From positions 1 to 64,000 of the forward strand of contig MU004197.1 in assembly GCA_010093605.1 (NCBI GenBank): a stretch of DNA of 64,000 bases, read 5' to 3'. The notes under the pieces are model-generated. The model was not told the origin of the DNA, made no database searches, and was given only the letters and a program-made list of their open reading frames with translations. This DNA comes from Lophium mytilinum. Taxonomy: Eukaryota. The position numbers were made by a program, and so were the translations under genes. This document shows positions 1 to 64,000 of this stretch, piece after piece; the first letter of the stretch is position 1; every line of letters starts with the position of its first letter.

Positions 1-95
1 CCTAACCCTAACCCTAACCCTAACCCTAACCCTAACCCTAACCCTAACCCTAACCCTAACCCTAACCCTAACCCTAACCCTAACCCTAACCCTAA
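1..95 (+). repeat. Telomeric (CCCTAA)n tract, chromosome left end
   Basis: About 16 perfect CCCTAA units from base 1, ending ...cctaa|gagat. Confidence 0.98.
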
Positions 96-2040
96 GAGAT
101 ACCTAGATTTAAGCTTTAGTAAACGTAGCTTGGAATTAATTCCTAAGGCCGGCTTGCAGTTAATTAACGCCTTAAGGGCTAAGTTATAGGGGCGTTGTTG
201 TCTAATCTAAGTACTCTAACTTCAGCCAAGCTATGCTATACTTCTTAAGGGAGTCTAATAATCTAAGGCCATACAAGGTTATAGAATTCCGGGGGTCTTT
301 TTAATTTATCCACTCTTTTTTCCATAGTACAGATAATTAAGTAGAATTACTATATCTAGCAGTAATTTGCGCAAGGCGGATATAAAGAGATGCTAAATAA
401 CTATTTACTAGCTATTTATTTAGTGTTGCTACATGCCTAGCATTACGCCCGGGGGTAACCTAAAGAGATAGTACCTAGAAAAGAAATACCTAGCAATTAA
501 GGTTTATAATAGTAAAGGTATTAACTTCTTCTATAGAAAGAACCTAGTAGGGGTAATAAGGCTTACTACTATTATCCAGCCTATCCTTTATAGTAAATTC
601 GGGACTTACGCTTTCTTTAAGTTGCTTAAGTATAGTAAAAAGTACTTGGAACTTGGTTTAAACCCTATAGGATAAGTGTCTATCTCTCTAGAGTATAGTA
701 TAGTGGCGTTAGAGAATAGTAGTAAAACTATTCTAAAGCTATTTTCTTTTTAATAATCTTCTAGAGCTACCTGCTGCTTTAAACTACTACTTAATTATTT
801 TAGTTAAGAACGCAAGAGCTTCTAGTTAAGTATTATAAAAGGGCGTAATATTCTTAACGGGTAACTTAAGCATAATCTTATTACTATTATAGATTTTATT
901 ATATGCTATACTACTAATACGGCTATAGTTACCTGCTTAGAGCTCTACTATTAGAGATAATGCGCCCTAGGTAAGATAGTAGGGGTATAATGTTGTATAA
1001 ATCTTTTCTTTTCCGCCGTTGTAGAAGTAAGTGGCCTAGTAGTTATTATAGCTAGTTTTGCGTAGAAGGGTAACCCCGGTATCTAGCTAATTAGTAGTTA
1101 GAATATCTTTATATCTATAGTTAACCTATATCCCCTTATCTAGCATATTAATTAGGTTTTTATTAAAAGTAGTAGTTAAAGTACATAGTAGCTAATCCCT
1201 GCTTTAAATTATACTTAAGAACTTATATACTATTTTTAGATTGTAACCTAAGACTACTAGGAATACTTCTTTAAATAAATCTTCGGGTATAGTATCTATT
1301 CCTATAAAGTTTTCTGCGTTATAAAGAACTTAGTCCTAGAATTCTTAGAGTTAATACTATAGAATTATATACTTAGTATTAACATAAGAGTCTCTAGATA
1401 ATATTATATATTTTTCTTTCTTAACGCTTGCTTTACCCTATATAATATTAAAACTATATAGTATATGCTGCCACTTATTAGGTGTTAGAGTATACTTTAC
1501 TGCAGGTAAGATAATATTATTAAGCTAAGCTGCTTATATTATATCTAGTAGATATAAAGTGTCGCCCTTCTACTTATTTAGTATTAGCATCTAGGGGAAA
1601 AATACGTAAGTTTTAAATTAATGCTTACACCCGTGCCCTATATAAAGCTGCTTTATTATATAGAGCTTATAGCCGCGTATTATAATATATTAGTTTTAAG
1701 TAATACTTTAGAGGAAGAATAGTTATAGAGATAGTAAGAAGTATAAATTATAGGCCGCTAAAGTAGAGATGCCGATAATAACGCTATTAATGTTATATAC
1801 TTACCGGATTTTAATCTCTTTATTCGCTATAAAGCTAGCTTTAGACCTTATAAAACTAAGCCTTAGAGTTTCTATATTACTAGTTTCTCCACTTAATATT
1901 AATTTCTATAGGACATTATTAAAGTTGTTAGGATTATCCTCTCTCTATAATAGCTCTAGTTAGCTCCTAAGATAGAAGGCTGCATTAGCTATAATAGGCT
2001 CTTATTAGGAGGGAAGGTTCTAAGCTAGAAGAAAGCTAGT
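96..2040 (-). pseudogene. RIP-inactivated ORF core (uncharacterised fungal protein; motifs VYDIDS, WLDNIILPA, GGIAYNKIYNSNK, SYGVRTEFRV, YGLGL..YGMAW..DW)
   Basis: Manual translation of one minus frame from 2040 to 96 with RIP reversal (TAA/TAG to CAA/CAG/CGA/TGG, A to G) gives protein-like sequence with no frameshift. An acidic and Pro-rich coding-like stretch lies upstream to about 3700. Confidence 0.7.
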
Positions 2041-4299
2041 AACTTAGCTAAGGGATCTACTCTAAGGAACTATTATATAGTTACTTACTATATTATAATA
2101 TTAGCTACTATATTATCTAAATAGAAAGAGTTAAGATATATAGTAAGTATACTAGACTTCTAACGCTAATTAGATTATACTTACTACATATAGAGTATTT
2201 ACTAATAGATTATTATACCTATATATATTAGCTTTATATAAACTATAGAGCTTATAATACTTACCTATTAGGGTCTATCTTATCTATAACTTTGTCTATA
2301 ATCTTGCTGTTGCCTTTACTATTTAAGGCTGTATTATCTACCCTACTGCCTTAATTCTCTAGTATAACTTTATTAAGTAAACCCGGTAATTTATCTATAG
2401 TATCTTACTGTCCTTATATATATACACCTTCTCTACCCTCTTTAACTCTATTATCTAATACCTTATCTACATCTGCACCTACTTCTACCTTATTCTTAAG
2501 TTAGGTAAATTCCTCTTCTACAACCTTAGTTACTAGCGTTGGGCGGAGAGATAATAAGGCAGCGTACTACTCCATCTAAACCTAACTATTATTATGCGCT
2601 AGTTGCATAAACTAACTTATATTAGCTAGTATTTCCTTCTTATCTATTTATTCTATAGCGTCTATTCTAGAGAGCACTTCTATGGCCTTATTTTATTGCG
2701 CTAAGAATAATTCTACTATAATCTCTTTATTAGTTATTTACGCAAGTATATAGAGCAGTAATATAGTAATAAGGGCTAGTATTTAGCGTTATATTATTAG
2801 TTCTAGTTATATAGAAGTAGAAGCCGCTATAGTTTATTAAGCGCGTAAACTTGCGTATAGTATTATAGCCGTCTATAGGGTATTCTAGAGGGTAAGAATA
2901 GTATATACGCCTGTATATACGTGTAGTATAGCTATAGGTTTAAGAAACGCTTTATAGAGATAGTGTATAGCGGGTAGAATCTAGCCCGGAGCTCTATTAT
3001 TATTATTTGCGGCTTGCTAAGGTGTCCCTACGCTAGAAGGTAGTAATAGAGAGGGCAACACCTCTCTAGCATTTAGAGGCGGTGGTAACGCAGGTATATA
3101 AGGAGATAATGCAGAAGATGCAGGTAATAGCAACTCTAATACTGCCTCTTCTACTTCTTTATCTACTTGGGCTACTTCTTTATTTACTTTACTTTCTTTA
3201 GCTGCTTCTTCTTCTTCTTTAACTACTACTCCCTTAATAGTCTATATAATAGTATACTTACTACTATTACTCTAATCTTACTCTGCAGCTTCCGTTAATT
3301 CTATATTACTTTAAATTTTAGGTATATATTAGGCTGCTCTTAACTTACTAGAGCGTATACTACTGCTAGTAGACTGCTAGGTATAAGAAAGTTATATTAG
3401 TTAAGTAGGTTAAAAGGTTAGAGGAGCGAGAGAATAAGTACTGCTATAAGTAGCCCGCCCTAGAGTAGAATATTAGGTAGGTTTAGTAGATAGAGAAGGA
3501 GCGGTAGAATAGATACTACTATAGATAGACCGCTATAGAGAAGTATATTACATAGGTTGCATAGGTTAGATAAATAGAGAAGAAATAGTAGAACGGGTAC
3601 TACTATAAGTAGACCGCTGCGGAGAAGTATATTACGTAGATTAAGTAGAGGTAGAAGGTAATAATTCTTCTATTAAGACGGGTTCTACTTAAGTTTATTA
3701 GAACCTAACCGTAAATACTAGGAGATTGCAAAAGATATACTAATTATAAGTTGTGCAATAGTTTCCTCTAAAGGCTCCTAAGGTGCAATTAGTTGTTAAA
3801 AGGGCGTGGGCGCAGGGCGGGTGGGATAAGGGGCCCTAATATTTATACTAGAAAGACCTCTAGGGTTTTTAAAGATAATTAGAAATAGATCTAGAATAGA
3901 AGTAGAAGTAGGCTTATTAGCCTCTCCTACTACAGCTATTTAGTCTACAGCCCTCTTCTTTTTATCTCTCTTGCGTTGGTTTAAATCCACTATTAAACGT
4001 AATTTAGCTGCTTTTCGCTCTTCTTTATTCTAGTACTTTCGGGGGCGTCCCATGCTAACTACTAGGTGTAGTAGTAAGGGGGATAATAGTTTAGAATATA
4101 GAGCTAAGGAGCGGAAAGCGGTTAGAGAGTATAATTAGTTAAAAATAAGGATTTATTAACATTCTTATTGTAGGGCTTACCCTGCCTAACCCGTTTTAAC
4201 ACCCCTTACGGATACGGCCACTTAGTTAAGGTCGCTAGGGAAGGGCCCTAGCAGGAAGGCTTCCTGCGGTAGCCCTATTAATTACTTTATCTATAAACG

Positions 4300-5250
4300 T
4301 TATATAAACTGTATCCTGCCCTTTACTTTATATATTTTATTTAATGCGGCTGAAATTTCTATTACATAAGAATACTATCTAGTAGTAACCCGTGCTAAGG
4401 CGAGGCTATTATAACGCAAAACCCTTTCTATTATATCTATTACCCTCTATAGGCACCTACTACTAGGACTTCGCCTTTTCTATAATGCTTTAATTTTAAT
4501 TACGTATACTGTATATAGTATTATAGCTCCGTTATAGTATCTTAATATCTAGGAGTTATTATATGCAGCAGTAGGAAGGCTGCTTAATTATAGGGCTATA
4601 CTCTGCGCTGCTAGCCGCCCTCTTTCCTTACCCTCTACACCCACCTAGAGCTATAACTATAGCCTATAAAATATTTCTAAATTGCTAGAATGCTATTACA
4701 TTATATAATAAGTAATTTTTCTTATAAATATCTTTAACCTTGTATTATAGTGGTTCTATGCAGCGCTAGTTAAGGTCTTTATTAAGTGCAAGGCTAGCAT
4801 TACGCTAAACTCTTTAAGTAACTTCTATTATTTAGAATCTTACCTCTATATATAACTGCCACTACTACTATAGCCTGCATATTAATTCTAAGTTAATAGA
4901 TCGCTATTACATTACGTATTATATATAATTCTTTGTATATTTCTTCTATACTACATTATAGTAGTTGCATGCAGTAGTAGTTGCACTAATTCTTAAGCGC
5001 GAGGCTATTCTTACGCTAAACCCTTTAAGTAATTTCCATTCTATGCCTGCGCACTCTGCGGCCTCTCTACACCCACCTTAAGCCACCACCACGGCTTGTA
5101 AATTAAATTAAAGTTAATAGAACGCTATTGTATTACATTCTAAGTATTATTCTTTACATGCATACTCTATTTTACGTCGTGGTAGTTAAATGCGGTGGTG
5201 CGAGGTTATACTGCACGCAATTCTTAAAGGTTAATTTTCTCTATATTAAA
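4300..5250. repeat. Degenerate ~210-bp tandem array (about 5 units) at the inner end of unit 1
   Basis: Anchor atgc(a/g)g at 4344, 4563, 4758, 4969, 5190. Anchor gc(g/a)agg(c/t)ta at 4400, 4788, 4999, 5200. Shared ctctacacccacct and ttacgctaaa..ctttaagtaa blocks. Confidence 0.6.
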
Positions 5251-5260
5251 CTCGCTTCTC

Positions 5261-5290
5261 CCTATCTAACCCTAACCCTCTAGCCCCTAT
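5261..5290 (+). repeat. Interstitial degenerate telomere repeat at the unit boundary
   Basis: cctatctaaccctaaccctctagccccta. Confidence 0.6.
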
Positions 5291-5294
5291 AATA

Positions 5295-8200
5295 TAAAAC
5301 TAAGCCTTAGAGTTTCTATATTACTAGTTTCTCTACTTAATATTAATTTCTATAGAATATTATTAAAGTTATTAGAATTATCCTCTCTCTATAATAGCTC
5401 TAGTTAGCTTATTAGATAGAAGGCTGCATTAGCTATAATAGGCTCTTATTAGGAGGGAAGGTTCTAAGCTAGAAGAAAGCTAGTAACTTAGCTAAGGGAT
5501 TTACTCTAAGGAACTATTATATAGTTACTTACTATATTATAATATTAGCTACTATATTATTTAAATAGAAAGAGTTAAGATATATAGTAAGTATACTAGA
5601 CTTTTAATACTAATTAGATTATACTTACTATATATAGAGTATTTACTAATAGATTATTATATCTATATATATTAGCTTTATATAAACTATAGGGCTTATA
5701 ATACTTATCTATTAGAGTCTATTTTATTTATAACTTTATCTATAATCTTACTATTACCTTTACTATTTAAGGCTATATTATCTACTCTACTACCTTAATT
5801 CTCTAGTATAACTTTATTAAGTAAACCTAGTAATTTATCTATAGTATTTTACTATCCTTATATATATATACCTTCTCTACCCTCTTTAACTCTATTATTT
5901 AATACCTTATCTATATCTATACCTACTTCTACCTTATTTTTAAGTTAGGTAAATTTCTCTTCTATAACCTTAGTTACTAGCATTAGGTAGAGAGATAATA
6001 AGGCAGCGTACTACTCTATCTAAACCTAACTATTATTATACGCTAGTTATATAAACTAACTTATATTAGCTAGTATTTTCTTCTTATCTATTTATTCCGC
6101 AGCATTTATTCTAGAAAGTACTTCTATAGCCTTATTTTATTACGCTAAGAATAATTCTACTATAATCTTTTTATTAGTTATTTATATAAGTATATAGAGT
6201 AGTAATATAGTAATAAGAGCTAGTATTTAGTATTATATTATTAGTTCTAGTTATATAGAAGTAGAAGCCGCTATAGTTTATTAAGCGCGTAAACTTATAT
6301 ATAGTATTATAGCTATTTATAGAGTATTCTAGAGAGTAAAAATAGTATATACGCCTATATATATATATAGTATAGCTATAGGTTTAAGAAACACTTTATA
6401 GAGATAGTATATAGTAGATAGAATCTAGCCTAGAGCTCTATTATTATTATTTACAGCTTACTAAGGTATTTCTACGCTAAAAGGTAGTAATAGAGAGGGT
6501 AATACCTCTCTAGTATCTAGAGGTAGTAGTAATATAGGTATATAAGAAGATAATATAGAAGATATAGATAATAGTAACTCTAATACTACCTCTTCTACTT
6601 CTTTATCTACTTAGGCTACTTCTTTATTTACTTTACTTTCTTTAGCCGCTTCTTCTTCTTCTTTAACTACTACTCCCTTAATAGTCTATATAATAGTATA
6701 CTTACTACTATTACTCTAATCTTACTTTATAGCTTCTATTAATTTTATATTACTTTAAATTTTAGGTATATATTAGGCCGCTTTTAACTTACTAAAGTAT
6801 ATACTACTACTAGTAGACTACTAGGTATAAGAAAGTTATATTAGTTAAGTAGATTAAAAGGTTAGAGAAGTAAGAGAATAAGTACTACTATAAGTAGCCC
6901 GCCCTAGAGTAGAATATTAGATAGGTTTAGTAGATAGAGAAGAAGTAGTAGAATAGATACTACTATAGGTAGACTACTATAGAGAAGTATATTACGTAGG
7001 TTATATAGATTAGATAGATAGAAAAGAAATAGTAGAATAGGTACTACTATAAGTAGACTACTATAGAGGAGTATATTATATAGATTAAATAGAGGTAGAA
7101 GGTAATAATTCTTCTATTAAGACAGGTTCTACTTAAGTTTATTAGAACCTAACTATAAATACTAGAAGATTATAAAAGATATACTAATTATAAGTTATAT
7201 AATAGTTTCCTCTAAAGGCTTTTAAGGTGTAATTAGTTATTAAAAGGGTATAGGCGTAGGGCGGGTAGAATAAGGGGCCCTAATATTTATACTAGAAAGA
7301 CCTCTAGAGTTTTTAAAGATAATTAGAAATAGATCTAGAATAAAAGTAGAAGTAGGCTTACTAGCCTCTTCTACTATAGCTATTTAGTCTATAGCCCTCT
7401 TTTTTTTATCTCTCTTATATTAGTTTAAATCCACTATTAAATATAATTTAGCTGCTTTTTACTCTTCTTTATTCTAGTACTTTTAGGGGCGTTCTATACT
7501 AACTACTAGGTATAGTAGTAAGGGGGATAATAGTTTAAAATATAGAGCTAAGGAGTAGAAAGTAGTTAGAAAGTATAATTAGTTAAAAATAAGAATTTAT
7601 TAATATTCTTATTATAGGGCTTACTCTACCTAACCTATTTTAATACCCCTTATAGATACAGCCACTTAGTTAAGATTACTAGAAAAGAGCCCTAGTAGAA
7701 AGGCTTTCTATAGTAGCCCTATTAATTACTTTATCTATAAATATTATATAAACTATATCCTGCCCTTTACTTTATATATTTTATTTAATGCGGCTAAAAT
7801 TTCTATTATATAAAAATACTATCTAGTAGTAACCTATACTAAGGTAAGGCTATTATAATATAAAACCCTTTCTATTATATCTATTACCCTCTATAGATAC
7901 CTACTACTAGGACTTCACCTTTTCTATAATACTTTAAATTTAATTATATATACTATATATAGTATTATAGCTCTATTATAGTATCTTAATATCTAGAAGT
8001 TATTATATATAGTAGTAGAAGGCTGCTTAATTATAGGGCTATACTCTATGCTACTAGCCGCTCTCTTCTTTTACTCTCTATATCTATCTAGAGCTATAAC
8101 TATAGCCTATAAAATATTTCTAAATTACTAGAATACTATTATATTATATAATAAGTAATTTTCCTTATAAATATCTTTAACCTTATATTATAGTAGTTCT

Positions 8201-8736
8201 ATATAGCGCTAGTTAAGGTCTTTATTAAGTATAAGGCTAGTATTACACTAAACTCTTTAAGTAACTTCTACTATTTAGAATCTTACCTCTATATATAACT
8301 ACTACTACTACTATAGCCTATATATTAATTCTAAGTTAATAGATTACTATTATATTATATATTATATATAATTCTTTATATATTTCTTCTATGCTATATT
8401 ATAGTAGTTATATATAGTAGTAGTTATACTAATTCTTAAGTGCAAGGCTATTCTTATACTAAACCCTTTAAGTAATTTCTATCCTATATCTATATACCCT
8501 ATAGCCTTTCTATATCTACCTTAAGCTACTACTATAGCTTATAAATTAAATTAAAGTTAATAGAACGCTATTATATTATATTCTAAGTATTATTCTTTAT
8601 ATATATACTCTATTTTATATTATAGTAGTTAAATGCAGTAGTATAAGATTATACTACACGCAATTCTTAAAGGTTAATTTTCTCTATATTAAACTTACTT
8701 CTCTCTATCTAACTCTAACCCTCTAGCCTCTATAAT
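5295..8736 (-). repeat. Subtelomeric repeat unit, copy 2 (truncated, more heavily RIP-mutated)
   Basis: Colinear with 1851-5293, and differences are almost all C>T or G>A in this copy (e.g. gccaccaccacggcttg vs gctactactatagctta). Ends ctatctaactctaaccctctagcctctataat. Confidence 0.92.
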
Positions 8737-11700
8737 TAAGTCTTAGCTAAATAGTATATTAAATATATATAATAATTTTAATTAATATAGCTAATATAGA
8801 TAGATAATACTTCTATATCTATCTACTCTAGCTAGTACTATACTATTCTTCTATCTATACCTATATTAGCCTCTACTAGTTATAAATACCTATATAATAA
8901 GATAAATAAGTAAGAGATTAGAGCTATAGAAAAAGTTAAAAAGAATATAAAAGTTATATAAGAGATAAGAGTATAGAACTATAAAAGATAGTAAGATTAA
9001 ATAGTATAAGAGTCTATATATCTAGCTAATCTACTTTATAATTAAACTATTCTATAGCCCGCCTTACTAAAGAAACTAGACTAGAACTATACTACTCTAA
9101 GGCAGAGCCTTATTATAACCTTATACTATTTTACTAGACTAGAATATAGATAGCTTAATATTTCTATATATAGGTAGTATAGAGTTATCTAAACTATAGC
9201 TATTATTAGAACTAAAAGTATAGCTATATAGCTAAATATTCTAACTAGGTATATAGATTCTATAGGGGGGGAATTTACTACTAGTAGACTGCCCTTCTAT
9301 TTTTCTATCTAGGGACCTCTCTACTATAGAGGAGTACCCTATAATATAGTATATAACTACTTATAGCGTAGTAACTAATAGAGGGCTAGAATTATAGAAA
9401 GAAGGCCTAAATAGTAGTAAAGAGGGTGTTTTAGACTAAGAGAGAAAAGAATATAATAGCTTAAAGTTGCATAATTTAGTTAGTAAAGGTAGAGGCGTTT
9501 ATTATTAATAATATAGAAGAGGGATATATACTATAGCTAAAGGAGATAGCTAGCAGGTTATTCGCGTTTAAGTAGATTATCTAACTAGGGATAAAGTTAG
9601 TAATAAGGGAATAGCTACGCGTTATAATATTAATACCTCTATTAGGGCCTTTAACTTAGCTAGCTATCTATCTAATAATATAGAATATAAAGTCTATAAT
9701 CTCTTAACTAACTACTATTCTAATAGCGTAGAAGATGCTATCTAGAAATAATAGTAGAAGGTAGTAGCGCGCATATAGTAATTAGTAGAAGTTAATATAA
9801 GTATATAAGTATAAGCTCTAGTTTAAGGTAATATAATAGAAGAGGTAATTATATAGATAGAAGAATTTAATTATATAGAATAATAGGGCTTTATTAAGGG
9901 GGGGATAGAGAAGAGGTATATAACTAGCTAAAGATACTAAGTTAATATATATAGACTATATCCGGCTAGCTCTATTATATTCTATTATAATAAATGCGCA
10001 ACTTACTCCCTTTTTATTCCCTTCTTTCTATACTACTTAATTATAATCTGCTTTACTTCTCTTTATAGTTATTATTCTCGCACTCTATCTTAAGAAATAG
10101 AATATTTTTTTACTATACGCCCTCTATCTATTATTTAGTAAGGCTTAATATTACCTACTTAAATATAGAAAAAGATAATATAGAACTATTTCTTTCTACT
10201 CTAAATAGAAACTTACTATATAACTTAAATATACTATACTATATACTCTATCTATAGTATATATTAATATATATATAGCTAATATATATAACTATAAATA
10301 GTAAAGAAGTAAAACTATGCTACCTTAAAACTAATTAATATAGTAATATATCTAGCTTTCTTAACTCTAATACCTACTAACTAATAATAAATATATAGAA
10401 CTTAATAAGTAAAAGAAAATATACTACTAGAATATTTTAAGACGGCAATACTATATTATCTTAGCCGTCTAGCCGCACCTTATCTCTTACTAGAAAGAGA
10501 AAATATAGTATAGAGAATAAGAATAGGTATATACCTATCTTCTAATCTAGTAATACTAACTTTTATATATAAATAGACTTTAAATATAAGATTAGCTTAT
10601 ATATATATTATAGCTACTCTACTAAATAGTATATACTAATAAATACCTATTAGGGTGCCGCCGTAGTCTAAAATAAGATAGCGGCTAGAATAGAAGCCTA
10701 TAGAGCTATTAACTAAATAACTAGGTCTAATATCTTTATATTAAGTAGTCTACTATTCTTCTCTTCTACTAGCCGCTTTTTAGGTATAGGTAGAGGTATA
10801 CCCGTTTATAACTATATTAGCTCCCTTAGTATAAAATAATATAGTAAAATAATTTAGATATAGAATAGTATAGATAGGTATACTAAAGTACTAACTATAA
10901 AGGTAAAATATATAGTAGTAGAAGAATAAATAAGATACTAGATACTTAGAAGTATAGTATTAGGTACTAATATAATTAGAGAATATAGTAATAACCTTAT
11001 AGCCTAGACTAAAAGTATTAAGCTAGATATATTTTAGTAAGTACTAATATAAATATAGATAAATATCTATAAAGACTAACTATTCTATACTTAAGCTAAT
11101 ATCCCTACTACTCTAGACCCTTTTTACGCGCGGAAGGTATATTACTTTCTTTCTACTTCTATAACTTTATATAATAGCTAATTATAATATATAACCTAGA
11201 TTTATAATACTTTTAGTTATTTCTATAACGCTATAATAAAGGTTACTTATAATATTATATAAGAATACTATAGTTTTAGTTCTATAACTCTAGATATTAC
11301 TAGTACCGCGTTAATACTAATAAAGAATTAGAACTATCTCTTTAGGGTAGATAAAGACTAAGTTAAGATTAGTTACTAATCTAGTATTAGATAGTATTCT
11401 AATAGATTATAGAGGCTACTAGTAATCTTTATAGCTAAGGCTATCTAGATAGTAGTTATAGACCTACTCTTTATAGAATAGTCTATAAACGCCTTAGAAA
11501 TATAAAGATACTTAAAAGAGTTTTTTAACCCCCTTTTAGGTAACACTATTATATATATATATACTTGCCTCTACTATACTATTAGTAAATATATCTTAGG
11601 CTAGAAGCGCATAAACCTAATTTATAGAGTTACTACTACTAGTATTAACTATCTTAAATTACTATATAGTCTACTATCTAACACGCAATATATATATTAT

Positions 11701-12339
11701 ATACTATTCTCTAGCCTAGATATCTAGCGCATGTGTTACTAGCTCTAATAGTCTACTAGAATATTAAAATTATTAAGATTAGTAATAGTTATATAATTCT
11801 TAAAAATATATATAGGTATTACTATCTATATAATGCGTAAAGTCTATAATATATATAAAGTTACTATAGACTATAAAGCTCTAGTAGAGGTAGTAAAAAG
11901 AAATAACTAGATATACTAGTATAACTTTAAATTTCCTACTATATATAATAATTATATATTTAGTATATAAGGCCCTATCTATATTATTATCTATCTATCT
12001 ATAACCTAGGCGGATTAGGCAGTTTTAAAAGGTTAGATAGAGGAGGTAGATAGCTATATTTATAAGAACTATAAAGTAGTTATTAACTATAATAATTACC
12101 TATAATACTAGATTATCTATAATTAAGAATTATCCGCGTAGCCTGCGCGTAAATTTTATATAAGAAGTAGATAAACTTTTATAAAGTAGTATAAAGCCTA
12201 TAGAGTAGTAAAATATATAGTTTTCTAGAAGGTTATATAAGTAACTAGTATTCTCTATATATTTTTTAATTTAGAAATTTCTAATACTATATATACTATA
12301 GAAAATAGAAAGTATATATAGTAAAATAGATATACTATA

Positions 12340-12432
12340 TAGCTTTACTATAAGTAGCCTTATATATAGCCTTATATAAGGCTTATATATATAGCCTTAT
12401 TTATAGCCTTATTTATAGCTTTATATATAGCT
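12340..12432 (+). repeat. ~12-bp tandem repeat (tagccttat[a/t]ta)
   Basis: Successive tagccttatata / tagccttattta units. Confidence 0.7.
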
Positions 12433-12650
12433 AAGTATAGGCTATTAGAAATAGTAAAAATATATAATAAAATAAAAAGGCTATATAGCCTTACTATAAA
12501 GCGCTAGAGTAGTATTTTAAGCTCTCTAGGCTAATTAAAAGACTAGATAAAATAGAGGATATATATATACTAAGAAGGGAGTATACTTATACTAATTAGA
12601 GGGGGTACTAGTACTAGTCTCTATAAAAAACCCTTAACTTTAATAAAGCT

Positions 12651-12757
12651 TTAGCCTTATTTAAAGTTTTAACCTTTAAAGAAGCCTTAACCTTATTTAA
12701 AGTTTTAACCTTTAAAGAAGTCTTAGCCTTATTTAAAGTTTTAACCTTTAAAGAAGC
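12651..12757 (+). repeat. 3 x 36-bp tandem repeat
   Basis: ttagccttatttaaagttttaacctttaaagaagcc at 12651, 12687 and 12723. Confidence 0.9.
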
Positions 12758-13179
12758 TATATATAGTAGTTTAAATATATTAAGTAAAAATAGTTAGCTT
12801 ATATTTTTATATAAATAGTTTAATATTACTTAAATAGGCTAGTATAATAGTAGTAGTAAATAGCTTTAGTAAATATAATATTTTAAGCTAGTCTCTATTA
12901 AGTAAATAGGCTAATACTAGTATAGCTAGTAGATAACTCTAAAAGTATTCTATTATAATAGTAATAATATTATTTTTACTTTAATAATAAGTACTTTAAA
13001 AATAATAAGCTAAATTAGTAGTAACTTTTAGGCTATATAATAAAAGTACTACTAATACTAACTACTTCTAGTAAGTAGCTTTATACTAGTACTATATAAG
13101 AGACTTTAAATATATAGAAACTATTTATAGTATATTATTATTAAGGCTAAACTCTTATTTTTAAAGAAGCTATATAATA

Positions 13180-15373
13180 TTACTACTATAAAGAGCTATT
13201 AAATAATAAGCTTATTAAAACTCTTAATAATTTAAAATATAGTAATAATATATATTATAAGTACTAGAAGTAGATAGTAATAGCTAAAGATATACTAGCA
13301 TCTTTCTATAATATTTATAGTATAAATCTTTAAAATACTATAGTTTATACTACTAAGATATTCTCTTACTTATAATTTATAAAAGTTATAATAGACTATT
13401 ATTTAGCTAATATAGTCTTTTCTGCCTAGATGCGGGAGTCCCCCTATAAGCTTTTAGCATGTAGTTAGAATATCGCTAAAACTAGGATAAACTCTACGAT
13501 AGGGTTTAGTGGAACTAACGACTCTAAATATACTCTACCGTCGACAATTAAGTAGGTAGAGCTGGACGCCCAGTTGCATACTAACGCAACTGTGCTGAAC
13601 GATCTGCTAAGTGCTAAGAACTCTTATCAAGACATCCCTCATGACCAGGATCAGAATATCACCGCCGATGTTCTGCTAACAATGGTGATCGGTCTGACCC
13701 CACCCGTACGAGTCATCCTCGACGTGGGAGCGCAAGTGCTAGACCTTCAGAATCATGAAATTGCACAGTTGTGGCTGGACAAGACTACGAATGACGATGC
13801 CAAGGCCGTCATTTTCGTAACGAAGCAAGATTTAATAGCAGTTCTGGATCGTGCTGGCACCTTGGAGGCGTTCGCGGTCTCCCCGTGGCAGCGCCAGATG
13901 GATCAGTGCTTCGTCTATCTCGACTAAGCTCATATACGGGGTACGGATTTGAGGCTTCCAATCGACTACCGAGCGGCGGTGACTCTTAGCCCTCGTTTGA
14001 CTAAAGATCGTTTTGTGCAAGCGTGTATGCGGATGAGAGATCTTAGTAAAGGCCAGTCAGTGGTTGCTTGTGCTCCTAAAGACATCCAGAAGCAAATCAG
14101 AATCTCCTGCAACAAGGCCGTGGACGAAAAGATCACCATGCTCGATGCTATTGAGTGGTGTATCCGAAATACTTGGACTCAGATTCAAACAGAAGTGCCA
14201 GTCTGGGCCCAGCAGGATGAGCGTTACGAGCATCAACAACAGCAACTCAATACGGCGCTTGCAAGTAATCCCGATGCCTTGAGCGTTTCGGTGGTAGAGA
14301 GCCTGAAAGAAATAGAGTCTCAAACCTTAGACATGCGATATGGAATCACTTCTCCGAGTTTGCACCAGGCGTGGAGATTCGATCTCCCGAAAGACAACGT
14401 ACAGGAGCCCGTTCAAGCTTCAGGCAATCCTTTAGCCTCAACATCGAAGAGAGTCAAGATGTCCGTAAATACGGAAGCAATTATTTCAAGGTGCCAAGAT
14501 TTCAACATCAGCCCTTACGAAGGCCCTGCCCTACACGAGGAGCAAGAACGCGAGTTGTGTCCGGAAAACGAACGAGAGCAACAGGTGGAGCGGCCACGTC
14601 CGATGCAGGCCCTCTCGCATGTCACCCACGCCGCGATCAAGACATTCGCTCGGACCGGTCAGTGGGGCAACCTCAAGAACGAAGCCGTACTTCCTGCCTT
14701 CTGCTCGCTGAAAACCACAAGCGCTGGTAAACTTCTCCGACCGAACGAGTGGCCTGAGGATCTCTTGGTATCCAAGTCCTTCGCACAATCCGTGAAAGCA
14801 CCAAAGGGAGAGACGACAGACGCATACCTAAAACCAGTAAATTGGATACTTAGCCGACAAACGGACGACGGCACACCACTCGGACGATGGGAACTTGTGA
14901 TAATCAGCCCTGCGGAAGCCAACGAGCTGCTCCCGACAATCATGATGCACAAAATGGTCGCACTTCACCTCTACTCGCCACGCACTCGGCAGTCAATGCG
15001 GTCACTCGATGACCTATAGTTTTGTGTCATCCCGCGACTTGAAACCAGAGGTGTACCCAGCTTGCTGATTACGCAGCTGAACCTGTTCGCCGGGCAGCTC
15101 TACCAGAACCACGATGAAGCGAACAAGACACTGTGCGAGTTCTTGGGTCTTTGGCATGTGCATCTGCTCGCACAGAGTGACGGTTTTATGAAGAAGGATG
15201 ACAGGCATTATGCTGGTCTTCACGACAGAAGCTGTCCCTTCACTGTCTCGCCTATGAACTTCGTGAAAGAGTGGCTAGGTATTCGGAGGAGAGGCCAGAG
15301 CTTCGAGAGGACGCACATGGGTGCACTGGTTGTAGTGGGAAGGGCGCTGACCGGGAAGGACTTTGAGTCTTAG
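13180..15373 (+). pseudogene. C-terminal part of a DUF3638/DUF3645-type large protein (often annotated ubiquitinyl hydrolase-like), 5'-truncated and RIP-damaged
   Basis: One frame with motifs GFSGTND, HTNATVL, VILDVGAQVL, VYLD*AHIRGTDL, LTKDRFVQACMRMR, LHEEQERE, ISPAEANELLP, QLNLFAGQLY, THMG. In-frame stops at 13925 (TAA) and 15017 (TAG), with many more 5' of 13570. Confidence 0.85.
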
Positions 15374-15514
15374 AGAAAGGCAAAGTAATGAGGGGTTCGG
15401 AAGCTTTAGGATGAACCTATGGTCTTAGATGTAGATCAATAGAATCAAGTCCAACTTTGGCAGAGAGTTGCATAACAGCGTTGCGTGATGTTCTCTAACA
15501 GTACCGGACCATAA

Positions 15515-15820
15515 CTTTAGGCACACAGATATGTCACTGCTCCGCTTCAATGTTGCTCACTCGACACCACTGTAGGGGGGAGCCTGCCAGCTGAGTAGCC
15601 AATCAGTCAAAAGGAAGTCTAGTGTATAAGGCTTGAAACTCGGTATCGCCTTTGGATCTCCATAAGTCTAGGCACACGATTCCTTAGCTTCTTAGCGCCA
15701 ATATTGCCCACTCAACACCACTGTAGGGAGTACCCTAGTAACTAATCAGCCATCTAGTCATTAGGCAGTCTGATATATAGTGCTAAAAATTAGGAGTCGC
15801 CTTCGAATCTCCGAAATCCC
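15515..15820 (+). repeat. Diverged ~151-bp tandem duplication, intergenic
   Basis: taggcacac..., cactc(g/a)acaccactgtaggg and tcgcctt..gatctcc blocks each occur twice, about 151 bp apart. Confidence 0.75.
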
Positions 15821-15929
15821 ATGGAGGTACCCCAAGTAGTGTCGAACCAATGTGCCCAAACTCACCTAACGAACCCCTTTCAAATCCCATAACCCCCGAA
15901 AAACACCTCTAAACCAGCCCCCTTCCCCA

Positions 15930-16863
15930 TCACCCCCGCCCTACAAGCACCTCCCGCAAAACCTCCCCCCACGCCCCCTCCCCCTCCCTCACCAGCCCCG
16001 CCTCCGCCGCCTTAACCGCCCACATCGCCCACTCAATCCGCCCATCCACCACCCGCACATCCCGCCCCTTAACCCTAACATCCACCTCCCTCGTACTCTG
16101 CAACGATATCACAAGATCTCTTGCAATCTCCGCCAGCGACCGCCCCCATGGCCTCCACTCCCGCACCGCCACTGCCTCCAGCGCAACCAACCGGTCCAGA
16201 CACGAAAACACGTTCTCGTGATAAGGCGTACGTGGCGCCTCCCCGAAGACGCGGGTCGCTACCTCCGTCGTGTAGTGCCGATGGCACGATTCGTTGGAAG
16301 GCCGGGAGACGGTGGTAGGTCGGTTGTTTACGGGGGCGGTCACCTGTAGCGCGCCGTTGGGGTGGGTTCGGCGAATGATTAGGGTGCGAGCCTTGTTTGT
16401 GGGAGAAGCGGGGAGGTCTGGCATCGAGCATTGGATGCTCTGCATGAAGCTCGCGGGTTCCGCGTCGTTGATGTGGAGCGTGGCGATGTCGGGCATCGGG
16501 GCCGAGACGTCGCTCATGAAGCTGATGGGGTCGGGGTCGTCGGAGGCGGGGATGAAGCGGCGCGGCGTTTTGGCTGTTTGGGGCGGGTTTTGCGTAGAGG
16601 TGCTGTGAGTGGAGGGGGCTGCGTTGGCGTCAGGCTTGGTTGCTGTTTCGGCCTGGGGGGTAGGCTGTAAGAGATGGTCAGCAAGTGACGAGTATGTGGG
16701 ATTTGGGTAGACCTACGGCTGCGTTTGCATCGTTGTCGTTAGGCACGTCTGTATCCCTAGGCAGATTCTGGAAAGGATTGGTGGGAGTAGGATGGGCTTG
16801 ATCTCCTCTGGCGGGCTGACGGGTTCCCTTCTTTGTCTGCTTCGTCTTCTTCGCACGTGCCAT
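15930..16863 (-). CDS. Hypothetical protein, 'R.dWA.W' family member A (2 exons)
   Basis: ATG at 16863 (MARAKKTKQ). Intron 16716-16665 (GTAGGT..GCTGAC..TTACAG) joins in frame to ORF 15930-16517. C-terminal VDGRIEWAMWAVKAA is shared with paralogs. Confidence 0.75.
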
Positions 16864-17677
16864 TTTGGGGTGTGACTTGAGCGTAAACCAAGACAACAAG
16901 TGCTACAAAAAAATAATTGACTATTTGCGTAGTGTGGCTGTATTGGGGTAGAGATGTTCAAAACTGCGGACCAGCGACAGGGCGACGGGTGTTTTATAGA
17001 TCAAACAATCACTACGGGAAGTGAATGACAAATGCCTTTCTTCACGCTGAGATAACATACCACTCAGTGAACGTATTTTGTTACGTGTATTATACGTGCT
17101 TCTCGCTTGTCTTGTATATCGTACGAAGAGTTCAAAAGACTGATCTGGTGGGACTACGGCATGTTAAGTATTGCACGACGGCTACTCAAGTATCCCTCGG
17201 GAACTTTGGGAATCTGGTCTCATTTGTTTGTTTATATTGGCCATTGGGCAGAAATTGGTAAAAATGGCATCTGGTATAGTCAGCCAAGCTCTCTGTAGTC
17301 GGGGGTAGATAGAGTTTGCAGTCTAGTCAGCTAATAGAAGTCAAAAGATAAGATGTTCAAGGCTCACTTTCTAAGTATCATCAATCGCAACACAAAAACA
17401 TCTCGGTTGACTTTTACTGAGAGTCTTTATAAAGGTCCCACATCATCCTGGGATTCGATATTGACATCCAAGAAAATAAAGCACGTCCCAAATTAGCGGA
17501 CTCTGAAGGACACAAAGCGTGAGAAAAGATGCAAGATCGCATGGGTTATGTTTTCGAACAAGATATTGCGATTGGATATGTTGATATTTCCATTAGCGAC
17601 AGAAACCACCATGGACTGTGTCGGCGCCAAAGTTGTTATGACTCTTATGAGCCGTAGTAGAATGGGCCCATGTTTAT

Positions 17678-19446
17678 CTAAACGCGCTCGATATGCTCGG
17701 CGTTCCTACCTGCAGGCCCAGAAACACTCTTCCTCTTGACCCGACTCTTCTCTCTCGTCTGATCAATACTCTGCGCAAACTTCGACTTAGCCCTAATCCC
17801 CGGACCCTTTCGATAGAAGACGTAGATCGGGATTGTAACCACCACAGAGATACACGCAAGAATAGTACTCGCATATTCAAGCGGTCTACCCGGTATGTAC
17901 GTGTACATGGGCGTGCTGTACAGCGCAGCAATACCAGCCAGAAAATCTCTCGCCAGATCATTACCTCCCGTAGCACTGGCAGCATACGGTCCGTAAGCGG
18001 CAGTCATGTAGTCGATACTACTCTGGTAGATCGCGTAGTTTGCGATACCGACCATGCATGAGAAGATCATGGTGGCAATCCAGGGGATGCCGTAGGAAGG
18101 CCCGAGCGAGGTCCATGCGAAGCCGAAAAGGCCGATTGCTTCAAAAGGGGCGAGGAATAGGAGCCACCACAGGCGCACTTCGGGTTTGAGGCGGTCGGGG
18201 TCGCGGCGGCGGATCTTGCGGAAGTGGTGGATGGAGGGCAGGTAAGATAAGTAGGCTAGAATATAACCAACAAGAAGACTATAGGAGTAGTCTTAATTAG
18301 CGAATGCAGGTTGAGGGTAGAATATTATGGGTGGAGTGGCTTACGGGATGAAGGCCAGGCTTACGCCGACTGTGCCAAAGCCCCATTGCTTGTATACTGG
18401 CGTGAAAGACTGGAGGAACGTGAAAATAAGCGCGTCGCTGAAGCCACTGAGTAATGATAGCCAGAGCACAATCGGCTCGGTGAAGAACATATCTATATAC
18501 ATCAATACATTGCTCAGAAAGTTGACCTTGCGAGAGAGGCTTACAGAAAGGGCGATAGAAGATAGTCCAGAACTCCTTCGGCGATAGCTTCCTTCCGCGG
18601 ATTTCATTAGGCCCATAGATGTTAGGATCTTCTCCGGTCTTGCGCCTCCGCTTGGCTTCGCGATCAAGCAGGATCGTCGCGCGGGTTTCGGGATTCAGTG
18701 CGAGATGAACAAGTTGCACTCCTCCCCCGACTAGAAGCTGTGTCCAAAAGATCCATGGGAGGGATTTGTATTCTTGAACGAAGCCGCCAATGATAGCACC
18801 GACGACGGAGCCACCAACCGAAGAGAGTACGAGGAAGGCGACGGCGTATTCTTGATCATCGGGCTCCCACATGTCCGCAAGGACTCCAAGGGTCACGGAT
18901 CCACCGGCTGTAGAGAGGCCGCCGAGGAAGCGACAAATGACATACGTGCCGTAGTGCTTCGATAGTGCGCAGGCTAATCATACGTGACATCAGTAACCGA
19001 GACAGAGAAAAGCGCTTGAATGGGGGGGAGTTCTTACGGATCTGCCAGATGTTGACGAGAAACAAGCTGAGCTGCTGGATTGGCCAGCGCCCATATTCTT
19101 CGCTCCACGGAGCCCAAAGCTCACATCCGAACGCATAGGCTACCAGGAAGGTCATTTGCGGGATTCGTGCGACCTGCTTGGTGACGCCAAAGTTCTCAGA
19201 AATTCCATCGACAGCATTGGCATACATGCTGGCATTGAGGTTCATGGAGATCTGGATTAGGAAGACGACGCAAAGAATCTGCCACTTTCGCCACGTTGGG
19301 AAGCTGTATCCAAGCTTGTCCCAGGCATCTGAGTCCTGGAGCTCGACCCGGTCATCCTTGACGATGCGGTCTGCTTCTTTCTCCTGAGCAGCCTCGCCTT
19401 CAACGTACTTGTGCTCGCTATCAGTTTCGGGGACGTTGGTAGCCAT
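17678..19446 (-). CDS. MFS multidrug transporter (DHA1-like), multi-exon
   Basis: Motifs WAPWSEEYGRWP, LGVLADMW, PETR, EPIVLWLSL, DYMTAAYGPYAASA spread over ORFs 18856-19446, 18297-18896, 18341-18667 and 17678-18178, joined by GT-AG introns. Confidence 0.92.
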
Positions 19447-20254
19447 CTTGGATTGGAATCAACGAGACTTCGAGAAGATTATGGAGAGAAATAGATGTAG
19501 ATCAGAGATATATTGCCTAGACTGACGGATGTACAGTGCGTACACCCTATGCACAGACGATAAACGACGAGAAAGCGAAGAAGGATTTGGGAACGGGCTA
19601 CAAATAAGCATTGCGTGGTACCGCATCCCACCATCATGAATATGGAGACGACGTCAATGGCGTGGCGGTGGTTTGTCCCGCCGCCTTACAGACCTCGTGC
19701 TTTGTCTCGGCCGCGATCAGACAGCGCCGATCGCTCGCGGTTAGCCATTCGGCGGGCAGCTTCTAAGACTTGCCAACAAAGCCAAGACGACGCGGGGCTG
19801 ATTTGGGGCTGACTTCGAATGCGGAGAGAGGCGTATTCCCCTCACGAGGTGCTGATGCTAAGCGAATCCTCTTGGCCGTGCGTCATGGTTATCGTTACGT
19901 CTTGTACGAGCACATAACGCCATCTTGATGGGCCTTTAGGCAGATATGGGGGGATTTGACGACGATTCTGCGTTGAATCTGCTTTTGGGTGAATGTTGTA
20001 AGGGTGAGGGAGGTCTGGGTAAGGTTCCGTCCGACGTCGTGGCAGACCCACTTGGCGCTGCGATCCCCCAGCAATTTTCAGTGGGGCCTGATCTTTTGCA
20101 CGTGAGACCGCGATGACGACGTCCCCTCCATCCAAACTTCAACACCAAACCATCAACGCGTAACGCCTCCATCTAACCTCGACATACCTCGTCGTCTAAT
20201 AGTCTCGACTTAATCCTTCGCTCCTTACCTCCCTGCTCAACGCGCGCATCTGCC

Positions 20255-21452
20255 ATGGCCGACCGGCCTTCAACGCCACCTCGAGGTGGCGCTCGCCCGC
20301 AGCCACCCATGACACCTGAACAAGTGCGGCGGATGGTACGCAATCTACTCTATAGCCCTATATGCTCTTATGCGGAGACATGTATCTAACAGCTCCCAGG
20401 AAGAAGCGCGTCTGAAAGCCAAAGCCCTCCGCGCCGCCGCCGATGCCGCGAAACCTCCGCCAGCTCCCAGCAGAACCACCCCCGCAAGCCTCAAGCGCGC
20501 CCACTCCTCCATATCCTCCTCTACCGCTCCTCCGACCCTTCGCGATGCCTCCAAGATTACACAACCTACCGATCCCACTCTCCAGCCGGCGAAGAAATTT
20601 GCCCGCGATAACTACGTCGAATATGACTTTAGCAAGATGACGGACACCAAAGGCGGGTTTCTCTCAAAGGAGGATGATCCACATAATCGTGCGATGAGAT
20701 CAGGGAGGCGAGAAGAGGAGAAAGAGGAGAAACCGGCGCATATGACCCTCGCGGAGTGGGAGCGACACCAAACAATCAAGAAGCTGCGGGCGGCGCGACA
20801 AGGGCCGTTTGAGCCCGGCATCAGCGAGCTGGATCGCAACAACGGCGCCAAAAACGGGAAGGGCCAATGCAGAGAATGCGGGAGTCTGGAGATAGATTGG
20901 AAGTGGGAGGAAATTTTCGGCGTCAGCGTTTGCGCGCGGTGCAAAGAGACGATACCGGAGAAGTACAGCCTGCTCACGAAGACGGAGGCGAGGGAGGATT
21001 ATCTGTTGACGGATCCCGAGCTCAAAGACGAAGATCTCCTCCCGCATCTTTCCCGGCCGAATCCGCATAAATCGTCATTTCACGACATGCAGCTCTTCCT
21101 GCGGTTTCAGGTCGAGGACTATGCTTTTAGTCCAAGGAAGTGGGGCTCGCCTGAGAATCTCGATGCGGAGTTTGAGAAACGCCAGACCGTATCTAAGTCC
21201 CGCAAGGAGAAGAAGTTCAACTCAAAGCTGGCCGATCTGAAGAAGCGCACAAGGGTGGAGGCTTACAAGCGGAGTAGACTTGCGGCAGTGGCAGGCGAGG
21301 GTGGGCGCGAAGCACAGTTCGGTGACAAAGTAACGAGGTATGGCGAGCGGCATGAGCACGAATGGGGTAGAGCGGTGCTTGATCCGGAGAGTGGAATGAG
21401 TAAGAAAACGTGTGTGGAATGCGGGATGGAGATTGAAGAGTTGGAATTTTGA
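20255..21452 (+). CDS. RAD14: DNA repair protein Rad14/XPA
   Basis: YVEYDFSKMTDTKGGF, C4 zinc finger CRECGS..CARC, LLTKTEAREDYLLTDPEL, PNPHKS, KWGS, C-terminal CVECGMEIEELEF. Intron 20336-20399. Confidence 0.96.
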
Positions 21453-21798
21453 TTAATATAAGAAGTCCCATTCCCGGTACTTGATTCGCACTCTGCAGCT
21501 TGCTACCTTGTTTCCTGAAACCAGTGTACACGTGTAACCACCTCTAACAGCGTCGTCAGAGCAGCAATCGCAATTTCAATCCCGTGCAATTCAGCTTCAA
21601 GATAATCCGACCCTCGGTAGCTATCCGGTTCTCAACGTTGAATCAGCCCTGTTCGAACAAGAAGAAGTACACGTCAATGTCGTAAGTTCCCATTCCGTGA
21701 GAAAATCAATCCCCCACCCGTTCATCCTTTACCAATACCACATCCAAGCTACCACACTCCCCAGCTGTCAAAACCCCCCGCACACATACTCCCAAAGC

Positions 21799-22614
21799 TC
21801 AAAAAACCCCACCTTCCCTCCTTCTCCCCTCCACCTGCCTCACCACCCCCCCACACTCCACGGACCACGCATGAAATAGCCCCTCATGCACCGCCCTCAC
21901 CGCCCACTTCGCCCACGCAATCCGCCCATCTACCTCCGCGGGCTCCATCCCCTGCCGCTCGATCTCGATCGTCCGGTCGTTTTCTAGCGCGATGACCATG
22001 TCGATCGCGATGTCTACTAAGAAGCGTTTGACGGGTTCCTGAGCCTCACGGGCGAGGACGCGGTCGAGGTTTGAGAAGATCTCTTTGGCGAGGGCGGGGT
22101 TGGAGGGGGCGTGGCGGAAGATGGCGGCGGTGGTGGAGGGGGGGCAGTGGTGCGGGCAAGGGGGCGGAGGTATGATGGTGGAGACAGGGGGTCTTGGAGG
22201 CGGGTTCATACCAGCGAGGCCTCTGGGTGTGGACTCGGCTCCAGGAACACGCTCTTCGTGGCCAGGTGACTGGGTTGACTGCAAGTCGAGTTTCGAGATA
22301 TCGGGCATTGGGACCGATATGTCTTCCATGTAGGGGTGTGGTGGGGCGCGCTGTGCGGGTGGAACGATATTGTTTTCATTGTCCGAAGCTTCATCCTAGG
22401 GTATATGTGAGCAGGTTGGCCTTGATGCGATTTTGATTGTCAGAATGCTTACAAGGGCAGACCGAGACTGCTGGCGTGTTGTAGGGACGCGGTAGCCCGG
22501 GAATGGAGCAGCGTTGCTACTGCTCGGTACACGTGGAGGTGCTTTCCGTGCCTGTTTCGGCTTGTTCTTGGCTGTCTTTCTGGCTGCGCTGCGCTGAGGG
22601 GTCTTTGCAGGCAT
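21799..22614 (-). CDS. Hypothetical protein, 'R.dWA.W' family member B (2 exons)
   Basis: ATG at 22614 (MPAKTPQRSAARK). Intron 22452-22396 (GTAAGC..CTAG) joins in frame to ORF 21799-22329. SVPMPDI and VDGRIAWAKWAVRA match member A. Confidence 0.75.
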
Positions 22615-23469
22615 GTTGTGATGATACAAAGAGGGGCTGGGGTGTAGGAAGGGGTTCTTAGGTGAAGAAGTTGTGTGTGGTAGGAATATGACCGGATTTT
22701 TTGTACGTTGTTTGTTGGAGAGTATGAGGGAGAAACAGGCACTGCAGGTGAATAGCTTGCTGTCTCGAAAGCCGAGTCGTCGAGTTCTGGATTTCCTAGT
22801 TCCCTTCACCTTTTCATAGATAGGGAAACAACAGCAACTTCTACGAATGCCGGAGCAACCTAATAGAAAGGGGTAGCTACGCGTAAAATAGCTTAGCGTA
22901 GATTAGAAGAACCCCATAGATTAACTGCCCGAAAATAGGTATCAATGCCTCCAAACTCTGCATATGCTCGATCCTATACCTAGCTCTCGTTTAAGCATCT
23001 ACCTAGAAATCTAAGAGTCACCATCCTTGTGTACGTGAGAAAAAGAAGAGTAACGGAACGCTCGGTAGATACTCAAGACGGAAGCTGATGCCGCATATAC
23101 GTACTTATACGTAGAAAGTAATATAGATCTACACGAATTGGAGCAGTAGATGCGGAGGTGTACGTTGAGCCTATATCTCTATATGAGGATGTACCGGTCA
23201 AAACTTCCTCCAAGTCGTAGCCCGCAGTGACCACTTGATTTTTTACAAGCCTGATGTCTAGAACACTTCACGGCAAGCAGTTGATTGAGCGGGCAAGTTA
23301 TACATCAAGCGGTCTACGCCCGTAATGATCAATTGCTTCGAACTATACCCTAAGAAGAGCAAATCAAATCCGTAGCTTGATTGCTCGCTCGTCGGAGTAT
23401 CCAGATCGCGCTGTTTGTGAAACGAGTTGGACGCGCGTGTCAGAAGCTCACTTCTTCGAGTATCTATAA

Positions 23470-24120
23470 GGGGAGGGATAAGCGCACGCCCCCTAATTCC
23501 TCCACGCACGCCCCTTGATTCCTCCACGCACACCCCCCTATCGTCTAATCTTCTAATTGGCTCGGAGGGCTCGGATCACTGCTCCGGCGTACTAAGGCCG
23601 TACGTGAGGCCGTACTTATGGCAAGGCTGTGCAGCATACCCGTTTTACCATGCATACTTCTAGTTTCCTGTGTATAGAGGCTATGCCTATGCGCCTAGGA
23701 GCATGCTAAAACAGTTAAAACCTCACCTTATTACGGCACCTCCGCATTAAACCTAGCACCCGTACATCGCCGCCGCGCCTACCTGGCTATCCTAATTAAT
23801 AACCCCCTCTATTTCTATTTAATACGATGCTATCTGACGTATAAGCTCCTTAACGGTAAGCCGCGCCGGCACTACCTGAGGCTGAGGCTGAGGCTCAGCG
23901 TATTATGGAGGTGTAGGATGAGGATGTGGTATTGTTGGTGGCCACAGCGTGCTTAGAGAAAGCAGTTGGAATTAGTAAGCGAGTTGAGCGTGAGAATAGA
24001 GCTCCGGGCGAAGTTCCGGCCCGTTCTGGCCAATTAGAAGATCAGACGATAGGGGGGTGTACGTGGAGGAATCAGGGGGCGTGCGTGGAGGAATTAGGGG
24101 GCGTGCGCTTATCCCTCCCC
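23470..24120. mobile_element. Non-autonomous TIR DNA transposon (MITE), 651 bp, 8-bp TSD
   Basis: ~92-bp terminal inverted repeats (ggggagggataagcgcacg... / ...cgtgcgcttatccctcccc). Direct repeat atctataa at 23462-23469 and 24121-24128. Confidence 0.95.
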
Positions 24121-24433
24121 ATCTATAATGGAGACAGTTGCCGTCCTATTCCACTTAAATTCGCAAGAAATGGCACCACTAAGAAGACCTTAAAAGCGTG
24201 GAGGGATGGTCGGTTGTAGAGCGGGAGAATATAAGTAAATCCTATTTACTATGGATATCATTTTACACTCTCATCTATTGCTTCATAGGTCACGACTCAG
24301 GATTTTGCATGTCTACACGTCTCAATACCACGCAATATGTTTTTGAGCGAGATGGTTCAAAATTGAATGAGGCTATTGACGTCCTGCAACAGACCTTCTC
24401 TAATGTGACACTCCTGTGGTGCCATCTACTTGT

Positions 24434-24873
24434 TTATGTTCTAACGACAACCCTCTCCATAAATAGTTCCAACTGTTCTGCGATGGATCCACACGCTTCA
24501 GTTGGTTCATGAAATAACCTCAGCTGAGCCGCTGACGCAAACCATTTAGCACAGTCAACGCGCCACTGAACAACTATCGCATCTTCTCCCCTGCTATGGA
24601 TAGCCATGGGTTTGTCCCATTCGAGATGATCGCTCAACGCTTCCGCGATAAGACGCACAGATCGGGGGTCGCGCTGTGTTTCGCCGCTGTTTCCACCTCT
24701 TTCTCCCATAAGCGCCTAAGTCGCTCCATCACATCCATCCAATTCTCCTTGGCTTCGTCTAGTCGTGGACGGTCAGGCATCATCTGGATAAGAAATCTTG
24801 TCTTCTCAGTGGTGCAGTGGTTGGAGCATGGGTTCAGGCTCATTGAGCTGCGGATAGGTTGCGTGGAAGACAT
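24434..24873 (-). pseudogene. 'R.dWA.W' family member C, frameshifted
   Basis: ORFs 24634-24873 and 24434-24709 align consecutively to 25203-25643, with a 1-nt deletion near 24673 (ETAAKH / RDPRS). WAKW has become CAKW. Confidence 0.8.
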
Positions 24874-25202
24874 CTTGAAGACAGCGTTTCCTGCGTTAGA
24901 TCGATTAGGACAGCGGGATGGCTCAAAGCGAGAGTTTGAGGAAGACTGAGCTTAAACAAGTACTCTGGAAACACTCAAGATAGTACGCTTTTATATTCAG
25001 CTAGGATGAAGATTGCACAGTGACCGATTTTTCACCTGATTGCTGTTTGTAGCTAACAGATTGATGCTTTATCGTGGTATTGTGATCAAATTGTTCTATT
25101 TTCTTATAGCAACTAACCTTATGACATAAGGTTTTACAGCACAGGTTTGCCCATACGTAAGATTAAACGTCTCTTGCATTCCTTCCGTGCCCATCTACCC
25201 TC

Positions 25203-25643
25203 TCAAGAATGACCTTCGACTCGCTCCATCGCCACTCTAACCTGACGATGCATGGATCCACACGTATGGTTTGGCTCATGGAACAACTTGATCTTGGCTG
25301 CCGACGCCACCCACTTAGCCCAGTCGACTCGTCGCTGAACCACCATCACGTCTTCTCCCCTGCTTTGCACAGCCATCATCGCGTCCCAATCTAGGTAGTC
25401 GCCCAACGCTTCCGCAATGAGGCCTGGCGAGCGGGGATCTCGTTTGTACTTCTCGGCCGTCTCCACCTCAGTCTTGTACAGTCGCTCGACTCGGTCTACC
25501 ACGTCCTTCAGAACCTCCATGGTCTTGCCGTGGCGAAGATATTCGGGGATCAGCTCGTGGAGGGACTTTGCCTCGTCGTCGGTACAGTGGTTGGGGCATC
25601 GGGTGGGGGTGTTGATGGGAGTGATAGATTGGTTGGAAGGCAT
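25203..25643 (-). CDS. Hypothetical protein, 'R.dWA.W' family member D
   Basis: 146-aa ATG ORF. RGEDVMVVQRRVDWAKWVASAAKIKLFHEP matches the adjacent paralog closely and members A/B weakly. Confidence 0.75.
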   Translation of the reverse strand: MPSNQSITPINTPTRCPNHCTDDEAKSLHELIPEYLRHGKTMEVLKDVVDRVERLYKTEVETAEKYKRDPRSPGLIAEALGDYLDWDAMMAVQSRGEDVMVVQRRVDWAKWVASAAKIKLFHEPNHTCGSMHRQVRVAMERVEGHS

Positions 25644-26538
25644 ATTGGGTACGGTTTTCTGCGTTAGATCGAATTAGAGACTGAAACTTCAAAGGCGTTG
25701 ATTTGAGGGAAAAGGAGATCAGGCAATTATCGCGAGCTGACTGGGATAGTACCTTATGTGTTTCGCGAGAGGGATGATTGTGCAGTGGCTGAAAATGAAA
25801 GCAGCTTGTTTGTAAGTTGAAAGATTGACGCTCCAGCGTAACTATAGTGAACAATCGTTGTGTCGGCGTCTGAAAACCACTACTGTAACCTTGAGAGAAA
25901 CGAAAGTTGAGGCCGAGTTTACCAAACAGCGGTGAAGAAGGTAGGTCGTTCTATACGTGGCAGAAATCTCTTTAATTCAGTCGGGGACTCACAATGGCGT
26001 TGGGATGTTTTCAAGAGGTCAGAGCACCTCAGACGGTTGAAAGTGGTTCCCAGAATGGTGGGCACTATACTCTGAGGCACTGTCACAAACCTGGGCACAT
26101 TATCTTTCTATCTCTTCAAGACTTATAGTGATATGGTAAGCACCACAGGAAGCTACCAAGCAGGTAGGCCGAGTGAATGCTCGAGAGACCTCTTTGATCC
26201 TACTTTCCGGCGTTTGAGTCGTCTCGGAACATTGAATTCACCGGAGGACTCTCATACGGTGTTAAGCGAGTTAGCCCCCGGACATCTACCGAGACGCTTA
26301 AACTCGCTTACGCTTCTGCCTGCTGCATGTGAAAGTATGACTAACCATGTTTGGAATTCTCCACGTGCGACTATTTATTGACAACCTTTCCCGCTCGACC
26401 TCGCGACTCGCACCCACACCTCTCCACGCCCTATCGACTTGGATTCAGCCAACGAGTAAGTATAAAGTTCCATCTTCGTCATTTGACCATATCCCAGTCA
26501 GCGTACCCTTCCAAAGCTATAACATTCACTCGTCAGCG

Positions 26539-27639
26539 ATGGCGCGTGTCAAAAAACACCGCATGAGCGCCAAGAAGCGCGACGCGAAGAGGCGTCATTA
26601 CGCGACGAACAAGGCCCGAAAGAAGGCTCACCCGCCTCCTACTGACCCGACAGCCGGCCCTAACCCCAATGGCTTCACACAACCAACGACTAGGTACGAC
26701 AGATGCCGCCCAACACTCTTCGTAAACCCGATACTACCTAACCCCCACAGTACCCTCGCCAATGCCTTCCTACCGGGATTGCAGATGCCTGCCAACGACT
26801 ACCTGTCTGGACTACAGGTGCCCACCAACGACCCTTTTTCTGGAATACAGATGCCCACCAACGACTTCTCGTCTAGACTACAGATGCCCACCAACGACTT
26901 CTTGTCTGGACTACAGATGCCCACCAACGACTTCTTGTCTGGACTCCATATGCCCGCCAATGACTTTCTGTCTGGAATGCAACCGGCCGACAATGCCTTC
27001 CTGGATGGACTGCAGGCGCCCGCTTCCGCAGTCACCGTCCAATCTGCCCTAGACGCTCTGTACGACGCTCAGAACGCGATCATGGCCGCTCAATTTGCCC
27101 TGATTCATCCCCAGAGTGGAGTCCCAAACCCACCATATCCGATGGCGCCTCCACCCACGATCCCCTCCGAGCCCGAATTCCCCGCCGAGCCTGAAGTCTC
27201 TCGCGCCGATTCCGGGATGCACGCGGCATTCACCCCCCTTGCTGCTCCGTCTGTCGTCTCCGAATGGCTCTCCGATCTCCCCGGGGATACGTCTGTTACT
27301 GTCCAGGAGAACCAAGCTCAGTGCGGCAAGTGTCAGCTCGAGGGACGCAAATGGGAGACGCATGCGGAGCAAGCTTGCCCGTACCAGACCAAGGAGACGG
27401 TCAAGAAGAAGCGTAAGGTGAAGAATGAGCAACAGAGGAAGAAACAGTTGGAACGGTGGGAGAAGCACAAGGAGAAGAGAAGGGAGGAGCAGAAGATGAA
27501 AAGGGCTGGGAAGTTGATATTGGAGGACATGGAGGACCTGGGAATTCATTTTCCGCCTGACTTCCAGCTTTTCGATGAGGAGGAAATGAAGAAGATCTTG
27601 GAGGAGGAGTTTGGGCCCTCTGGAGTGCCGATGGACTGA
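26539..27639 (+). CDS. Hypothetical nuclear protein: basic N-terminus, 11-aa repeats, CxxC-H-C motif, charged C-terminus
   Basis: ATG at 26539 (MARVKKHR). Possible in-frame intron 26694-26750. CGKC..H....C motif followed by a K/E-rich helix. Confidence 0.7.
   Translation: MARVKKHRMSAKKRDAKRRHYATNKARKKAHPPPTDPTAGPNPNGFTQPTTRYDRCRPTLFVNPILPNPHSTLANAFLPGLQMPANDYLSGLQVPTNDPFSGIQMPTNDFSSRLQMPTNDFLSGLQMPTNDFLSGLHMPANDFLSGMQPADNAFLDGLQAPASAVTVQSALDALYDAQNAIMAAQFALIHPQSGVPNPPYPMAPPPTIPSEPEFPAEPEVSRADSGMHAAFTPLAAPSVVSEWLSDLPGDTSVTVQENQAQCGKCQLEGRKWETHAEQACPYQTKETVKKKRKVKNEQQRKKQLERWEKHKEKRREEQKMKRAGKLILEDMEDLGIHFPPDFQLFDEEEMKKILEEEFGPSGVPMD
26761..27021 (+). repeat. 8 x 33-bp coding tandem repeat (NDFLSGLQMPT)
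   Basis: aacgacttcttgtctggactacagatgcccacc variants in tandem. Confidence 0.92.
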
Positions 27640-28231
27640 TTTGTTGGTCATGAGGGTAAAACGCAGGCTTCGCAGATTGAAGGGCTTCTTGTCGTGATAC
27701 TGAGAAAAGCTTCCCAGCATGGATGGTGTTTCTTGGGGGCGGCTATAGGACCAGTGGGCAGATAGAAGCTTGAAATCCTAAGCTTTTGATACCTACCTGA
27801 CACCGTTAGACGTGCTTCGATGAGTTCAGGTGTCATGTTCATAGGTCTCCACGTCCACATGTGACCGAAATGCTATGACCAGTATTGTTTTTGAGTTTGG
27901 TTGTCATAGATTACCCACGGTATCATCACCCGGTTCTCAGGAAGCATTGGAAGTCGCGAAGAAAGCAGGGGTTTCAAAAATAGGTTTTCATTTAGCCTAC
28001 TAAAGTCCAATTTATCGGTTGAGGAATGAATAGAGTCATAGCTTGTACTATTACCAAATGACAGCCGTAGTATAATCGACAGCCCGTTACCACTATCCGT
28101 CTCGCTCATCACCATGACCAAGGACTTGATATAAAACATGATACTCCAGATCAAGTTCAAACTAGCCACACCGCTCGCAAAGAGAACTAATCGGAATGTA
28201 TGAGGTGGCAGGATACTGAAAGCTTGCAATC

Positions 28232-29442
28232 CTAGTTGCTGGCCCAATGATAATGCTTATCTTGCCGCACTCGAACGTTCTGTTCATCCACCCCAGCCAT
28301 GCCCGCAAAGAGCCATCGGGTCAGGGGCGGGTTCGGAGATTCAACGCGAACAGCGTCAGGGCCCGTGACAGTGCGGAGCAGCTTCAAATCGCAATACGTG
28401 TTGAAGTGATGAGGCTTCACTCTTGACCGACCCAAGCCATTTCCATATGGGAGGCGGACCTCCAGATAGTCGATATGCGGGCACGACGCCAGCAGCTCAA
28501 CTAAATCTGCAGCCGCATCCAGCGGACGGATGAGACGGTCGCGACGGCCGCTACTCCAGACCGGAGACCACCACTCGATCGCGAGGTTCTTGATGTTTTG
28601 TCGGCCAATCTCTCCGATATCTAGCAGCCATTCGCAGGTCGTCTCGATGGTCAGCGAGGTCAGGTCGAATTTCTTGGTCTGGAAAACAAGCTGGCCGACT
28701 TCGACGCGCATTTTCTTGTTCAGACCCAGCAAAGGCCGCGCGCTCCCCAGGTAGAGTTTCTGGAAGTCTCCGGCAACCCAGGTACGTGACTTCATGAGAA
28801 AGCCCGGTATCATAAAGCCACCGTTTTTCCTCGACATGACTGCGCCCCCTCGAGTGCGTTCGCGCGAGAGATTCCACCACGGGTCACGTATAGCTTCGTA
28901 GGTGTCGTCGCTCTTACTGTCCTGTGCCATCAGGATCTTGTACACCATGATGCGGAGCTCCGGTGGCATCTTCATGAAGGGGAACTCGCCCCGCTTGTAC
29001 TCGCTTGCGCGAGCATGAAAGCTCACCATCTTCTCATTCTTGCTGCGGAATAGAGGCTATATGTGAGTTAGAGTCGTTAATATATTTAGGAGACAAGGGC
29101 TGCACTTACGTCGCTCTTGATGTATTGCTTCTCTTGAGTGCCGCTCGTGACAAAGATGTCAATCTCCTTATCGTGAACGAAGCCGATCGTGACTCCAATA
29201 TCGTGACCGTCGCAAAGGACCTGGACTCGCTTTCCGGGGCCTATGATGCATTGAATACCCTCCTCGCCGCGGGGTCGCTGAGTAAATGGTTAGTTTGTGT
29301 CCTGGCGGTAGAGCATAGTCTTTGGATTCTTTCTTACCTTGCCAAGCACGGTGGAGCTGTCAAGTCTCGGTAGAGAGTGCGCTTGCGACAGAGCAGAAAT
29401 GGGGTTCAATGGGGCTCTAATGATCTGGAAAGCATTGGACAT
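28232..29442 (-). CDS. F-box-like (PFxxLPxELRxxIY-type) protein, probably 3 exons
   Basis: FPFMKMPPELRIMVYKIL, WLLDIGEIGRQNIKNL. Upstream exons inferred from GTAAGA/GTAAGT donors near 29338 and 29110. Start position is approximate. Confidence 0.7.
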
Positions 29443-30628
29443 GTTGGTAATTATTGCTGGCTGAAGCAGCTAAGTGTGTATCAGCTTTTTGCCTGGGGTA
29501 GACAAGCTTTCCGAAAATCTCTTACCATGTAGTTCATACCCGCCTCGATCACGTTTGACGTCGCGGCTCCGACAACTTGCAGCTCATGCCGCGCGCTCGA
29601 CCGCTCGCCCTCATGCTGAACCTGGAATGGTTAGCTCTTGATGAGATTGAGTATCTTAATATTAGGGAAAAGGCTTCCTACCATGTGATCATCCGCGTTC
29701 GCCATCATGACGTCGTCAGACGACATCGCGACAGTATAGCGGTCGCTAGGCGAGCTAGGCTGCTGGTCCTCTTGAGTAGTCTGTGAATAGTTAGTCTTCA
29801 GCGAGAGAACTAAAGCGCATGATGGATAGAGAGCTTCCTACCATGTCCCTGGACTTGCGCAAATCTATGGTTACGAAGATCTGAGGAGTGTGGGGCCTAC
29901 TCGAGAGTTGTTATGAGAATTGTTATGAGAGTTGTTATGATTGTGGCTAGGCGCATAATTAGTCTGGCGCATTGCAAAAGTGGAGAGTATATATCCTGGA
30001 GGTGTGCTTACCCAGTAGTTTTCGTTGTCAGCAAGAAACAATGGCTGTGGAAGATGGTGGGTGGGCGTTGAATGGAGGAGGACGGAGGAAGCTTTGGCTG
30101 GATCTTAACATTGACATAGTTTTTTGTGGGCAGGTGAGTAATCGTGTAAGGCGGTCTGTGTTTGCATGTCGGAAACCGATCTCTCGGCGTTGAAGTCTCG
30201 GCGTCGCGTAAGTTGTTACGGGGGTATCCTGATATGTGAAGAGATGTGAATTGGGAGCGATGTTGTCCATGACTTGTGATACCTTCACTTAGTTCAGCGA
30301 GCTGCGGGTATTTCCTTTGTTGAAAGAAAACGAAAGCTTTAAGCCTTCAGACGATCTTTGAAATCTTTACTACAACCATGAAAGAGGTTGCGATATCGCA
30401 GGAAAGCTAATGCTCTAAGGTTTAGATGCTACCAGAGATGTTTCAATGAGCACATTTGCAAATTGTCATGTTTTCATACAGGGTAGGTAAGTTTGGTATA
30501 TCGGTAAATTAAACATAATGAGAGACTAGAACCTTCTGTCGAGTAGTTGGTTGACCATGTTCAAAATGCTTCCCATATTCTCATACCGACCACGGCCAGA
30601 GGTGCGGCCCTTCTAAGGGTCGAGGGAA

Positions 30629-32143
30629 TCAAACAGAGAAAGAATGATACTGCGGCTGCTGCCCTCCATGCATAAGCCAATGCTCCAAAGTCGTATGTTT
30701 TGGACGATCAAATATCCAATACCGCCCAATATTCTGCGTGTCGTACATGGTTGGTTCTAATGCATGGAAGACATCTAGAACATAGGTAGCGCGAAAGACA
30801 GAGCCTTTATTATGAGCAAGGTGTCCGCGGATGCTTAGATCTTGGATGTTGCTCACCGCAATCATGCCTCGTAGGTGCCTGAATATGTCGAGCGGAATTT
30901 GAGGGTGCGGTATCTGAAAGATCATGGCACCCATGCTGATCTGCTTAAGGGTGTTGATGTGCCTACCTACAAAGCAGACAAAAGAGAAGTTATCCAAACA
31001 CATCCAAGCAATGGAGAGCTCTTCAAGATTGGGCTAATGAATGTTCTGCAAAATATCCCGAAACCGCATGGGAGCAACACATCCACCTGCGTAGAAGAAG
31101 GTACGTGTGAATTGAAGGTCCAGGTGCTTGAGGTTTCGCGCGTTAACCAGGAATCTGTGAAGGCCATCTCTAGAAAACTGTCGCGATCGTTGGAGGATTC
31201 TATCATCAATGTCGATGATACTTAGACGAAGTTTGAGCGTCTGGAGTGCGTTGGTAGCTTCCAGCATCTTCTTATCAACCCTTTCGAAGAATCGAAAACT
31301 TAGGTTGTCGGCGTCTAGAACCTTTAGTTTAGTTCCGGCGAAGTGGCATCCTCGCAATAGAGCGAAGAGCTGACGAGACCCAAGGACACTTTGCGGCGCA
31401 ATCATGCTATGGTTCAGTCCATTTGTGGGCCCAGATTGAGATCTTGATATCAGTCGAATGGTGTCGAGCGCGTGCAGCTTGGCGAGGGTTTCCGATATTA
31501 GAGCGGAGTCCCCATGGTTTCGCCACATATCTCGTTGCCACTTGACCAGGGCTGTGAATTCTTCGAGCATGGAGTTATCCTCGGAGCTCTCCTCCGCGTT
31601 AGAGGTGGTATGAGGCCCGATAGGAAAGCCGAACTCCTTCTGAAGGTAGAGAAGGCTATCTTCCACCGGTTGGTCAAACGCGTCCAGGCCCTCGTTATCG
31701 ACATACTTCCAAACATCTACTGTGTGAACTCGGGCTCCAGGGTGGATTTCAACCGAGTCGAGCCAGTCTATCTCTTTCCAGCAAGATATGCATTCACTGA
31801 CCTTTTGACGAACTTGTATGCTCTCTCGGTATGCGACCCAGTCATGTAATTTGTCGTTGATGCAGCGACCATCGTAGACAAAGGATTTGACATTCCTGGT
31901 AAGGGGAGTGGCAATGCATGACAGTGCTTTGAAGCTTCCTGGGAGATTGGATAGAGCGACTTCTAGCTTTAGGTACCTTGCTGCGATAAGGCCGAATCTC
32001 CAGGCTACGAGTCGAAGATGCTTCAAATCTGGCGCATCCAGATGCTCGCACATGAATTCGAGAAGCTTTATCGGCATATCTGCGAGGGTATTGGGTGATT
32101 GATTCCTTGGAAGGGGCTCATTGAGATCTGGGGGTTCCTGCAT
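30629..32143 (-). pseudogene. F-box protein with premature stop
   Basis: LADMPIKLLEFMCEHLDAPDLKHLRLV F-box. TAG at 31036-31034 sits in H*PNLEELSI (W expected), and the frame continues into ORF 30629-31003. Confidence 0.75.
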
Positions 32144-33512
32144 ATTGATAGGTGTGTCCGCTCAGTCGTAATGATATAGCAGGATTCCAGGGAAGCCGAC
32201 GTTCGAGAAAGGTACTTGATGGGTATGTATTGCAACGATCGAGTCTGTGAAGAATGCTATTCCTCAGACGTGGAAGCATTCGTGTCGTTAGCGCTGATGT
32301 GGTTCATTCACGTATGGATAGAAAATCACGTGTGCTCCAGCACTCAAAGATAAAAATAGCTACTAGTCTAGCCAGCCGGATGCCAGTCCTGCTTATGTGC
32401 TATATTGGAAGCTGTACGGCACTATCAGGGGTGGCCTCGCTAGCATGTAATAACCTGCTGGTCGATCCGAGGTTGCCCGATCCGATCTCGAATTACAGCA
32501 GTAGAATAGCACCAAAACCTCAGGGAATTGAGAGCGCGAGACCGCTACCAAGACGACCTCTGCCTAAATCGAAGAAGGTGGATACGCCTGTTCATGGTAC
32601 AAGGGTGGGAAGAAAACCGGAAAGCTGCTGGCCGAGGAAAATGCGGTAGTTGCTGCGACTTCCCTTGGGAATAAACATCTTTCCCCTCCCTTACTCTTTC
32701 CTCTCGCAACGCCATGTAGACCGCAGTTACATTACACCAAAGAGAATATGATAAAGGACGTAGCAATACTGCGACAGGCCGCTAAGAGTAACGGAAACGG
32801 TTCCCAACAAACCTTCCCGTAGCCGTGAAGGCGCAGCGTCGTGATGGACGCCTGAGAACAACCTGTTTTCCAGAAATAGGGTTCATATGAACACGGCATC
32901 GGAATAGCAAGGCACGGACTGTATCTAAAGGTACGACCCTACCCATTGAGGGTCAAGAGATGCTTACCACGGTATTACTACGAAGTCAGAGGTCGAGTTA
33001 GAGTTTCTGGGTCGAAGCTCTCAGCAAGGGTCTTCGGCAAGAATGCCCCGATTCGGTCCTGCCTCGAGATTGCATCCATGATGGACACTCAACCTTGACA
33101 TGCTGCTTTAATACTAAGAGGAAGCCCTTGAATTGTTTAATACTCTATTCATTCATGCTTAATGATTTGAAAGTCCATCTCTCTATAATCTCGAGTCTAT
33201 GATCTATTGTATACTTTTCACAATTCTCTTCAGATGCTATGGCCAGAGCATGTTCAGTCTTCCACCGATCTACACTAATTCCCTTATCTCCAACTCTCTA
33301 CAATTGTCAATTACAAATTACAATCATCCCTAGTTACAGAAGCACAAACGCAGTACTCAATACGGTTAGCACACACACTAACCTCTAGCGTAACGCCGCA
33401 ATCGCCGAAACCTTCATATCTTCACCACCCCTCCGTCTTTCCATCCCGCTCCCCAACTGTCCTCCCACCACTATCAATCCTCCCAAACCAACCCCCCTCA
33501 CCAACCCCCAAA

Positions 33513-34106
33513 ATGGAGATGCTCAAACTCCGCCGCCTCCTCACCACCCCCGACGCCATCCCGCCCGCCCCCACCGACCTCCCCTCTCTCGACGCCCAAG
33601 AGCGCGAGCTCATCTGGCCCTTCTTCACCGCCGACCACGCCTGGTTCATCTGCACCGGCCTGCGCGACATCCTGCACAAAATGAACCAACACGCCGTCAT
33701 CGACATCTCCCTCGTCGCGTCCGACCGCGTGCTCGCACACACCGCGACCAACGGCACGGTGCCCGATAACGATCGGTGGGTGGAGCGGAAGCGGCGCACG
33801 GTGGTGCGGTGGGGGCATAGCAGCTGGTATATGCGGCAGAAGTACAAGGGGGATGAGAAGGCGTTTCGGGAGCGGAGTGGGTTGGGGGAGGAGGAGGGGA
33901 GGGGGTATGCGATTCATGGGGGCGCGTTTCCGGTGAGGGTGAAGGGGGTGGAGGGGGTTGTGGCGGTGGTGGTGGTTAGTGGGTTGAGGCAGGAGATGGA
34001 TCATCAGATTGTGGTGGAGGTGTTGAGAGCGGCGTTGAAGGATGAGAGGGAGGTGGCGGAGATGAGGAAGAAGGGGGTGGAGACGGGGGCGTTGAGGAGT
34101 GGCTAG
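33513..34106 (+). CDS. UPF0303/DUF336 (GlcG/HbpS-like, YBR137W-type) protein
   Basis: FTADHAW, PDNDRWVERKRRTVVRWGHSSWYM, YAIHGGAFPVRVKGVEGVVAVVVVSGLRQEMDH. Confidence 0.9.
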   Translation: MEMLKLRRLLTTPDAIPPAPTDLPSLDAQERELIWPFFTADHAWFICTGLRDILHKMNQHAVIDISLVASDRVLAHTATNGTVPDNDRWVERKRRTVVRWGHSSWYMRQKYKGDEKAFRERSGLGEEEGRGYAIHGGAFPVRVKGVEGVVAVVVVSGLRQEMDHQIVVEVLRAALKDEREVAEMRKKGVETGALRSG

Positions 34107-34386
34107 AGCGTTTGGTGGTTTTAAATTGGGTGGGCTGGGGTTGAGGACGGGTGTGGGATAGAGGGTTGTTGGATGGATTTTGAAGAGCTATGAAATGGGC
34201 TTGCATGAAGTCGGGAAGGGGATCTTGATCGGGTGAAGCCTGGTAGCACAGCATGGCTAACGACTGTTCACGCACAAAACGGAAAAATTGGGCCTCTCAA
34301 ACATCATCGCTAATCAATCGTCCTTTCTAGAGCGTACATGGTACCTCCGTCCACATCAAGAGCGCGACCAAAGGCTAAACCGGATC

Positions 34387-34947
34387 ATGGCATCCTCCGG
34401 GTATATGGACCAACTCAAGAACGGACTAGTCAGCACTGGGGAATTTCGCCCTCTCCCCGAAAAAGGGGAAGATATGTATCAACAAGAGGAGGGGCTGCAA
34501 TTCTCTTCCTTTACATCCGATGACGCTTGGGCCATCTGCAGCGAGTTGCGAGATTTGATAAAGAAACTTCGAACTAAGGGCCCTGCCATCATCGACATCA
34601 CCCTCGAAAATTCCCATCTCCTTGCTCGCGCCATCACCAGCGGAACAGTTCCAGACGCCGACGTTTGGGTTACTCGAAAACGGAACACGGTCCTCCGATT
34701 GGGTCACAGCACGCTGTCCAGTTTTCGTGCGGATGACAGCGCGACGTATGAAATAGGACAGCGCCGCCAGGAATATGCCACTGCCTCAGGCGGGTTTCCG
34801 ATCCGTGTTAGGGGGGTAGAGGGCATCATCGGCGTCATAGTTGTTCATGGGCCCGCTAGATTCCCAAACCATCAGATTATTGTTGAGGTCGTGGAAGCAT
34901 ATCTTTGGGATCGAGCTACAGAAAGGGCAGACGCAGGAAAGAAATAG
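34387..34947 (+). CDS. Divergent UPF0303/DUF336 paralog
   Basis: FTSDDAW, PDADVWVTRKRNTVLRLGHS, GGFPIRVRGVEGIIGVIVV. Confidence 0.82.
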   Translation: MASSGYMDQLKNGLVSTGEFRPLPEKGEDMYQQEEGLQFSSFTSDDAWAICSELRDLIKKLRTKGPAIIDITLENSHLLARAITSGTVPDADVWVTRKRNTVLRLGHSTLSSFRADDSATYEIGQRRQEYATASGGFPIRVRGVEGIIGVIVVHGPARFPNHQIIVEVVEAYLWDRATERADAGKK

Positions 34948-35764
34948 TCCAGAGGCTTGATCACATCTGATGTAAAGCACTGCGTCGAGGAGATGAAGGA
35001 TCGCGGACACCTCGAGGAAGCACTTACCAAGGTAGCTGGAAGTATTGAGCAAGGCTGGCTAATGATGGTTCTTTTGGCACATGTATCCACCATGATGTCC
35101 TGCGCAGGTTATGATTCATGTAATATCAATAACATTTCGGCTCTCTCATATGTTCTATAGAATAGACGTTATCTCTCTAACTTGGGCATCTGCCGATGAT
35201 CTTATTAGCGCTTGACTAGGTTAGTGGGATATCGAATACTGCATATCGACAGCTTTGTGGTGGCTAGATGTTTATTGGAGGCGCAAAAGTTCTGGGGGGG
35301 CGAATAGAATGGAGTGGGAGACGAGGGTATTGGAGAATTGAAAACCAGTACGCCCAAGGTATCAAATCAAAAAGAGACCAATCTTCCTCACTTTTAGTCT
35401 TCCTTTGCTAGTAAAGTTACAGAAGATGTGGTGCTTTCCGAGTCATATCTCGTTCAGGCATCAGCATTATGCTAGCGGCGATCATGAATACGATCTGCAG
35501 CCAAGAACCTCACCCCCGTGAAACCGCCGGGGCGCATTGCACGACAAATCGCAATGTCGCCCCCCATCGCCTCTTCTCTCTCTGCTTACTGCTGTGAGAG
35601 TGCGATCGAGTCGCATTCATTTACTCTAACATTGCCTACCCATCTATCGCATTGCGCCTTATAGAGCGCTCTCTACCACCGCCTCACCTCCGCACCTCCG
35701 CCACCCACCCCCGACCTCGAACCCTCCTCCTCCTTCTCCCTCCTCCGCACCCCATGTCCCGACC

Positions 35765-38700
35765 ATGGCGCGCTCTCTCTCCCGCTCCAGCGACGGCGCC
35801 AGCGACCATGGCGAGCGCCTCGAGCCGCGCCTGCTCCGCGCGACCGAAAACGACGACCTACAATCCCTCGCCGCCGTAATCCACACCGCCAAAGAAACCC
35901 ACAAACTCCACGACAACTTCCTGCGCATCGCCGTAATGCGCGCCGCCGAAAAGAACAAAATCGCCGCCCTCCAATTCCTGCTGAAAGCCGGCGCATCCCC
36001 CAACGGCGCGCCAGGGAAGCCCACCGCCCCGATCCTCAAAGCAGTCGAGAAGAACCACGTCACGATCGTCGGGCTGCTGCTCGAAGCGAATGCGGACCCT
36101 AATGCGGCGGACAAGCAGGGGCGCACGGCGCTGATGATGGCGGCGTGGAAGAACCATTACCACGTACTCAACCTGCTGATCTCGAAGGGGGCGGATGTGA
36201 ATGCGCGGGATAATGAGAGGCGGAATGTGTTGCATAACCTCGCGGCGGACAAGCATTGTAATTGGGGGAAGGATGTGATTGATCTGCTGCTGAGGAGCGA
36301 TGTGTGCATTGATGGCGTGGATGGGTCGGATAATCTGAAGCGCACGCCGCTGCATTGGGCGTGTGTGACTGGGAAGAAGGATCTGGCGGAGTGGCTGCTG
36401 ACGCGCTCGCGGGCGCGGGCGAATGTGCATGCGGTGGAGGTGAGGGAGAAGACGCCGTTGCATTTGGCGGTGAGCCATGATAGGGAGGATATTGTGGATA
36501 TGTTGGTTAGGCGGTTTGGGGCGAGTGTTAATGCGAAGAGTGATGGGGCCTGGACGCCATTACACAACGGGTGCGAGAAGGGGTCGGAGAAGAATGTGAG
36601 GTTGCTCTTGGAAGAGAAGGCAGAGTTGAATGCGAGGTTGCTGAATGGTATGACGCCGTTGCATGTTGCGGCGCAGGCGGGACATTTGGATATTGTGAAG
36701 ATTTTGCTGGAGAGGCCGGGCATTAAGAGGGCGGCGCGAGATAATTTCGGGATAACGCCATTCCTAAGAGCGGCGCAGAATCGGAGAAAGGATATTGTGA
36801 GGTTGCTTGCGCCGTTCAATCACGTCGAGGGAATGAGCCAGGACGCCCTGGGAGCCTGTCAAGGTTTCAATGCGACTATCGTCGAGTTTGGCAATTTTCA
36901 TAATGAGAACAAGGTCAGGAAATGCACAGTATATGGTATGGAGTACCTTTTGAACGTGTCATTCCTTGCTCTTGACTAAATACTAATGCATTTCAGAACT
37001 TCTCTACGGCAAAGATCCAATCAACCATCGGATAGCAGCCGTTAATATTTTGCCTAAGGATAGCAAGGCTACCAACTTCCGATGGATACATTTACCAGCA
37101 AACAATATGGCATGGGTGGAGGCACTTCTCACAAAAGCATTTATCGAAGAGGGAGCTAGCGATGTAGAAGGGTTCAAGGCGTTAGAGAGATCATTCAGCC
37201 ATCAGCATCGGGGACAGCAGATCCATTCGCATTTCATGAGACCGCTTTGCCAGAGCACACCGAGGGCGCCAAAATACGCTGACGAATCTGACTTCTCTGA
37301 TACGCCTTCCGCGGAGGCAGGACCACCAAAGATCGTGATCAACGACCTTGCGCCTTCTAAAACAGATACACGACCTCAGACGCCCGTGAAGGGAGCTGCT
37401 TCAGAAGGAGAAAAAACTGATCGATCTCGAGGCCAAAGCAGCAAAGATACTCCGAAAGGTGGGAAAGAGAAGGGAGAAAAGAGTAAGAAAGCAGCTGCTA
37501 AAGCAGGAAAGAAGGGCGAAAAAGAAACCCCGAGCAAGGAACCTCAGCGACCAAGCCACAATCGCAAACCAAGCCTCGAGTCTCGATTTCTCCGTTCCCC
37601 AGGTTCTCCTGGGCGCAAGGATGCTACTGCAACTGCCCGAGGCAACATCTTCACATTCATGCCATATCTTCATTTCGAAACCGACGGCCGTCGTCAGGAG
37701 ATGCAGCAAGCAATCAATCGCGTCGAGACGCTGAAAAGCAGCGGCTACCGCCCCGTCGCACTCAAGAAAGCCGCCACCTACGACGAGATGCTCATTCGTG
37801 CCCATCTCTCCAGCTCCACAGTCAGCCTGCATGTCCGTCGTACTCTAGATCAGTTCTTCTATCACAACATCGACACTCAAAGCCGCGATCAAGACCAAGT
37901 TGTTTATCGCTACCAGACCCGCACTCGCCAAGCGGCAAACCACAACTCTCACTCTCACCATAAAGACCTCGACGACGACGGTATTGTGGACCCCAAGATC
38001 TTCATGGTCGACCAGCTCTGGATGTGGGTGCTGGGCAAAGACCTCATCGTAACCTCCTTCCCGCAACGATGGCAGCAGCCCAAGAACGACCCCCTCAATG
38101 TCCTCGACGGCGTCATCGAAGACATCAACTCGAAGACCCGCGAGCCTGTCCGCAGCGTATACGACCTCGCTCTCCTCATCACAGGCCGCTGCTCCGGCGT
38201 CTTCGACCGCCACCGCATGGGCGACGAAGAGTACCAATTCCTCGACATGTTCGAGTCCTCCATCGGCAGCGCCACCGACCGCGAGACCGTCCTCTTCAAA
38301 GAATTCAACACCGCCTCCGCCCAAGCCTCCGCCTGGCTGCAGCACCACCGCCGCCCCAACCGCTTCTCCCGCCACCTCGAAGCCACCCACCGCAACCACG
38401 AGCACACGGTGAAAAAAGGCGCCGCCGCCAAGAACCTCGACTGCGCAGACGAATACGACTCCGACTCATCAGCCCGCGAAGAGCGCTTCCGCTACGAAGA
38501 CCCCATGCACGGCCCGCTCTTCGTCGACAAACTCCTCGACATCGGCGCCGAGACCGACCTCCTCGCCGAAACCAAAGACATCCGCGACGAGCTCAACATG
38601 ATCAGCAAAGTACTCGAAGACCAACGCAACGTGCTGCCGGACCTCGAAACCTCGATCCTCGAGATCTTCAAAGAAGAGCACAAATCGCAGCTCGAGATCA

Positions 38701-39425
38701 AGAAACGCTGCCGCGAGCAGCTCAAGACAATCGAGATGCACGTCAAAGACCTCGAGCGGATGGACAAGCAAGCCGAGCGCATCTACAACTCCATCACAGA
38801 CCTCCTCGACTTGAAACAGAAACACGCGAACGCGTTCGAGGCGCGCTTTGCGAGGGACCAGGCGGCGGGGACGGCGCGGCAGAGCCAGACGATTATGGTG
38901 TTTACGATTGTCACGATTATTTTTCTGCCGCTGAGTTTTATAGCGGCGTTTTTTACGATTAATATTGAGGAGTTTCCGCGCTTGCCGGATGGGACCGAGG
39001 CGTTGCCGTTGGGGTATGTGAGTAAGTATATGTTTGGGATTGGGTTTGCGATCTCGATTCCGATGATTGTGATTGCGCTGAGTTTGGATGATATTGGGGA
39101 TTATTTTAGGGAGGCGAAGAGGCGGTGGCGGCATCGGAAGGCCCGCAGGCGCGCGAAGAAGCTTAACCGGGGGCGGGTGGGTGCGATGACGGAGAAGACT
39201 GACGCTCTTGAGCTGTTGCGGGTGGAGCAGATGTTGTCGGCGAGGAGGAGTGTGGAGGATGAGTGGATTGGGGAGGGGTTGTTGCCCGTGGCGAGTCGGG
39301 GGACGGTGCAGAGTGTGAGAGTGAATGGTAATGGGAGGGTGGGGAATGGCGGGATTGAGGGGATCAAAAAGGTCAATACCGGGTTTCGGATTCGGACGAG
39401 TCGCGATGTTGAGAGGGGGTTGTAG
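35765..39425 (+). CDS. Ankyrin-repeat + CorA-like Mg2+ transporter domain protein (2 exons)
   Basis: Multiple TPLH/TAL ankyrin repeats. Intron 36936-36996 joins in frame. WIHLPANNM, FMPYLHFE, RRTLDQF, MVDQLWMW, FTIVTIIFLPLSF. Confidence 0.92.
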
Positions 39426-39924
39426 ATGGGGTCAAGAAAGAGAATAGAGGTGGGAGGGGGGATGATTTGATCTTTGAGATACCACTTTAGCAAGCGGGAT
39501 TGGATTGACTTTGGCGTCTAGAGGGCATTGTAGGTCTAATAGAGGGGCGCAGTAAGTGGTTCCTAACGGCATTTAAAGGTCTTCGATCTCATTGTTCGAT
39601 AAGACCTATGGGAGTTATTCTATCTTGCAGCCCTCTCGTTATCATCTCCGCATTCCATCTTAGTCGCCGTCACCTCTTTCTTCATCACTACATTGGCAAC
39701 TCTCTGCATGTGTGGTATGGGGATCCCCATCATCTAGGCATGTTCTATCTTCTTCTACCCACGTGCTTTCCATCTTCACGAAATCGGCATATAAAAGCGT
39801 GTTCACTGTTCTCTCACACCCCATCCCCCCGTATTTTGCGCCGACATGCGCTGTCTACCACTGATGAAGAAACATCTGGAGGGTGCTTTCTCCATCTAAA
39901 ATGGTTCCACATTTGTGCACGCCA

Positions 39925-40560
39925 CGTCTACTAAAAATGAACTCACGCGGTTAGATCCGTTAGTATTTGCGAAATTTCTTACCAAGAGGCCCCCCTAACA
40001 CGTCTACGCGGCGTCTACTCCATAATTACGTTTTGTCTAATTAAAACATATCTACACGATTATATTTCGTAAGTACTTGTAATAATTTTCACTAAAAGGC
40101 CCCCCTGATACGTCTCCGCGGTGTGTAATCCACGAGTATGCTACGTCTAATGGAAATACATCTATACGGTTAGATTTGTAAGTTCTTGTAATACTTCCCA
40201 CCATCGGGGCCTTCCAATACGTCTACGCGGCGTCCAATTCATAAGCACAATATGTCTAACAAAAACACATCTACGCGGTTAGATTGGTGACTAATTGCAA
40301 GACTTCTTACCAAAGAGGAAGCGTGCAGGGCCCTCAGGTCGTGAACACCGCGCGTGGAGCTAAAATGATTTCGCGCGGTTAGATCCGGAAGTACTTGTAA
40401 TATTTCTCACCCAAAGGCTCCCCCAACATGTCTAGGCGGCGTCCAACCCACGAGCACACAGTGTCTAGTAGAAATATATCTTCCCGGTCAGATTGGTGAC
40501 TACTTGCAAGAGTTCTCCCCGAAGACCAAGCTTGCAGGGCCCCCAAGTCGTAGAGGCCAT
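39925..40560. repeat. Degenerate non-coding tandem array, 6 x ~109 bp
   Basis: cggttagat-like anchor at 39947, 40056, 40166, 40275, 40375 and 40484, with shared acttg(t/c)aa, ggcccc, acgtctacgcggcgtc and gtctaa blocks. Confidence 0.88.
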
Positions 40561-40916
40561 TTGCACACCGCCATTCACCCATCTCACAGGTGACTGCCGA
40601 TTCTATTCCTTCTACTAGCAACCAGCCTCCAACCTTTGGACCGCTGCGTCGTGGTAGTCTGGAGATAGGACGAGACCCCTGGGCTGGCTCATCGATCTTC
40701 TTCTTGGGAGCTGTATCGAGCTCACTCTCGTAGCTCTCAAGCCTGCGATTCCTATCTTCCATCATCTGGGAGTGCATAGCCTCGACCTCATTCTAGTCTG
40801 CGAAAGTCCCGGTGAAGACAGTCTCGGCGAAAGTTATCGCGGCGCCAATCGCCAATGCCACTAAGACAACGAAAATAGTCGTATGGTTGAAACCCTTTGG
40901 GTGGTTGTTGTCCTCC

Positions 40917-41715
40917 ATGTTAGTATCGAGGCGGCGGAAGTATGTGGCAAAAGAGAACGTGCCGGCTTCGAAACATAGGTTTGAGGTAGCGTGACGATGC
41001 AGACGCTAGCACGATGGAGGCGGCTTCGACAGCGAAGACGATCAAGACGAGCTCAATGCCTCCAGCCCGCGTCTTCATCCCCAACGCCGCACTCCCGTAA
41101 TCACAGGCCGCGACCGCATCAACTGTCTCTCCACGGAGCTCCTCCACCAAATCTGCACCTACCTCCCCCCAACCCCGCTCAAGAGCTTCCGGCGCCAAAA
41201 CAAGCGCTTCGCCGAAATCGGCGTTGAGTGCCTCTTCACCTCCGCCGAGCCTCCACAAACTCGAAGCCGTGGCGAAAACCCCGCACCTTGCCAGGACGGT
41301 TAAGTCAATCGCCATTGAGATCCCGATTCAACACGCGTCCGACTACCTGCAAGCAAAGCTGCCGGAGGCATGTCGCAATGCCGTAGAAGTCCACGCCCCG
41401 TTCACGCCGGCTGCGAGGCTGGGAGCTGCGGCGCGGGGGATGGGGAGGTGGCAGCCGGAGCGGGAGACGGAGGTGCTGACGTATATTTTCTGGGAGGACA
41501 CGGACTTTTTTCGGAGGCTGAGGTCGGCGGGTTGTAGGGAGGATTGGTTGGAGAGGAAGATAGTGCAGTGTTGGGAGAAGATGGAGTGGGAGGGGCGAAA
41601 TGAGGGGTGGCGGGAGCGGATTTGCGGACAGATTGATGAGATGGGGTTTGAGAACTTGGGGAGGGTGGTCAAGTATCGTAGGGGGCATCGTAATGTGCCG
41701 GACTGGTGCTACTAG
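40917..41715 (+). pseudogene. F-box paralog 1 (two stops plus frameshift)
   Basis: DRINCLSTELLHQICTYLPPTPLKSFRRQNKRFAEIG from 41112. TGA at 40992 and TAG at 41007 upstream in the same frame. A deletion near 41240 shifts into ORF 41224-41715 (LHKLEAVAKTPHLARTVKSI). Confidence 0.75.
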
Positions 41716-42498
41716 GAGGTATTCGAGAATGTGTAGATGGAGGGAAAGCTAGTTGTAGGCTAGATAGCGATTTTTAGGTGTATAGAGACTAGAGAGCACG
41801 ACAGATGCACAAAGGCGCCCACTCTACTTCAAAAGAAGATGTTGGACTTCCTGACAGAGACCTAGTTCCAAGACGGATGCACTCTGCTATCTCTCGTCTA
41901 TAAGCGTTGGCACTAGATAGTTTTGTATATCAATCTATATTGTCTAGATACTCCCATTTCTTCATGATTTCATACCCATTAATCTCTATCGTGATCAAGT
42001 CCCGGGCGCGAGGAACTTCCTATGTTTGCGACCTTTCAACGAGCATGTGAAATGCTGCGTTTGCTGAGAGACCTCTCACTTGTCTTACTTCTTAAATTCG
42101 GAGTTCAAATTCAGCTGTCCGCTTAGACACTCATATTCATCATCTGGGATCTATTTTCTCTGCATATAGCTAGCGTTGAACTTTTTCACCACCAGTGAAG
42201 GAACTGGACTGGAGCCATCTGGGTTAGACTGGATAGCAGCATCCTCAAAAGGCCGGGAGCTCCTTCTTTTTCTCGAGCTACCTCATGTATTTGACGAAGC
42301 TAACTAGATTTCTTGAGAAAACTCCTATCCTAATAACGGTTACGATAGAGACGTCAGTTGTCACGTGATTAGAGCCCTAGCTATCTCTGGAAGCTTGGAA
42401 AGACCACACGCCCAAAATCTCGCTGACCTCCGGCTCCACTTCAACCCATCACCTTAGCCCTACCATCTTCACATCTCATCTACCTCCTGCGTCACTCC

Positions 42499-43584
42499 AT
42501 GATGAGACGCAGGCACATCATCAGGTCACCCGGCCATGCGGCCATCACCGACGCAGCTATCATCGCAGCCGGGTCTTTGGAGGTTGTGGAGGGAAAAGAG
42601 CATGCGAATCGAACGCCCTTCACGCCGGTGACCACGATGTCAAGCAGCAACGACTCTTTTGAACCAACAGCTCTGAGAACCAAGCCATCAGACGCCTTGC
42701 TCACCACCACAAACCCGACGACGAAGCTACATGGGAGGGTTCAGGACACGGCCACCGGAGAGCAAGAAGATGAGGATGTAGAGAGACCTGATAGCAATGC
42801 GGAGAATCTAGAGCACGAGATGAGGTCCCATCTCGATCAAGTAACGACCCAGCTTGAGGAGACACACGTGATGCCTGTGCAAGGGACCCTCTACAACCTC
42901 ACCGCGGAAGATCCGCTCCTGGCACCTACCGAGGCATCAGTATACTCTGAGACCAACGGCGTCAACTATATCGACCGCCTGCCGACCGAGCTCTTGCACT
43001 CCATCTGCGAGTATCTTCCTCCTGGCACCATCGGACACCTTCGGGGCATGAACAAACGCTTCGCAGCCATCGGCGCCGAATACCACTTCCCAAAGATCGT
43101 GGTGCGATTTTCGCAGGGGAGCTTGGAGCGACTGAAGATGATAGCGGCAAGCGAGAACTTGGCGAGGGGAGTGCGGTACATCTACATCTAGGTACCGTTC
43201 GACAAGAGAGAAGACTCCTGGAAGCAATCTGTAAGAGATCATTGTTTCGGCGACGGGGGATTCTTCAGCCCCGCTTATGCTGAGGAGTTCATTAATACCT
43301 TCAATTCTCAGTGGAAAAAACCGCATACCCGGGACCTCGATGTCATTGTGCGCATCTACATGGATGATCCTGGCTATTCTCACAAGACGAAGCTCAAGTC
43401 TGACATGCAGTTCAGGACTAACAGCGAGAGCTTATTCAAGGGTATGGTGGAGGACTATCGGGAGATAGTGGAGTGGGAAGAACTGAATTCTGAGACCTGG
43501 TGCTTTGTCGTGCAGAATGAGATTGAGAATTTGCTGTTTCCAAACTTGAAGGAAGTGAGCATCGATTGGGCTGGAGACCATTGA
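42499..43584 (+). pseudogene. F-box paralog 2 with premature stop
   Basis: YIDRLPTELLHSICEYLPPGTIGHLRGMNKRFAAIG. TAG at 43189-43191, after which the frame stays open into ORF 43348-43584 (FPNLKEVSI). True start may be 42637. Confidence 0.78.
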
Positions 43585-44376
43585 GCTGTTGGACTTGGTG
43601 TCAGTTCATGCGGGATAGAACTAGGGCCCTGTCTTTTCGAGGCCAGAAGAGGTAAGTGTCGTGTGGACTTCGTCAGTGTACGCCTCCTAGTTCTGCTTAT
43701 GTGCTTGATCTCTCGGCATGAAGTCATAAGCTTCAAGGTCTCAAGGTTCGGTAAGGAGCTTCTCTACCAAAAGAAACGGGGTTCAAAATAGGCACACTCT
43801 ACTTTTCTTCCTTTAGATATGCGGGTAATGAAAAGACTTATTCCCCACTCCTGAGTTTTGATATACATACGTTCGCAAACATGTCGTTTCTCCTGACTCG
43901 GACCAAAACATCGCTTTTGATCGAGAAGATCTATAGCATTTATAGCGAAGTGAATGCTATGCCACAATATTCTTAGGTCCAAGGTTTTTTTGATGTGCTA
44001 AAGCATCAATGTATACTACTGGTGTTCCGCGCTTCTGGGAAAAAGTCTGAGACCGAAAACGAGGCAAGGAAGTGATATGAAGCGGAATTCTGCTGATCTC
44101 TACAGGAATTTACGTAGTTACAAGGGAGGAGGCTTAGAGGTATCAGTGCTTGGGACATGAAGTAGATCGGGTCATGCCTATCTATCCTGTGTTGAGACGA
44201 CGACGATCTAATGTGAAAGTATAAGCGCACGGCCCCCGTCACTAACGGAACCTAACGGCCGATTCATTCAAACAAACCTATAGTCCACCCATCAGGCCCG
44301 CCCCTCCCCCCCCAAACATCGCCCCATCACGCCATCACCCTCATAGGTTCGCATCCCTCTCACTGCCTTGTCCGAA

Positions 44377-45456
44377 ATGGCGAACGCCCGCGATGATAAC
44401 GTTGTCGCTGGGAACGCCGTCGTTAAAGCCCCTGCGGCAATCCCCATCGGTGACACTTTCAATTCCAGCACTGGTTCAGGGCGAACGTCACCAGCGGCAT
44501 ATATACCGCCGAGCAACTTCGAATCCTCTTCGGAGCAGACTACAACCGGCGACCCATCCAACACTGAAGCACACACCATATTCCAACCTCCTACGATGGA
44601 GAAAGCGGCAACCACGACCGCTAGCTGGTCACACAGCCAATCCACAATCGCGATGCCTCGCAACTCCGCGTCTTCAGAACTTGAGCCCGCTCCCGTCATC
44701 CAGCCCACCACACCAGGGAACCCTCAAATCGACCATCACACTGCCTCGAACCAATCTCCAGCAGAGACAAGAGAAGAGGAGCAGTCTGGAACCATAGCAA
44801 AGAAGAAGACATCGGAAGCTCTTAATCACATCAGATGCCTTCCTGCTGAGCTCCTTCTTGATGTCTGCAGTCGCCTGGACTTTCACGATCTAAAGGCATT
44901 CCGGGGCGTCAACAAGTGTTTCGCCGATATCGGCACCGAGCATCTCTTCTCCCGTGTCACCGTCAACTTCTCGGAGGACAGCTACGACAGGTTCAAGAAC
45001 GTCTGCGCGAACGAGCGCATCGCCGGCACCGTGCGATCTGTGTCAATCCAGCAACCTCTACAATGCATGAGCGATGCATACAAGAGGCTCCACTGGGAAT
45101 ACATGGACGTTATTACTAACCATTTTGGTGCGTGGGCTTACGAAACCCAAATTGCATCTGAATCGGAACGAAAGGTCATGGAATATCTCTTTTTGGAGAA
45201 TCCAGAGCTCTTCAGGTCTGTTTTGGATGAGTATGAGAACGCGCGAACTTTAGGATTTAGTAATGCTTTCAAGGCGAAGAACTTGGAAACTGAGCAGAAG
45301 ATGAGGTGGGAAGAAGGACGGTGGGCATGCTGGGTTGAGCTGGTGGCAATGAAGGCGAAGTGCTTGCCGAATTTGAGAGAGGTGACGGTCTTTGATTGGG
45401 CTCATCCAGCCATGGTTGAAGGTGTGGAGTGGTCACGAGATGGGGCGAGTAGTTGA
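44377..45456 (+). CDS. F-box paralog 3, intact
   Basis: HIRCLPAELLLDVCSRLDFHDLKAFRGVNKCFADIG, C-terminal LPNLREVTV. Confidence 0.82.
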   Translation: MANARDDNVVAGNAVVKAPAAIPIGDTFNSSTGSGRTSPAAYIPPSNFESSSEQTTTGDPSNTEAHTIFQPPTMEKAATTTASWSHSQSTIAMPRNSASSELEPAPVIQPTTPGNPQIDHHTASNQSPAETREEEQSGTIAKKKTSEALNHIRCLPAELLLDVCSRLDFHDLKAFRGVNKCFADIGTEHLFSRVTVNFSEDSYDRFKNVCANERIAGTVRSVSIQQPLQCMSDAYKRLHWEYMDVITNHFGAWAYETQIASESERKVMEYLFLENPELFRSVLDEYENARTLGFSNAFKAKNLETEQKMRWEEGRWACWVELVAMKAKCLPNLREVTVFDWAHPAMVEGVEWSRDGASS

Positions 45457-45994
45457 GAGAGACGATGCCGACAGGCTCTGGGTCTTCTATTTGTCACTCT
45501 AAACTCTGGTAAGAACAATCGAATTGAGTATCGGTTCCAACTGAGTTGGATACAGGTCATGTAAATACCTTCATGACCTTCCAACTTGAGCACGACCTGA
45601 TTGCGCTTACTTATACAGACTACTGGAATTTGCATGCTTTCAAATACTTAATGACGATGCGATGGCTCCACCAATACACGAACGACCGTAATCACTACAA
45701 CTCCTTTGCTGACTCTCATTCTCCCCAAGATCCCTTCCCTGCTGACTCCTACACGTCAATAGTTGTGAGGTAATTTTAGAATATTGATTGGTGTGCTCAA
45801 AATGCTGGAACAGCATTGATGTTGCCTACGACAAGATCCTCAAATACTCTCCCACCCCATCTCGCTACAAGACTATCCCACAAACCCGGGGGACGCGAAG
45901 TTGACTTTTCTAACATCCCGAGAGTATGCCCATCCACTGGGATTGAATAAGGTTGTTCCTCCCTCCCCAAGCTCGTCAAAGGCCATACTAACTT

Positions 45995-46614
45995 TCAGCC
46001 CCTCGCATACTCCACCATTGTGCCAACAACACAAACAGACGAAAGTATCAAGCAACCAGCAGCTATACACCGTGCCTCCCAAGCGTTCCCATATGGAGTC
46101 TGCAAAGCCGCTATTGCAGCCCCAGCAAACATAAGTACTGCAACAGCGGGAAGCATCCAGGTGTTGCAGTACGCCGAATGCATGATTAAGATAGAGAAGA
46201 CATCCATGATCAAGCAGAAGAAGAGGCCGCCAACCCAGATCATTTCCTCCCGACTGCACGTACGCCGATAATGTCGCAAGCTCCTACGAACCTCTTGAGG
46301 TCGCAATTTGTATCTCGCTAAGGCCCACAGCTCCCCCAGCTCGGCGCATAGAGCGTCGTGTGGCAGATTGGGCAAGAGTTGCTCTTTTTGAGCCCGTTCC
46401 GTAGGCACGAGCGGCCAATGAAGTGATAGCAGTTTGGATGTGTATGGATGAGGGCGCCCATGTGTTTGGCGCTGAAGGGTTTTAGGCAGAGAGGGCAGTG
46501 CTTTCGGCGGCCGTGGAGGATGTTTTGGATTGAGAGTGGGGTTGTAGGGAGGTGATAGACGTAGCTGTCCCAGACTTGTTCGACGGTTTGAGCAGGGCGG
46601 TAGCGAGACAGCGT
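45995..46614 (-). pseudogene. RING + transmembrane protein paralog 1 (ACG start, frameshift)
   Basis: CPLC..CYHFIGRSC..CPIC in the frame of ORF 46318-46626. Hydrophobic helices lie in the frame of ORF 45995-46408. ACG at 46614 sits where the paralog has ATG (TLSRYRP vs MPHIYRP). Confidence 0.68.
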
Positions 46615-47555
46615 TGGTGAGATCAAGGGTTGTAGGTACGGAAGGCTGAATGGAGTATTAATGAAGGGTTGAGACTTAGTAGAGTGAAAGGTGGAGGCGG
46701 AGAAATATCGGGTGGCTACCTTGGGTTGACATGTGAAAGTGAGCTAAGTCGGTTTTTTGGGGTATAAATACCATAATATTTTGGTGGTATCCAAAAGAAA
46801 TTGGGATCTGATGCACCGTGCCGGGCGATGACTTGACACTTGTGTTACAGCCGCACGCCACACCAAACGGCACACCGCATCGCATAAGGATCCATTGACG
46901 CCGTGCCGGGCGATGACATAGCCCACCCAACCATAGCCAGCAATGGCTCGGTGGGTTAGAGCTCCTCGCTATTCCAAACCGCACATTAAGGTTGCCGATT
47001 TCTACTTTTTTTGTCTTTCTTTTTGCTCCCTGGAGGTCTCGGTTCGAATCGCGCAGTGGCCATCTATATTTCTTTTTTGAATTCGCTTAGCAATGTGTAC
47101 ACACAACATTTGATCAAGACTCTTCGCTTTTCCATCGGCAGCTCTTGTCACTTTTGCAGTGTATTCGGTCCTATTATTCAGTTCCCGCTCTAAGCAGTCT
47201 GACCAATCTTGCTTCCTCTGAAAGTCGTATGGGGTGGGGTGAGCGGTTTGGGATGTGTATGAGACAGAAATCGGCGGCTTGAATTCGGTCACAGTTGCTC
47301 CATTTCTCAGATAGATGGAATGAATCCGGCGAAAGAGGGTTCTACGTCACAGTCACCCATGAAGATTGTCGAATAGGTAGATGGGCTATTGACAACGGCA
47401 TGAACAATATAATGCAGCTTTTGAATTCGACCTCCCAACGTCCGCACCCTAAGCTAAACAGTGACACCGAAGTCCAAACATCCGAACTAAGGCATGGAAC
47501 TACAGTGTAGACTAGTGGTAGCATACATAAGACTTTACTCGAATGGCTTTCCGAC

Positions 47556-48620
47556 TTAACCCGCCATCCACCTCAATATCCTTCTTCTCGTGACTTGCCC
47601 GTCCGGGTTCCATCGTACCCAAGCTACAAAAAGGGCTGAGCTGCCGACTACCATCCCCCAGACAGGCTTCATGATCACCGCCTGAACTAACATAGCCTTC
47701 TTGATCTCGATGATGAGCGACAAAAAGAAGAAGAACCGTTGCCATCGACTTCCGTTCTCCTGCCCTAGAAAGAGAAATATGCAGCCAATCGTGACGAGGA
47801 AGTCCATAACGAGGACAGCGTCCCAATTGAAGCCAATCTCAAGGAACGAGTACGATAAAGTCATGTAGGCGCCGTAGGATACGCAGAAGTACATGCCGGG
47901 GTTGCTCCATTCTTCCCACTCGTCCACGCGTCGTTGTTGCTCAGCCTGCCAATACTGAGGATTATGAGAGTGAGTGATAAGCTGCTGCAGGCGGGATTGA
48001 GCATGGCGACGACGCAGGGCCTGATCCTGTTGAGGCGACGAGTTCCAGGTCTGCGCATCCTGGGAATCCGCTTCATCCTGCCCCTGTCCGAGTCCCAGTT
48101 GCAGATGCTGCAGCTCCTCGGGCCCGTCCTGGTCCTCCAACGTCAATTCCTCGTCCCAGCCACTCTGCACCAACCCATCGAAATCATACTCCCACCCAAG
48201 CAACTCTAGCGCTTCTATGAGTAAACCTTCCCGCTCCACGGCTCCCATCTGCGGGCGATCCGCCTCCCAGTCCCGCCTCGCCGCCGCTAGATCCTCGCGC
48301 ACCTCGGCCAATATCTTGTGAGTAACCTCTCGAACCATCTCTTCATACTGATCCTGCTCAAGACGTGGCGGCCAGAAATCCGCGCTTGGGCCGTAGAGAG
48401 TGTTACGGCAAATCGGACAAGTCTTTTTGTTTACGAGCCACGCGATGAGACAGTTCTGTCCGAAGATATGGCGGCACTGGGGATGGCCGGATGTGAGGAA
48501 CGCGCGGTGGTCGGTCGTGTTGAATGGGTGGATGCAGATTGCGCAGCTGTCGGGGACTTCGGTGAAGTCGCGTGCGAGAAACTCGGCGAGAGTATTGGGA
48601 GGGCGGTAGATGTGAGGCAT
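47556..48620 (-). CDS. RING-finger E3 ligase-like protein with C-terminal TM helices
   Basis: CAIC..CRHIFGQNC..CPIC, acidic Q/E linker, about 4 hydrophobic segments. Confidence 0.85.
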   Translation of the reverse strand: MPHIYRPPNTLAEFLARDFTEVPDSCAICIHPFNTTDHRAFLTSGHPQCRHIFGQNCLIAWLVNKKTCPICRNTLYGPSADFWPPRLEQDQYEEMVREVTHKILAEVREDLAAARRDWEADRPQMGAVEREGLLIEALELLGWEYDFDGLVQSGWDEELTLEDQDGPEELQHLQLGLGQGQDEADSQDAQTWNSSPQQDQALRRRHAQSRLQQLITHSHNPQYWQAEQQRRVDEWEEWSNPGMYFCVSYGAYMTLSYSFLEIGFNWDAVLVMDFLVTIGCIFLFLGQENGSRWQRFFFFLSLIIEIKKAMLVQAVIMKPVWGMVVGSSALFVAWVRWNPDGQVTRRRILRWMAG

Positions 48621-49612
48621 GATCGCTAGACGTTTTGTGGGTGTTTTATGGGTGTTTTGTGGGCGCGTGGTTGAATTGATGGTGTGGAGAATGGCGGAAC
48701 TTGGACTGGTGTTTGCTGAGAGTGAGAACTTGATCGGATGGTGTTCCTGATTCGTAGAAGCACCGCGGGTGAATGCAGGCTCACGTGATGAATTGATCTC
48801 TCTCAAAAGTCATGAAAAGCGAACATTTGACTGATAATCCAGTGCTTCAGATCTACGGGATTGAATCCAAGAAGAACAGTGTTTCTTGAGGGCGAAGCTG
48901 AGCTCGAGCTGCGTTGTGGATGAGATGAGGAGTTTGAGGAGCCTCAAAAAGAATCGTGGACGGAACATTATTTCTTAGAGCCGGTTCTATTGACTTATAA
49001 CTACGGCTGCCGCTTAATGTGGGAATCCCAAATGCTATAAATTTGAGGTCATTGATCATCCAAAGCTGTCTTCTCATCCTGTCAGGTAGAGAGATTATAC
49101 TCAGAGGAAAAACAGGTTTGTACAAGTATGACACTAGGAACAACGTTCGAAAGATTTATGGGCGAGGCTCCGTCGTATAATCATGAATCTCAAGTGACAA
49201 TCAAGAATGCTGGTCTCAGACAATCACTACATAGAGGAGAGAAAGTCACAGTACACAAGCGGTCGTCGAAATGAAGGGCAGTGATCACTGTGACATTGTA
49301 CGTCTAGTCGAATTGGCTTCTGACTAACTACCATGGAGACTAGCTACGAGTTGTGGTCCAAACCGTGTAGGAGACATTCAAGGACGTCCCACAGTCGACC
49401 AGTATTGTGCTATGAGGTCACTGCGAGCCGCCACAAACCATACTAACGAAGTAGGCGCAGACCTTTGGTTTGGAGGAGTCGGCAGACTCTCAGAGACCTC
49501 ATGAGAGAATGCTAAATTTCCACAATCTAAAGACCCAAACAGCTCGTATGCCCTAGGAGCTCAAGAAAAAAGGTCCCGACATCCCCGCAGAGGGCTGGCG
49601 ACCATCAATAAG

Positions 49613-51685
49613 CTATTCAGGCTGAAAGTCAGCATGCCACCCTAGAAGAAGAAGAACGCTTCCCAAAGCCCCTTGCATCATGATGAAAATGAGCATGACA
49701 AGGATTGCTCCGAAGAAGACGTTGAGCGCAAATCCGAGCACTGGAAGCTCTGGTGCCACAACTGCAGCGTCGTCACTTGGCGCCACTGGTGCAGCATGGG
49801 CCAGAGGAAATTCGTGATTCTCAGCAGCAGCAGCACCATTCGCAGCGTTATACGCAGCGCGGATTAATTCTAGAGTGAGTCTAGAGAGACTTGTCTGGCT
49901 CCCGCGCACGAGACACCTCATACGAGAGAGTTGAAGGCGCGAAGGATGAAGGATGTATTCCGTGACGCGCGGATCGAGGGCGTTGAGGGCGTTGACCGCC
50001 GTCTCATCCGGCGCGAGATTCATCAGGGCAGGAAACCAGACGTCCATCATTGCAGGAGAGTTCAAGGCGGCTAAGAAACGCGCGTCGAGTTGGGGTTCAG
50101 GATGGCCCGGAGTTGCAGGCAGGACTTGGAAGTAATGCTCCAATGAAGGTACGGGGGCTACGGGAGCGACGAGAACCTCTGGAGCCACAGCGGCGCGAGG
50201 AACCTCCTGATCAACGGGGGCAATAGGAGCCCGGAGAGCAGCGGCGTTGTGGACGGCAAGAAGTTCAGCATGGTGATGCTCAGAGAGTGTCACGTCACCA
50301 AGGATCCTGGCGCGAAGAGCGTGAAGACGGGTTGGATCAATCATCATGCTAACGAAGTGCAAGCCTAGACCGCTCAGAGCCTGAACATCAGTGCGGTCGG
50401 CAAATCGATGAAGGAGGAAAGGAAAGAGAACCCGCGCAACGGGTTCGGAAGTAGGGGCATTATAGTCTATCGCATCGCCAGGGATGGCGTTTAAGAGGTG
50501 CTCTTGTATTGAAGCAGCGGGCACAGGCTGTGTAAGAGGCACGTTCATTGCCGCGGTAGGCTCGGCGGGGACCACGACGGGTGCAGGAGCCTCGAAAGTT
50601 AGGAGGGCAATGAGAGCGAGGCGCAACTCCTCAATGCTGGCAGCGGACCGGCCAGTCGTTTCCATTATGGTGGGACTGTAGAGACGGGCGAGGAAGCCAG
50701 CGCGATAGGCGTTCAAGAAGGTGGAACTGAAGAGGTACAAGTGAAACCAATCAGGGGCTTCGCAATTGTAAAGTTCTGCGACGAGAAGATCTACCCTAAC
50801 ACTGAGAATTTCAGGAACGAGTGCGGTGTTGATCTCGAAGTCCATGAGGGCCATTGGTGGCATTGGAGTCCAGGTAGCAGGGTCTTGAAGTTCTGTGCGG
50901 AGTGCGTTGCAAAATATCTCGATATTGGCTGCCGTATGGCCGGTGGCTTGAGCAACAGCAGGATCCCGAAGGCGAGTCAGAAGGGCGGCACGTTGAGCGT
51001 TGAGTACAATAGGACTGAAGAGAACGACAAGGGCTGATCTAAGGTCGTGGTCCACTTTTAGTCCATCAACTTGTCTACCAATAACGTGATCAAAGATCGG
51101 TGGGCGAAGATAACCTGCGATTTGGGCGTCCAGGGAGAACTCGTTGGTAACAGGGCCGATGATGGGCACAGTCCACTGATCCGCGGAGGCGACAGAGCCT
51201 GCCGCCAGGTTGCGATTTATGAGAGCATTGATTTCTGCGGTGGCATTGGGCTCGGCTCGATGATTGTCGAGTCGTATGAACTCGTCTGCTGCAGCAGGTC
51301 CGGCGGGGATCTCGACGGGTGCAGGAACTGCGGGCACTACAGCAGGGCTATGAAGGGCGTCGGCCTGAGATTGAAGGGCGTCGACCTGGGATTGAAGTCT
51401 ACGGAGTCGGAGAGCTGGGGAGATGGGTTCCGGGGAGACGGGTTTCGGCTGATAGAATTTGTTCGCGCAGACTGGACATTCCTTCTTCCTCGCAAAGTCG
51501 CTGGTAAGCCAAACCATCAGGCATTTGCGCCCGAATACGTGGTGACAGTGTGGATTGCTAGTTGCTAGGACCGCGGTATGGCACTCCGTGTCGAATTCCT
51601 CGAAGCAGATTTGGCATTCGACCGGTAATTCTAAGAGGTCGTTTCGCAAGAACTCTTCCAACGTGGCCGACATGCGATCTTCCAT
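49613..51685 (-). CDS. RING-finger protein with internal repeats and C-terminal TM anchor
   Basis: CQIC..CHHVFGRKC..CPVC, P/A-rich spacers, hydrophobic tail VLGFALNVFFGAILVMLIFIMM. Confidence 0.88.
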   Translation of the reverse strand: MEDRMSATLEEFLRNDLLELPVECQICFEEFDTECHTAVLATSNPHCHHVFGRKCLMVWLTSDFARKKECPVCANKFYQPKPVSPEPISPALRLRRLQSQVDALQSQADALHSPAVVPAVPAPVEIPAGPAAADEFIRLDNHRAEPNATAEINALINRNLAAGSVASADQWTVPIIGPVTNEFSLDAQIAGYLRPPIFDHVIGRQVDGLKVDHDLRSALVVLFSPIVLNAQRAALLTRLRDPAVAQATGHTAANIEIFCNALRTELQDPATWTPMPPMALMDFEINTALVPEILSVRVDLLVAELYNCEAPDWFHLYLFSSTFLNAYRAGFLARLYSPTIMETTGRSAASIEELRLALIALLTFEAPAPVVVPAEPTAAMNVPLTQPVPAASIQEHLLNAIPGDAIDYNAPTSEPVARVLFPFLLHRFADRTDVQALSGLGLHFVSMMIDPTRLHALRARILGDVTLSEHHHAELLAVHNAAALRAPIAPVDQEVPRAAVAPEVLVAPVAPVPSLEHYFQVLPATPGHPEPQLDARFLAALNSPAMMDVWFPALMNLAPDETAVNALNALDPRVTEYILHPSRLQLSRMRCLVRGSQTSLSRLTLELIRAAYNAANGAAAAENHEFPLAHAAPVAPSDDAAVVAPELPVLGFALNVFFGAILVMLIFIMMQGALGSVLLLLGWHADFQPE

Positions 51686-52559
51686 GGCGATAGAAATTCG
51701 TTGCGGTGTGCTTGCTTGTTTGATGCGAGTAGGTTGGTGGTAAGCTCTAGTGTTGGTCGAGGGGTGGTCGTGGAGGATGTTGGCGAGTTGCGTTAACAGT
51801 GTGCGCTCGCGGAACTTTATAGACGCTCACGTGACGTCGTTGTAGTGACTGCGAAACAAAGGCCTCAGACACATGTTCTGATGCTGATTTCGTTGCGGGA
51901 CACTGGCGATACGTGAATTCTCGCCTCTTATCTGGTAGCCTAGGTGAATCTAGCTATTGTTCAAAAAGTAGTAGTTTGTTCGTTTTGGAGCCGCAGGAGC
52001 GCGTGAAAGCCGTGACAAAGAGACTGGGTCATCGTCGATAGGGCTCAAGATTCATTCGCTGATCTGATCACTATACCCTGCCAATGTTCATTCATGTAGT
52101 TCCAAGAATCGGGAGAAGACACTATCACTACGAGTATTTGCTCAAAGAACTGCAACTAGTTCCGAACATGACAATAATTCCTTACGTTTGTTAAAGGCAC
52201 CGAAGGGGTCAGAATACTTCCAGAATCTGGGGTCAATTATAGGTATCGTGACGTCGAGTATTTCACATATTTGCAAGAAATCTACTTCGCGCTTACTGGA
52301 CGGTATTTATTTCTGAGTTGGTTCACAGAAAGAGCTAGTCTCAGCAATGCTAGAGGACAAATGAGTAATGGCACACGATTCCGTAAAATATGTCCAACCA
52401 AGGCTACCAATCCAAAGCGCGAGACCTTCACCATTTGCGGTCTTCGTGGGGCGTCTGTCGTTGGATTCCTGCCCTGGTGGAGCTCGTACCTAGATTGAAA
52501 CATCATATCCCTCGCGTTCTGTTTCCACAGCCCATGCCGATCCCATCGTGTCGAATAAT

Positions 52560-53513
52560 TTAGCCTAGGAGAGCATCGAGGAAAGCATATATGTTCCGGA
52601 TTTGCCAACCCAGAACAAAGTCAATATCACGTTCCAGAGGGACGTTGAAGTATCGCCCGAGCTGCCCATGGCGAGCAAGGAGGCTAATATCGTGAAGAGT
52701 GCACCAGCCTCCTAGTGGGTCTCCAGGAAGTCGAACAGCATGGACCGGGCCCCAGCGACTCAAAGCCTGGACAAGGAGTCCTTGCCCAATAGGATCCCAA
52801 AGAGGAAGTGTCCAACCGTCCGCCGAATGGAGTTTCACCCAACAATAAGGCCTCGAAAGGGGGTGCTGGCCCAAAAAGACAATGTGGACCAAGCACACTA
52901 CGATAAGAAGAATCAGTATCATTCGGAAAACACCGGGATAACGGCGCAGTATAGCGATGAGATATATGACCATGGAAATCTCGACCGTGATGAGAATTCG
53001 ATAGATGGTGTGGACGAACGGAGGATAGACCAGGACTATGAGGGCTATGGGCATTAGGTAGGGTAATATCCAAAAGTCCCGAAGATGCGTATTAGCGATG
53101 ACTCTAGCGATGACTGTCCTACCCTCGCGGAGGAAGTCGCGCCAAAAGTTAGCAAGGGCTCGATACCATCTTAAGACGATGGCGGCTGCGGCTGTAAAGC
53201 AAGCGATGATAGAGAGGGGCGCCAAGGGCGGCAAAGGCGCGACGAGAGCGATAGGCGGTGCTGGTCTGGCAAGAATGACGGGTTTGTAGAGTACATTCGT
53301 GCAGAGCGGACACGTATGCGTGTTTAAGAGGTCGCTTCGGAGCCAATTTAGCAAGCATGGGCGGCAGAAGATATGACGGCAACGCGGGTTGCTGGTGGCC
53401 TGAACCGCGCGGCGCGCTTCATCGAAAGATTCCCAGCAAATCGGGCATTTGTCGGGCAGCTCTATGAGAAATCCTTCTACGAGCTCGTCGAGGGTTGCCG
53501 GCATGCGATCCAT
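52560..53513 (-). CDS. RING (C3HC4) protein with TM helices
   Basis: MDRMPATLDE start homologous to MEDRMSATLEE. CPIC..CRHIFCRPC..CPLC, several hydrophobic segments. Confidence 0.85.
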   Translation of the reverse strand: MDRMPATLDELVEGFLIELPDKCPICWESFDEARRAVQATSNPRCRHIFCRPCLLNWLRSDLLNTHTCPLCTNVLYKPVILARPAPPIALVAPLPPLAPLSIIACFTAAAAIVLRWYRALANFWRDFLREGRTVIARVIANTHLRDFWILPYLMPIALIVLVYPPFVHTIYRILITVEISMVIYLIAILRRYPGVFRMILILLIVVCLVHIVFLGQHPLSRPYCWVKLHSADGWTLPLWDPIGQGLLVQALSRWGPVHAVRLPGDPLGGWCTLHDISLLARHGQLGRYFNVPLERDIDFVLGWQIRNIYAFLDALLG

Positions 53514-54364
53514 GGCTGTGGCGGCTGATGGTGCTATGTCGAATCGGATTGTCGAATGGGGTGTTGTGTTGGTGGTGTTAGGTGGGAGAGTTTCAGAGAT
53601 GGTGTGACGGAAAATCCTATGTCGACAAGAATTATAGACACAGAAATTGCGCAGAGACAGTGAAAGGACCATCTGCGCTAATAAAGCATGTTGCGTAAAA
53701 AGAGTGGTGAATGAGGTGCATCTTCGCAGGTAGGCTTTGTCATATGATCTGGCGCGGAGAAACAAAACTCCGTGTAGACAGTTCGATTTTCCAAAGAGTA
53801 TTCGCGACTTCGTTGATGAGCGATTGATGAGATGTGGTATGTTGGAAGAGGTCGTAATGCCCGCCGATGATGGAAAACGATGGCAAGCACCAAGACTGAA
53901 TCAGCGATGCTCCTGACTCTTTCAGTAGAAGCTTCATGTAGGAAATGTCCTGCCCGGGATGTTGGTCATGTGCGAATCACGTGGTATTGTCTTCAAATAC
54001 TCTATCCGGTAGGTAGCTTCGAAATAGGGCGGCAGGAAGGTGCACATGAACTTCGACAGCTGGTTTGTTTTTGAAAGGACGCCCTGTTGGCAGGTCTTGG
54101 CTTCAGATGAAGTTGGAATTTGATAACAGGCGCCCGTAAGCAAGTAAAATGGACAGCGTAGAAACAAACCACATAGGCCACACGGCATGACCGGAGAACG
54201 AACAGTGGAGGAAGTGATAGATGGAAAGTTCGTAGATCGTAATAGCTAAAAGTAAAGAAAAGGACTTAGGACAGACGCACACACCCGTCTAAGGCGGCAC
54301 AGCAACCTTGAAGTGTCCGAACATATGAAGCACTCCAAAGGAAATGTACGCAGCCTTATAAATC

Positions 54365-56001
54365 TTACGATGTATTTGTTTTCTTTCTCCTCAACCAATG
54401 AATCGGAAACTTTCCCCCTTCATCAAGCACCAGATCCAAAACACCGGCTACGAGAAAAGTAACCACAATCATCGGCACTGCGACGACCCAGTACACCCAA
54501 AACGCGCTCTGCCCCGGCGCAAAATTGTCAGTCATGCTAAACAAACTCGTACTGTACGCCAGTGGGATGAATATCAACCCCACCAGCGTGAGTCTTTTGG
54601 CGCGTTTCGCCTCGTCTAGCGCCTGGTGATTTCCGGCGATCGATGCCAAGCCCGTCATCGCCGCCATCAATGTATCAGCGCGCGACTTGAGGGAATCGAG
54701 CCGAAGGCGTATATATTGATAATCTTTCGCCGCATCCATCCAGCTACCCGCGGCTGAGGATGGGAGCGAAAGAGGGAGACCCAAAGTCAGAAGTATGTCT
54801 TCAATGTTATCGCAATAGTCGCCGCAGCGTCGAGAGATGGTTTGGAGGGTGCGCCATTGCTCTTGCTCGTTTGTCCAGCTACTGGAGAGCTGGAGTTCGA
54901 GGGAGGGGAGCATCGCTTTGATGTAGGCTACCAATTGGAGGTAGTGGGCTGCTATGATCTTTTTGGGGAAGAGAGCGGCGGTAACGGGGAGTTTCCAGTC
55001 CGCGGAGGGGACAAGGTGCGCATGGTGGCTATAGTAGAAGACTAGATCGTGAAGCATAGATTTCCGGGTATGTTTTGGGGTAGTCAGATGAGCGTCGCGG
55101 GTAAGATGAATGGGGAGAAAGTCGACGTAGCCGCCTTGGAAGGGAGTATTGGGCACGTTGGTGGCTGTGCTTAAATTATTCCAGACGTCCTGGAGTTGGG
55201 GATCGCATAGCATGACGACTGGGTTATGATCAGCATTCTGGGAGACGAACAATCAATCATACGAAGAAGAGATAGCCTCACCGTCCCAACCTCCACTTTG
55301 TGTTTCCCTCGACCAGTACGAGCATTTCCTCCGCAGCATCCCGGTCGTCGAATTCTCCTCGTGCCTGGATGGCGTCATTCCAACATGTCTACCAGTTCTT
55401 TTACAAAAAAAGGCGGTGTTTGGCATGATCTGGGGAAATTGTCTCAGCTCGCAATAGTCGATCATGAAGCTCTTCTCTGGTTCTAGTAGTGCCGGCTGCG
55501 GTATCGCATCGCTAACGGGCGTGAATGCATTGCTCCATATGCAGGTACGCTCCTGGCGCATGAAGAAAGATGGATTCATGAAGAATTGCGACCCTAGAAC
55601 GGATATGTAGTCTTGAGCAAGTCCTTCCATGAGGTAGATGCGCCGTCGTGGATGCGGCCCTTGTGGAGATGCCAAATCATTCGAGAAGTAGGATTGAAGG
55701 TCGGAACACGATTTGAATTCCTTGGAAGTAAAATTGAGGGAAGAATAATCTTGCTCGAGCACAACGACGGTCGCGTTCCCGGGTCTGAGGGGATGGTCTT
55801 GGTTCTTTGGGTCTGCGGTCATTAAGCCAGGATCGTAGGAGCAACGCCCTGCTATGAAATCCAGGTACGGGCCTAATGCGTGTGAGCTTGTGTATTGCTG
55901 AGATCCTTTTAAGAGACGAAATTCAAACCTTTAGCACACAGCCACGCCCCATCTGTCCCTAGGTCGTCAAGACTGAAGCTGTTGGATGCGAATTTCTGCA
56001 T
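54365..56001 (-). CDS. CorA-like Mg2+ transporter family protein, multi-exon
   Basis: RRIYLMEGL, LTLVGLIFIPLAYSTSLFSM, FWVYWVVAVP. ORFs 55253-55822 and 54365-55252 are joined by an intron. First exon inferred. Confidence 0.85.
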
Positions 56002-57368
56002 CTCGGAAGTCGTAATGCGTCAAACTATTGCTGGAAGAGTTTGTAGAACAGTTGTGGGATAGCAACTAGAACAAATGAGAACAAATAGAGCTATACAAAA
56101 CAACAAAAAATGGAAATAAATCGTGGATTTGGCTCGTTCGTGTCTCATCGAGAGTAGCTGTCATAAGTGCCCTGTTGCAAGACTCGGGCTGGAGAAATCT
56201 TTTACGTGGAGAAATAGGGAAAACTCTGATTGCTGAGCCGCACGGCGTAGCTAAGTATGCATCAATCACGGAGGAGGGCTAAGCGCGTATGTATGTACAT
56301 GTCAAAGCTGAGCGGTCAAGGCGCGAGGCTGAGTGGGGGCGGGAATCAGTTTGAACGCGGTTTCTTGCGGCAGGATTGCGTATGACGGCGCCTACATTGG
56401 CTTTCGTGTAAAAGTCTTTTTGGCGAGACCTCTGGGCCCATGGGGAGGTAGATCCATGATCATGAGGATATGGCGGGGATGATTTTCGAGACGGTGGAGA
56501 CGGGTCCCAAGTCAGACGAAACGCATGCCAAGGCCCTACTCTGATTGCATACTAGCGCAGCCTTACAGCTCTACGTGTCCACTTACTCCAAGGCTCTTCC
56601 ATCTCATCCGTCCCATCTCCACACAATGCCAGTATCCCGTTCTCAGTACAAACCATCAAATTTCTATCAAGACTATGCCACTGAATATAGTTCGCAGTTT
56701 GTTTGCCCCGATCGAAGAGCCACCCACGTTGGATACGGTCGGCTTTGTCGAAAGGTCTGGACCGAGCGCTTTCATACAGCTTCATACAATGTAGTACAAC
56801 TATTTCCTCGAGCTGCTTGCCGCAACTTACTATGTTTAGTCGCTTGAATCACAAATATAAGGTAAAGCAGAGAACCTACTTGAGCAGGTTCCAAAGTTCT
56901 CGAATTTCGACTGCATTCATGCTTTCAGGCTGCGTTGGAAACATCAAACTCTCCTTCTCCAAGGCTGGAAATACTTCGCGTCTCGCGCACGTATGAATGG
57001 ACACCCCTAGAATATACGGATTGGGCAGACCTGCTCTTTGTCTCCTTATGAATGTGATTGACGCCTAGCATGAGGTTTCATCCGATATGTTCGATGGAAT
57101 GAGCAATCTACTTACTCTAAGAGCTGGAAGCAGATTTTCATCAAACTACAGCAAAGCTAGCAGTCGAGAACATAATAGTCAAATGGCATACTGCAGCAGC
57201 CTTCTCCTCAGCAACTTACTAGTTCTCATTGTGCCATTTGAGACATCATGCTAGAAGGTCCCATGACAGAGTTCCCTCAGGTATATGAGCTATGTTAGGG
57301 CCGCAGAATTCCACTCCATCTCTAGAGCCCGGTTTCTTTCAGTGTACAAAGGCAGATTGCCCGCCGAA

Positions 57369-58865
57369 ATGCCTAAACGAGTCAACCCCACAGAAATTGC
57401 GGTCATTGGGTCCGGTGCCGCAGGTCTTGCAGCTGCAACGTAAGTCCACGTCGATGACAAAGCTCACAATATACACTACGACTTACCGAACTGAAGGTAC
57501 CTACTAGCAGAAGGTATGAAGGTTACGATGTATGAGCGTAACTCTCTGCCCGGGGGGATCTGGACCTCTCGCCACCCCGACAGCATATATGAGAGCGCTA
57601 TCTACGACAACCTCTCTGCAAATGTTCCTCGACAACTGATAGAGTTCTCGCACTGGCCATGGCCGCCCAGTGAACCAGCCTTTCCGACCTCTGACCGTCT
57701 TTCTAAGTACATGATGGACTATTTCCTAGTTCTACAGGCAAGGTTCAGCGACACCTTCGAGACGAGATTCAATGCTACTGTGACATATGTTTGCCGCACT
57801 GGGAATGTGGGAAGGAAGTGGTCTGTGAAATACGATGACGGAACATCGCCCCAAATGACCGCCGATACCGACAAGTTCCACGGTATTGTGGTAGCCACCG
57901 GTGCATTCGACGAAAAGCACGAGCCGAACATCCCAGGCTTGGCGAACTTCAAGGCCCGTCATCCGCAAGTGGTTTCGCACTCAAAAGATTTCAAGAACCC
58001 CTTGGAGTTTAGGAATAAGGTAGGGAAAGCTCTCTTATCTATACCCGAATAAGACTTGCTGACACTTGGAAGCACGTTCTCATTGTCGGCAACGCAGCAT
58101 CTGGTTTTGACATATCACGACAGATCCTCCCGCTGGCAAAAAGTGTTAGCGTGTCCACACGAACAAGTAGAGTCGACCTATTTGACAGCAACATAACGCG
58201 ACGACCTGAAATTCTTCAGTTCAAAGGTGGCAAGAAGCGAGCTATCTACTTCCATGGCAATTCCATCGAACGGGATATCGACCGAGTCATATTCTGCACT
58301 GGATTCAAATATACGCTTCCATTTCTGTACTCTCGATCAAGGTACAAGATGGATGGCCAATGGCACACGCAAGACAGTCGAATGTATGAAGATGGCTTCT
58401 CGATTCCCGGCCTCTACAAACATCTCTTCCATAGGTATCAAGGACCCAAGCCTCGCTTTAGTGGGTCTGACAAAAATGGGAGCGGCCTTTCGAACGGCAG
58501 AGGCCCAAAGCGCTGTAATCGCTCGAGTTTTTGCTGGCAGACTGAAATTACCCCCCAACCAGGACATGGAAAGATGGGAAAATCACATGAGGGAGGATTG
58601 GGAGTGCAGGGTGACGCGAAGGCTGGTCTCTCCAGAAACATTCCATGCTCTACCCGACCCACACGACAAAGAATACATCCTGGAGCTACAGAACTTGGCA
58701 AAGACAGCAACTGGTGCTGATCTACTGCCTCCTCCAACCTGGACAGACTCCATGCAGTACGCCCGCGAGAATCGAATGAGGCTTCGAAGAGAGCACGAGA
58801 TGAGCATGGGGGGATTTCAGAAGCTAGAGGAATGTGAGGAAGCAACAATGGAGCTTGGGCAATAG
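57369..58865 (+). pseudogene. Flavin-containing monooxygenase (FMO), apparently frameshifted
   Basis: IAVIGSGAAGL, GGIW, IVVATG, HSKDFK, VLIVGNAASGFDI, VIFCTGF, LYKHLF. Introns 57440-57496 and 58020-58072. Frame changes near 58433 before IKDPSLALVGL. Confidence 0.78.
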
Positions 58866-59342
58866 TTTGTTAGATGGGAGTGATCACATTGCTGAGGAAG
58901 GGGCTTTTCTCAGTGCAGACTAGTAATGATAGTTTTCATATAGGTACCTACCGAATGGGATGAATGTCACGACTGCAATTTCAAATTCTCGATATACTGC
59001 TCATTTGCTTCGCTCCGTTTAACATGTGGCCAGGAATCGTCAGCTTTCCGACCTTAGAACTCAATTCCCTTGAAGAGTTTTTTGTCTGACATCGCGCCTT
59101 CCAGAATATTCCCAAGTTTAGCTTTCTCCAGCACAAAGCCATTGTGTAGCAACTCCAAGAATCACTCTCTCCAAGACACGCGCCACGCTTGCTTTCAACC
59201 AAAAAAAAACGCTTTCTCATCCAAACTGTGACGTCGCGCAAAACCCCGTTCTTTCATAGCAATGCCAAACGACCTACATAACCCCGTGTGTCCCAGCTGG
59301 ACCGACATTCCTGAGTTAGTACAAGGCAGACCCACCATTTGC

Positions 59343-59561
59343 ATGGCCTCCCAAAAACCCACCTGCGAACTGACTCTCTGCTTGAAACCTACTCAACGTA
59401 TCGTCGGCGACTGCAGCCTTTGTGCCGGTGGTTTCTGTGCTAAACATCGGCTGCCGGAGCAGCATTCGTGCGCTTGGCTTGAGGTCCATAAGAAGGCGGA
59501 GTTTGTGAGAAACGCGGAGAAACTGCTTTCGGGGAGGACGGTGGTTAATCGGGGATTATGA
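59343..59561 (+). CDS. AN1-type zinc finger protein
   Basis: C..C..QRIVGDCSLCAGGFCAKHRLPEQHSC. Confidence 0.82.
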   Translation: MASQKPTCELTLCLKPTQRIVGDCSLCAGGFCAKHRLPEQHSCAWLEVHKKAEFVRNAEKLLSGRTVVNRGL

Positions 59562-60151
59562 CGATGCTGAAGGTATGTTTTCTAAGGTCGCTTTCTTTCT
59601 GCGACGTAAGTGACGGCACCGAAACGCAGAAGTGGAAACGACGGAGGAGGGCAGTAAGAAGACGAAGTGGGGGATGACTGAGGAGAACAGCTACTTGGAT
59701 AGACTCGACCGTGTGAGGAGGCGATGAAGGCGAAATCTATCCGATCAAGCCGCAGTCTGGCTTTGCCCGTCTTCCGGGAAGATGTTGCGATTTTGACCGC
59801 GCTTCTGGTCGATTCGGGAATTCCTTTCGCCTTCTCGCCATGTCTTTGCCTAAATGCGCTCTGCAGTATAAATGCACCATCAACATAATCAATCAACGCG
59901 ACCATTCGCGCGCTATTGCACGAGCGCTTGCGGCATGCCCTTACATTTGTCACACTGTAGGAAGGAGGAAGCTCGCAGACCTCCGTGTCCGGAGAGGCAA
60001 GATCTGTAGCCATAGAACAAGTTCGATTTCGCTCAATCACCTGAAATATAGTTTTGCTTCAGTTTTTCATTGACGGCCCATAAGCAGGTCTCAAAACGTG
60101 ATTTACGCAATTAGGAAATCTCACCCGTGCCGCGTGGCAGTATTTAGACCT

Positions 60152-60429
60152 CCTCACCAGGTACCACCTAAGCATCCCATATCTCCCCAAATTATCTCTA
60201 CCAACCAATGAAAGCGATCTGAACCCGAGAGGTAACCAATAAGAGTGATCTGAAACCGAGAAATTCCAATGCGCTCCTACACGCTAACTATTCAGCTATT
60301 CAGCCCTACATTCCCTCACCTGGTACCACCTAAGCATCCCATATCTCCCCTATACTATTTCTACCACCCTATAAAAGCGATCTGAACCCGAGCATTAACC
60401 AATAAGAGCGATCTGTACCCGAGAAATTC
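60152..60429 (+). repeat. Two ~115-bp direct repeats, 162-bp period
   Basis: cctcacc.ggtaccacctaagcatcccatatctcccc...gagaaattc at 60152-60266 and 60314-60429. Each contains a(a/g)agcgatctgaacccgag-like motif twice. Confidence 0.9.
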
Positions 60430-60854
60430 TAGAGGGGAGGAGTTCACGTCACGTGATCGAGTGGCATGTGGCATCCCGACGCTGTGCATCACCTATCCAT
60501 GACGACGATCACCAAAACACCAGCTCTACCCACCAACCACTCTCTGAAACGCGTAAGCTGCTGGGGCTCCCGTGCTATGTTTCGTTCTAAGCCACGTCAT
60601 AAAACCTCAAAAAGACCCTCAAATTCGGGGCTGAGGGGGTGGGACCGATGCTTAGCTGGAGGATGCAGAGTTGCGTGGATAGAGGGCGGTGCAGCAGGGC
60701 GGCGCGTCAGAATGGAAGAATACACTTAAGCGAATAATGAGAGCCTGCTAAGAACGTCTTACTATATATCTCTCTCGTAGTCTTCGTTTCTGCTTCTTCA
60801 ACCTGACCGTGAGCTCTTCAAACAAAACCACAGACCACAGACAGAACAGCAATT

Positions 60855-61657
60855 ATGGCATCTAGAATCATCCCCCTCGTGCTGCTTCTCAGTAAGATCT
60901 CCTTCTTCTCCTCACATCCAGATACTAAACAACCTCAGCATCCACCACCAACGCCTACGGCGACTACGGCGCCGGTGGCGGCTACTCCAACAACGGCGGC
61001 GGCTACAACCCCAGCAGCTACAACTCCTCGTTCTTAACTTCTGGCACGAAAATCCTAACTGCCCACGCCGTCCTCGCCGCCGTCGCTTTCGTGATCCTCT
61101 TCCCAACCGGCGGAATCCTCATCCGGGTCGCCTCCTTCCCCGGTCTATGGCTCATCCACGGCCTCTTCCAGATTTTCGCCTACGTCGTCTATATCGCTGC
61201 CTTCGGCCTTGGGATCTACCTGGCTCAAAATCTGCACATGATGGACCAAACGCATGCGATCATCGGGATGGTGCTGTTTGTGGTGCTGCTCTTCCAGCCG
61301 GTTTTAGGCATGTTGCATCATATCGGCTTTAAAAAGAATACGCGCAGGGGCGTGTGGAGTTATGTGCATATCTGGCTGGGGAGAGGCCTCATCACGCTGG
61401 GAATCGTGAACGGAGGGCTTGGGTTGAAGTTGGCGAAAGACATGGGGATTGGGAAGCCGACGAACGGGCAGGTTATTGCCTATGTTGTTATGGCGGCGCT
61501 CATGTGGGGTGTATATATGCTTGCGGCGGTTTTTGGAGAGGTGAAGAGAGGGAGGGATGGTGGGGACAGTGCGGAGAAGGAAACTGCGAGTTTGAACGAT
61601 GATGCGGCGCCGTCGAGGGGGTCGAGAAGGACTCACGGGAGTAGTATTTATGGTTGA
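60855..61657 (+). CDS. Cytochrome b561-like membrane protein with signal peptide (2 exons)
   Basis: Intron 60892-60938 is in frame. His motifs AHAVL, IHGLFQ, THAIIG, LHH, VHIWLGR, NGGLGL. Confidence 0.88.
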
Positions 61658-61810
61658 GAAGATGCGTAGCGTTCGGAGAGGGATTAAATAGTAGGGACAG
61701 TGAGGAGAAGGAAACTGCGAGTTTTAAGCGATAATGTGGCGCCGTCGAGGGGATTGAGGAGGACTTATAGGAGTAGTATCTATAGGTAAGAGGATGTGTA
61801 GCGTTTGGAG
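61545..61810 (+). repeat. ~131-bp tandem duplication of the 3' end of the b561 gene
   Basis: gggacagtg.ggagaaggaaactgcgagttt...gtagcgtt.ggag at about 61563-61678 and 61694-61810. Confidence 0.9.
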
Positions 61811-62567
61811 CGGAAGGCTCAGCAGGTATCTTTATTCATAGGCTGGGGTATCTAATACATTCTTGGCTCGGGCCGGCGCTTTAGGATAGAAAGTAATTCC
61901 TTTATAGAGCTCATGGCGACTAAGCATTTAGGTATTCTATCAATACTGTGGAAAGACTTAGTTGGTGATGTTTACGCATCTTCGCTGGGAAGCATCTATT
62001 TCTTCTCACATGTGGAAATCTTCAATCTCAGTTTTACTTTCGTTCGATTGCAGTTACCTAGATGGTCACGTGGCTATTGAGAGGCACGATGGACGCTTGG
62101 TATAACTCCCTTCATGTTGCGCTCTGACCTTCTTACTCCCAGACTAGGTAAAATTGATTAGAGCCGGTCCTTGCCAAGCCCGGCTATCTTGGTGGGAACT
62201 CTACCCAGTCCTCATCTCCCCTTATGAACACTAACTTACAGCATGATCGATCTCGTCGTGCAAAGGCCAATATAATTAAGTACTCTTCCTGTTCTAAGTT
62301 TAGAGACTGCGGTAGGCATGCCCCTCCATCCTGATGAAACATGCTACCGCATATGGCATCACAGTCAAATCACGCGTGGCATTTCCAGTCGCCCTTTCAG
62401 CGTTCACCAATATCCCCTTCAAATACTGTCTGTCACGCATCATGGTCTCAGAATCTATAGCCAGCATGGTCAAGATCTAATAATAAGCCCTAGACAATTG
62501 TGCCGAGTCGCAGACAGATCCAGTATGCCACTACACTGGGAACTGCTGACGGTATTGCAAACACATT

Positions 62568-62804
62568 TCAATCATCTCCACCGCCATCGTTGAAATCCGT
62601 ATCAGAGGTATCCTCCCACCCGTCGCCTGCCTCCCACTCCTCGTCGGCATCCCAATTCTCCTCGACGTCCAACTCCTCGTCAGTCTCCCAATCCTCCTCG
62701 ATCTCGTTCTCTAAGGCTTGGTGAACTGTCTTCCAGAAACCTCCAAGCTGCCAAGCCCGTGGCACTCTCGCCTCCTCGGAGTCTGTTTCGTCCAACTTGG
62801 CCAC
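62568..62804 (-). CDS. Possible short acidic W-repeat ORF or terminal exon
   Basis: EEDWETDEE..ENWDADEEWEAGDGWEDTSD with coding-like composition, but a GTG start only. Confidence 0.3.
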   Translation of the reverse strand: MAKLDETDSEEARVPRAWQLGGFWKTVHQALENEIEEDWETDEELDVEENWDADEEWEAGDGWEDTSDTDFNDGGGDD

Positions 62805-63164
62805 GTTCGCTTCGCCTCTATATCATTTAACCATCATATTATCATTTGTATCCCGCCGGCACTGGATTGCAGAGTAGACTAGGAAATGGCAGGCCTGATT
62901 CAGGCTGGGTTAGTGACGTGTGGCACATGACGAGTACATGAACCCTGCCGTTTTGCGAACCATTATTTCGGTTCATGTGGGATTCACAGAGTCTCTGACT
63001 GTATTAAAGCAAGTTGGGGCAACAGTGGAAATATCATTAAAGTGAAATGAACTATGGCTCGTTTCGGATCAATGCTATCTTCGGACATTTACCCGCCTTC
63101 CTATCTAACCTCTGAGTGTTGAAAAGCTCACCGAGAGCTTTCAAGAAGCTCAATGTCGACCACG

Positions 63165-64000
63165 CTAATCCCTCACATACACTAGAACAGTCTTGTTGTT
63201 GTTTGCGCCCGACTTACCACCGTCCTCGATTGTAACTAAGACCACGTTCTGATGATCGAAGTGGGCCCCGTCGTCCGTACTCGAGATGGTTTCCCAGTCA
63301 CTTGAGTCAACCGTCTCCCACCCCTCGTCACTTTCTTCTGCGCAAGCTGGATCGACCCAGAAGTCATCCGTCTGCCATGCTCCTTCTTTCTGCTTTTTAG
63401 CCTCTGGCGCTGTGACGGTCTTCTCGGATGATGTTGGTGACTCCTGCTCTACAGCCCGGTCTCGTCCGTGATCTTTGTGCAAATTTTGCTTTGGAGGAGG
63501 CACAACCGGCTTGCGAATTGGGCGCGTTGATTCCAGCCAAGGTCCAATCCTGCTCACCGCCTGCTCGTGAAGCTGTTGTCTTAGCATCGCGTCTGTCTCC
63601 GGGGTTACCGATCGCGAACGATTAGAGAATGCTGAATTACAAGCTGTGCCGGTATTGGTAATAGATGGCGCGACGGGATACTTTCGCGCATTGAAGTTGT
63701 ACCACTGCGCGGGACGGTCGAGGTTATCGGGGATTATTGCCTCTTTGCTAAAGAAGTATGATTGAAGGCGGGTCTGGGTGACCGGTTTTAACTTCCCTTG
63801 AAATTGGAAAGTTACATTCCTGGAAATCCTGTCCAGCTCTGCCCACCGCAAGGATGTCTTTTTGGCGAGAATCATGGAGCGAGTTGAATCCACGATCGAG
63901 AAATCGGCCGCGTCCACGGTGCGATCTGATGGTTCCGCTGGCGTTCCAACGACCTCCAATTCCAGATCTTTCGCCAACTTGGGTAGCAGACCCAAGCTGA
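63165..64000 (-). CDS. Hypothetical protein, 5' end outside the window
   Basis: 276-codon open frame running to the window edge, with an acidic C-terminal region. Confidence 0.6.
   Translation of the reverse strand, partial: SLGLLPKLAKDLELEVVGTPAEPSDRTVDAADFSIVDSTRSMILAKKTSLRWAELDRISRNVTFQFQGKLKPVTQTRLQSYFFSKEAIIPDNLDRPAQWYNFNARKYPVAPSITNTGTACNSAFSNRSRSVTPETDAMLRQQLHEQAVSRIGPWLESTRPIRKPVVPPPKQNLHKDHGRDRAVEQESPTSSEKTVTAPEAKKQKEGAWQTDDFWVDPACAEESDEGWETVDSSDWETISSTDDGAHFDHQNVVLVTIEDGGKSGANNNKTVLVYVRD

What the first reader, a model, noticed from the sequence alone, without database searches (positions are those of the whole stretch)
96..8736. Candidate telomere-associated mobile element in tandem at the chromosome end
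Seen: two head-to-tail copies share the same inner end, made of a degenerate CCCTAA motif and a ~210-bp repeat array. They are truncated at different points on the distal side (copy 2 at 5295, copy 1 by the telomere). Both carry a long minus-strand ORF pointing to the telomere. Segment 96-1850 is single-copy here yet RIP-mutated, implying further copies elsewhere. I could not find RT, RecQ helicase or DDE motifs, so it does not read like MoTeR-type retroelements or telomere-linked helicase genes. Inference: an undescribed element that is added to, or recombines between, chromosome ends.
Basis: partly seen in the sequence, partly recalled or inferred. Interest (0 to 1): 0.85.

Follow-up and report, generated by a model that had tools for sequence, protein, structure and literature searches.

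The report
RIP-degraded repeat stacked at chromosome end
At the tip of a fungal chromosome a mutation-riddled 5-kb repeat sits next to an older, cut-down copy of itself, each ending in a short telomere-like motif; this looks like DNA added to a worn chromosome end, but nothing here shows it is a new kind of mobile element.

Summary
The window is the left end of a Dothideomycete chromosome. (CCCTAA)15.8 is followed by 13 kb of AT-rich, RIP-mutated DNA. The tandem duplication is real: 1849-5292 and 5293-8736 are 90% identical, and 339 of 344 differing columns are transitions. Both copies end in four ~200-228-bp repeats and a telomere-like tract (CTAACCCTAACCCT) 13-14 nt before the boundary.

The "long minus-strand ORF" is not there. 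No frame stays open beyond 74 codons, and stop density is about that expected from base composition in all six frames. A RIP-invariant period-3 signal does hint at dead coding sequence.

New here: the RIP level drops sharply at the copy 1/copy 2 junction (index 0.43 against 0.08). The terminal 5.2 kb therefore behaves as one younger block laid bluntly on an older, RIP-saturated, truncated copy. That implies a source copy elsewhere.

No RT, helicase, transposase, ribozyme or other homologue was found. No genome, reads or related contigs could be examined, so copy number and termini elsewhere are untested.

My best reading (0.42) is a Y'-like subtelomeric repeat copied between chromosome ends by end repair. 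The main rival (0.25) is a RIP-killed Coprina- or MoTeR-type telomeric retroelement. Interest is modest.

The parts
1..95 (+). Terminal telomere tract, C-rich strand, (CCCTAA) about 15.8 units; the window starts at the chromosome end
96..1848 (.). Distal segment of the terminal block. It is single-copy within the window. It is moderately RIP-mutated with no gradient towards the telomere, and carries a weak RIP-invariant period-3 signal at about 846-2045.
1849..5292 (.). Copy 1 of the 3444-bp unit: GC 34%, RIP index 0.45, and 150 CpA still present counted on both strands
5293..8736 (.). Copy 2 of the unit, truncated distally. It is RIP-saturated (GC 25%, index 0.09). It carries 321 C>T/G>A changes relative to copy 1, against 18 the other way.
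2496..3395 (.). Purine/pyrimidine period-3 signal (S/N 13.4 for 2346-3245). It is repeated in copy 2 at 5946-6845 (S/N 11.9). It may be a relic of coding sequence; the strand is undecided.
3346..3650 (.). Four tandem repeats of 75-84 bp (same array in copy 2 at 6790-7093)
4433..5292 (.). Array of four repeats of about 200-228 bp. They are 60-70% alike, or about 85% in purine/pyrimidine coding. The same array lies in copy 2 at 7876-8736.
5258..5292 (+). Degenerate telomere-like tract at the proximal end of copy 1. The core CTAACCCTAACCCT is at 5266-5279, in the same orientation as the terminal telomere, and is followed by 13 non-telomeric nt and then the junction.
8701..8736 (+). The same tract at the proximal end of copy 2, with core CTAACTCTAACCCT at 8709-8722. 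It differs from the copy 1 tract by two C>T changes.
8737..13180 (.). Unrelated RIP-saturated AT-rich block (GC 22-30%) between copy 2 and the first recognisable gene. It shares no homology with the unit, even in purine/pyrimidine coding. It has its own period-3 relic at 10446-11345.
13181..15370 (+). Context only. This is the 5'-truncated C-terminal quarter of a DUF6606/DUF3638/DUF3645 giant gene of about 3066 aa. RIP bleeds into its first ~270 bp. It is not part of the unit.

Best explanation
Segment 96-8736 is a RIP-inactivated, telomere-adjacent repeat with no recognisable gene left. It is present as one long terminal copy (96-5292) stacked on an older copy that lost its distal 1.75 kb (5293-8736).

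The most likely history has four steps. (1) An earlier copy sat at this end and was mutated to saturation by RIP. (2) The end was eroded or broken back to 5293. (3) The end was repaired by copying or capturing the terminal 5.2 kb, with its telomere, from a less RIP-mutated copy at another chromosome end. The route would be microhomology-mediated break-induced replication or end-joining of a terminal fragment, with the donor breakpoint just inside its short interstitial telomere-like tract. (4) Few or no sexual (RIP) cycles have followed.

In function and behaviour it resembles yeast Y' elements and the Pyricularia subtelomeric tandem arrays bounded by interstitial telomeres. It is a passively recombining subtelomeric repeat rather than an autonomous transposon.

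Shown: the duplication, the shared telomere-like end, the transition-only divergence, the RIP step at a blunt junction, and the absence of any detectable homologue. Inferred: the existence of a donor copy elsewhere, the order of events, and the repair route.
For: The tandem copies differ almost only by transitions (339 of 344 differing columns) and are 99.88% identical in purine/pyrimidine coding. Copy 2 has lost most of the CpA still present in copy 1: 27 against 150 counted on both strands, and 134 of the 321 extra changes fall at CpA/TpG sites. The changes run evenly along the unit apart from its first 250 bp.

The RIP index is 0.43 (213/499) over 96-5295 and 0.079 (54/683) over 5296-13295. 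The adjacent 400-bp windows read 0.73 and then 0.07 at the junction, and there is no gradient in 96-1848. RIP leaking from a neighbouring repeat gives a gradient (PMC2973834, passages read).

The junction 5292/5293 shares at most one T. The telomere-like core occurs only at the two unit ends in the 64 kb outside the telomere.

Nothing suggests an enzyme. Pfam gave no family at E<=0.1 and one chance-level match at E 0.55. No open frame exists. Two protein searches on element translations gave nothing: the 2730-2939 minus ORF pair and the 847-2046 minus reading. Rfam and tRNA scans gave nothing.

There is precedent. [quoted passage not shown] This chromosome end also shows an older truncation, because the giant gene is cut at about 13181.
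Against: No second locus was seen, so a donor copy is inferred and not shown.

A telomere-primed recombination event at the interstitial tract should leave pure telomere repeats at the join. Instead, the same 13-14 non-telomeric nt follow the core in both copies. The join therefore needs a non-homologous step.

An identical unit end at two joins is also what a transposon with a fixed terminus would give.

The period-3 signal suggests the unit once encoded protein, which the passive-repeat reading does not explain.

Unequal RIP of two tandem copies cannot be excluded as the cause of the step. I found no data on how evenly RIP treats tandem copies in this fungus.
Confidence: 0.42

Rival explanations
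1. The unit is a RIP-killed telomere-targeted retroelement, either an endonuclease-deficient Penelope-like element of Coprina type or a MoTeR/FoTeR-like non-LTR element. It may be a non-autonomous derivative. Its RNA, with the + strand as sense, was reverse-transcribed from the 3' end of an uncapped chromosome end. Each addition therefore carries the same 3' terminus with its telomere-like tract. Older proximal copies are 5'-truncated by erosion.
For: The architecture fits. The element abuts the telomere. The copies are head to tail. The older copy is truncated on the distal (5') side. A telomere-like tract on the C-rich strand lies at the proximal (3') end. The same terminus occurs at both joins.

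The terminal block is at least 5.2 kb, against 4.5 kb for Coprina-1_Alen and 5 kb for MoTeR1. Tandem-repeat arrays near the 3' end resemble MoTeR1 (PMC12857005, sections 17 and 19 read).

Dothideomycete precedents exist. Coprina elements lie at 13 chromosome ends of Ascochyta lentis, with telomere repeats between the element and the chromosome (PMC13159263, section 17 read). Telomeric AT-blocks of Leptosphaeria maculans hold a Penelope element (PMC3105345, passages read).

A period-3 relic lies at 2346-3245, and in that phase the + strand has fewer stops than the - strand (6% against 11.7%). The RIP step fits a later terminal addition.
Against: No RT, thumb or endonuclease match appeared in six frames. 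No hammerhead or other Rfam hit appeared. No direct repeat (pseudo-LTR) links the 5' and 3' parts.

Only 2.3 telomere units are present, and 13-14 non-telomeric nt follow them before the join. FoTeRs are followed by 3-7 clean TAACCC units.

The + strand reading of the period-3 region is Leu/Ser/Thr-rich with very few charged residues, unlike an RT. In the distal region the minus strand looks more protein-like (7.5% against 10.2% stops). That orientation is the opposite of a terminal retroelement.
Confidence: 0.25
2. This is a simple in-situ tandem duplication of otherwise unique subtelomeric DNA, made in one event by unequal sister-chromatid exchange or template switching, and then mutated by RIP. 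It would be a natural relic like the Neurospora zeta-eta region. No other copies exist, and the telomere-like tract only marks a fragile or stalling site.
For: There are exactly 2.0 copies with one blunt junction. The divergence is only by transitions. No other homologue was seen in the window or in two metagenome scans. One event explains why both copies 'end' at the same nucleotide.
Against: The two copies are very unequally mutated, and the step coincides with the junction. Meanwhile 96-1848, which is single-copy under this model, is as RIP-mutated as copy 1 right up to the telomere, without the gradient expected of leakage (PMC2973834). Having the only internal telomere-like 14-mer of the window 13-14 nt from the breakpoint would be a coincidence unless it caused the event.
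Confidence: 0.2
3. This is an assembly artefact. Two diverged copies from different chromosome ends were joined by the assembler or by a chimeric long read.
For: The two halves have different RIP histories.
Against: Overlap-based mis-joins occur inside shared sequence and give one hybrid copy. Here the end of one copy meets a non-homologous internal point of the other, so such a join must exist in reads. Two small runs of the same organism hold 44% and 34% of the sampled words of 96-8736.
Confidence: 0.05

Closest known systems
Saccharomyces Y' subtelomeric elements
   Same: A multi-kb unit lies directly under the telomere and can stand in tandem. Each unit has a short internal telomere-type tract on its centromere-proximal side. 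It spreads between ends by recombination or break-induced replication.
   Different: Y' encodes a helicase whose ORF reads towards the telomere. No helicase or any other domain is detectable here. The internal tract here is only 2.3 units plus degenerate flanks. The distribution over other chromosome ends is unknown.
Pyricularia subtelomeric tandem arrays bounded by interstitial telomeres, and the telomere-attrition-induced replication model (PMC8381367, passages read)
   Same: A repeat of about 4 kb, with variously truncated copies, stands in subtelomeric tandem arrays whose boundaries carry telomere motifs. It is explained by repair of failed telomeres.
   Different: Those tracts are 6-34 clean repeat units. 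Here there are 2.3 units followed by 13-14 non-telomeric nt, so the join is not a pure telomere-to-telomere event. Here RIP has also erased any coding content.
Coprina-type endonuclease-deficient Penelope-like elements at Dothideomycete chromosome ends (Coprina-1_Alen, PMC13159263 section 17; RPP_Circe of L. maculans, PMC3105345 passages)
   Same: They occur in the same fungal class and sit at the very end of the chromosome. They are 4.5 kb, against at least 5.2 kb here. [quoted passage not shown]
   Different: Coprina has ORFs with coil, RT and Thumb domains directed to the centromere. It also has flanking direct repeats and, in PLEs generally, hammerhead ribozymes. None of these was detected here.
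MoTeR1/MoTeR2 and FoTeR telomeric non-LTR retrotransposons (PMC7367193 passages; PMC12857005 sections 17 and 19)
   Same: They form head-to-tail arrays in telomeres and show 5' truncations. They carry internal tandem-repeat arrays and have telomere repeats after the 3' end. MoTeR2 is a non-coding derivative. FoTeR copies decay by RIP.
   Different: No RT or REL-endonuclease is detectable here. There are no telomere-like variant repeats at the distal end (position 96). Neighbouring MoTeRs are separated by a TTAGGG tract, whereas here a degenerate tract is part of the repeated unit.
Neurospora zeta-eta region, a natural tandem duplication degraded by RIP (recalled, not read)
   Same: Two direct tandem copies have diverged about 10-14%, by C:G to T:A transitions only.
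   Different: Zeta-eta is 0.8 kb and internal to the chromosome. Here the unit is 3.4 kb, telomere-adjacent, bounded by telomere-like tracts, and the two copies are very unequally mutated.

Membership tests
MoTeR/FoTeR telomere-targeted non-LTR retrotransposons | ORF with reverse transcriptase (and REL-endonuclease) domain | tested here: not met
   Pfam on six frames of 96-5296 with X at stops gave no RVT or endonuclease family at E<=1. No frame is open. Heavy RIP could hide a weak match.
MoTeR/FoTeR telomere-targeted non-LTR retrotransposons | Head-to-tail arrays at the chromosome end with 5'-truncated members | tested here: met
   The copies 1849-5292 and 5293-8736 are direct repeats. The proximal copy lacks the distal 1.75 kb.
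MoTeR/FoTeR telomere-targeted non-LTR retrotransposons | Canonical telomere repeats directly after the 3' end or between neighbours (0.5 to >20 units in MoTeR; 3-7 in FoTeR) | tested here: inconclusive
   A core of 2.3 units is present, but 13-14 non-telomeric nt follow it and are shared by both copies.
MoTeR/FoTeR telomere-targeted non-LTR retrotransposons | Telomere-like variant repeats or a short telomere motif at the 5' terminus | tested here: not met
   The sequence from position 96 onward (GAGATACCTAG...) has no telomere-like run. The true 5' end may be missing.
MoTeR/FoTeR telomere-targeted non-LTR retrotransposons | Copies at several chromosome ends | not testable with these tools
Coprina/Athena endonuclease-deficient Penelope-like elements | ORF with DKN motif, RT and Thumb domains, directed towards the centromere | tested here: not met
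   There was no Pfam match. The + strand reading of the period-3 region is Leu/Ser/Thr-rich and not RT-like. No Coprina reference sequence could be fetched for a direct comparison.
Coprina/Athena endonuclease-deficient Penelope-like elements | [quoted passage not shown] | tested here: inconclusive
   Short degenerate tracts lie at 5258-5292 and 8701-8736.
Coprina/Athena endonuclease-deficient Penelope-like elements | Flanking direct repeats (pseudo-LTRs) and hammerhead ribozyme motifs | tested here: not met
   No repeat links 96-1848 to the 3' part, even in purine/pyrimidine coding. Rfam found nothing at E<=1 in 1-14000.
Telomere-linked RecQ helicase genes / Y'-type elements | RecQ or DEAD-type helicase ORF | tested here: not met
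   No helicase family appeared in six frames. The minus-strand read-through of 847-2046 had no relative among proteins of 440-1400 aa.
Telomere-linked RecQ helicase genes / Y'-type elements | Telomere-adjacent unit, tandem, with an internal telomere tract on its proximal side | tested here: met
RIP relic of a direct duplication | Copies differ by C:G>T:A transitions with a CpA bias; high TpA/ApT and low (CpA+TpG)/(ApC+GpT) | tested here: met
   339 of 344 differing columns are transitions. Of the 321 changes in copy 2, 134 fall at CpA/TpG sites and 110 at CpG sites.
Helitron, LTR or TIR transposons | Terminal inverted repeats, LTRs (an extra terminal repeat beyond two units), or TC...CTRR ends | tested here: not met
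   Within the unit there is no arm pair of the kind a TIR element has. The two weak inverted pairs found in 1-14000 (46 and 56 nt, 71-72% complementary) do not lie at its ends. Homology ends after exactly 2.0 units. The ends read TATAAAAC... and ...CTATAAT.

The most novel reading that the evidence does not exclude
The unit is a so far undescribed telomere-healing element of a Dothideomycete, with a fixed proximal terminus (...CTAACCCTAACCCTCTAGCCCCTATAAT). It is added directly to eroded, repeat-less chromosome ends, in the manner of Drosophila HeT-A, in a fungus that still has telomerase. It carries its own telomere-like seed and is now silenced by RIP. Both joins, at 5292/5293 and at 8736/8737, would then be independent additions.
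Probability: 0.1. Interest if true: 0.7.

Novelty: new member of a known kind. Interest (0 to 1): 0.33.

Why it matters
If the block-addition reading holds, this end records three layers of repair: a truncated gene, an unrelated RIP-saturated block, and two stacked repeat copies. It shows that RIP level can be used as a clock to order such additions.

That would be a useful case for how subtelomeres turn over in RIP-competent fungi. It is not a new principle. Recombining subtelomeric repeats and telomere-targeted retroelements are both already documented in related fungi.

Its value would rise sharply only if genome-wide mapping showed many chromosome ends carrying the same terminus, or a less-mutated copy with an enzyme.

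Tried and rejected
1. Whole-genome search for other copies. No genome is held for this window.

2. Sequencing runs. Six runs were listed. Two of the same organism hold 44% and 34% of the sampled words, and four air-metagenome runs hold 5-7%. Depth, spanning reads and alternative joins were therefore not obtained, and the small shares are no evidence of anything.

3. Earlier notes of this scan. Searches by place, by sequence and by relatives found nothing. A six-word search also found nothing. A two-word search returned only other organisms.

4. Metagenome contig scans. An unchanged 38-mer identical in both copies gave 0 loci. The 28-nt terminus pattern also gave 0 loci.

5. Protein homology.
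- Pfam on six frames with X at stops, for 96-5296 and for 8737-13934, gave no family at E<=0.1. One match at E 0.55 (SPAR) was taken as chance.
- An alignment of the 69-codon ORF pair 2730-2939 / 6174-6383 (minus) gave no hit among proteins of 37-121 aa. Not even the window's own ORF was returned, so that collection seems to hold no calls from this region.
- The minus-strand read-through of 847-2046 gave no hit among proteins of 440-1400 aa.

6. Idea that the unit is the RIP-degraded N-terminal part of the neighbouring giant gene: rejected. tblastn with 8 full-length relatives, and a profile of 30 relatives, matched only 13181-15370.

7. rDNA, tRNA/SINE or ribozyme origin: Rfam and ARAGORN found nothing.

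8. Weak similarity of 1106-1501 to the ~211-bp array. It scored 61.1 bits against a simulated best of up to 59.7 in 25 trials (which timed out before its other tests). This was treated as not established.

9. Strand of the putative relic ORF. Purine content by codon position and stop density gave conflicting hints, so the strand is left open.

10. The Gladyshev and Arkhipova 2007 paper on telomeric Penelope-like elements is not held. Its content is cited only through other papers.

Full report
WHAT THE WINDOW IS

The window begins with CCTAAC x15.8 (1-95), so it starts at a chromosome end. From 96 to about 13,450 the DNA has 22-38% GC. After that it rises to about 51% GC, with ordinary genes.

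A 772-aa CorA-type protein encoded at 37107-39425 has its best named relatives in Dothideomycetes. Lepidopterella is 67% identical, and many Pleosporales are about 60% identical. The protein's own contig is 1.6 Mb long. The host is therefore a Dothideomycete without a close sequenced relative among the named hits. No whole genome is held for it.

THE OBSERVATION

The tandem duplication is real. Copy 1 is 1849-5292 and copy 2 is 5293-8736, with a period of 3444 bp. In the pairwise alignment of 3445 columns, 3101 are identical. Of the 344 that differ, 339 are transitions, 3 are transversions and 2 are gaps. When the sequence is recoded as purine/pyrimidine, which RIP cannot change, the copies are 99.88% identical.

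The divergence is one-sided. Copy 2 carries 321 C>T or G>A changes relative to copy 1, against 18 the other way. Of the 321, 134 are at CpA/TpG sites and 110 at CpG sites. CpA counted on both strands falls from 150 in copy 1 to 27 in copy 2.

Each copy contains four 75-84-bp repeats (3346-3650) and four repeats of about 200-228 bp (4433-5292). Each ends with a telomere-like tract. In copy 1 this is CTAACCCTAACCCT at 5266-5279, followed by 13 nt (CTAGCCCCTATAA) and then the junction. In copy 2 it is CTAACTCTAACCCT at 8709-8722, followed by CTAGCCTCTATAAT.

The tract has the orientation of the terminal telomere. It is the only such motif outside the telomere. The RIP-tolerant pattern YYYTAAYYYTAAYYYT with up to 1 mismatch gave 15 matches. 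Thirteen are in the telomere and two are these tracts, against 1.0 expected by chance.

Segment 96-1848 has no second copy in the window. This holds in ordinary BLASTN and in purine/pyrimidine coding, where the remaining hits scored at most 70 bits against a null best of 62-83 bits. The segment is nonetheless RIP-like.

There is no long ORF. Stop to stop, nothing of 80 codons or more exists in 1-13500. The longest minus-strand stretch is 74 codons (3017-3241), and only 49 codons at the same place in copy 2. All six frames carry 147-195 stops in 1732 codons. That is about what I estimate from this base composition (the estimate is mine, not a computed control).

WHAT ELSE IS THERE

1. A step in RIP level. 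The index (CpA+TpG)/(ApC+GpT) is 213/499 = 0.43 over 96-5295 and 54/683 = 0.079 over 5296-13295. These are sums of the rows. The adjacent 400-bp windows read 0.73 and 0.07 on either side of the copy 1/copy 2 junction. Inside 96-1848 the values are 0.66, 0.24, 0.28, 0.47 and 0.25, so there is no decline towards the telomere.

RIP that leaks from a repeat into single-copy DNA forms a gradient (PMC2973834, passages read). The terminal 5.2 kb (96-5292) therefore behaves as one block with one history. Copy 2 shares the saturated state of the unrelated block 8737-13180.

The 18:321 asymmetry alone overstates the case. A saturated copy hides parallel hits in its partner. The step itself, and the equal level of 96-1848 and copy 1, remain.

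2. The junction is blunt. Homology of the starts begins at 1849/5293. Homology of the ends stops at 5292-5293/8736. At most one T is shared.

3. A RIP-invariant period-3 signal. In purine/pyrimidine coding, 2346-3245 has a period-3 signal-to-noise of 13.4, and the same region of copy 2 has 11.9. Segment 546-1895 has 5.8-6.8. Windows of the same size across 16-63 kb of the window have a median of 2.0 and a 90th percentile of 7.9.

The signal persists in 300-bp windows that hold no tandem repeat (2496-3095). This suggests dead coding sequence, or at least triplet-structured DNA. The strand is open. In the 2496-3395 phase the + strand has 6% stops against 11.7% on the - strand, but it reads as a Leu/Ser/Thr-rich string. 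In 847-2046 the - strand has fewer stops (7.5% against 10.2%) and looks more protein-like.

4. No homologue.
- Pfam on all six frames with X at stops gave no family at E<=0.1 for 96-5296 or for 8737-13934. One match at E 0.55 was taken as chance.
- Rfam at E<=1 and ARAGORN found nothing in 1-14000.
- Two protein-database searches with element translations found nothing. The first did not even return the window's own ORF, so it says little.
- Two exact-pattern scans of metagenome contigs found nothing.

5. The neighbour. From 13181 to 15370 the + strand encodes residues ~2349-3060 of a protein of about 3066 aa. Its full-length relatives carry DUF6606, DUF3638 and DUF3645. A profile of 30 relatives finds nothing upstream of 13181. 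The gene is therefore truncated there, and the tandem unit is not its missing part. This chromosome end thus has at least one older truncation.

HOW IT MOST LIKELY CAME ABOUT

The step in RIP level at a blunt junction is best explained by order of arrival. An older copy of the repeat, now RIP-saturated, lost its distal 1.75 kb. The end then received a 5.2-kb terminal block, with its telomere, derived from a less-mutated copy. This requires a second copy somewhere, at least at the time. That is an inference.

Three routes give this product:
- break-induced replication started with little or no homology just proximal to the donor's telomere-like tract;
- end-joining of a terminal fragment broken near that tract;
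- reverse transcription of an element RNA from the uncapped end.

I favour the first two (0.42 together). No enzyme or ribozyme trace was found, and the layout parallels two recombination-driven cases. One is yeast Y' arrays (recalled). The other is the Pyricularia arrays, in which interstitial telomeres bound a 4-kb repeat with truncated copies. Those were explained by telomere-attrition-induced replication (PMC8381367, passages read).

Against this reading, a telomere-primed copy should leave only telomere repeats at the join. Here both copies share 13-14 non-telomeric nt after the core. The join therefore needs a non-homologous step, and the tract can only have acted as a break or stalling site.

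RIVALS

A RIP-killed telomeric retroelement (0.25) fits the architecture well. It predicts head-to-tail copies, distal (5') truncation of the older copy, a telomere-like tract on the C-rich strand at the proximal (3') end, one terminus at both joins, and a size near 5 kb. It also has precedent in the same fungal class. Coprina-1_Alen lies at 13 chromosome ends, is 4.5 kb, has its ORFs directed towards the centromere, and has telomere repeats between the element and the chromosome (PMC13159263, section 17). L. maculans telomeric AT-blocks hold a Penelope element and a RecQ helicase (PMC3105345, passages). FoTeRs are followed by 3-7 TAACCC units and decay by RIP (PMC12857005, sections 17 and 19). 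MoTeR2 is a non-coding derivative (PMC7367193, passages). Every defining feature I could test was nevertheless missing or unclear: RT, pseudo-LTRs, hammerhead and clean telomere repeats. RIP may hide some of these.

A one-step in-situ duplication of unique DNA (0.20) explains the single junction. It does not easily explain the RIP step or the gradient-free RIP of 96-1848.

An assembly error (0.05) is unlikely. A mis-join would fall inside shared sequence, not between the end of one copy and an internal, non-homologous point of the other. The spanning reads could not be checked.

COMPARISON AND NOVELTY

As a kind of thing, this is a telomere-associated repeat that is stacked at a chromosome end and degraded by RIP. 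That is a known kind. As a sequence it has no relative that I could find. I could not show that it belongs to any named family. I rate it a new member of a known kind, with modest interest (0.33).

The boldest reading still open is a HeT-A-like healing element with a fixed terminus in a telomerase-positive fungus. I give it about 0.1.

LIMITS

No other locus, strain or read set could be examined. All conclusions about other copies are inferences from one 13-kb stretch. The supplementary figures and tables of the cited papers were not consulted.

Noticed in passing
13181-15370 (+): This is the 5'-truncated fragment (residues ~2349-3060) of a fungal protein of about 3066 aa. Its full-length relatives carry DUF6606, DUF3638 and DUF3645. 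The fragment starts just after the DUF3645 position. RIP from the AT-rich block bleeds about 270 bp into it, and there is one in-frame stop at 13925-13927. It marks an older truncation of this chromosome end.
   Followed up: yes
8737-13180: This is a RIP-saturated block unrelated to the tandem unit. It has its own purine/pyrimidine period-3 signal at 10446-11345 (S/N 10.7) and a 36-bp x3.5 tandem repeat at 12634-12757. There is no Pfam match in six frames. It is probably the relic of another repeat or gene.
   Followed up: partly
35765-36979 and 37107-39425 (+): An ankyrin-repeat ORF lies directly upstream of the CorA-type ORF. Most relatives (about 1130-1260 aa) carry both ankyrin and CorA Pfam domains in one protein. 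Here the gene is therefore either split or joined by an intron.
   Followed up: no
47556-48620, 49613-51685, 52560-53672 (-): Three neighbouring minus-strand ORFs share an N-terminal Cys/His-rich (RING-like) motif of the form L..FL...L.E.P..C.IC...F. They look like a local paralogous family.
   Followed up: no
15930-16712, 21799-22395, 25203-25673 (-): Three minus-strand ORFs share a C-terminal motif (DGRI.WA.WAV.A...GLF-like). This is another small subtelomeric paralogue family of unknown function.
   Followed up: no
96-8736 against public runs: Four air-metagenome runs of 2024 hold 5-7% of the sampled 31-mers of the element region.
   Followed up: no

Follow-up and report, generated by a model that had tools for sequence, protein, structure and literature searches.

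A RIP-inactivated gene truncated at a Lophium mytilinum telomere probably belongs to a repeated, helicase-linked family of Pezizomycotina

We describe a gene relic at a chromosome end of Lophium mytilinum and the family to which it belongs, here called A1. The window analyzed comprises 64,000 nucleotides (contig MU004197.1 of assembly GCA_010093605.1, positions 1 to 64,000, forward strand), and its positions 96-1956 probably represent one member, killed by RIP and cut short by the telomere, of a helicase-linked family that occurs as repeats. RecQ helicase genes linked to telomeres are common at the chromosome ends of fungi. The new element put forward here is that, in several filamentous ascomycete classes, units resembling these telomere-linked regions appear to hold a second large conserved gene, enzymatic-looking and without known relatives. 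Annotation usually misses A1, since most of its copies have been destroyed by RIP. The features of the window that bear on this reading are the following.

Positions 1 to 95, minus strand: terminal telomere repeats, (CCCTAA)n on the forward strand and (TTAGGG)n on the minus strand, the strand and polarity of the relic, whose reading direction leads into them.
Positions 96 to 13500, no strand assigned: RIP-type AT-rich subtelomeric block, delimited by dinucleotide indices, with the A1 relic inside it.
Positions 96 to 1956, minus strand: core of a RIP-inactivated A1-family gene, covering profile positions 29 to 652-661 of 993.
Positions 1957 to 2040, minus strand: 28 upstream codons in the same frame as the relic, without alignment to the family profile.
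Positions 1849 to 5293, no strand assigned: telomere-proximal copy of a tandem duplication, 3,445 bp, 90% identical to 5293-8736.
Positions 5293 to 8736, no strand assigned: second copy of the tandem duplication, more heavily RIP-mutated, from alignment to the proximal copy.

The telomere consists of 14 overlapping perfect 12-mers at positions 6-95. From there to ~13.5 kb, TpA/ApT ranges from 1.46 to 2.12 and (CpA+TpG)/(ApC+GpT) from 0.03 to 0.64, and over positions 1-2000 the values are 1.66-2.12 and 0.35-0.37, on the RIP side of the customary thresholds of ~0.89 and 1.03, respectively. Just past the block, at 14-16 kb, the same indices are 0.62-1.08 and 1.12-1.22. A Pfam search on the six frames of positions 1-14000 found no domain in the block, which also yielded no helicase relic.

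The initial annotation had proposed that this block hides a protein in a minus-strand frame. Read from position 2040, the 648 codons of that frame include 51 stops; each is TAA or TAG, and TGA does not occur among them. Stop counts of 57-91 are found in the remaining five frames, and in Markov-1 shuffles the minimum stop count is 60.2 ± 4.4, with a lowest value of 47. The stop count by itself does not set the frame apart, and its closeness to the other frames and to the shuffles is what speaks for the frame being a chance product of RIP-biased composition that was never a gene. Homology proves the gene and refutes that explanation, to which we assign next to no probability. The frame, translated with X at stops (query P0001), was searched against 1.84 billion representative sequences and matched 129 proteins at E<=1e-3, 66 at <=1e-10 and 14 at <=1e-30; two of the 129 (P0003 and P0066) are spurious repeat proteins, with DDE_1 repeats and LRR, matched through residues 577-636 only as composition artefacts. 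A profile of 993 positions built from 47 full-length homologs gives a single match to the window, in one frame, from 1956 to 91 (positions 29-661, i-E 3.4e-88), collinear over ~620 codons without frameshift. The hidden protein is thus real, and the motif series listed for it in the initial annotation falls, every motif in order, on conserved motifs of the family, as aligned here.

Relic VYNINS aligns on family WDVDS.
Relic YVFFP aligns on family CHVFFP.
Relic LNNIILPA aligns on family WIDxIVLPAL.
Relic WQHILYSF aligns on family QHHPxSF.
Relic block W.D.G.ED aligns on a conserved family block.
Relic SSIAYNKIYNSNK aligns on family GGxAYxKAYNxxK.
Relic SYRVxTKFQV aligns on family FGVRQEYRI.
Relic PYYPYxVLS aligns on family HRPYWxLPT.
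Relic YGLRL..YSIAW aligns on family GLxL..GMAW.

The differences between relic and family bear the direction of RIP, which likewise argues against a chance frame. In the most conserved columns, 24 of 30 mismatches are explained by C>T/G>A changes only, against 11.7 ± 3.6% in shuffles, and the opposite mutation direction explains 24 of 426 mismatches. The relic retains 15 of 34 invariant or nearly invariant family residues, its losses including D>N (three times), W>TAG, H>Y and E>K (twice each), C>Y and R>TAA. Twelve columns are invariant in the 47 sequences (P0016 numbering: D60, D62, F128, K235, D273, E277, C298, Y353, R432, E434, R490 and G577), of which the relic keeps only F128, K235, Y353 and G577. 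The remaining eight (D60, D62, D273, E277, C298, R432, E434 and R490) have become N, N, N, K, Y, stop, K and C, all attributable to C>T/G>A. These losses fit a dead A1 copy, not a separate family. A Pfam search of the relic translation returned nothing consistent, and a 28-member tree, in which the relic sits on a long basal branch, was uninformative.

The relic also lies in repeated DNA. The proximal copy of the tandem duplication covers sequence upstream of the gene and the first 64 codons of the frame, a second set of which lies at 5484->5293, in the copy distal from the telomere. The alignment of the two copies shows 339 transitions, 3 transversions and 1 gap; the proximal copy has C/G where the second has T/A at 321 sites, and the opposite holds at 18. 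Since the sequence was duplicated and its changes are directional, C>T/G>A, the relic has the properties of a RIP-mutated repeat. In two sequencing runs of the source organism (X1 and X2, from one sample), 496 and 559 contig pieces matched over 2,305 bases, with 90-100% likeness and variants that are mostly transitions. A1 is, by the count of these contig pieces, multi-copy in the source organism.

At its other end the gene is cut by the telomere. The relic alignment reaches within a few codons of the telomere repeats, full-length members run ~330 profile positions further, and the C-terminal domain (profile positions about 577-990) is incomplete. Because the match ends at 652-661 of 993, exactly at (TTAGGG)n, the distal part of the chromosome was lost from within the gene and the break then healed, which makes the relic a clear-cut case of telomere healing after terminal truncation within a gene. 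Three events account for this copy. The A1 gene formed part of the repeated DNA at this chromosome end, as the variant contigs show for the organism, and the local 3.4-kb tandem duplication takes in its 5' end. RIP introduced the many C>T and G>A changes observed, before or after the break. The chromosome broke within the gene, at codon ~650-660 of ~990, and telomerase capped the break, as the junction attests, with loss of the last third of the gene and of everything distal to it. A helicase gene, if the unit in the window had one, would sit distal to the break.

Judged from its homologs, A1 is an apparently undescribed family of Pezizomycotina "hypothetical proteins" with a core of ~1000 aa, in keeping with the unannotated Pezizomycotina family that had been suspected. 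Taxonomy look-ups place named members in Dothideomycetes, Leotiomycetes and Lecanoromycetes, and further ones are from Fusarium. A literature search that included locus tags and covered main texts, with few subscription journals among them, found no description of the family. A1 relatives were absent from the IMG/VR viral contigs and the prokaryote genomes searched. The D-x-D, Y..K and R-x-E-x-R motifs highlighted beforehand are invariant or nearly so across the family. Intact copies are under purifying selection, with dN/dS of 0.14, 0.30 and 0.21 in the three of nine pairs free of saturation. The contigs that carry A1 members are in many cases short (3.6-6 kb), as is typical of collapsed repeats, and in some cases long, 32-95 kb and up to 6.5 Mb. 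Purifying selection, the spread across several classes and the members on long contigs agree with A1 being an ordinary host gene family, for instance of a metabolic or signalling enzyme, amplified and RIP-mutated by an unstable subtelomeric location. The lack of sequence similarity to any DNA enzyme points the same way. The collapsed-repeat contigs and the predominance of dead repeats among its genomic copies speak against it.

The genomic context of A1 was studied in 34 metagenome loci, found using nine closer A1 sequences. Ten of the loci stem from one metagenome and share 70-90% nucleotide identity with one another, and the A1 genes of 15 loci carry 42-76 stops. A1 is multi-copy and most copies are RIP-killed, which bears out the expectation that homologs of the hidden protein would sit in repeats. 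Intact and killed genes are found in long repeat units, roughly 7 to 15.6 kb, that start at the 5' side with a sharp telomere-like motif, GGGTTA-GA-GGGTTAGG, on the A1 sense strand; it is present 12 times across 11 loci, without exception on this strand, where 0.1 occurrences would be expected. Flanks upstream of this boundary are unrelated to each other. The units have in common, at the 3' side, a palindrome and a T-run ~190 bp past the A1 stop codon, followed by divergent sequence. Such a set of related, mostly dead copies with a constant 5' end and a common 3' sequence would suit a new autonomous mobile element of which A1 is the transposase or replicase, the telomere-like motif being an element end or a target preference and neighboring helicases being passengers or accessory genes. 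The constant motif could indeed be an element end instead of a fossil telomere. The architecture of the units fits an autonomous element less well. They contain tandem repeats, vary in length and content, and stand head to tail, the next unit starting right after the repeats downstream of the helicase (L023), directly after the A1 module (L034) or after a helicase relic that breaks off at residue 1496 of 1580 (L027), and with these junctions at the telomere-like motif, end-to-end joining is a better fit than transposition. Inspection of a few ends revealed no terminal inverted repeats, target-site duplications or Helitron-like ends.

A RecQ-type ORF or relic occurs in 12 of the 34 loci, always on the A1 strand, representing ~7 independent lineages once near-identical records are collapsed. 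The ORF is 1580 aa long and matches OrsD, DEAD and Helicase_C in Pfam and RECQ5, RECQ1, RecQ, BLM and WRN as best PDB matches (E 1.5e-37). Its predicted architecture is that of fungal telomere-linked helicases (TLH). Three further loci have an SNF2 helicase ORF, and one more (L033, among four loci with plus frames scanned) has a Helicase_C relic. No helicase was seen in 19 loci, 12 of which have <5 kb of flank on both sides; in the others, at least one flank extends for 5-10 kb (L012, L014, L025, L026, L030, L033, where the relic was later found, and L034). Modules without a detectable helicase within 9-10 kb count in favor of the transposase explanation. As for an ordinary host gene family, the helicases would be coincidental neighbors, and that is difficult to reconcile with a same-strand linkage to RecQ-type or SNF2 helicases recurring in about nine independent lineages, or with a constant, telomere-like unit boundary; we consider this explanation improbable.

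The units closely resemble published TLH regions. In the available text of the reports, these regions encode a RecQ-like helicase about 1,570-1,630 aa in length, with C2H2 fingers at its N terminus (PMC1635262; 10.1101/2024.02.27.582403; 10.1101/2022.03.07.483234). Magnaporthe oryzae TLH ends are described there as having tandem repeats with telomere-like motifs and frequent terminal truncation, in one case within the TLH ORF (PMC1635262), and Fusarium TLH-containing regions as single or arrayed, with ORFs of ~4.7 kb and telomere repeats flanking both sides (10.1101/2024.02.27.582403). Helicase architecture and tandem repeats are shared with TLH region I of M. oryzae and TLHcr of Fusarium oxysporum, and so are telomere-like borders, arrays and truncation, the last in the window and in L027. 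The published descriptions, as far as available, place the helicase ORF alone in the unit, whereas here the helicase is preceded, on its own strand, by A1. Unlike TLH regions, A1 pairs in some lineages with an SNF2 helicase or with no detectable helicase, and the window has the A1 relic alone. A terminal telomere adjoins the unit, as in TLH units, in the window; this was not seen in the 34 metagenome loci, none of which has three or more perfect telomere repeats. Because only the window has a true terminal telomere, we infer from helicase type and telomere-like motif that the metagenome units are probably subtelomeric and TLH-type. A search of the RIP block in the window for the 5' unit motif and interstitial telomere repeats found none beyond chance.

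Comparable arrangements are known from other chromosome ends. Saccharomyces cerevisiae Y' elements are helicase-encoding subtelomeric repeats in head-to-tail arrays with short telomere tracts between them, and spread by recombination has been proposed for them. To our knowledge, they encode only a helicase and no A1-like gene, and budding yeast is without RIP. A parallel between TLH ends and Y' elements is drawn in the available text of PMC1635262. TLH-type units might likewise spread between chromosome ends by recombination or telomere-repeat-primed copying, as suggested for Y' elements and Fusarium TLH-containing regions, and the window would be one such end following terminal truncation. 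The fungal MoTeR and FoTeR elements, which are telomere-targeted non-LTR retrotransposons, according to the accessible part of their description also occupy chromosome ends, with telomere-like 5' repeats, one ORF of ~3.5 kb and many truncated, RIP-mutated copies that co-localize with TLH genes; they encode a reverse transcriptase and integrate by target-primed reverse transcription (PMC12857005). By our own reasoning, this mechanism would place their sense strand on the C-rich telomere strand. The A1 sense strand, in contrast, has the G-rich telomere-like motif, with the gene reading toward the chromosome end. No RVT model of Pfam matches any A1 member, and an identity as a reverse transcriptase of the MoTeR-FoTeR type was rejected.

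Homology searches leave A1 without a known fold. Pfam matched no family in the 47 aligned members even at E<=5, PF02486 included, and gave nothing consistent on sets of 14 and 21 homologs, as did PHROGs, NCBIfam and PADLOC on the 47 members. Against the PDB, the family profile matched no solved structure apart from one chance match to a spike glycoprotein (E 0.44), an ESM Atlas search gave no usable match, and hhalign found no relation between A1 and the neighboring helicase. The invariant acidic, basic and Tyr residues are compatible with a DNA-cleaving enzyme, and the initial annotation had gone further, likening them to Rep_trans-type rolling-circle initiators. That link finds no sequence-level support (PF02486 matched 0 of 47 members). 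The likeness is a loose one of conserved acidic residues, Tyr and Arg/Glu, and no nick-site or origin features were found. Rep_trans proteins are ~300 aa long. The conserved A1 core exceeds 900 aa, about three times that size, and the helicases beside A1 are RecQ or SNF2, not of the Pif1/PcrA type, in helicase-bearing long repeat units. This setting speaks against a rolling-circle transposon. With no Rep_trans, HUH, DDE, tyrosine-recombinase or other Pfam match in any member, we judge it unlikely that A1 is the transposase or replicase of an autonomous element.

We return to A1 as part of a helicase-linked, repeated unit. On the invariant D-x-D, K, D..E, Y, R-x-E-x-R and R residues and the gene neighbors, A1 may tentatively be viewed as a metal-dependent nucleic-acid enzyme that, with the helicase, maintains or copies the unit, a reading we rate somewhat below even. 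A bolder proposal, for which we see a rather small chance, casts A1 as the catalyst in a new class of chromosome-end elements that propagate themselves. A1 would then be a nuclease, recombinase or polymerase whose fold is absent from current libraries, and with an SF2 helicase (RecQ/TLH or SNF2) as partner it would join the unit to telomere repeats or copy it there. On this proposal, the head-to-tail arrays and the constant 5' end with its telomere-like motif would be footprints of such activity, and TLH subtelomeres would be, in at least some lineages, two-gene mobile elements and not passive duplications. Should A1 act on DNA ends, it would bear on subtelomere copying and on the maintenance of ends without telomerase; otherwise it would still represent a sizeable family missed by annotation and recoverable by RIP-aware searches. 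A1 provides a concrete new protein for folding, expression and assay, and the constant 5' end a marker for tracing the movement of units between ends.

Several specific identities were considered for A1 and set aside. A DDE or RNase H-like transposase has no Pfam DDE match in true members, DDE_1 occurring only in the spurious P0003. For such a triad, a spacing of 87/35 was noticed among D60, D149 and E184, with D149 conserved in only 39 of 47 members; D149 lies in a stretch that looks helix-like on reading the sequence. For a primase (AEP), the candidate motif-II His (H125) is conserved in only 30 of 47 sequences, and 13 have Tyr or Phe there. A tyrosine recombinase or topoisomerase we take to be ill-matched by the way R, K, H and Y are ordered and spaced. 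Longer or fused forms of A1 are represented by a single case, a Fusarium gene model with two tandem A1 copies.

The window opens on telomere repeats, so its start is a chromosome end, and these are followed by an AT-rich block that holds the gene relic analyzed here.

Features at the telomeric end of the window
1-95, TTAGGG on the minus strand: (CCCTAA)n, telomere repeats
From the telomere repeats to ~13.5 kb: AT-rich block, GC 0.23-0.36 vs ~0.5 beyond
96-1956, minus strand: relic, a RIP-mutated gene copy
1849-5293 and 5293-8736: tandem copies, 3,445-bp duplication, 90% identity

The dinucleotide indices of the block (TpA/ApT 1.46-2.12 vs 0.62-1.08 at 14-16 kb; (CpA+TpG)/(ApC+GpT) 0.03-0.64 vs 1.12-1.22 at 14-16 kb) are typical of RIP. 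Aligned with each other, the tandem copies show 339 transitions, 3 transversions and a single gap, with C/G kept at 321 sites by the telomere-proximal copy (1849-5293) and at 18 in the reverse case, a very one-sided pattern of RIP. Because the duplication takes in the first 64 codons of the relic frame, the gene's 5′ end is found again at 5484-5293. Ordinary fungal genes, encoding an XPA-type repair protein, an ankyrin protein, a CorA transporter and several RING proteins, occupy the window beyond the block.

The minus frame from 2040 contains 51 stops in 648 codons, every one TAA or TAG, compared with 57-91 stops in the other five frames and a lowest minimum of 47 in Markov-1 shuffles; the stop count by itself is unconvincing. 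It is homology that identifies the frame as a real gene relic. Its translation with X at stops (P0001) matched 129 proteins at E ≤ 1e-3, 14 of them at ≤ 1e-30, among 1.84 billion representatives; two of the 129 (P0003 and P0066), repeat proteins aligning to residues 577-636 only, were dropped. A profile of 993 positions, built from 47 full-length homologs of the family we call A1, returned a single match in the window, in one frame (1956 to 91, positions 29-661, i-E 3.4e-88) and free of frameshifts. The protein that the initial annotation had proposed to lie hidden in the RIP block is thus confirmed by both searches; every motif it listed falls, in order, on a conserved A1 motif, and the reversal of RIP that it made mentally was correct in essentials.

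The damage to the relic is RIP. The window differs from the profile at 30 of the 72 most conserved columns, and in 24 of these mismatches (80%) C>T and G>A alone account for the change from the consensus residue (11.7 ± 3.6% in shuffles); over all columns, 133 of 426 mismatches fit this direction vs 24 of 426 for the opposite one. The consensus has Trp opposite nine TAG stops. The relic keeps 15 of 34 invariant or near-invariant family positions, the changed ones including D>N (three times), W>TAG, H>Y and E>K (twice each), C>Y, P>L and R>TAA.

The relic is also truncated, stopping at profile position 652-661 where full-length members have ~990 core residues, and its alignment reaches to a few codons short of the first telomere repeat. 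This is most simply read as loss of the chromosome end through a break within the gene, a break that telomere addition then healed. Contigs from two runs reach 83 and 51 bases past position 96 on the telomere side, an extension no more than compatible with the junction. The steps in the window, which the data largely show, would be a repeated unit at a chromosome end, RIP, then terminal truncation and healing, leaving this copy an inert relic.

Members of A1 occur in Dothideomycetes (Coniosporium, Aulographum, Lepidopterella), Leotiomycetes (Pseudogymnoascus), Lecanoromycetes (Xylographa, Flavoplaca, Variospora, Xanthomendoza) and Fusarium oxysporum, taxonomy having been looked up for four of the named members. 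Every named member is labeled "hypothetical protein" and none matches any Pfam, PHROGs, NCBIfam or PADLOC model, which bears out the suggestion of an unannotated Pezizomycotina family; no description of it was found in the literature searched, the coverage of which was incomplete. No match was found in the ESM Atlas, and no relatives in viral contigs or prokaryote genomes. Twelve columns are invariant across the 47 sequences (D60, D62, F128, K235, D273, E277, C298, Y353, R432, E434, R490 and G577, P0016 numbering), within the motifs R-x-W-D-V-D-S, H-x-L-K, W-x-D-x-G-x-E-D, T-L-L-R-K-x-x-C, K-A-Y-N-x-x-K, G-x-R-Q-E-Y-R, H-x-P-Y-W and R-W...E. The charged invariants all fall within the first 500 residues, and conservation in the C-terminal part is mainly of Gly, Trp and Phe. 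Many members carry a low-complexity N-terminal extension, with a canonical intron (GTAAGT...TACTAAC...CAG) joining it to the core in metagenome locus L001. Purifying selection acts on copies that are intact or nearly so: of nine pairs, the three with unsaturated synonymous sites have dN/dS of 0.14, 0.30 and 0.21. In the Fusarium oxysporum gene model P0158 (1998 aa) one A1 core (profile 170-768) is followed by another (29-866), which implies a tandem pair of copies in that genome.

Homologs lie in repeated DNA, a point that the initial annotation had proposed to check. Two runs (X1 and X2) of one sample, possibly of the window's source organism, have 496 and 559 short pieces of contig that match window 96-2400 at 90-100% and vary chiefly by transitions. 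Differences in two air metagenomes were mostly A>G and T>C (38 of 40 and 35 of 35), and the relatives there are therefore less mutated than the window copy. Scanning JGI metagenomes with nine closer A1 members gave 34 loci (L001-L034), ten of them from a single metagenome with 70-90% nucleotide identity among them. The distribution of stops over these loci makes the hidden, RIP-killed copy the usual state of the gene.

Stops in the A1 frame of the 34 metagenome loci
0 stops: 6 loci (L001-L003, one element; L011; partial L013 and L018)
1-6 stops: 10 loci
17 stops: 1 locus
30 stops: 2 loci
42-76 stops: 15 loci, TpA/ApT 1.54-1.86

A RecQ-type helicase or its relics accompanied A1 in 12 of the 34 loci, on the A1 strand every time and representing ~7 lineages once near-identical records are collapsed.

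Position of the RecQ helicase relative to A1
Directly downstream: L001-3, L017, L022/23
5.7-8.5 kb downstream: L020, L024
Upstream: L018, L019, L021, L027

In L001-L003 and L017, a 1580-aa ORF lies 694 bp 3′ of A1 on the same strand, with OrsD (C2H2-type finger region), DEAD and Helicase_C domains (Pfam) and with RECQ5, RECQ1, RecQ, BLM and WRN as best solved relatives (E 1.5e-37). Fungal telomere-linked helicases (TLH) are reported to have the same architecture and size (10.1101/2022.03.07.483234; 10.1101/2024.02.27.582403). An SNF2 helicase (best PDB match RAD5) stands alongside A1 in L011 and L031/32, and a Helicase_C relic lies ~2 kb downstream in L033, one of four loci with plus frames scanned. 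The main scan for helicase ORFs and relics found none in 19 loci, of which 12 are flanked by less than 5 kb on each side and 7, L033 among them, by more on at least one side. In L018 (3-299) and L019 (8280-8567) the helicase is represented by its N-terminal zinc-finger part alone (residues ~2-130), 1.3-1.9 kb 5′ of A1; this is either a separate small gene or a remnant.

The repeat units of L001/3, L002/13, L014, L021 and L034 have in common a sharp 5′ boundary, starting TT(G/A)TAAGGGTTAGAGGGTTAGGAATTTTTT, upstream of which the flanks are unrelated. The double telomere-like motif was counted 12 times, spread over 11 loci, with every occurrence on the A1 sense strand and none on the opposite strand (expected 0.1). 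It is preceded in L001 and L003 by an array of a TTAGGG-containing 12-mer, follows the A1 module by ~290 bp in L034, and in L023 comes after the helicase and ~4 kb of C-free tandem repeats, giving a unit of ~15.6 kb (leader, A1, helicase, repeats). The 12-mer, TGTTAGGGATAA, runs for ~9-10 copies to the contig end just 5′ of the unit motif (L001 1-122, L003 1-118) and is a telomere-repeat variant array.

C-poor tandem repeats between the helicase gene and the next unit
L002 12372-15800
L023 ~8900-12780
L002 1-270
L013 1-110

These repeats, GTAATAGTAAAGGTAGTAGGG being one of their units, extend over several kb, and their sense strand is nearly devoid of C. At L027 6401-7240, a RecQ/TLH relic is cut at residue 1496 of 1580 (position 7212) and the next unit's motif begins at 7219, which looks like the fossil of a break within the helicase gene after which a new unit was captured; it is apparently the internal counterpart of the event seen live in the window, a truncated unit gene and then telomere sequence. 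The polarities agree: on the A1 sense strand, the window's telomere reads TTAGGG and lies 3′ of the gene, and the motif of the loci reads GGGTTA and lies 5′ of the next unit.

These units resemble known TLH regions in kind. M. oryzae subtelomeres have a TLH gene with tandem repeats on its flanks that contain telomere-like motifs, and terminal truncation is frequent there, in one case within the TLH ORF (PMC1635262); the TLH-containing regions of F. oxysporum are 6-13 kb, single or arrayed, with telomere repeats on both sides (10.1101/2024.02.27.582403), and FoTeR retrotransposons co-localize with them (PMC12857005). A1-bearing units differ in their second large undescribed gene and in the SNF2 helicase that sometimes replaces the RecQ type; the A1 unit amounts to a TLH-type one carrying an additional dark gene. 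At the family level, units would probably spread among chromosome ends through events at telomere repeats, either recombination or copying, the mechanism proposed for Y′ and TLH regions. We regard it as unlikely that A1 is an unrelated host enzyme whose location led to its amplification. The invariant acidic, basic and Tyr residues and the helicase neighbors tentatively suggest, as our leading reading, a metal-dependent nucleic-acid enzyme serving the unit. That A1 is instead the transposase or replicase of a new type of autonomous element seems unlikely, and the Rep_trans version put forward initially makes up a small part of that likelihood: it fails at the sequence level, with no Pfam match in members and no match of the A1 profile to PDB. 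The original interpretation therefore stands for the hidden protein, the unannotated family and the repeats, and for Rep_trans these sequence-level tests gave no evidence.

A conserved sequence ~100-190 bp past the A1 stop (L001 6040-6115, L014 12880-12960, L034 12810-12890) combines a short palindrome, which in L001 is GCATGT..ACATGC, with one run of C and one of T; the loci diverge beyond it, and it may be a terminator or module boundary. Inside the RIP block of the window are short tandem repeats of three sizes, 75-84, 211-221 and 36 bp (3346-3649, 6790-7093, 4633-5200, 8076-8643, 12638-12757); those of 75-84 bp are weakly (~65%) like the C-free repeats 3′ of the helicase in L002, L023 and L025, which may be an effect of composition only. 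In the gene-rich part, a lone near-telomeric 12-mer, TTGGGGTTAGGG, at 26658-26669 is probably due to chance, and three adjacent minus-strand ORFs at 47556-53672 (354, 690 and 370 aa), each with an N-terminal RING finger, form a small local cluster.
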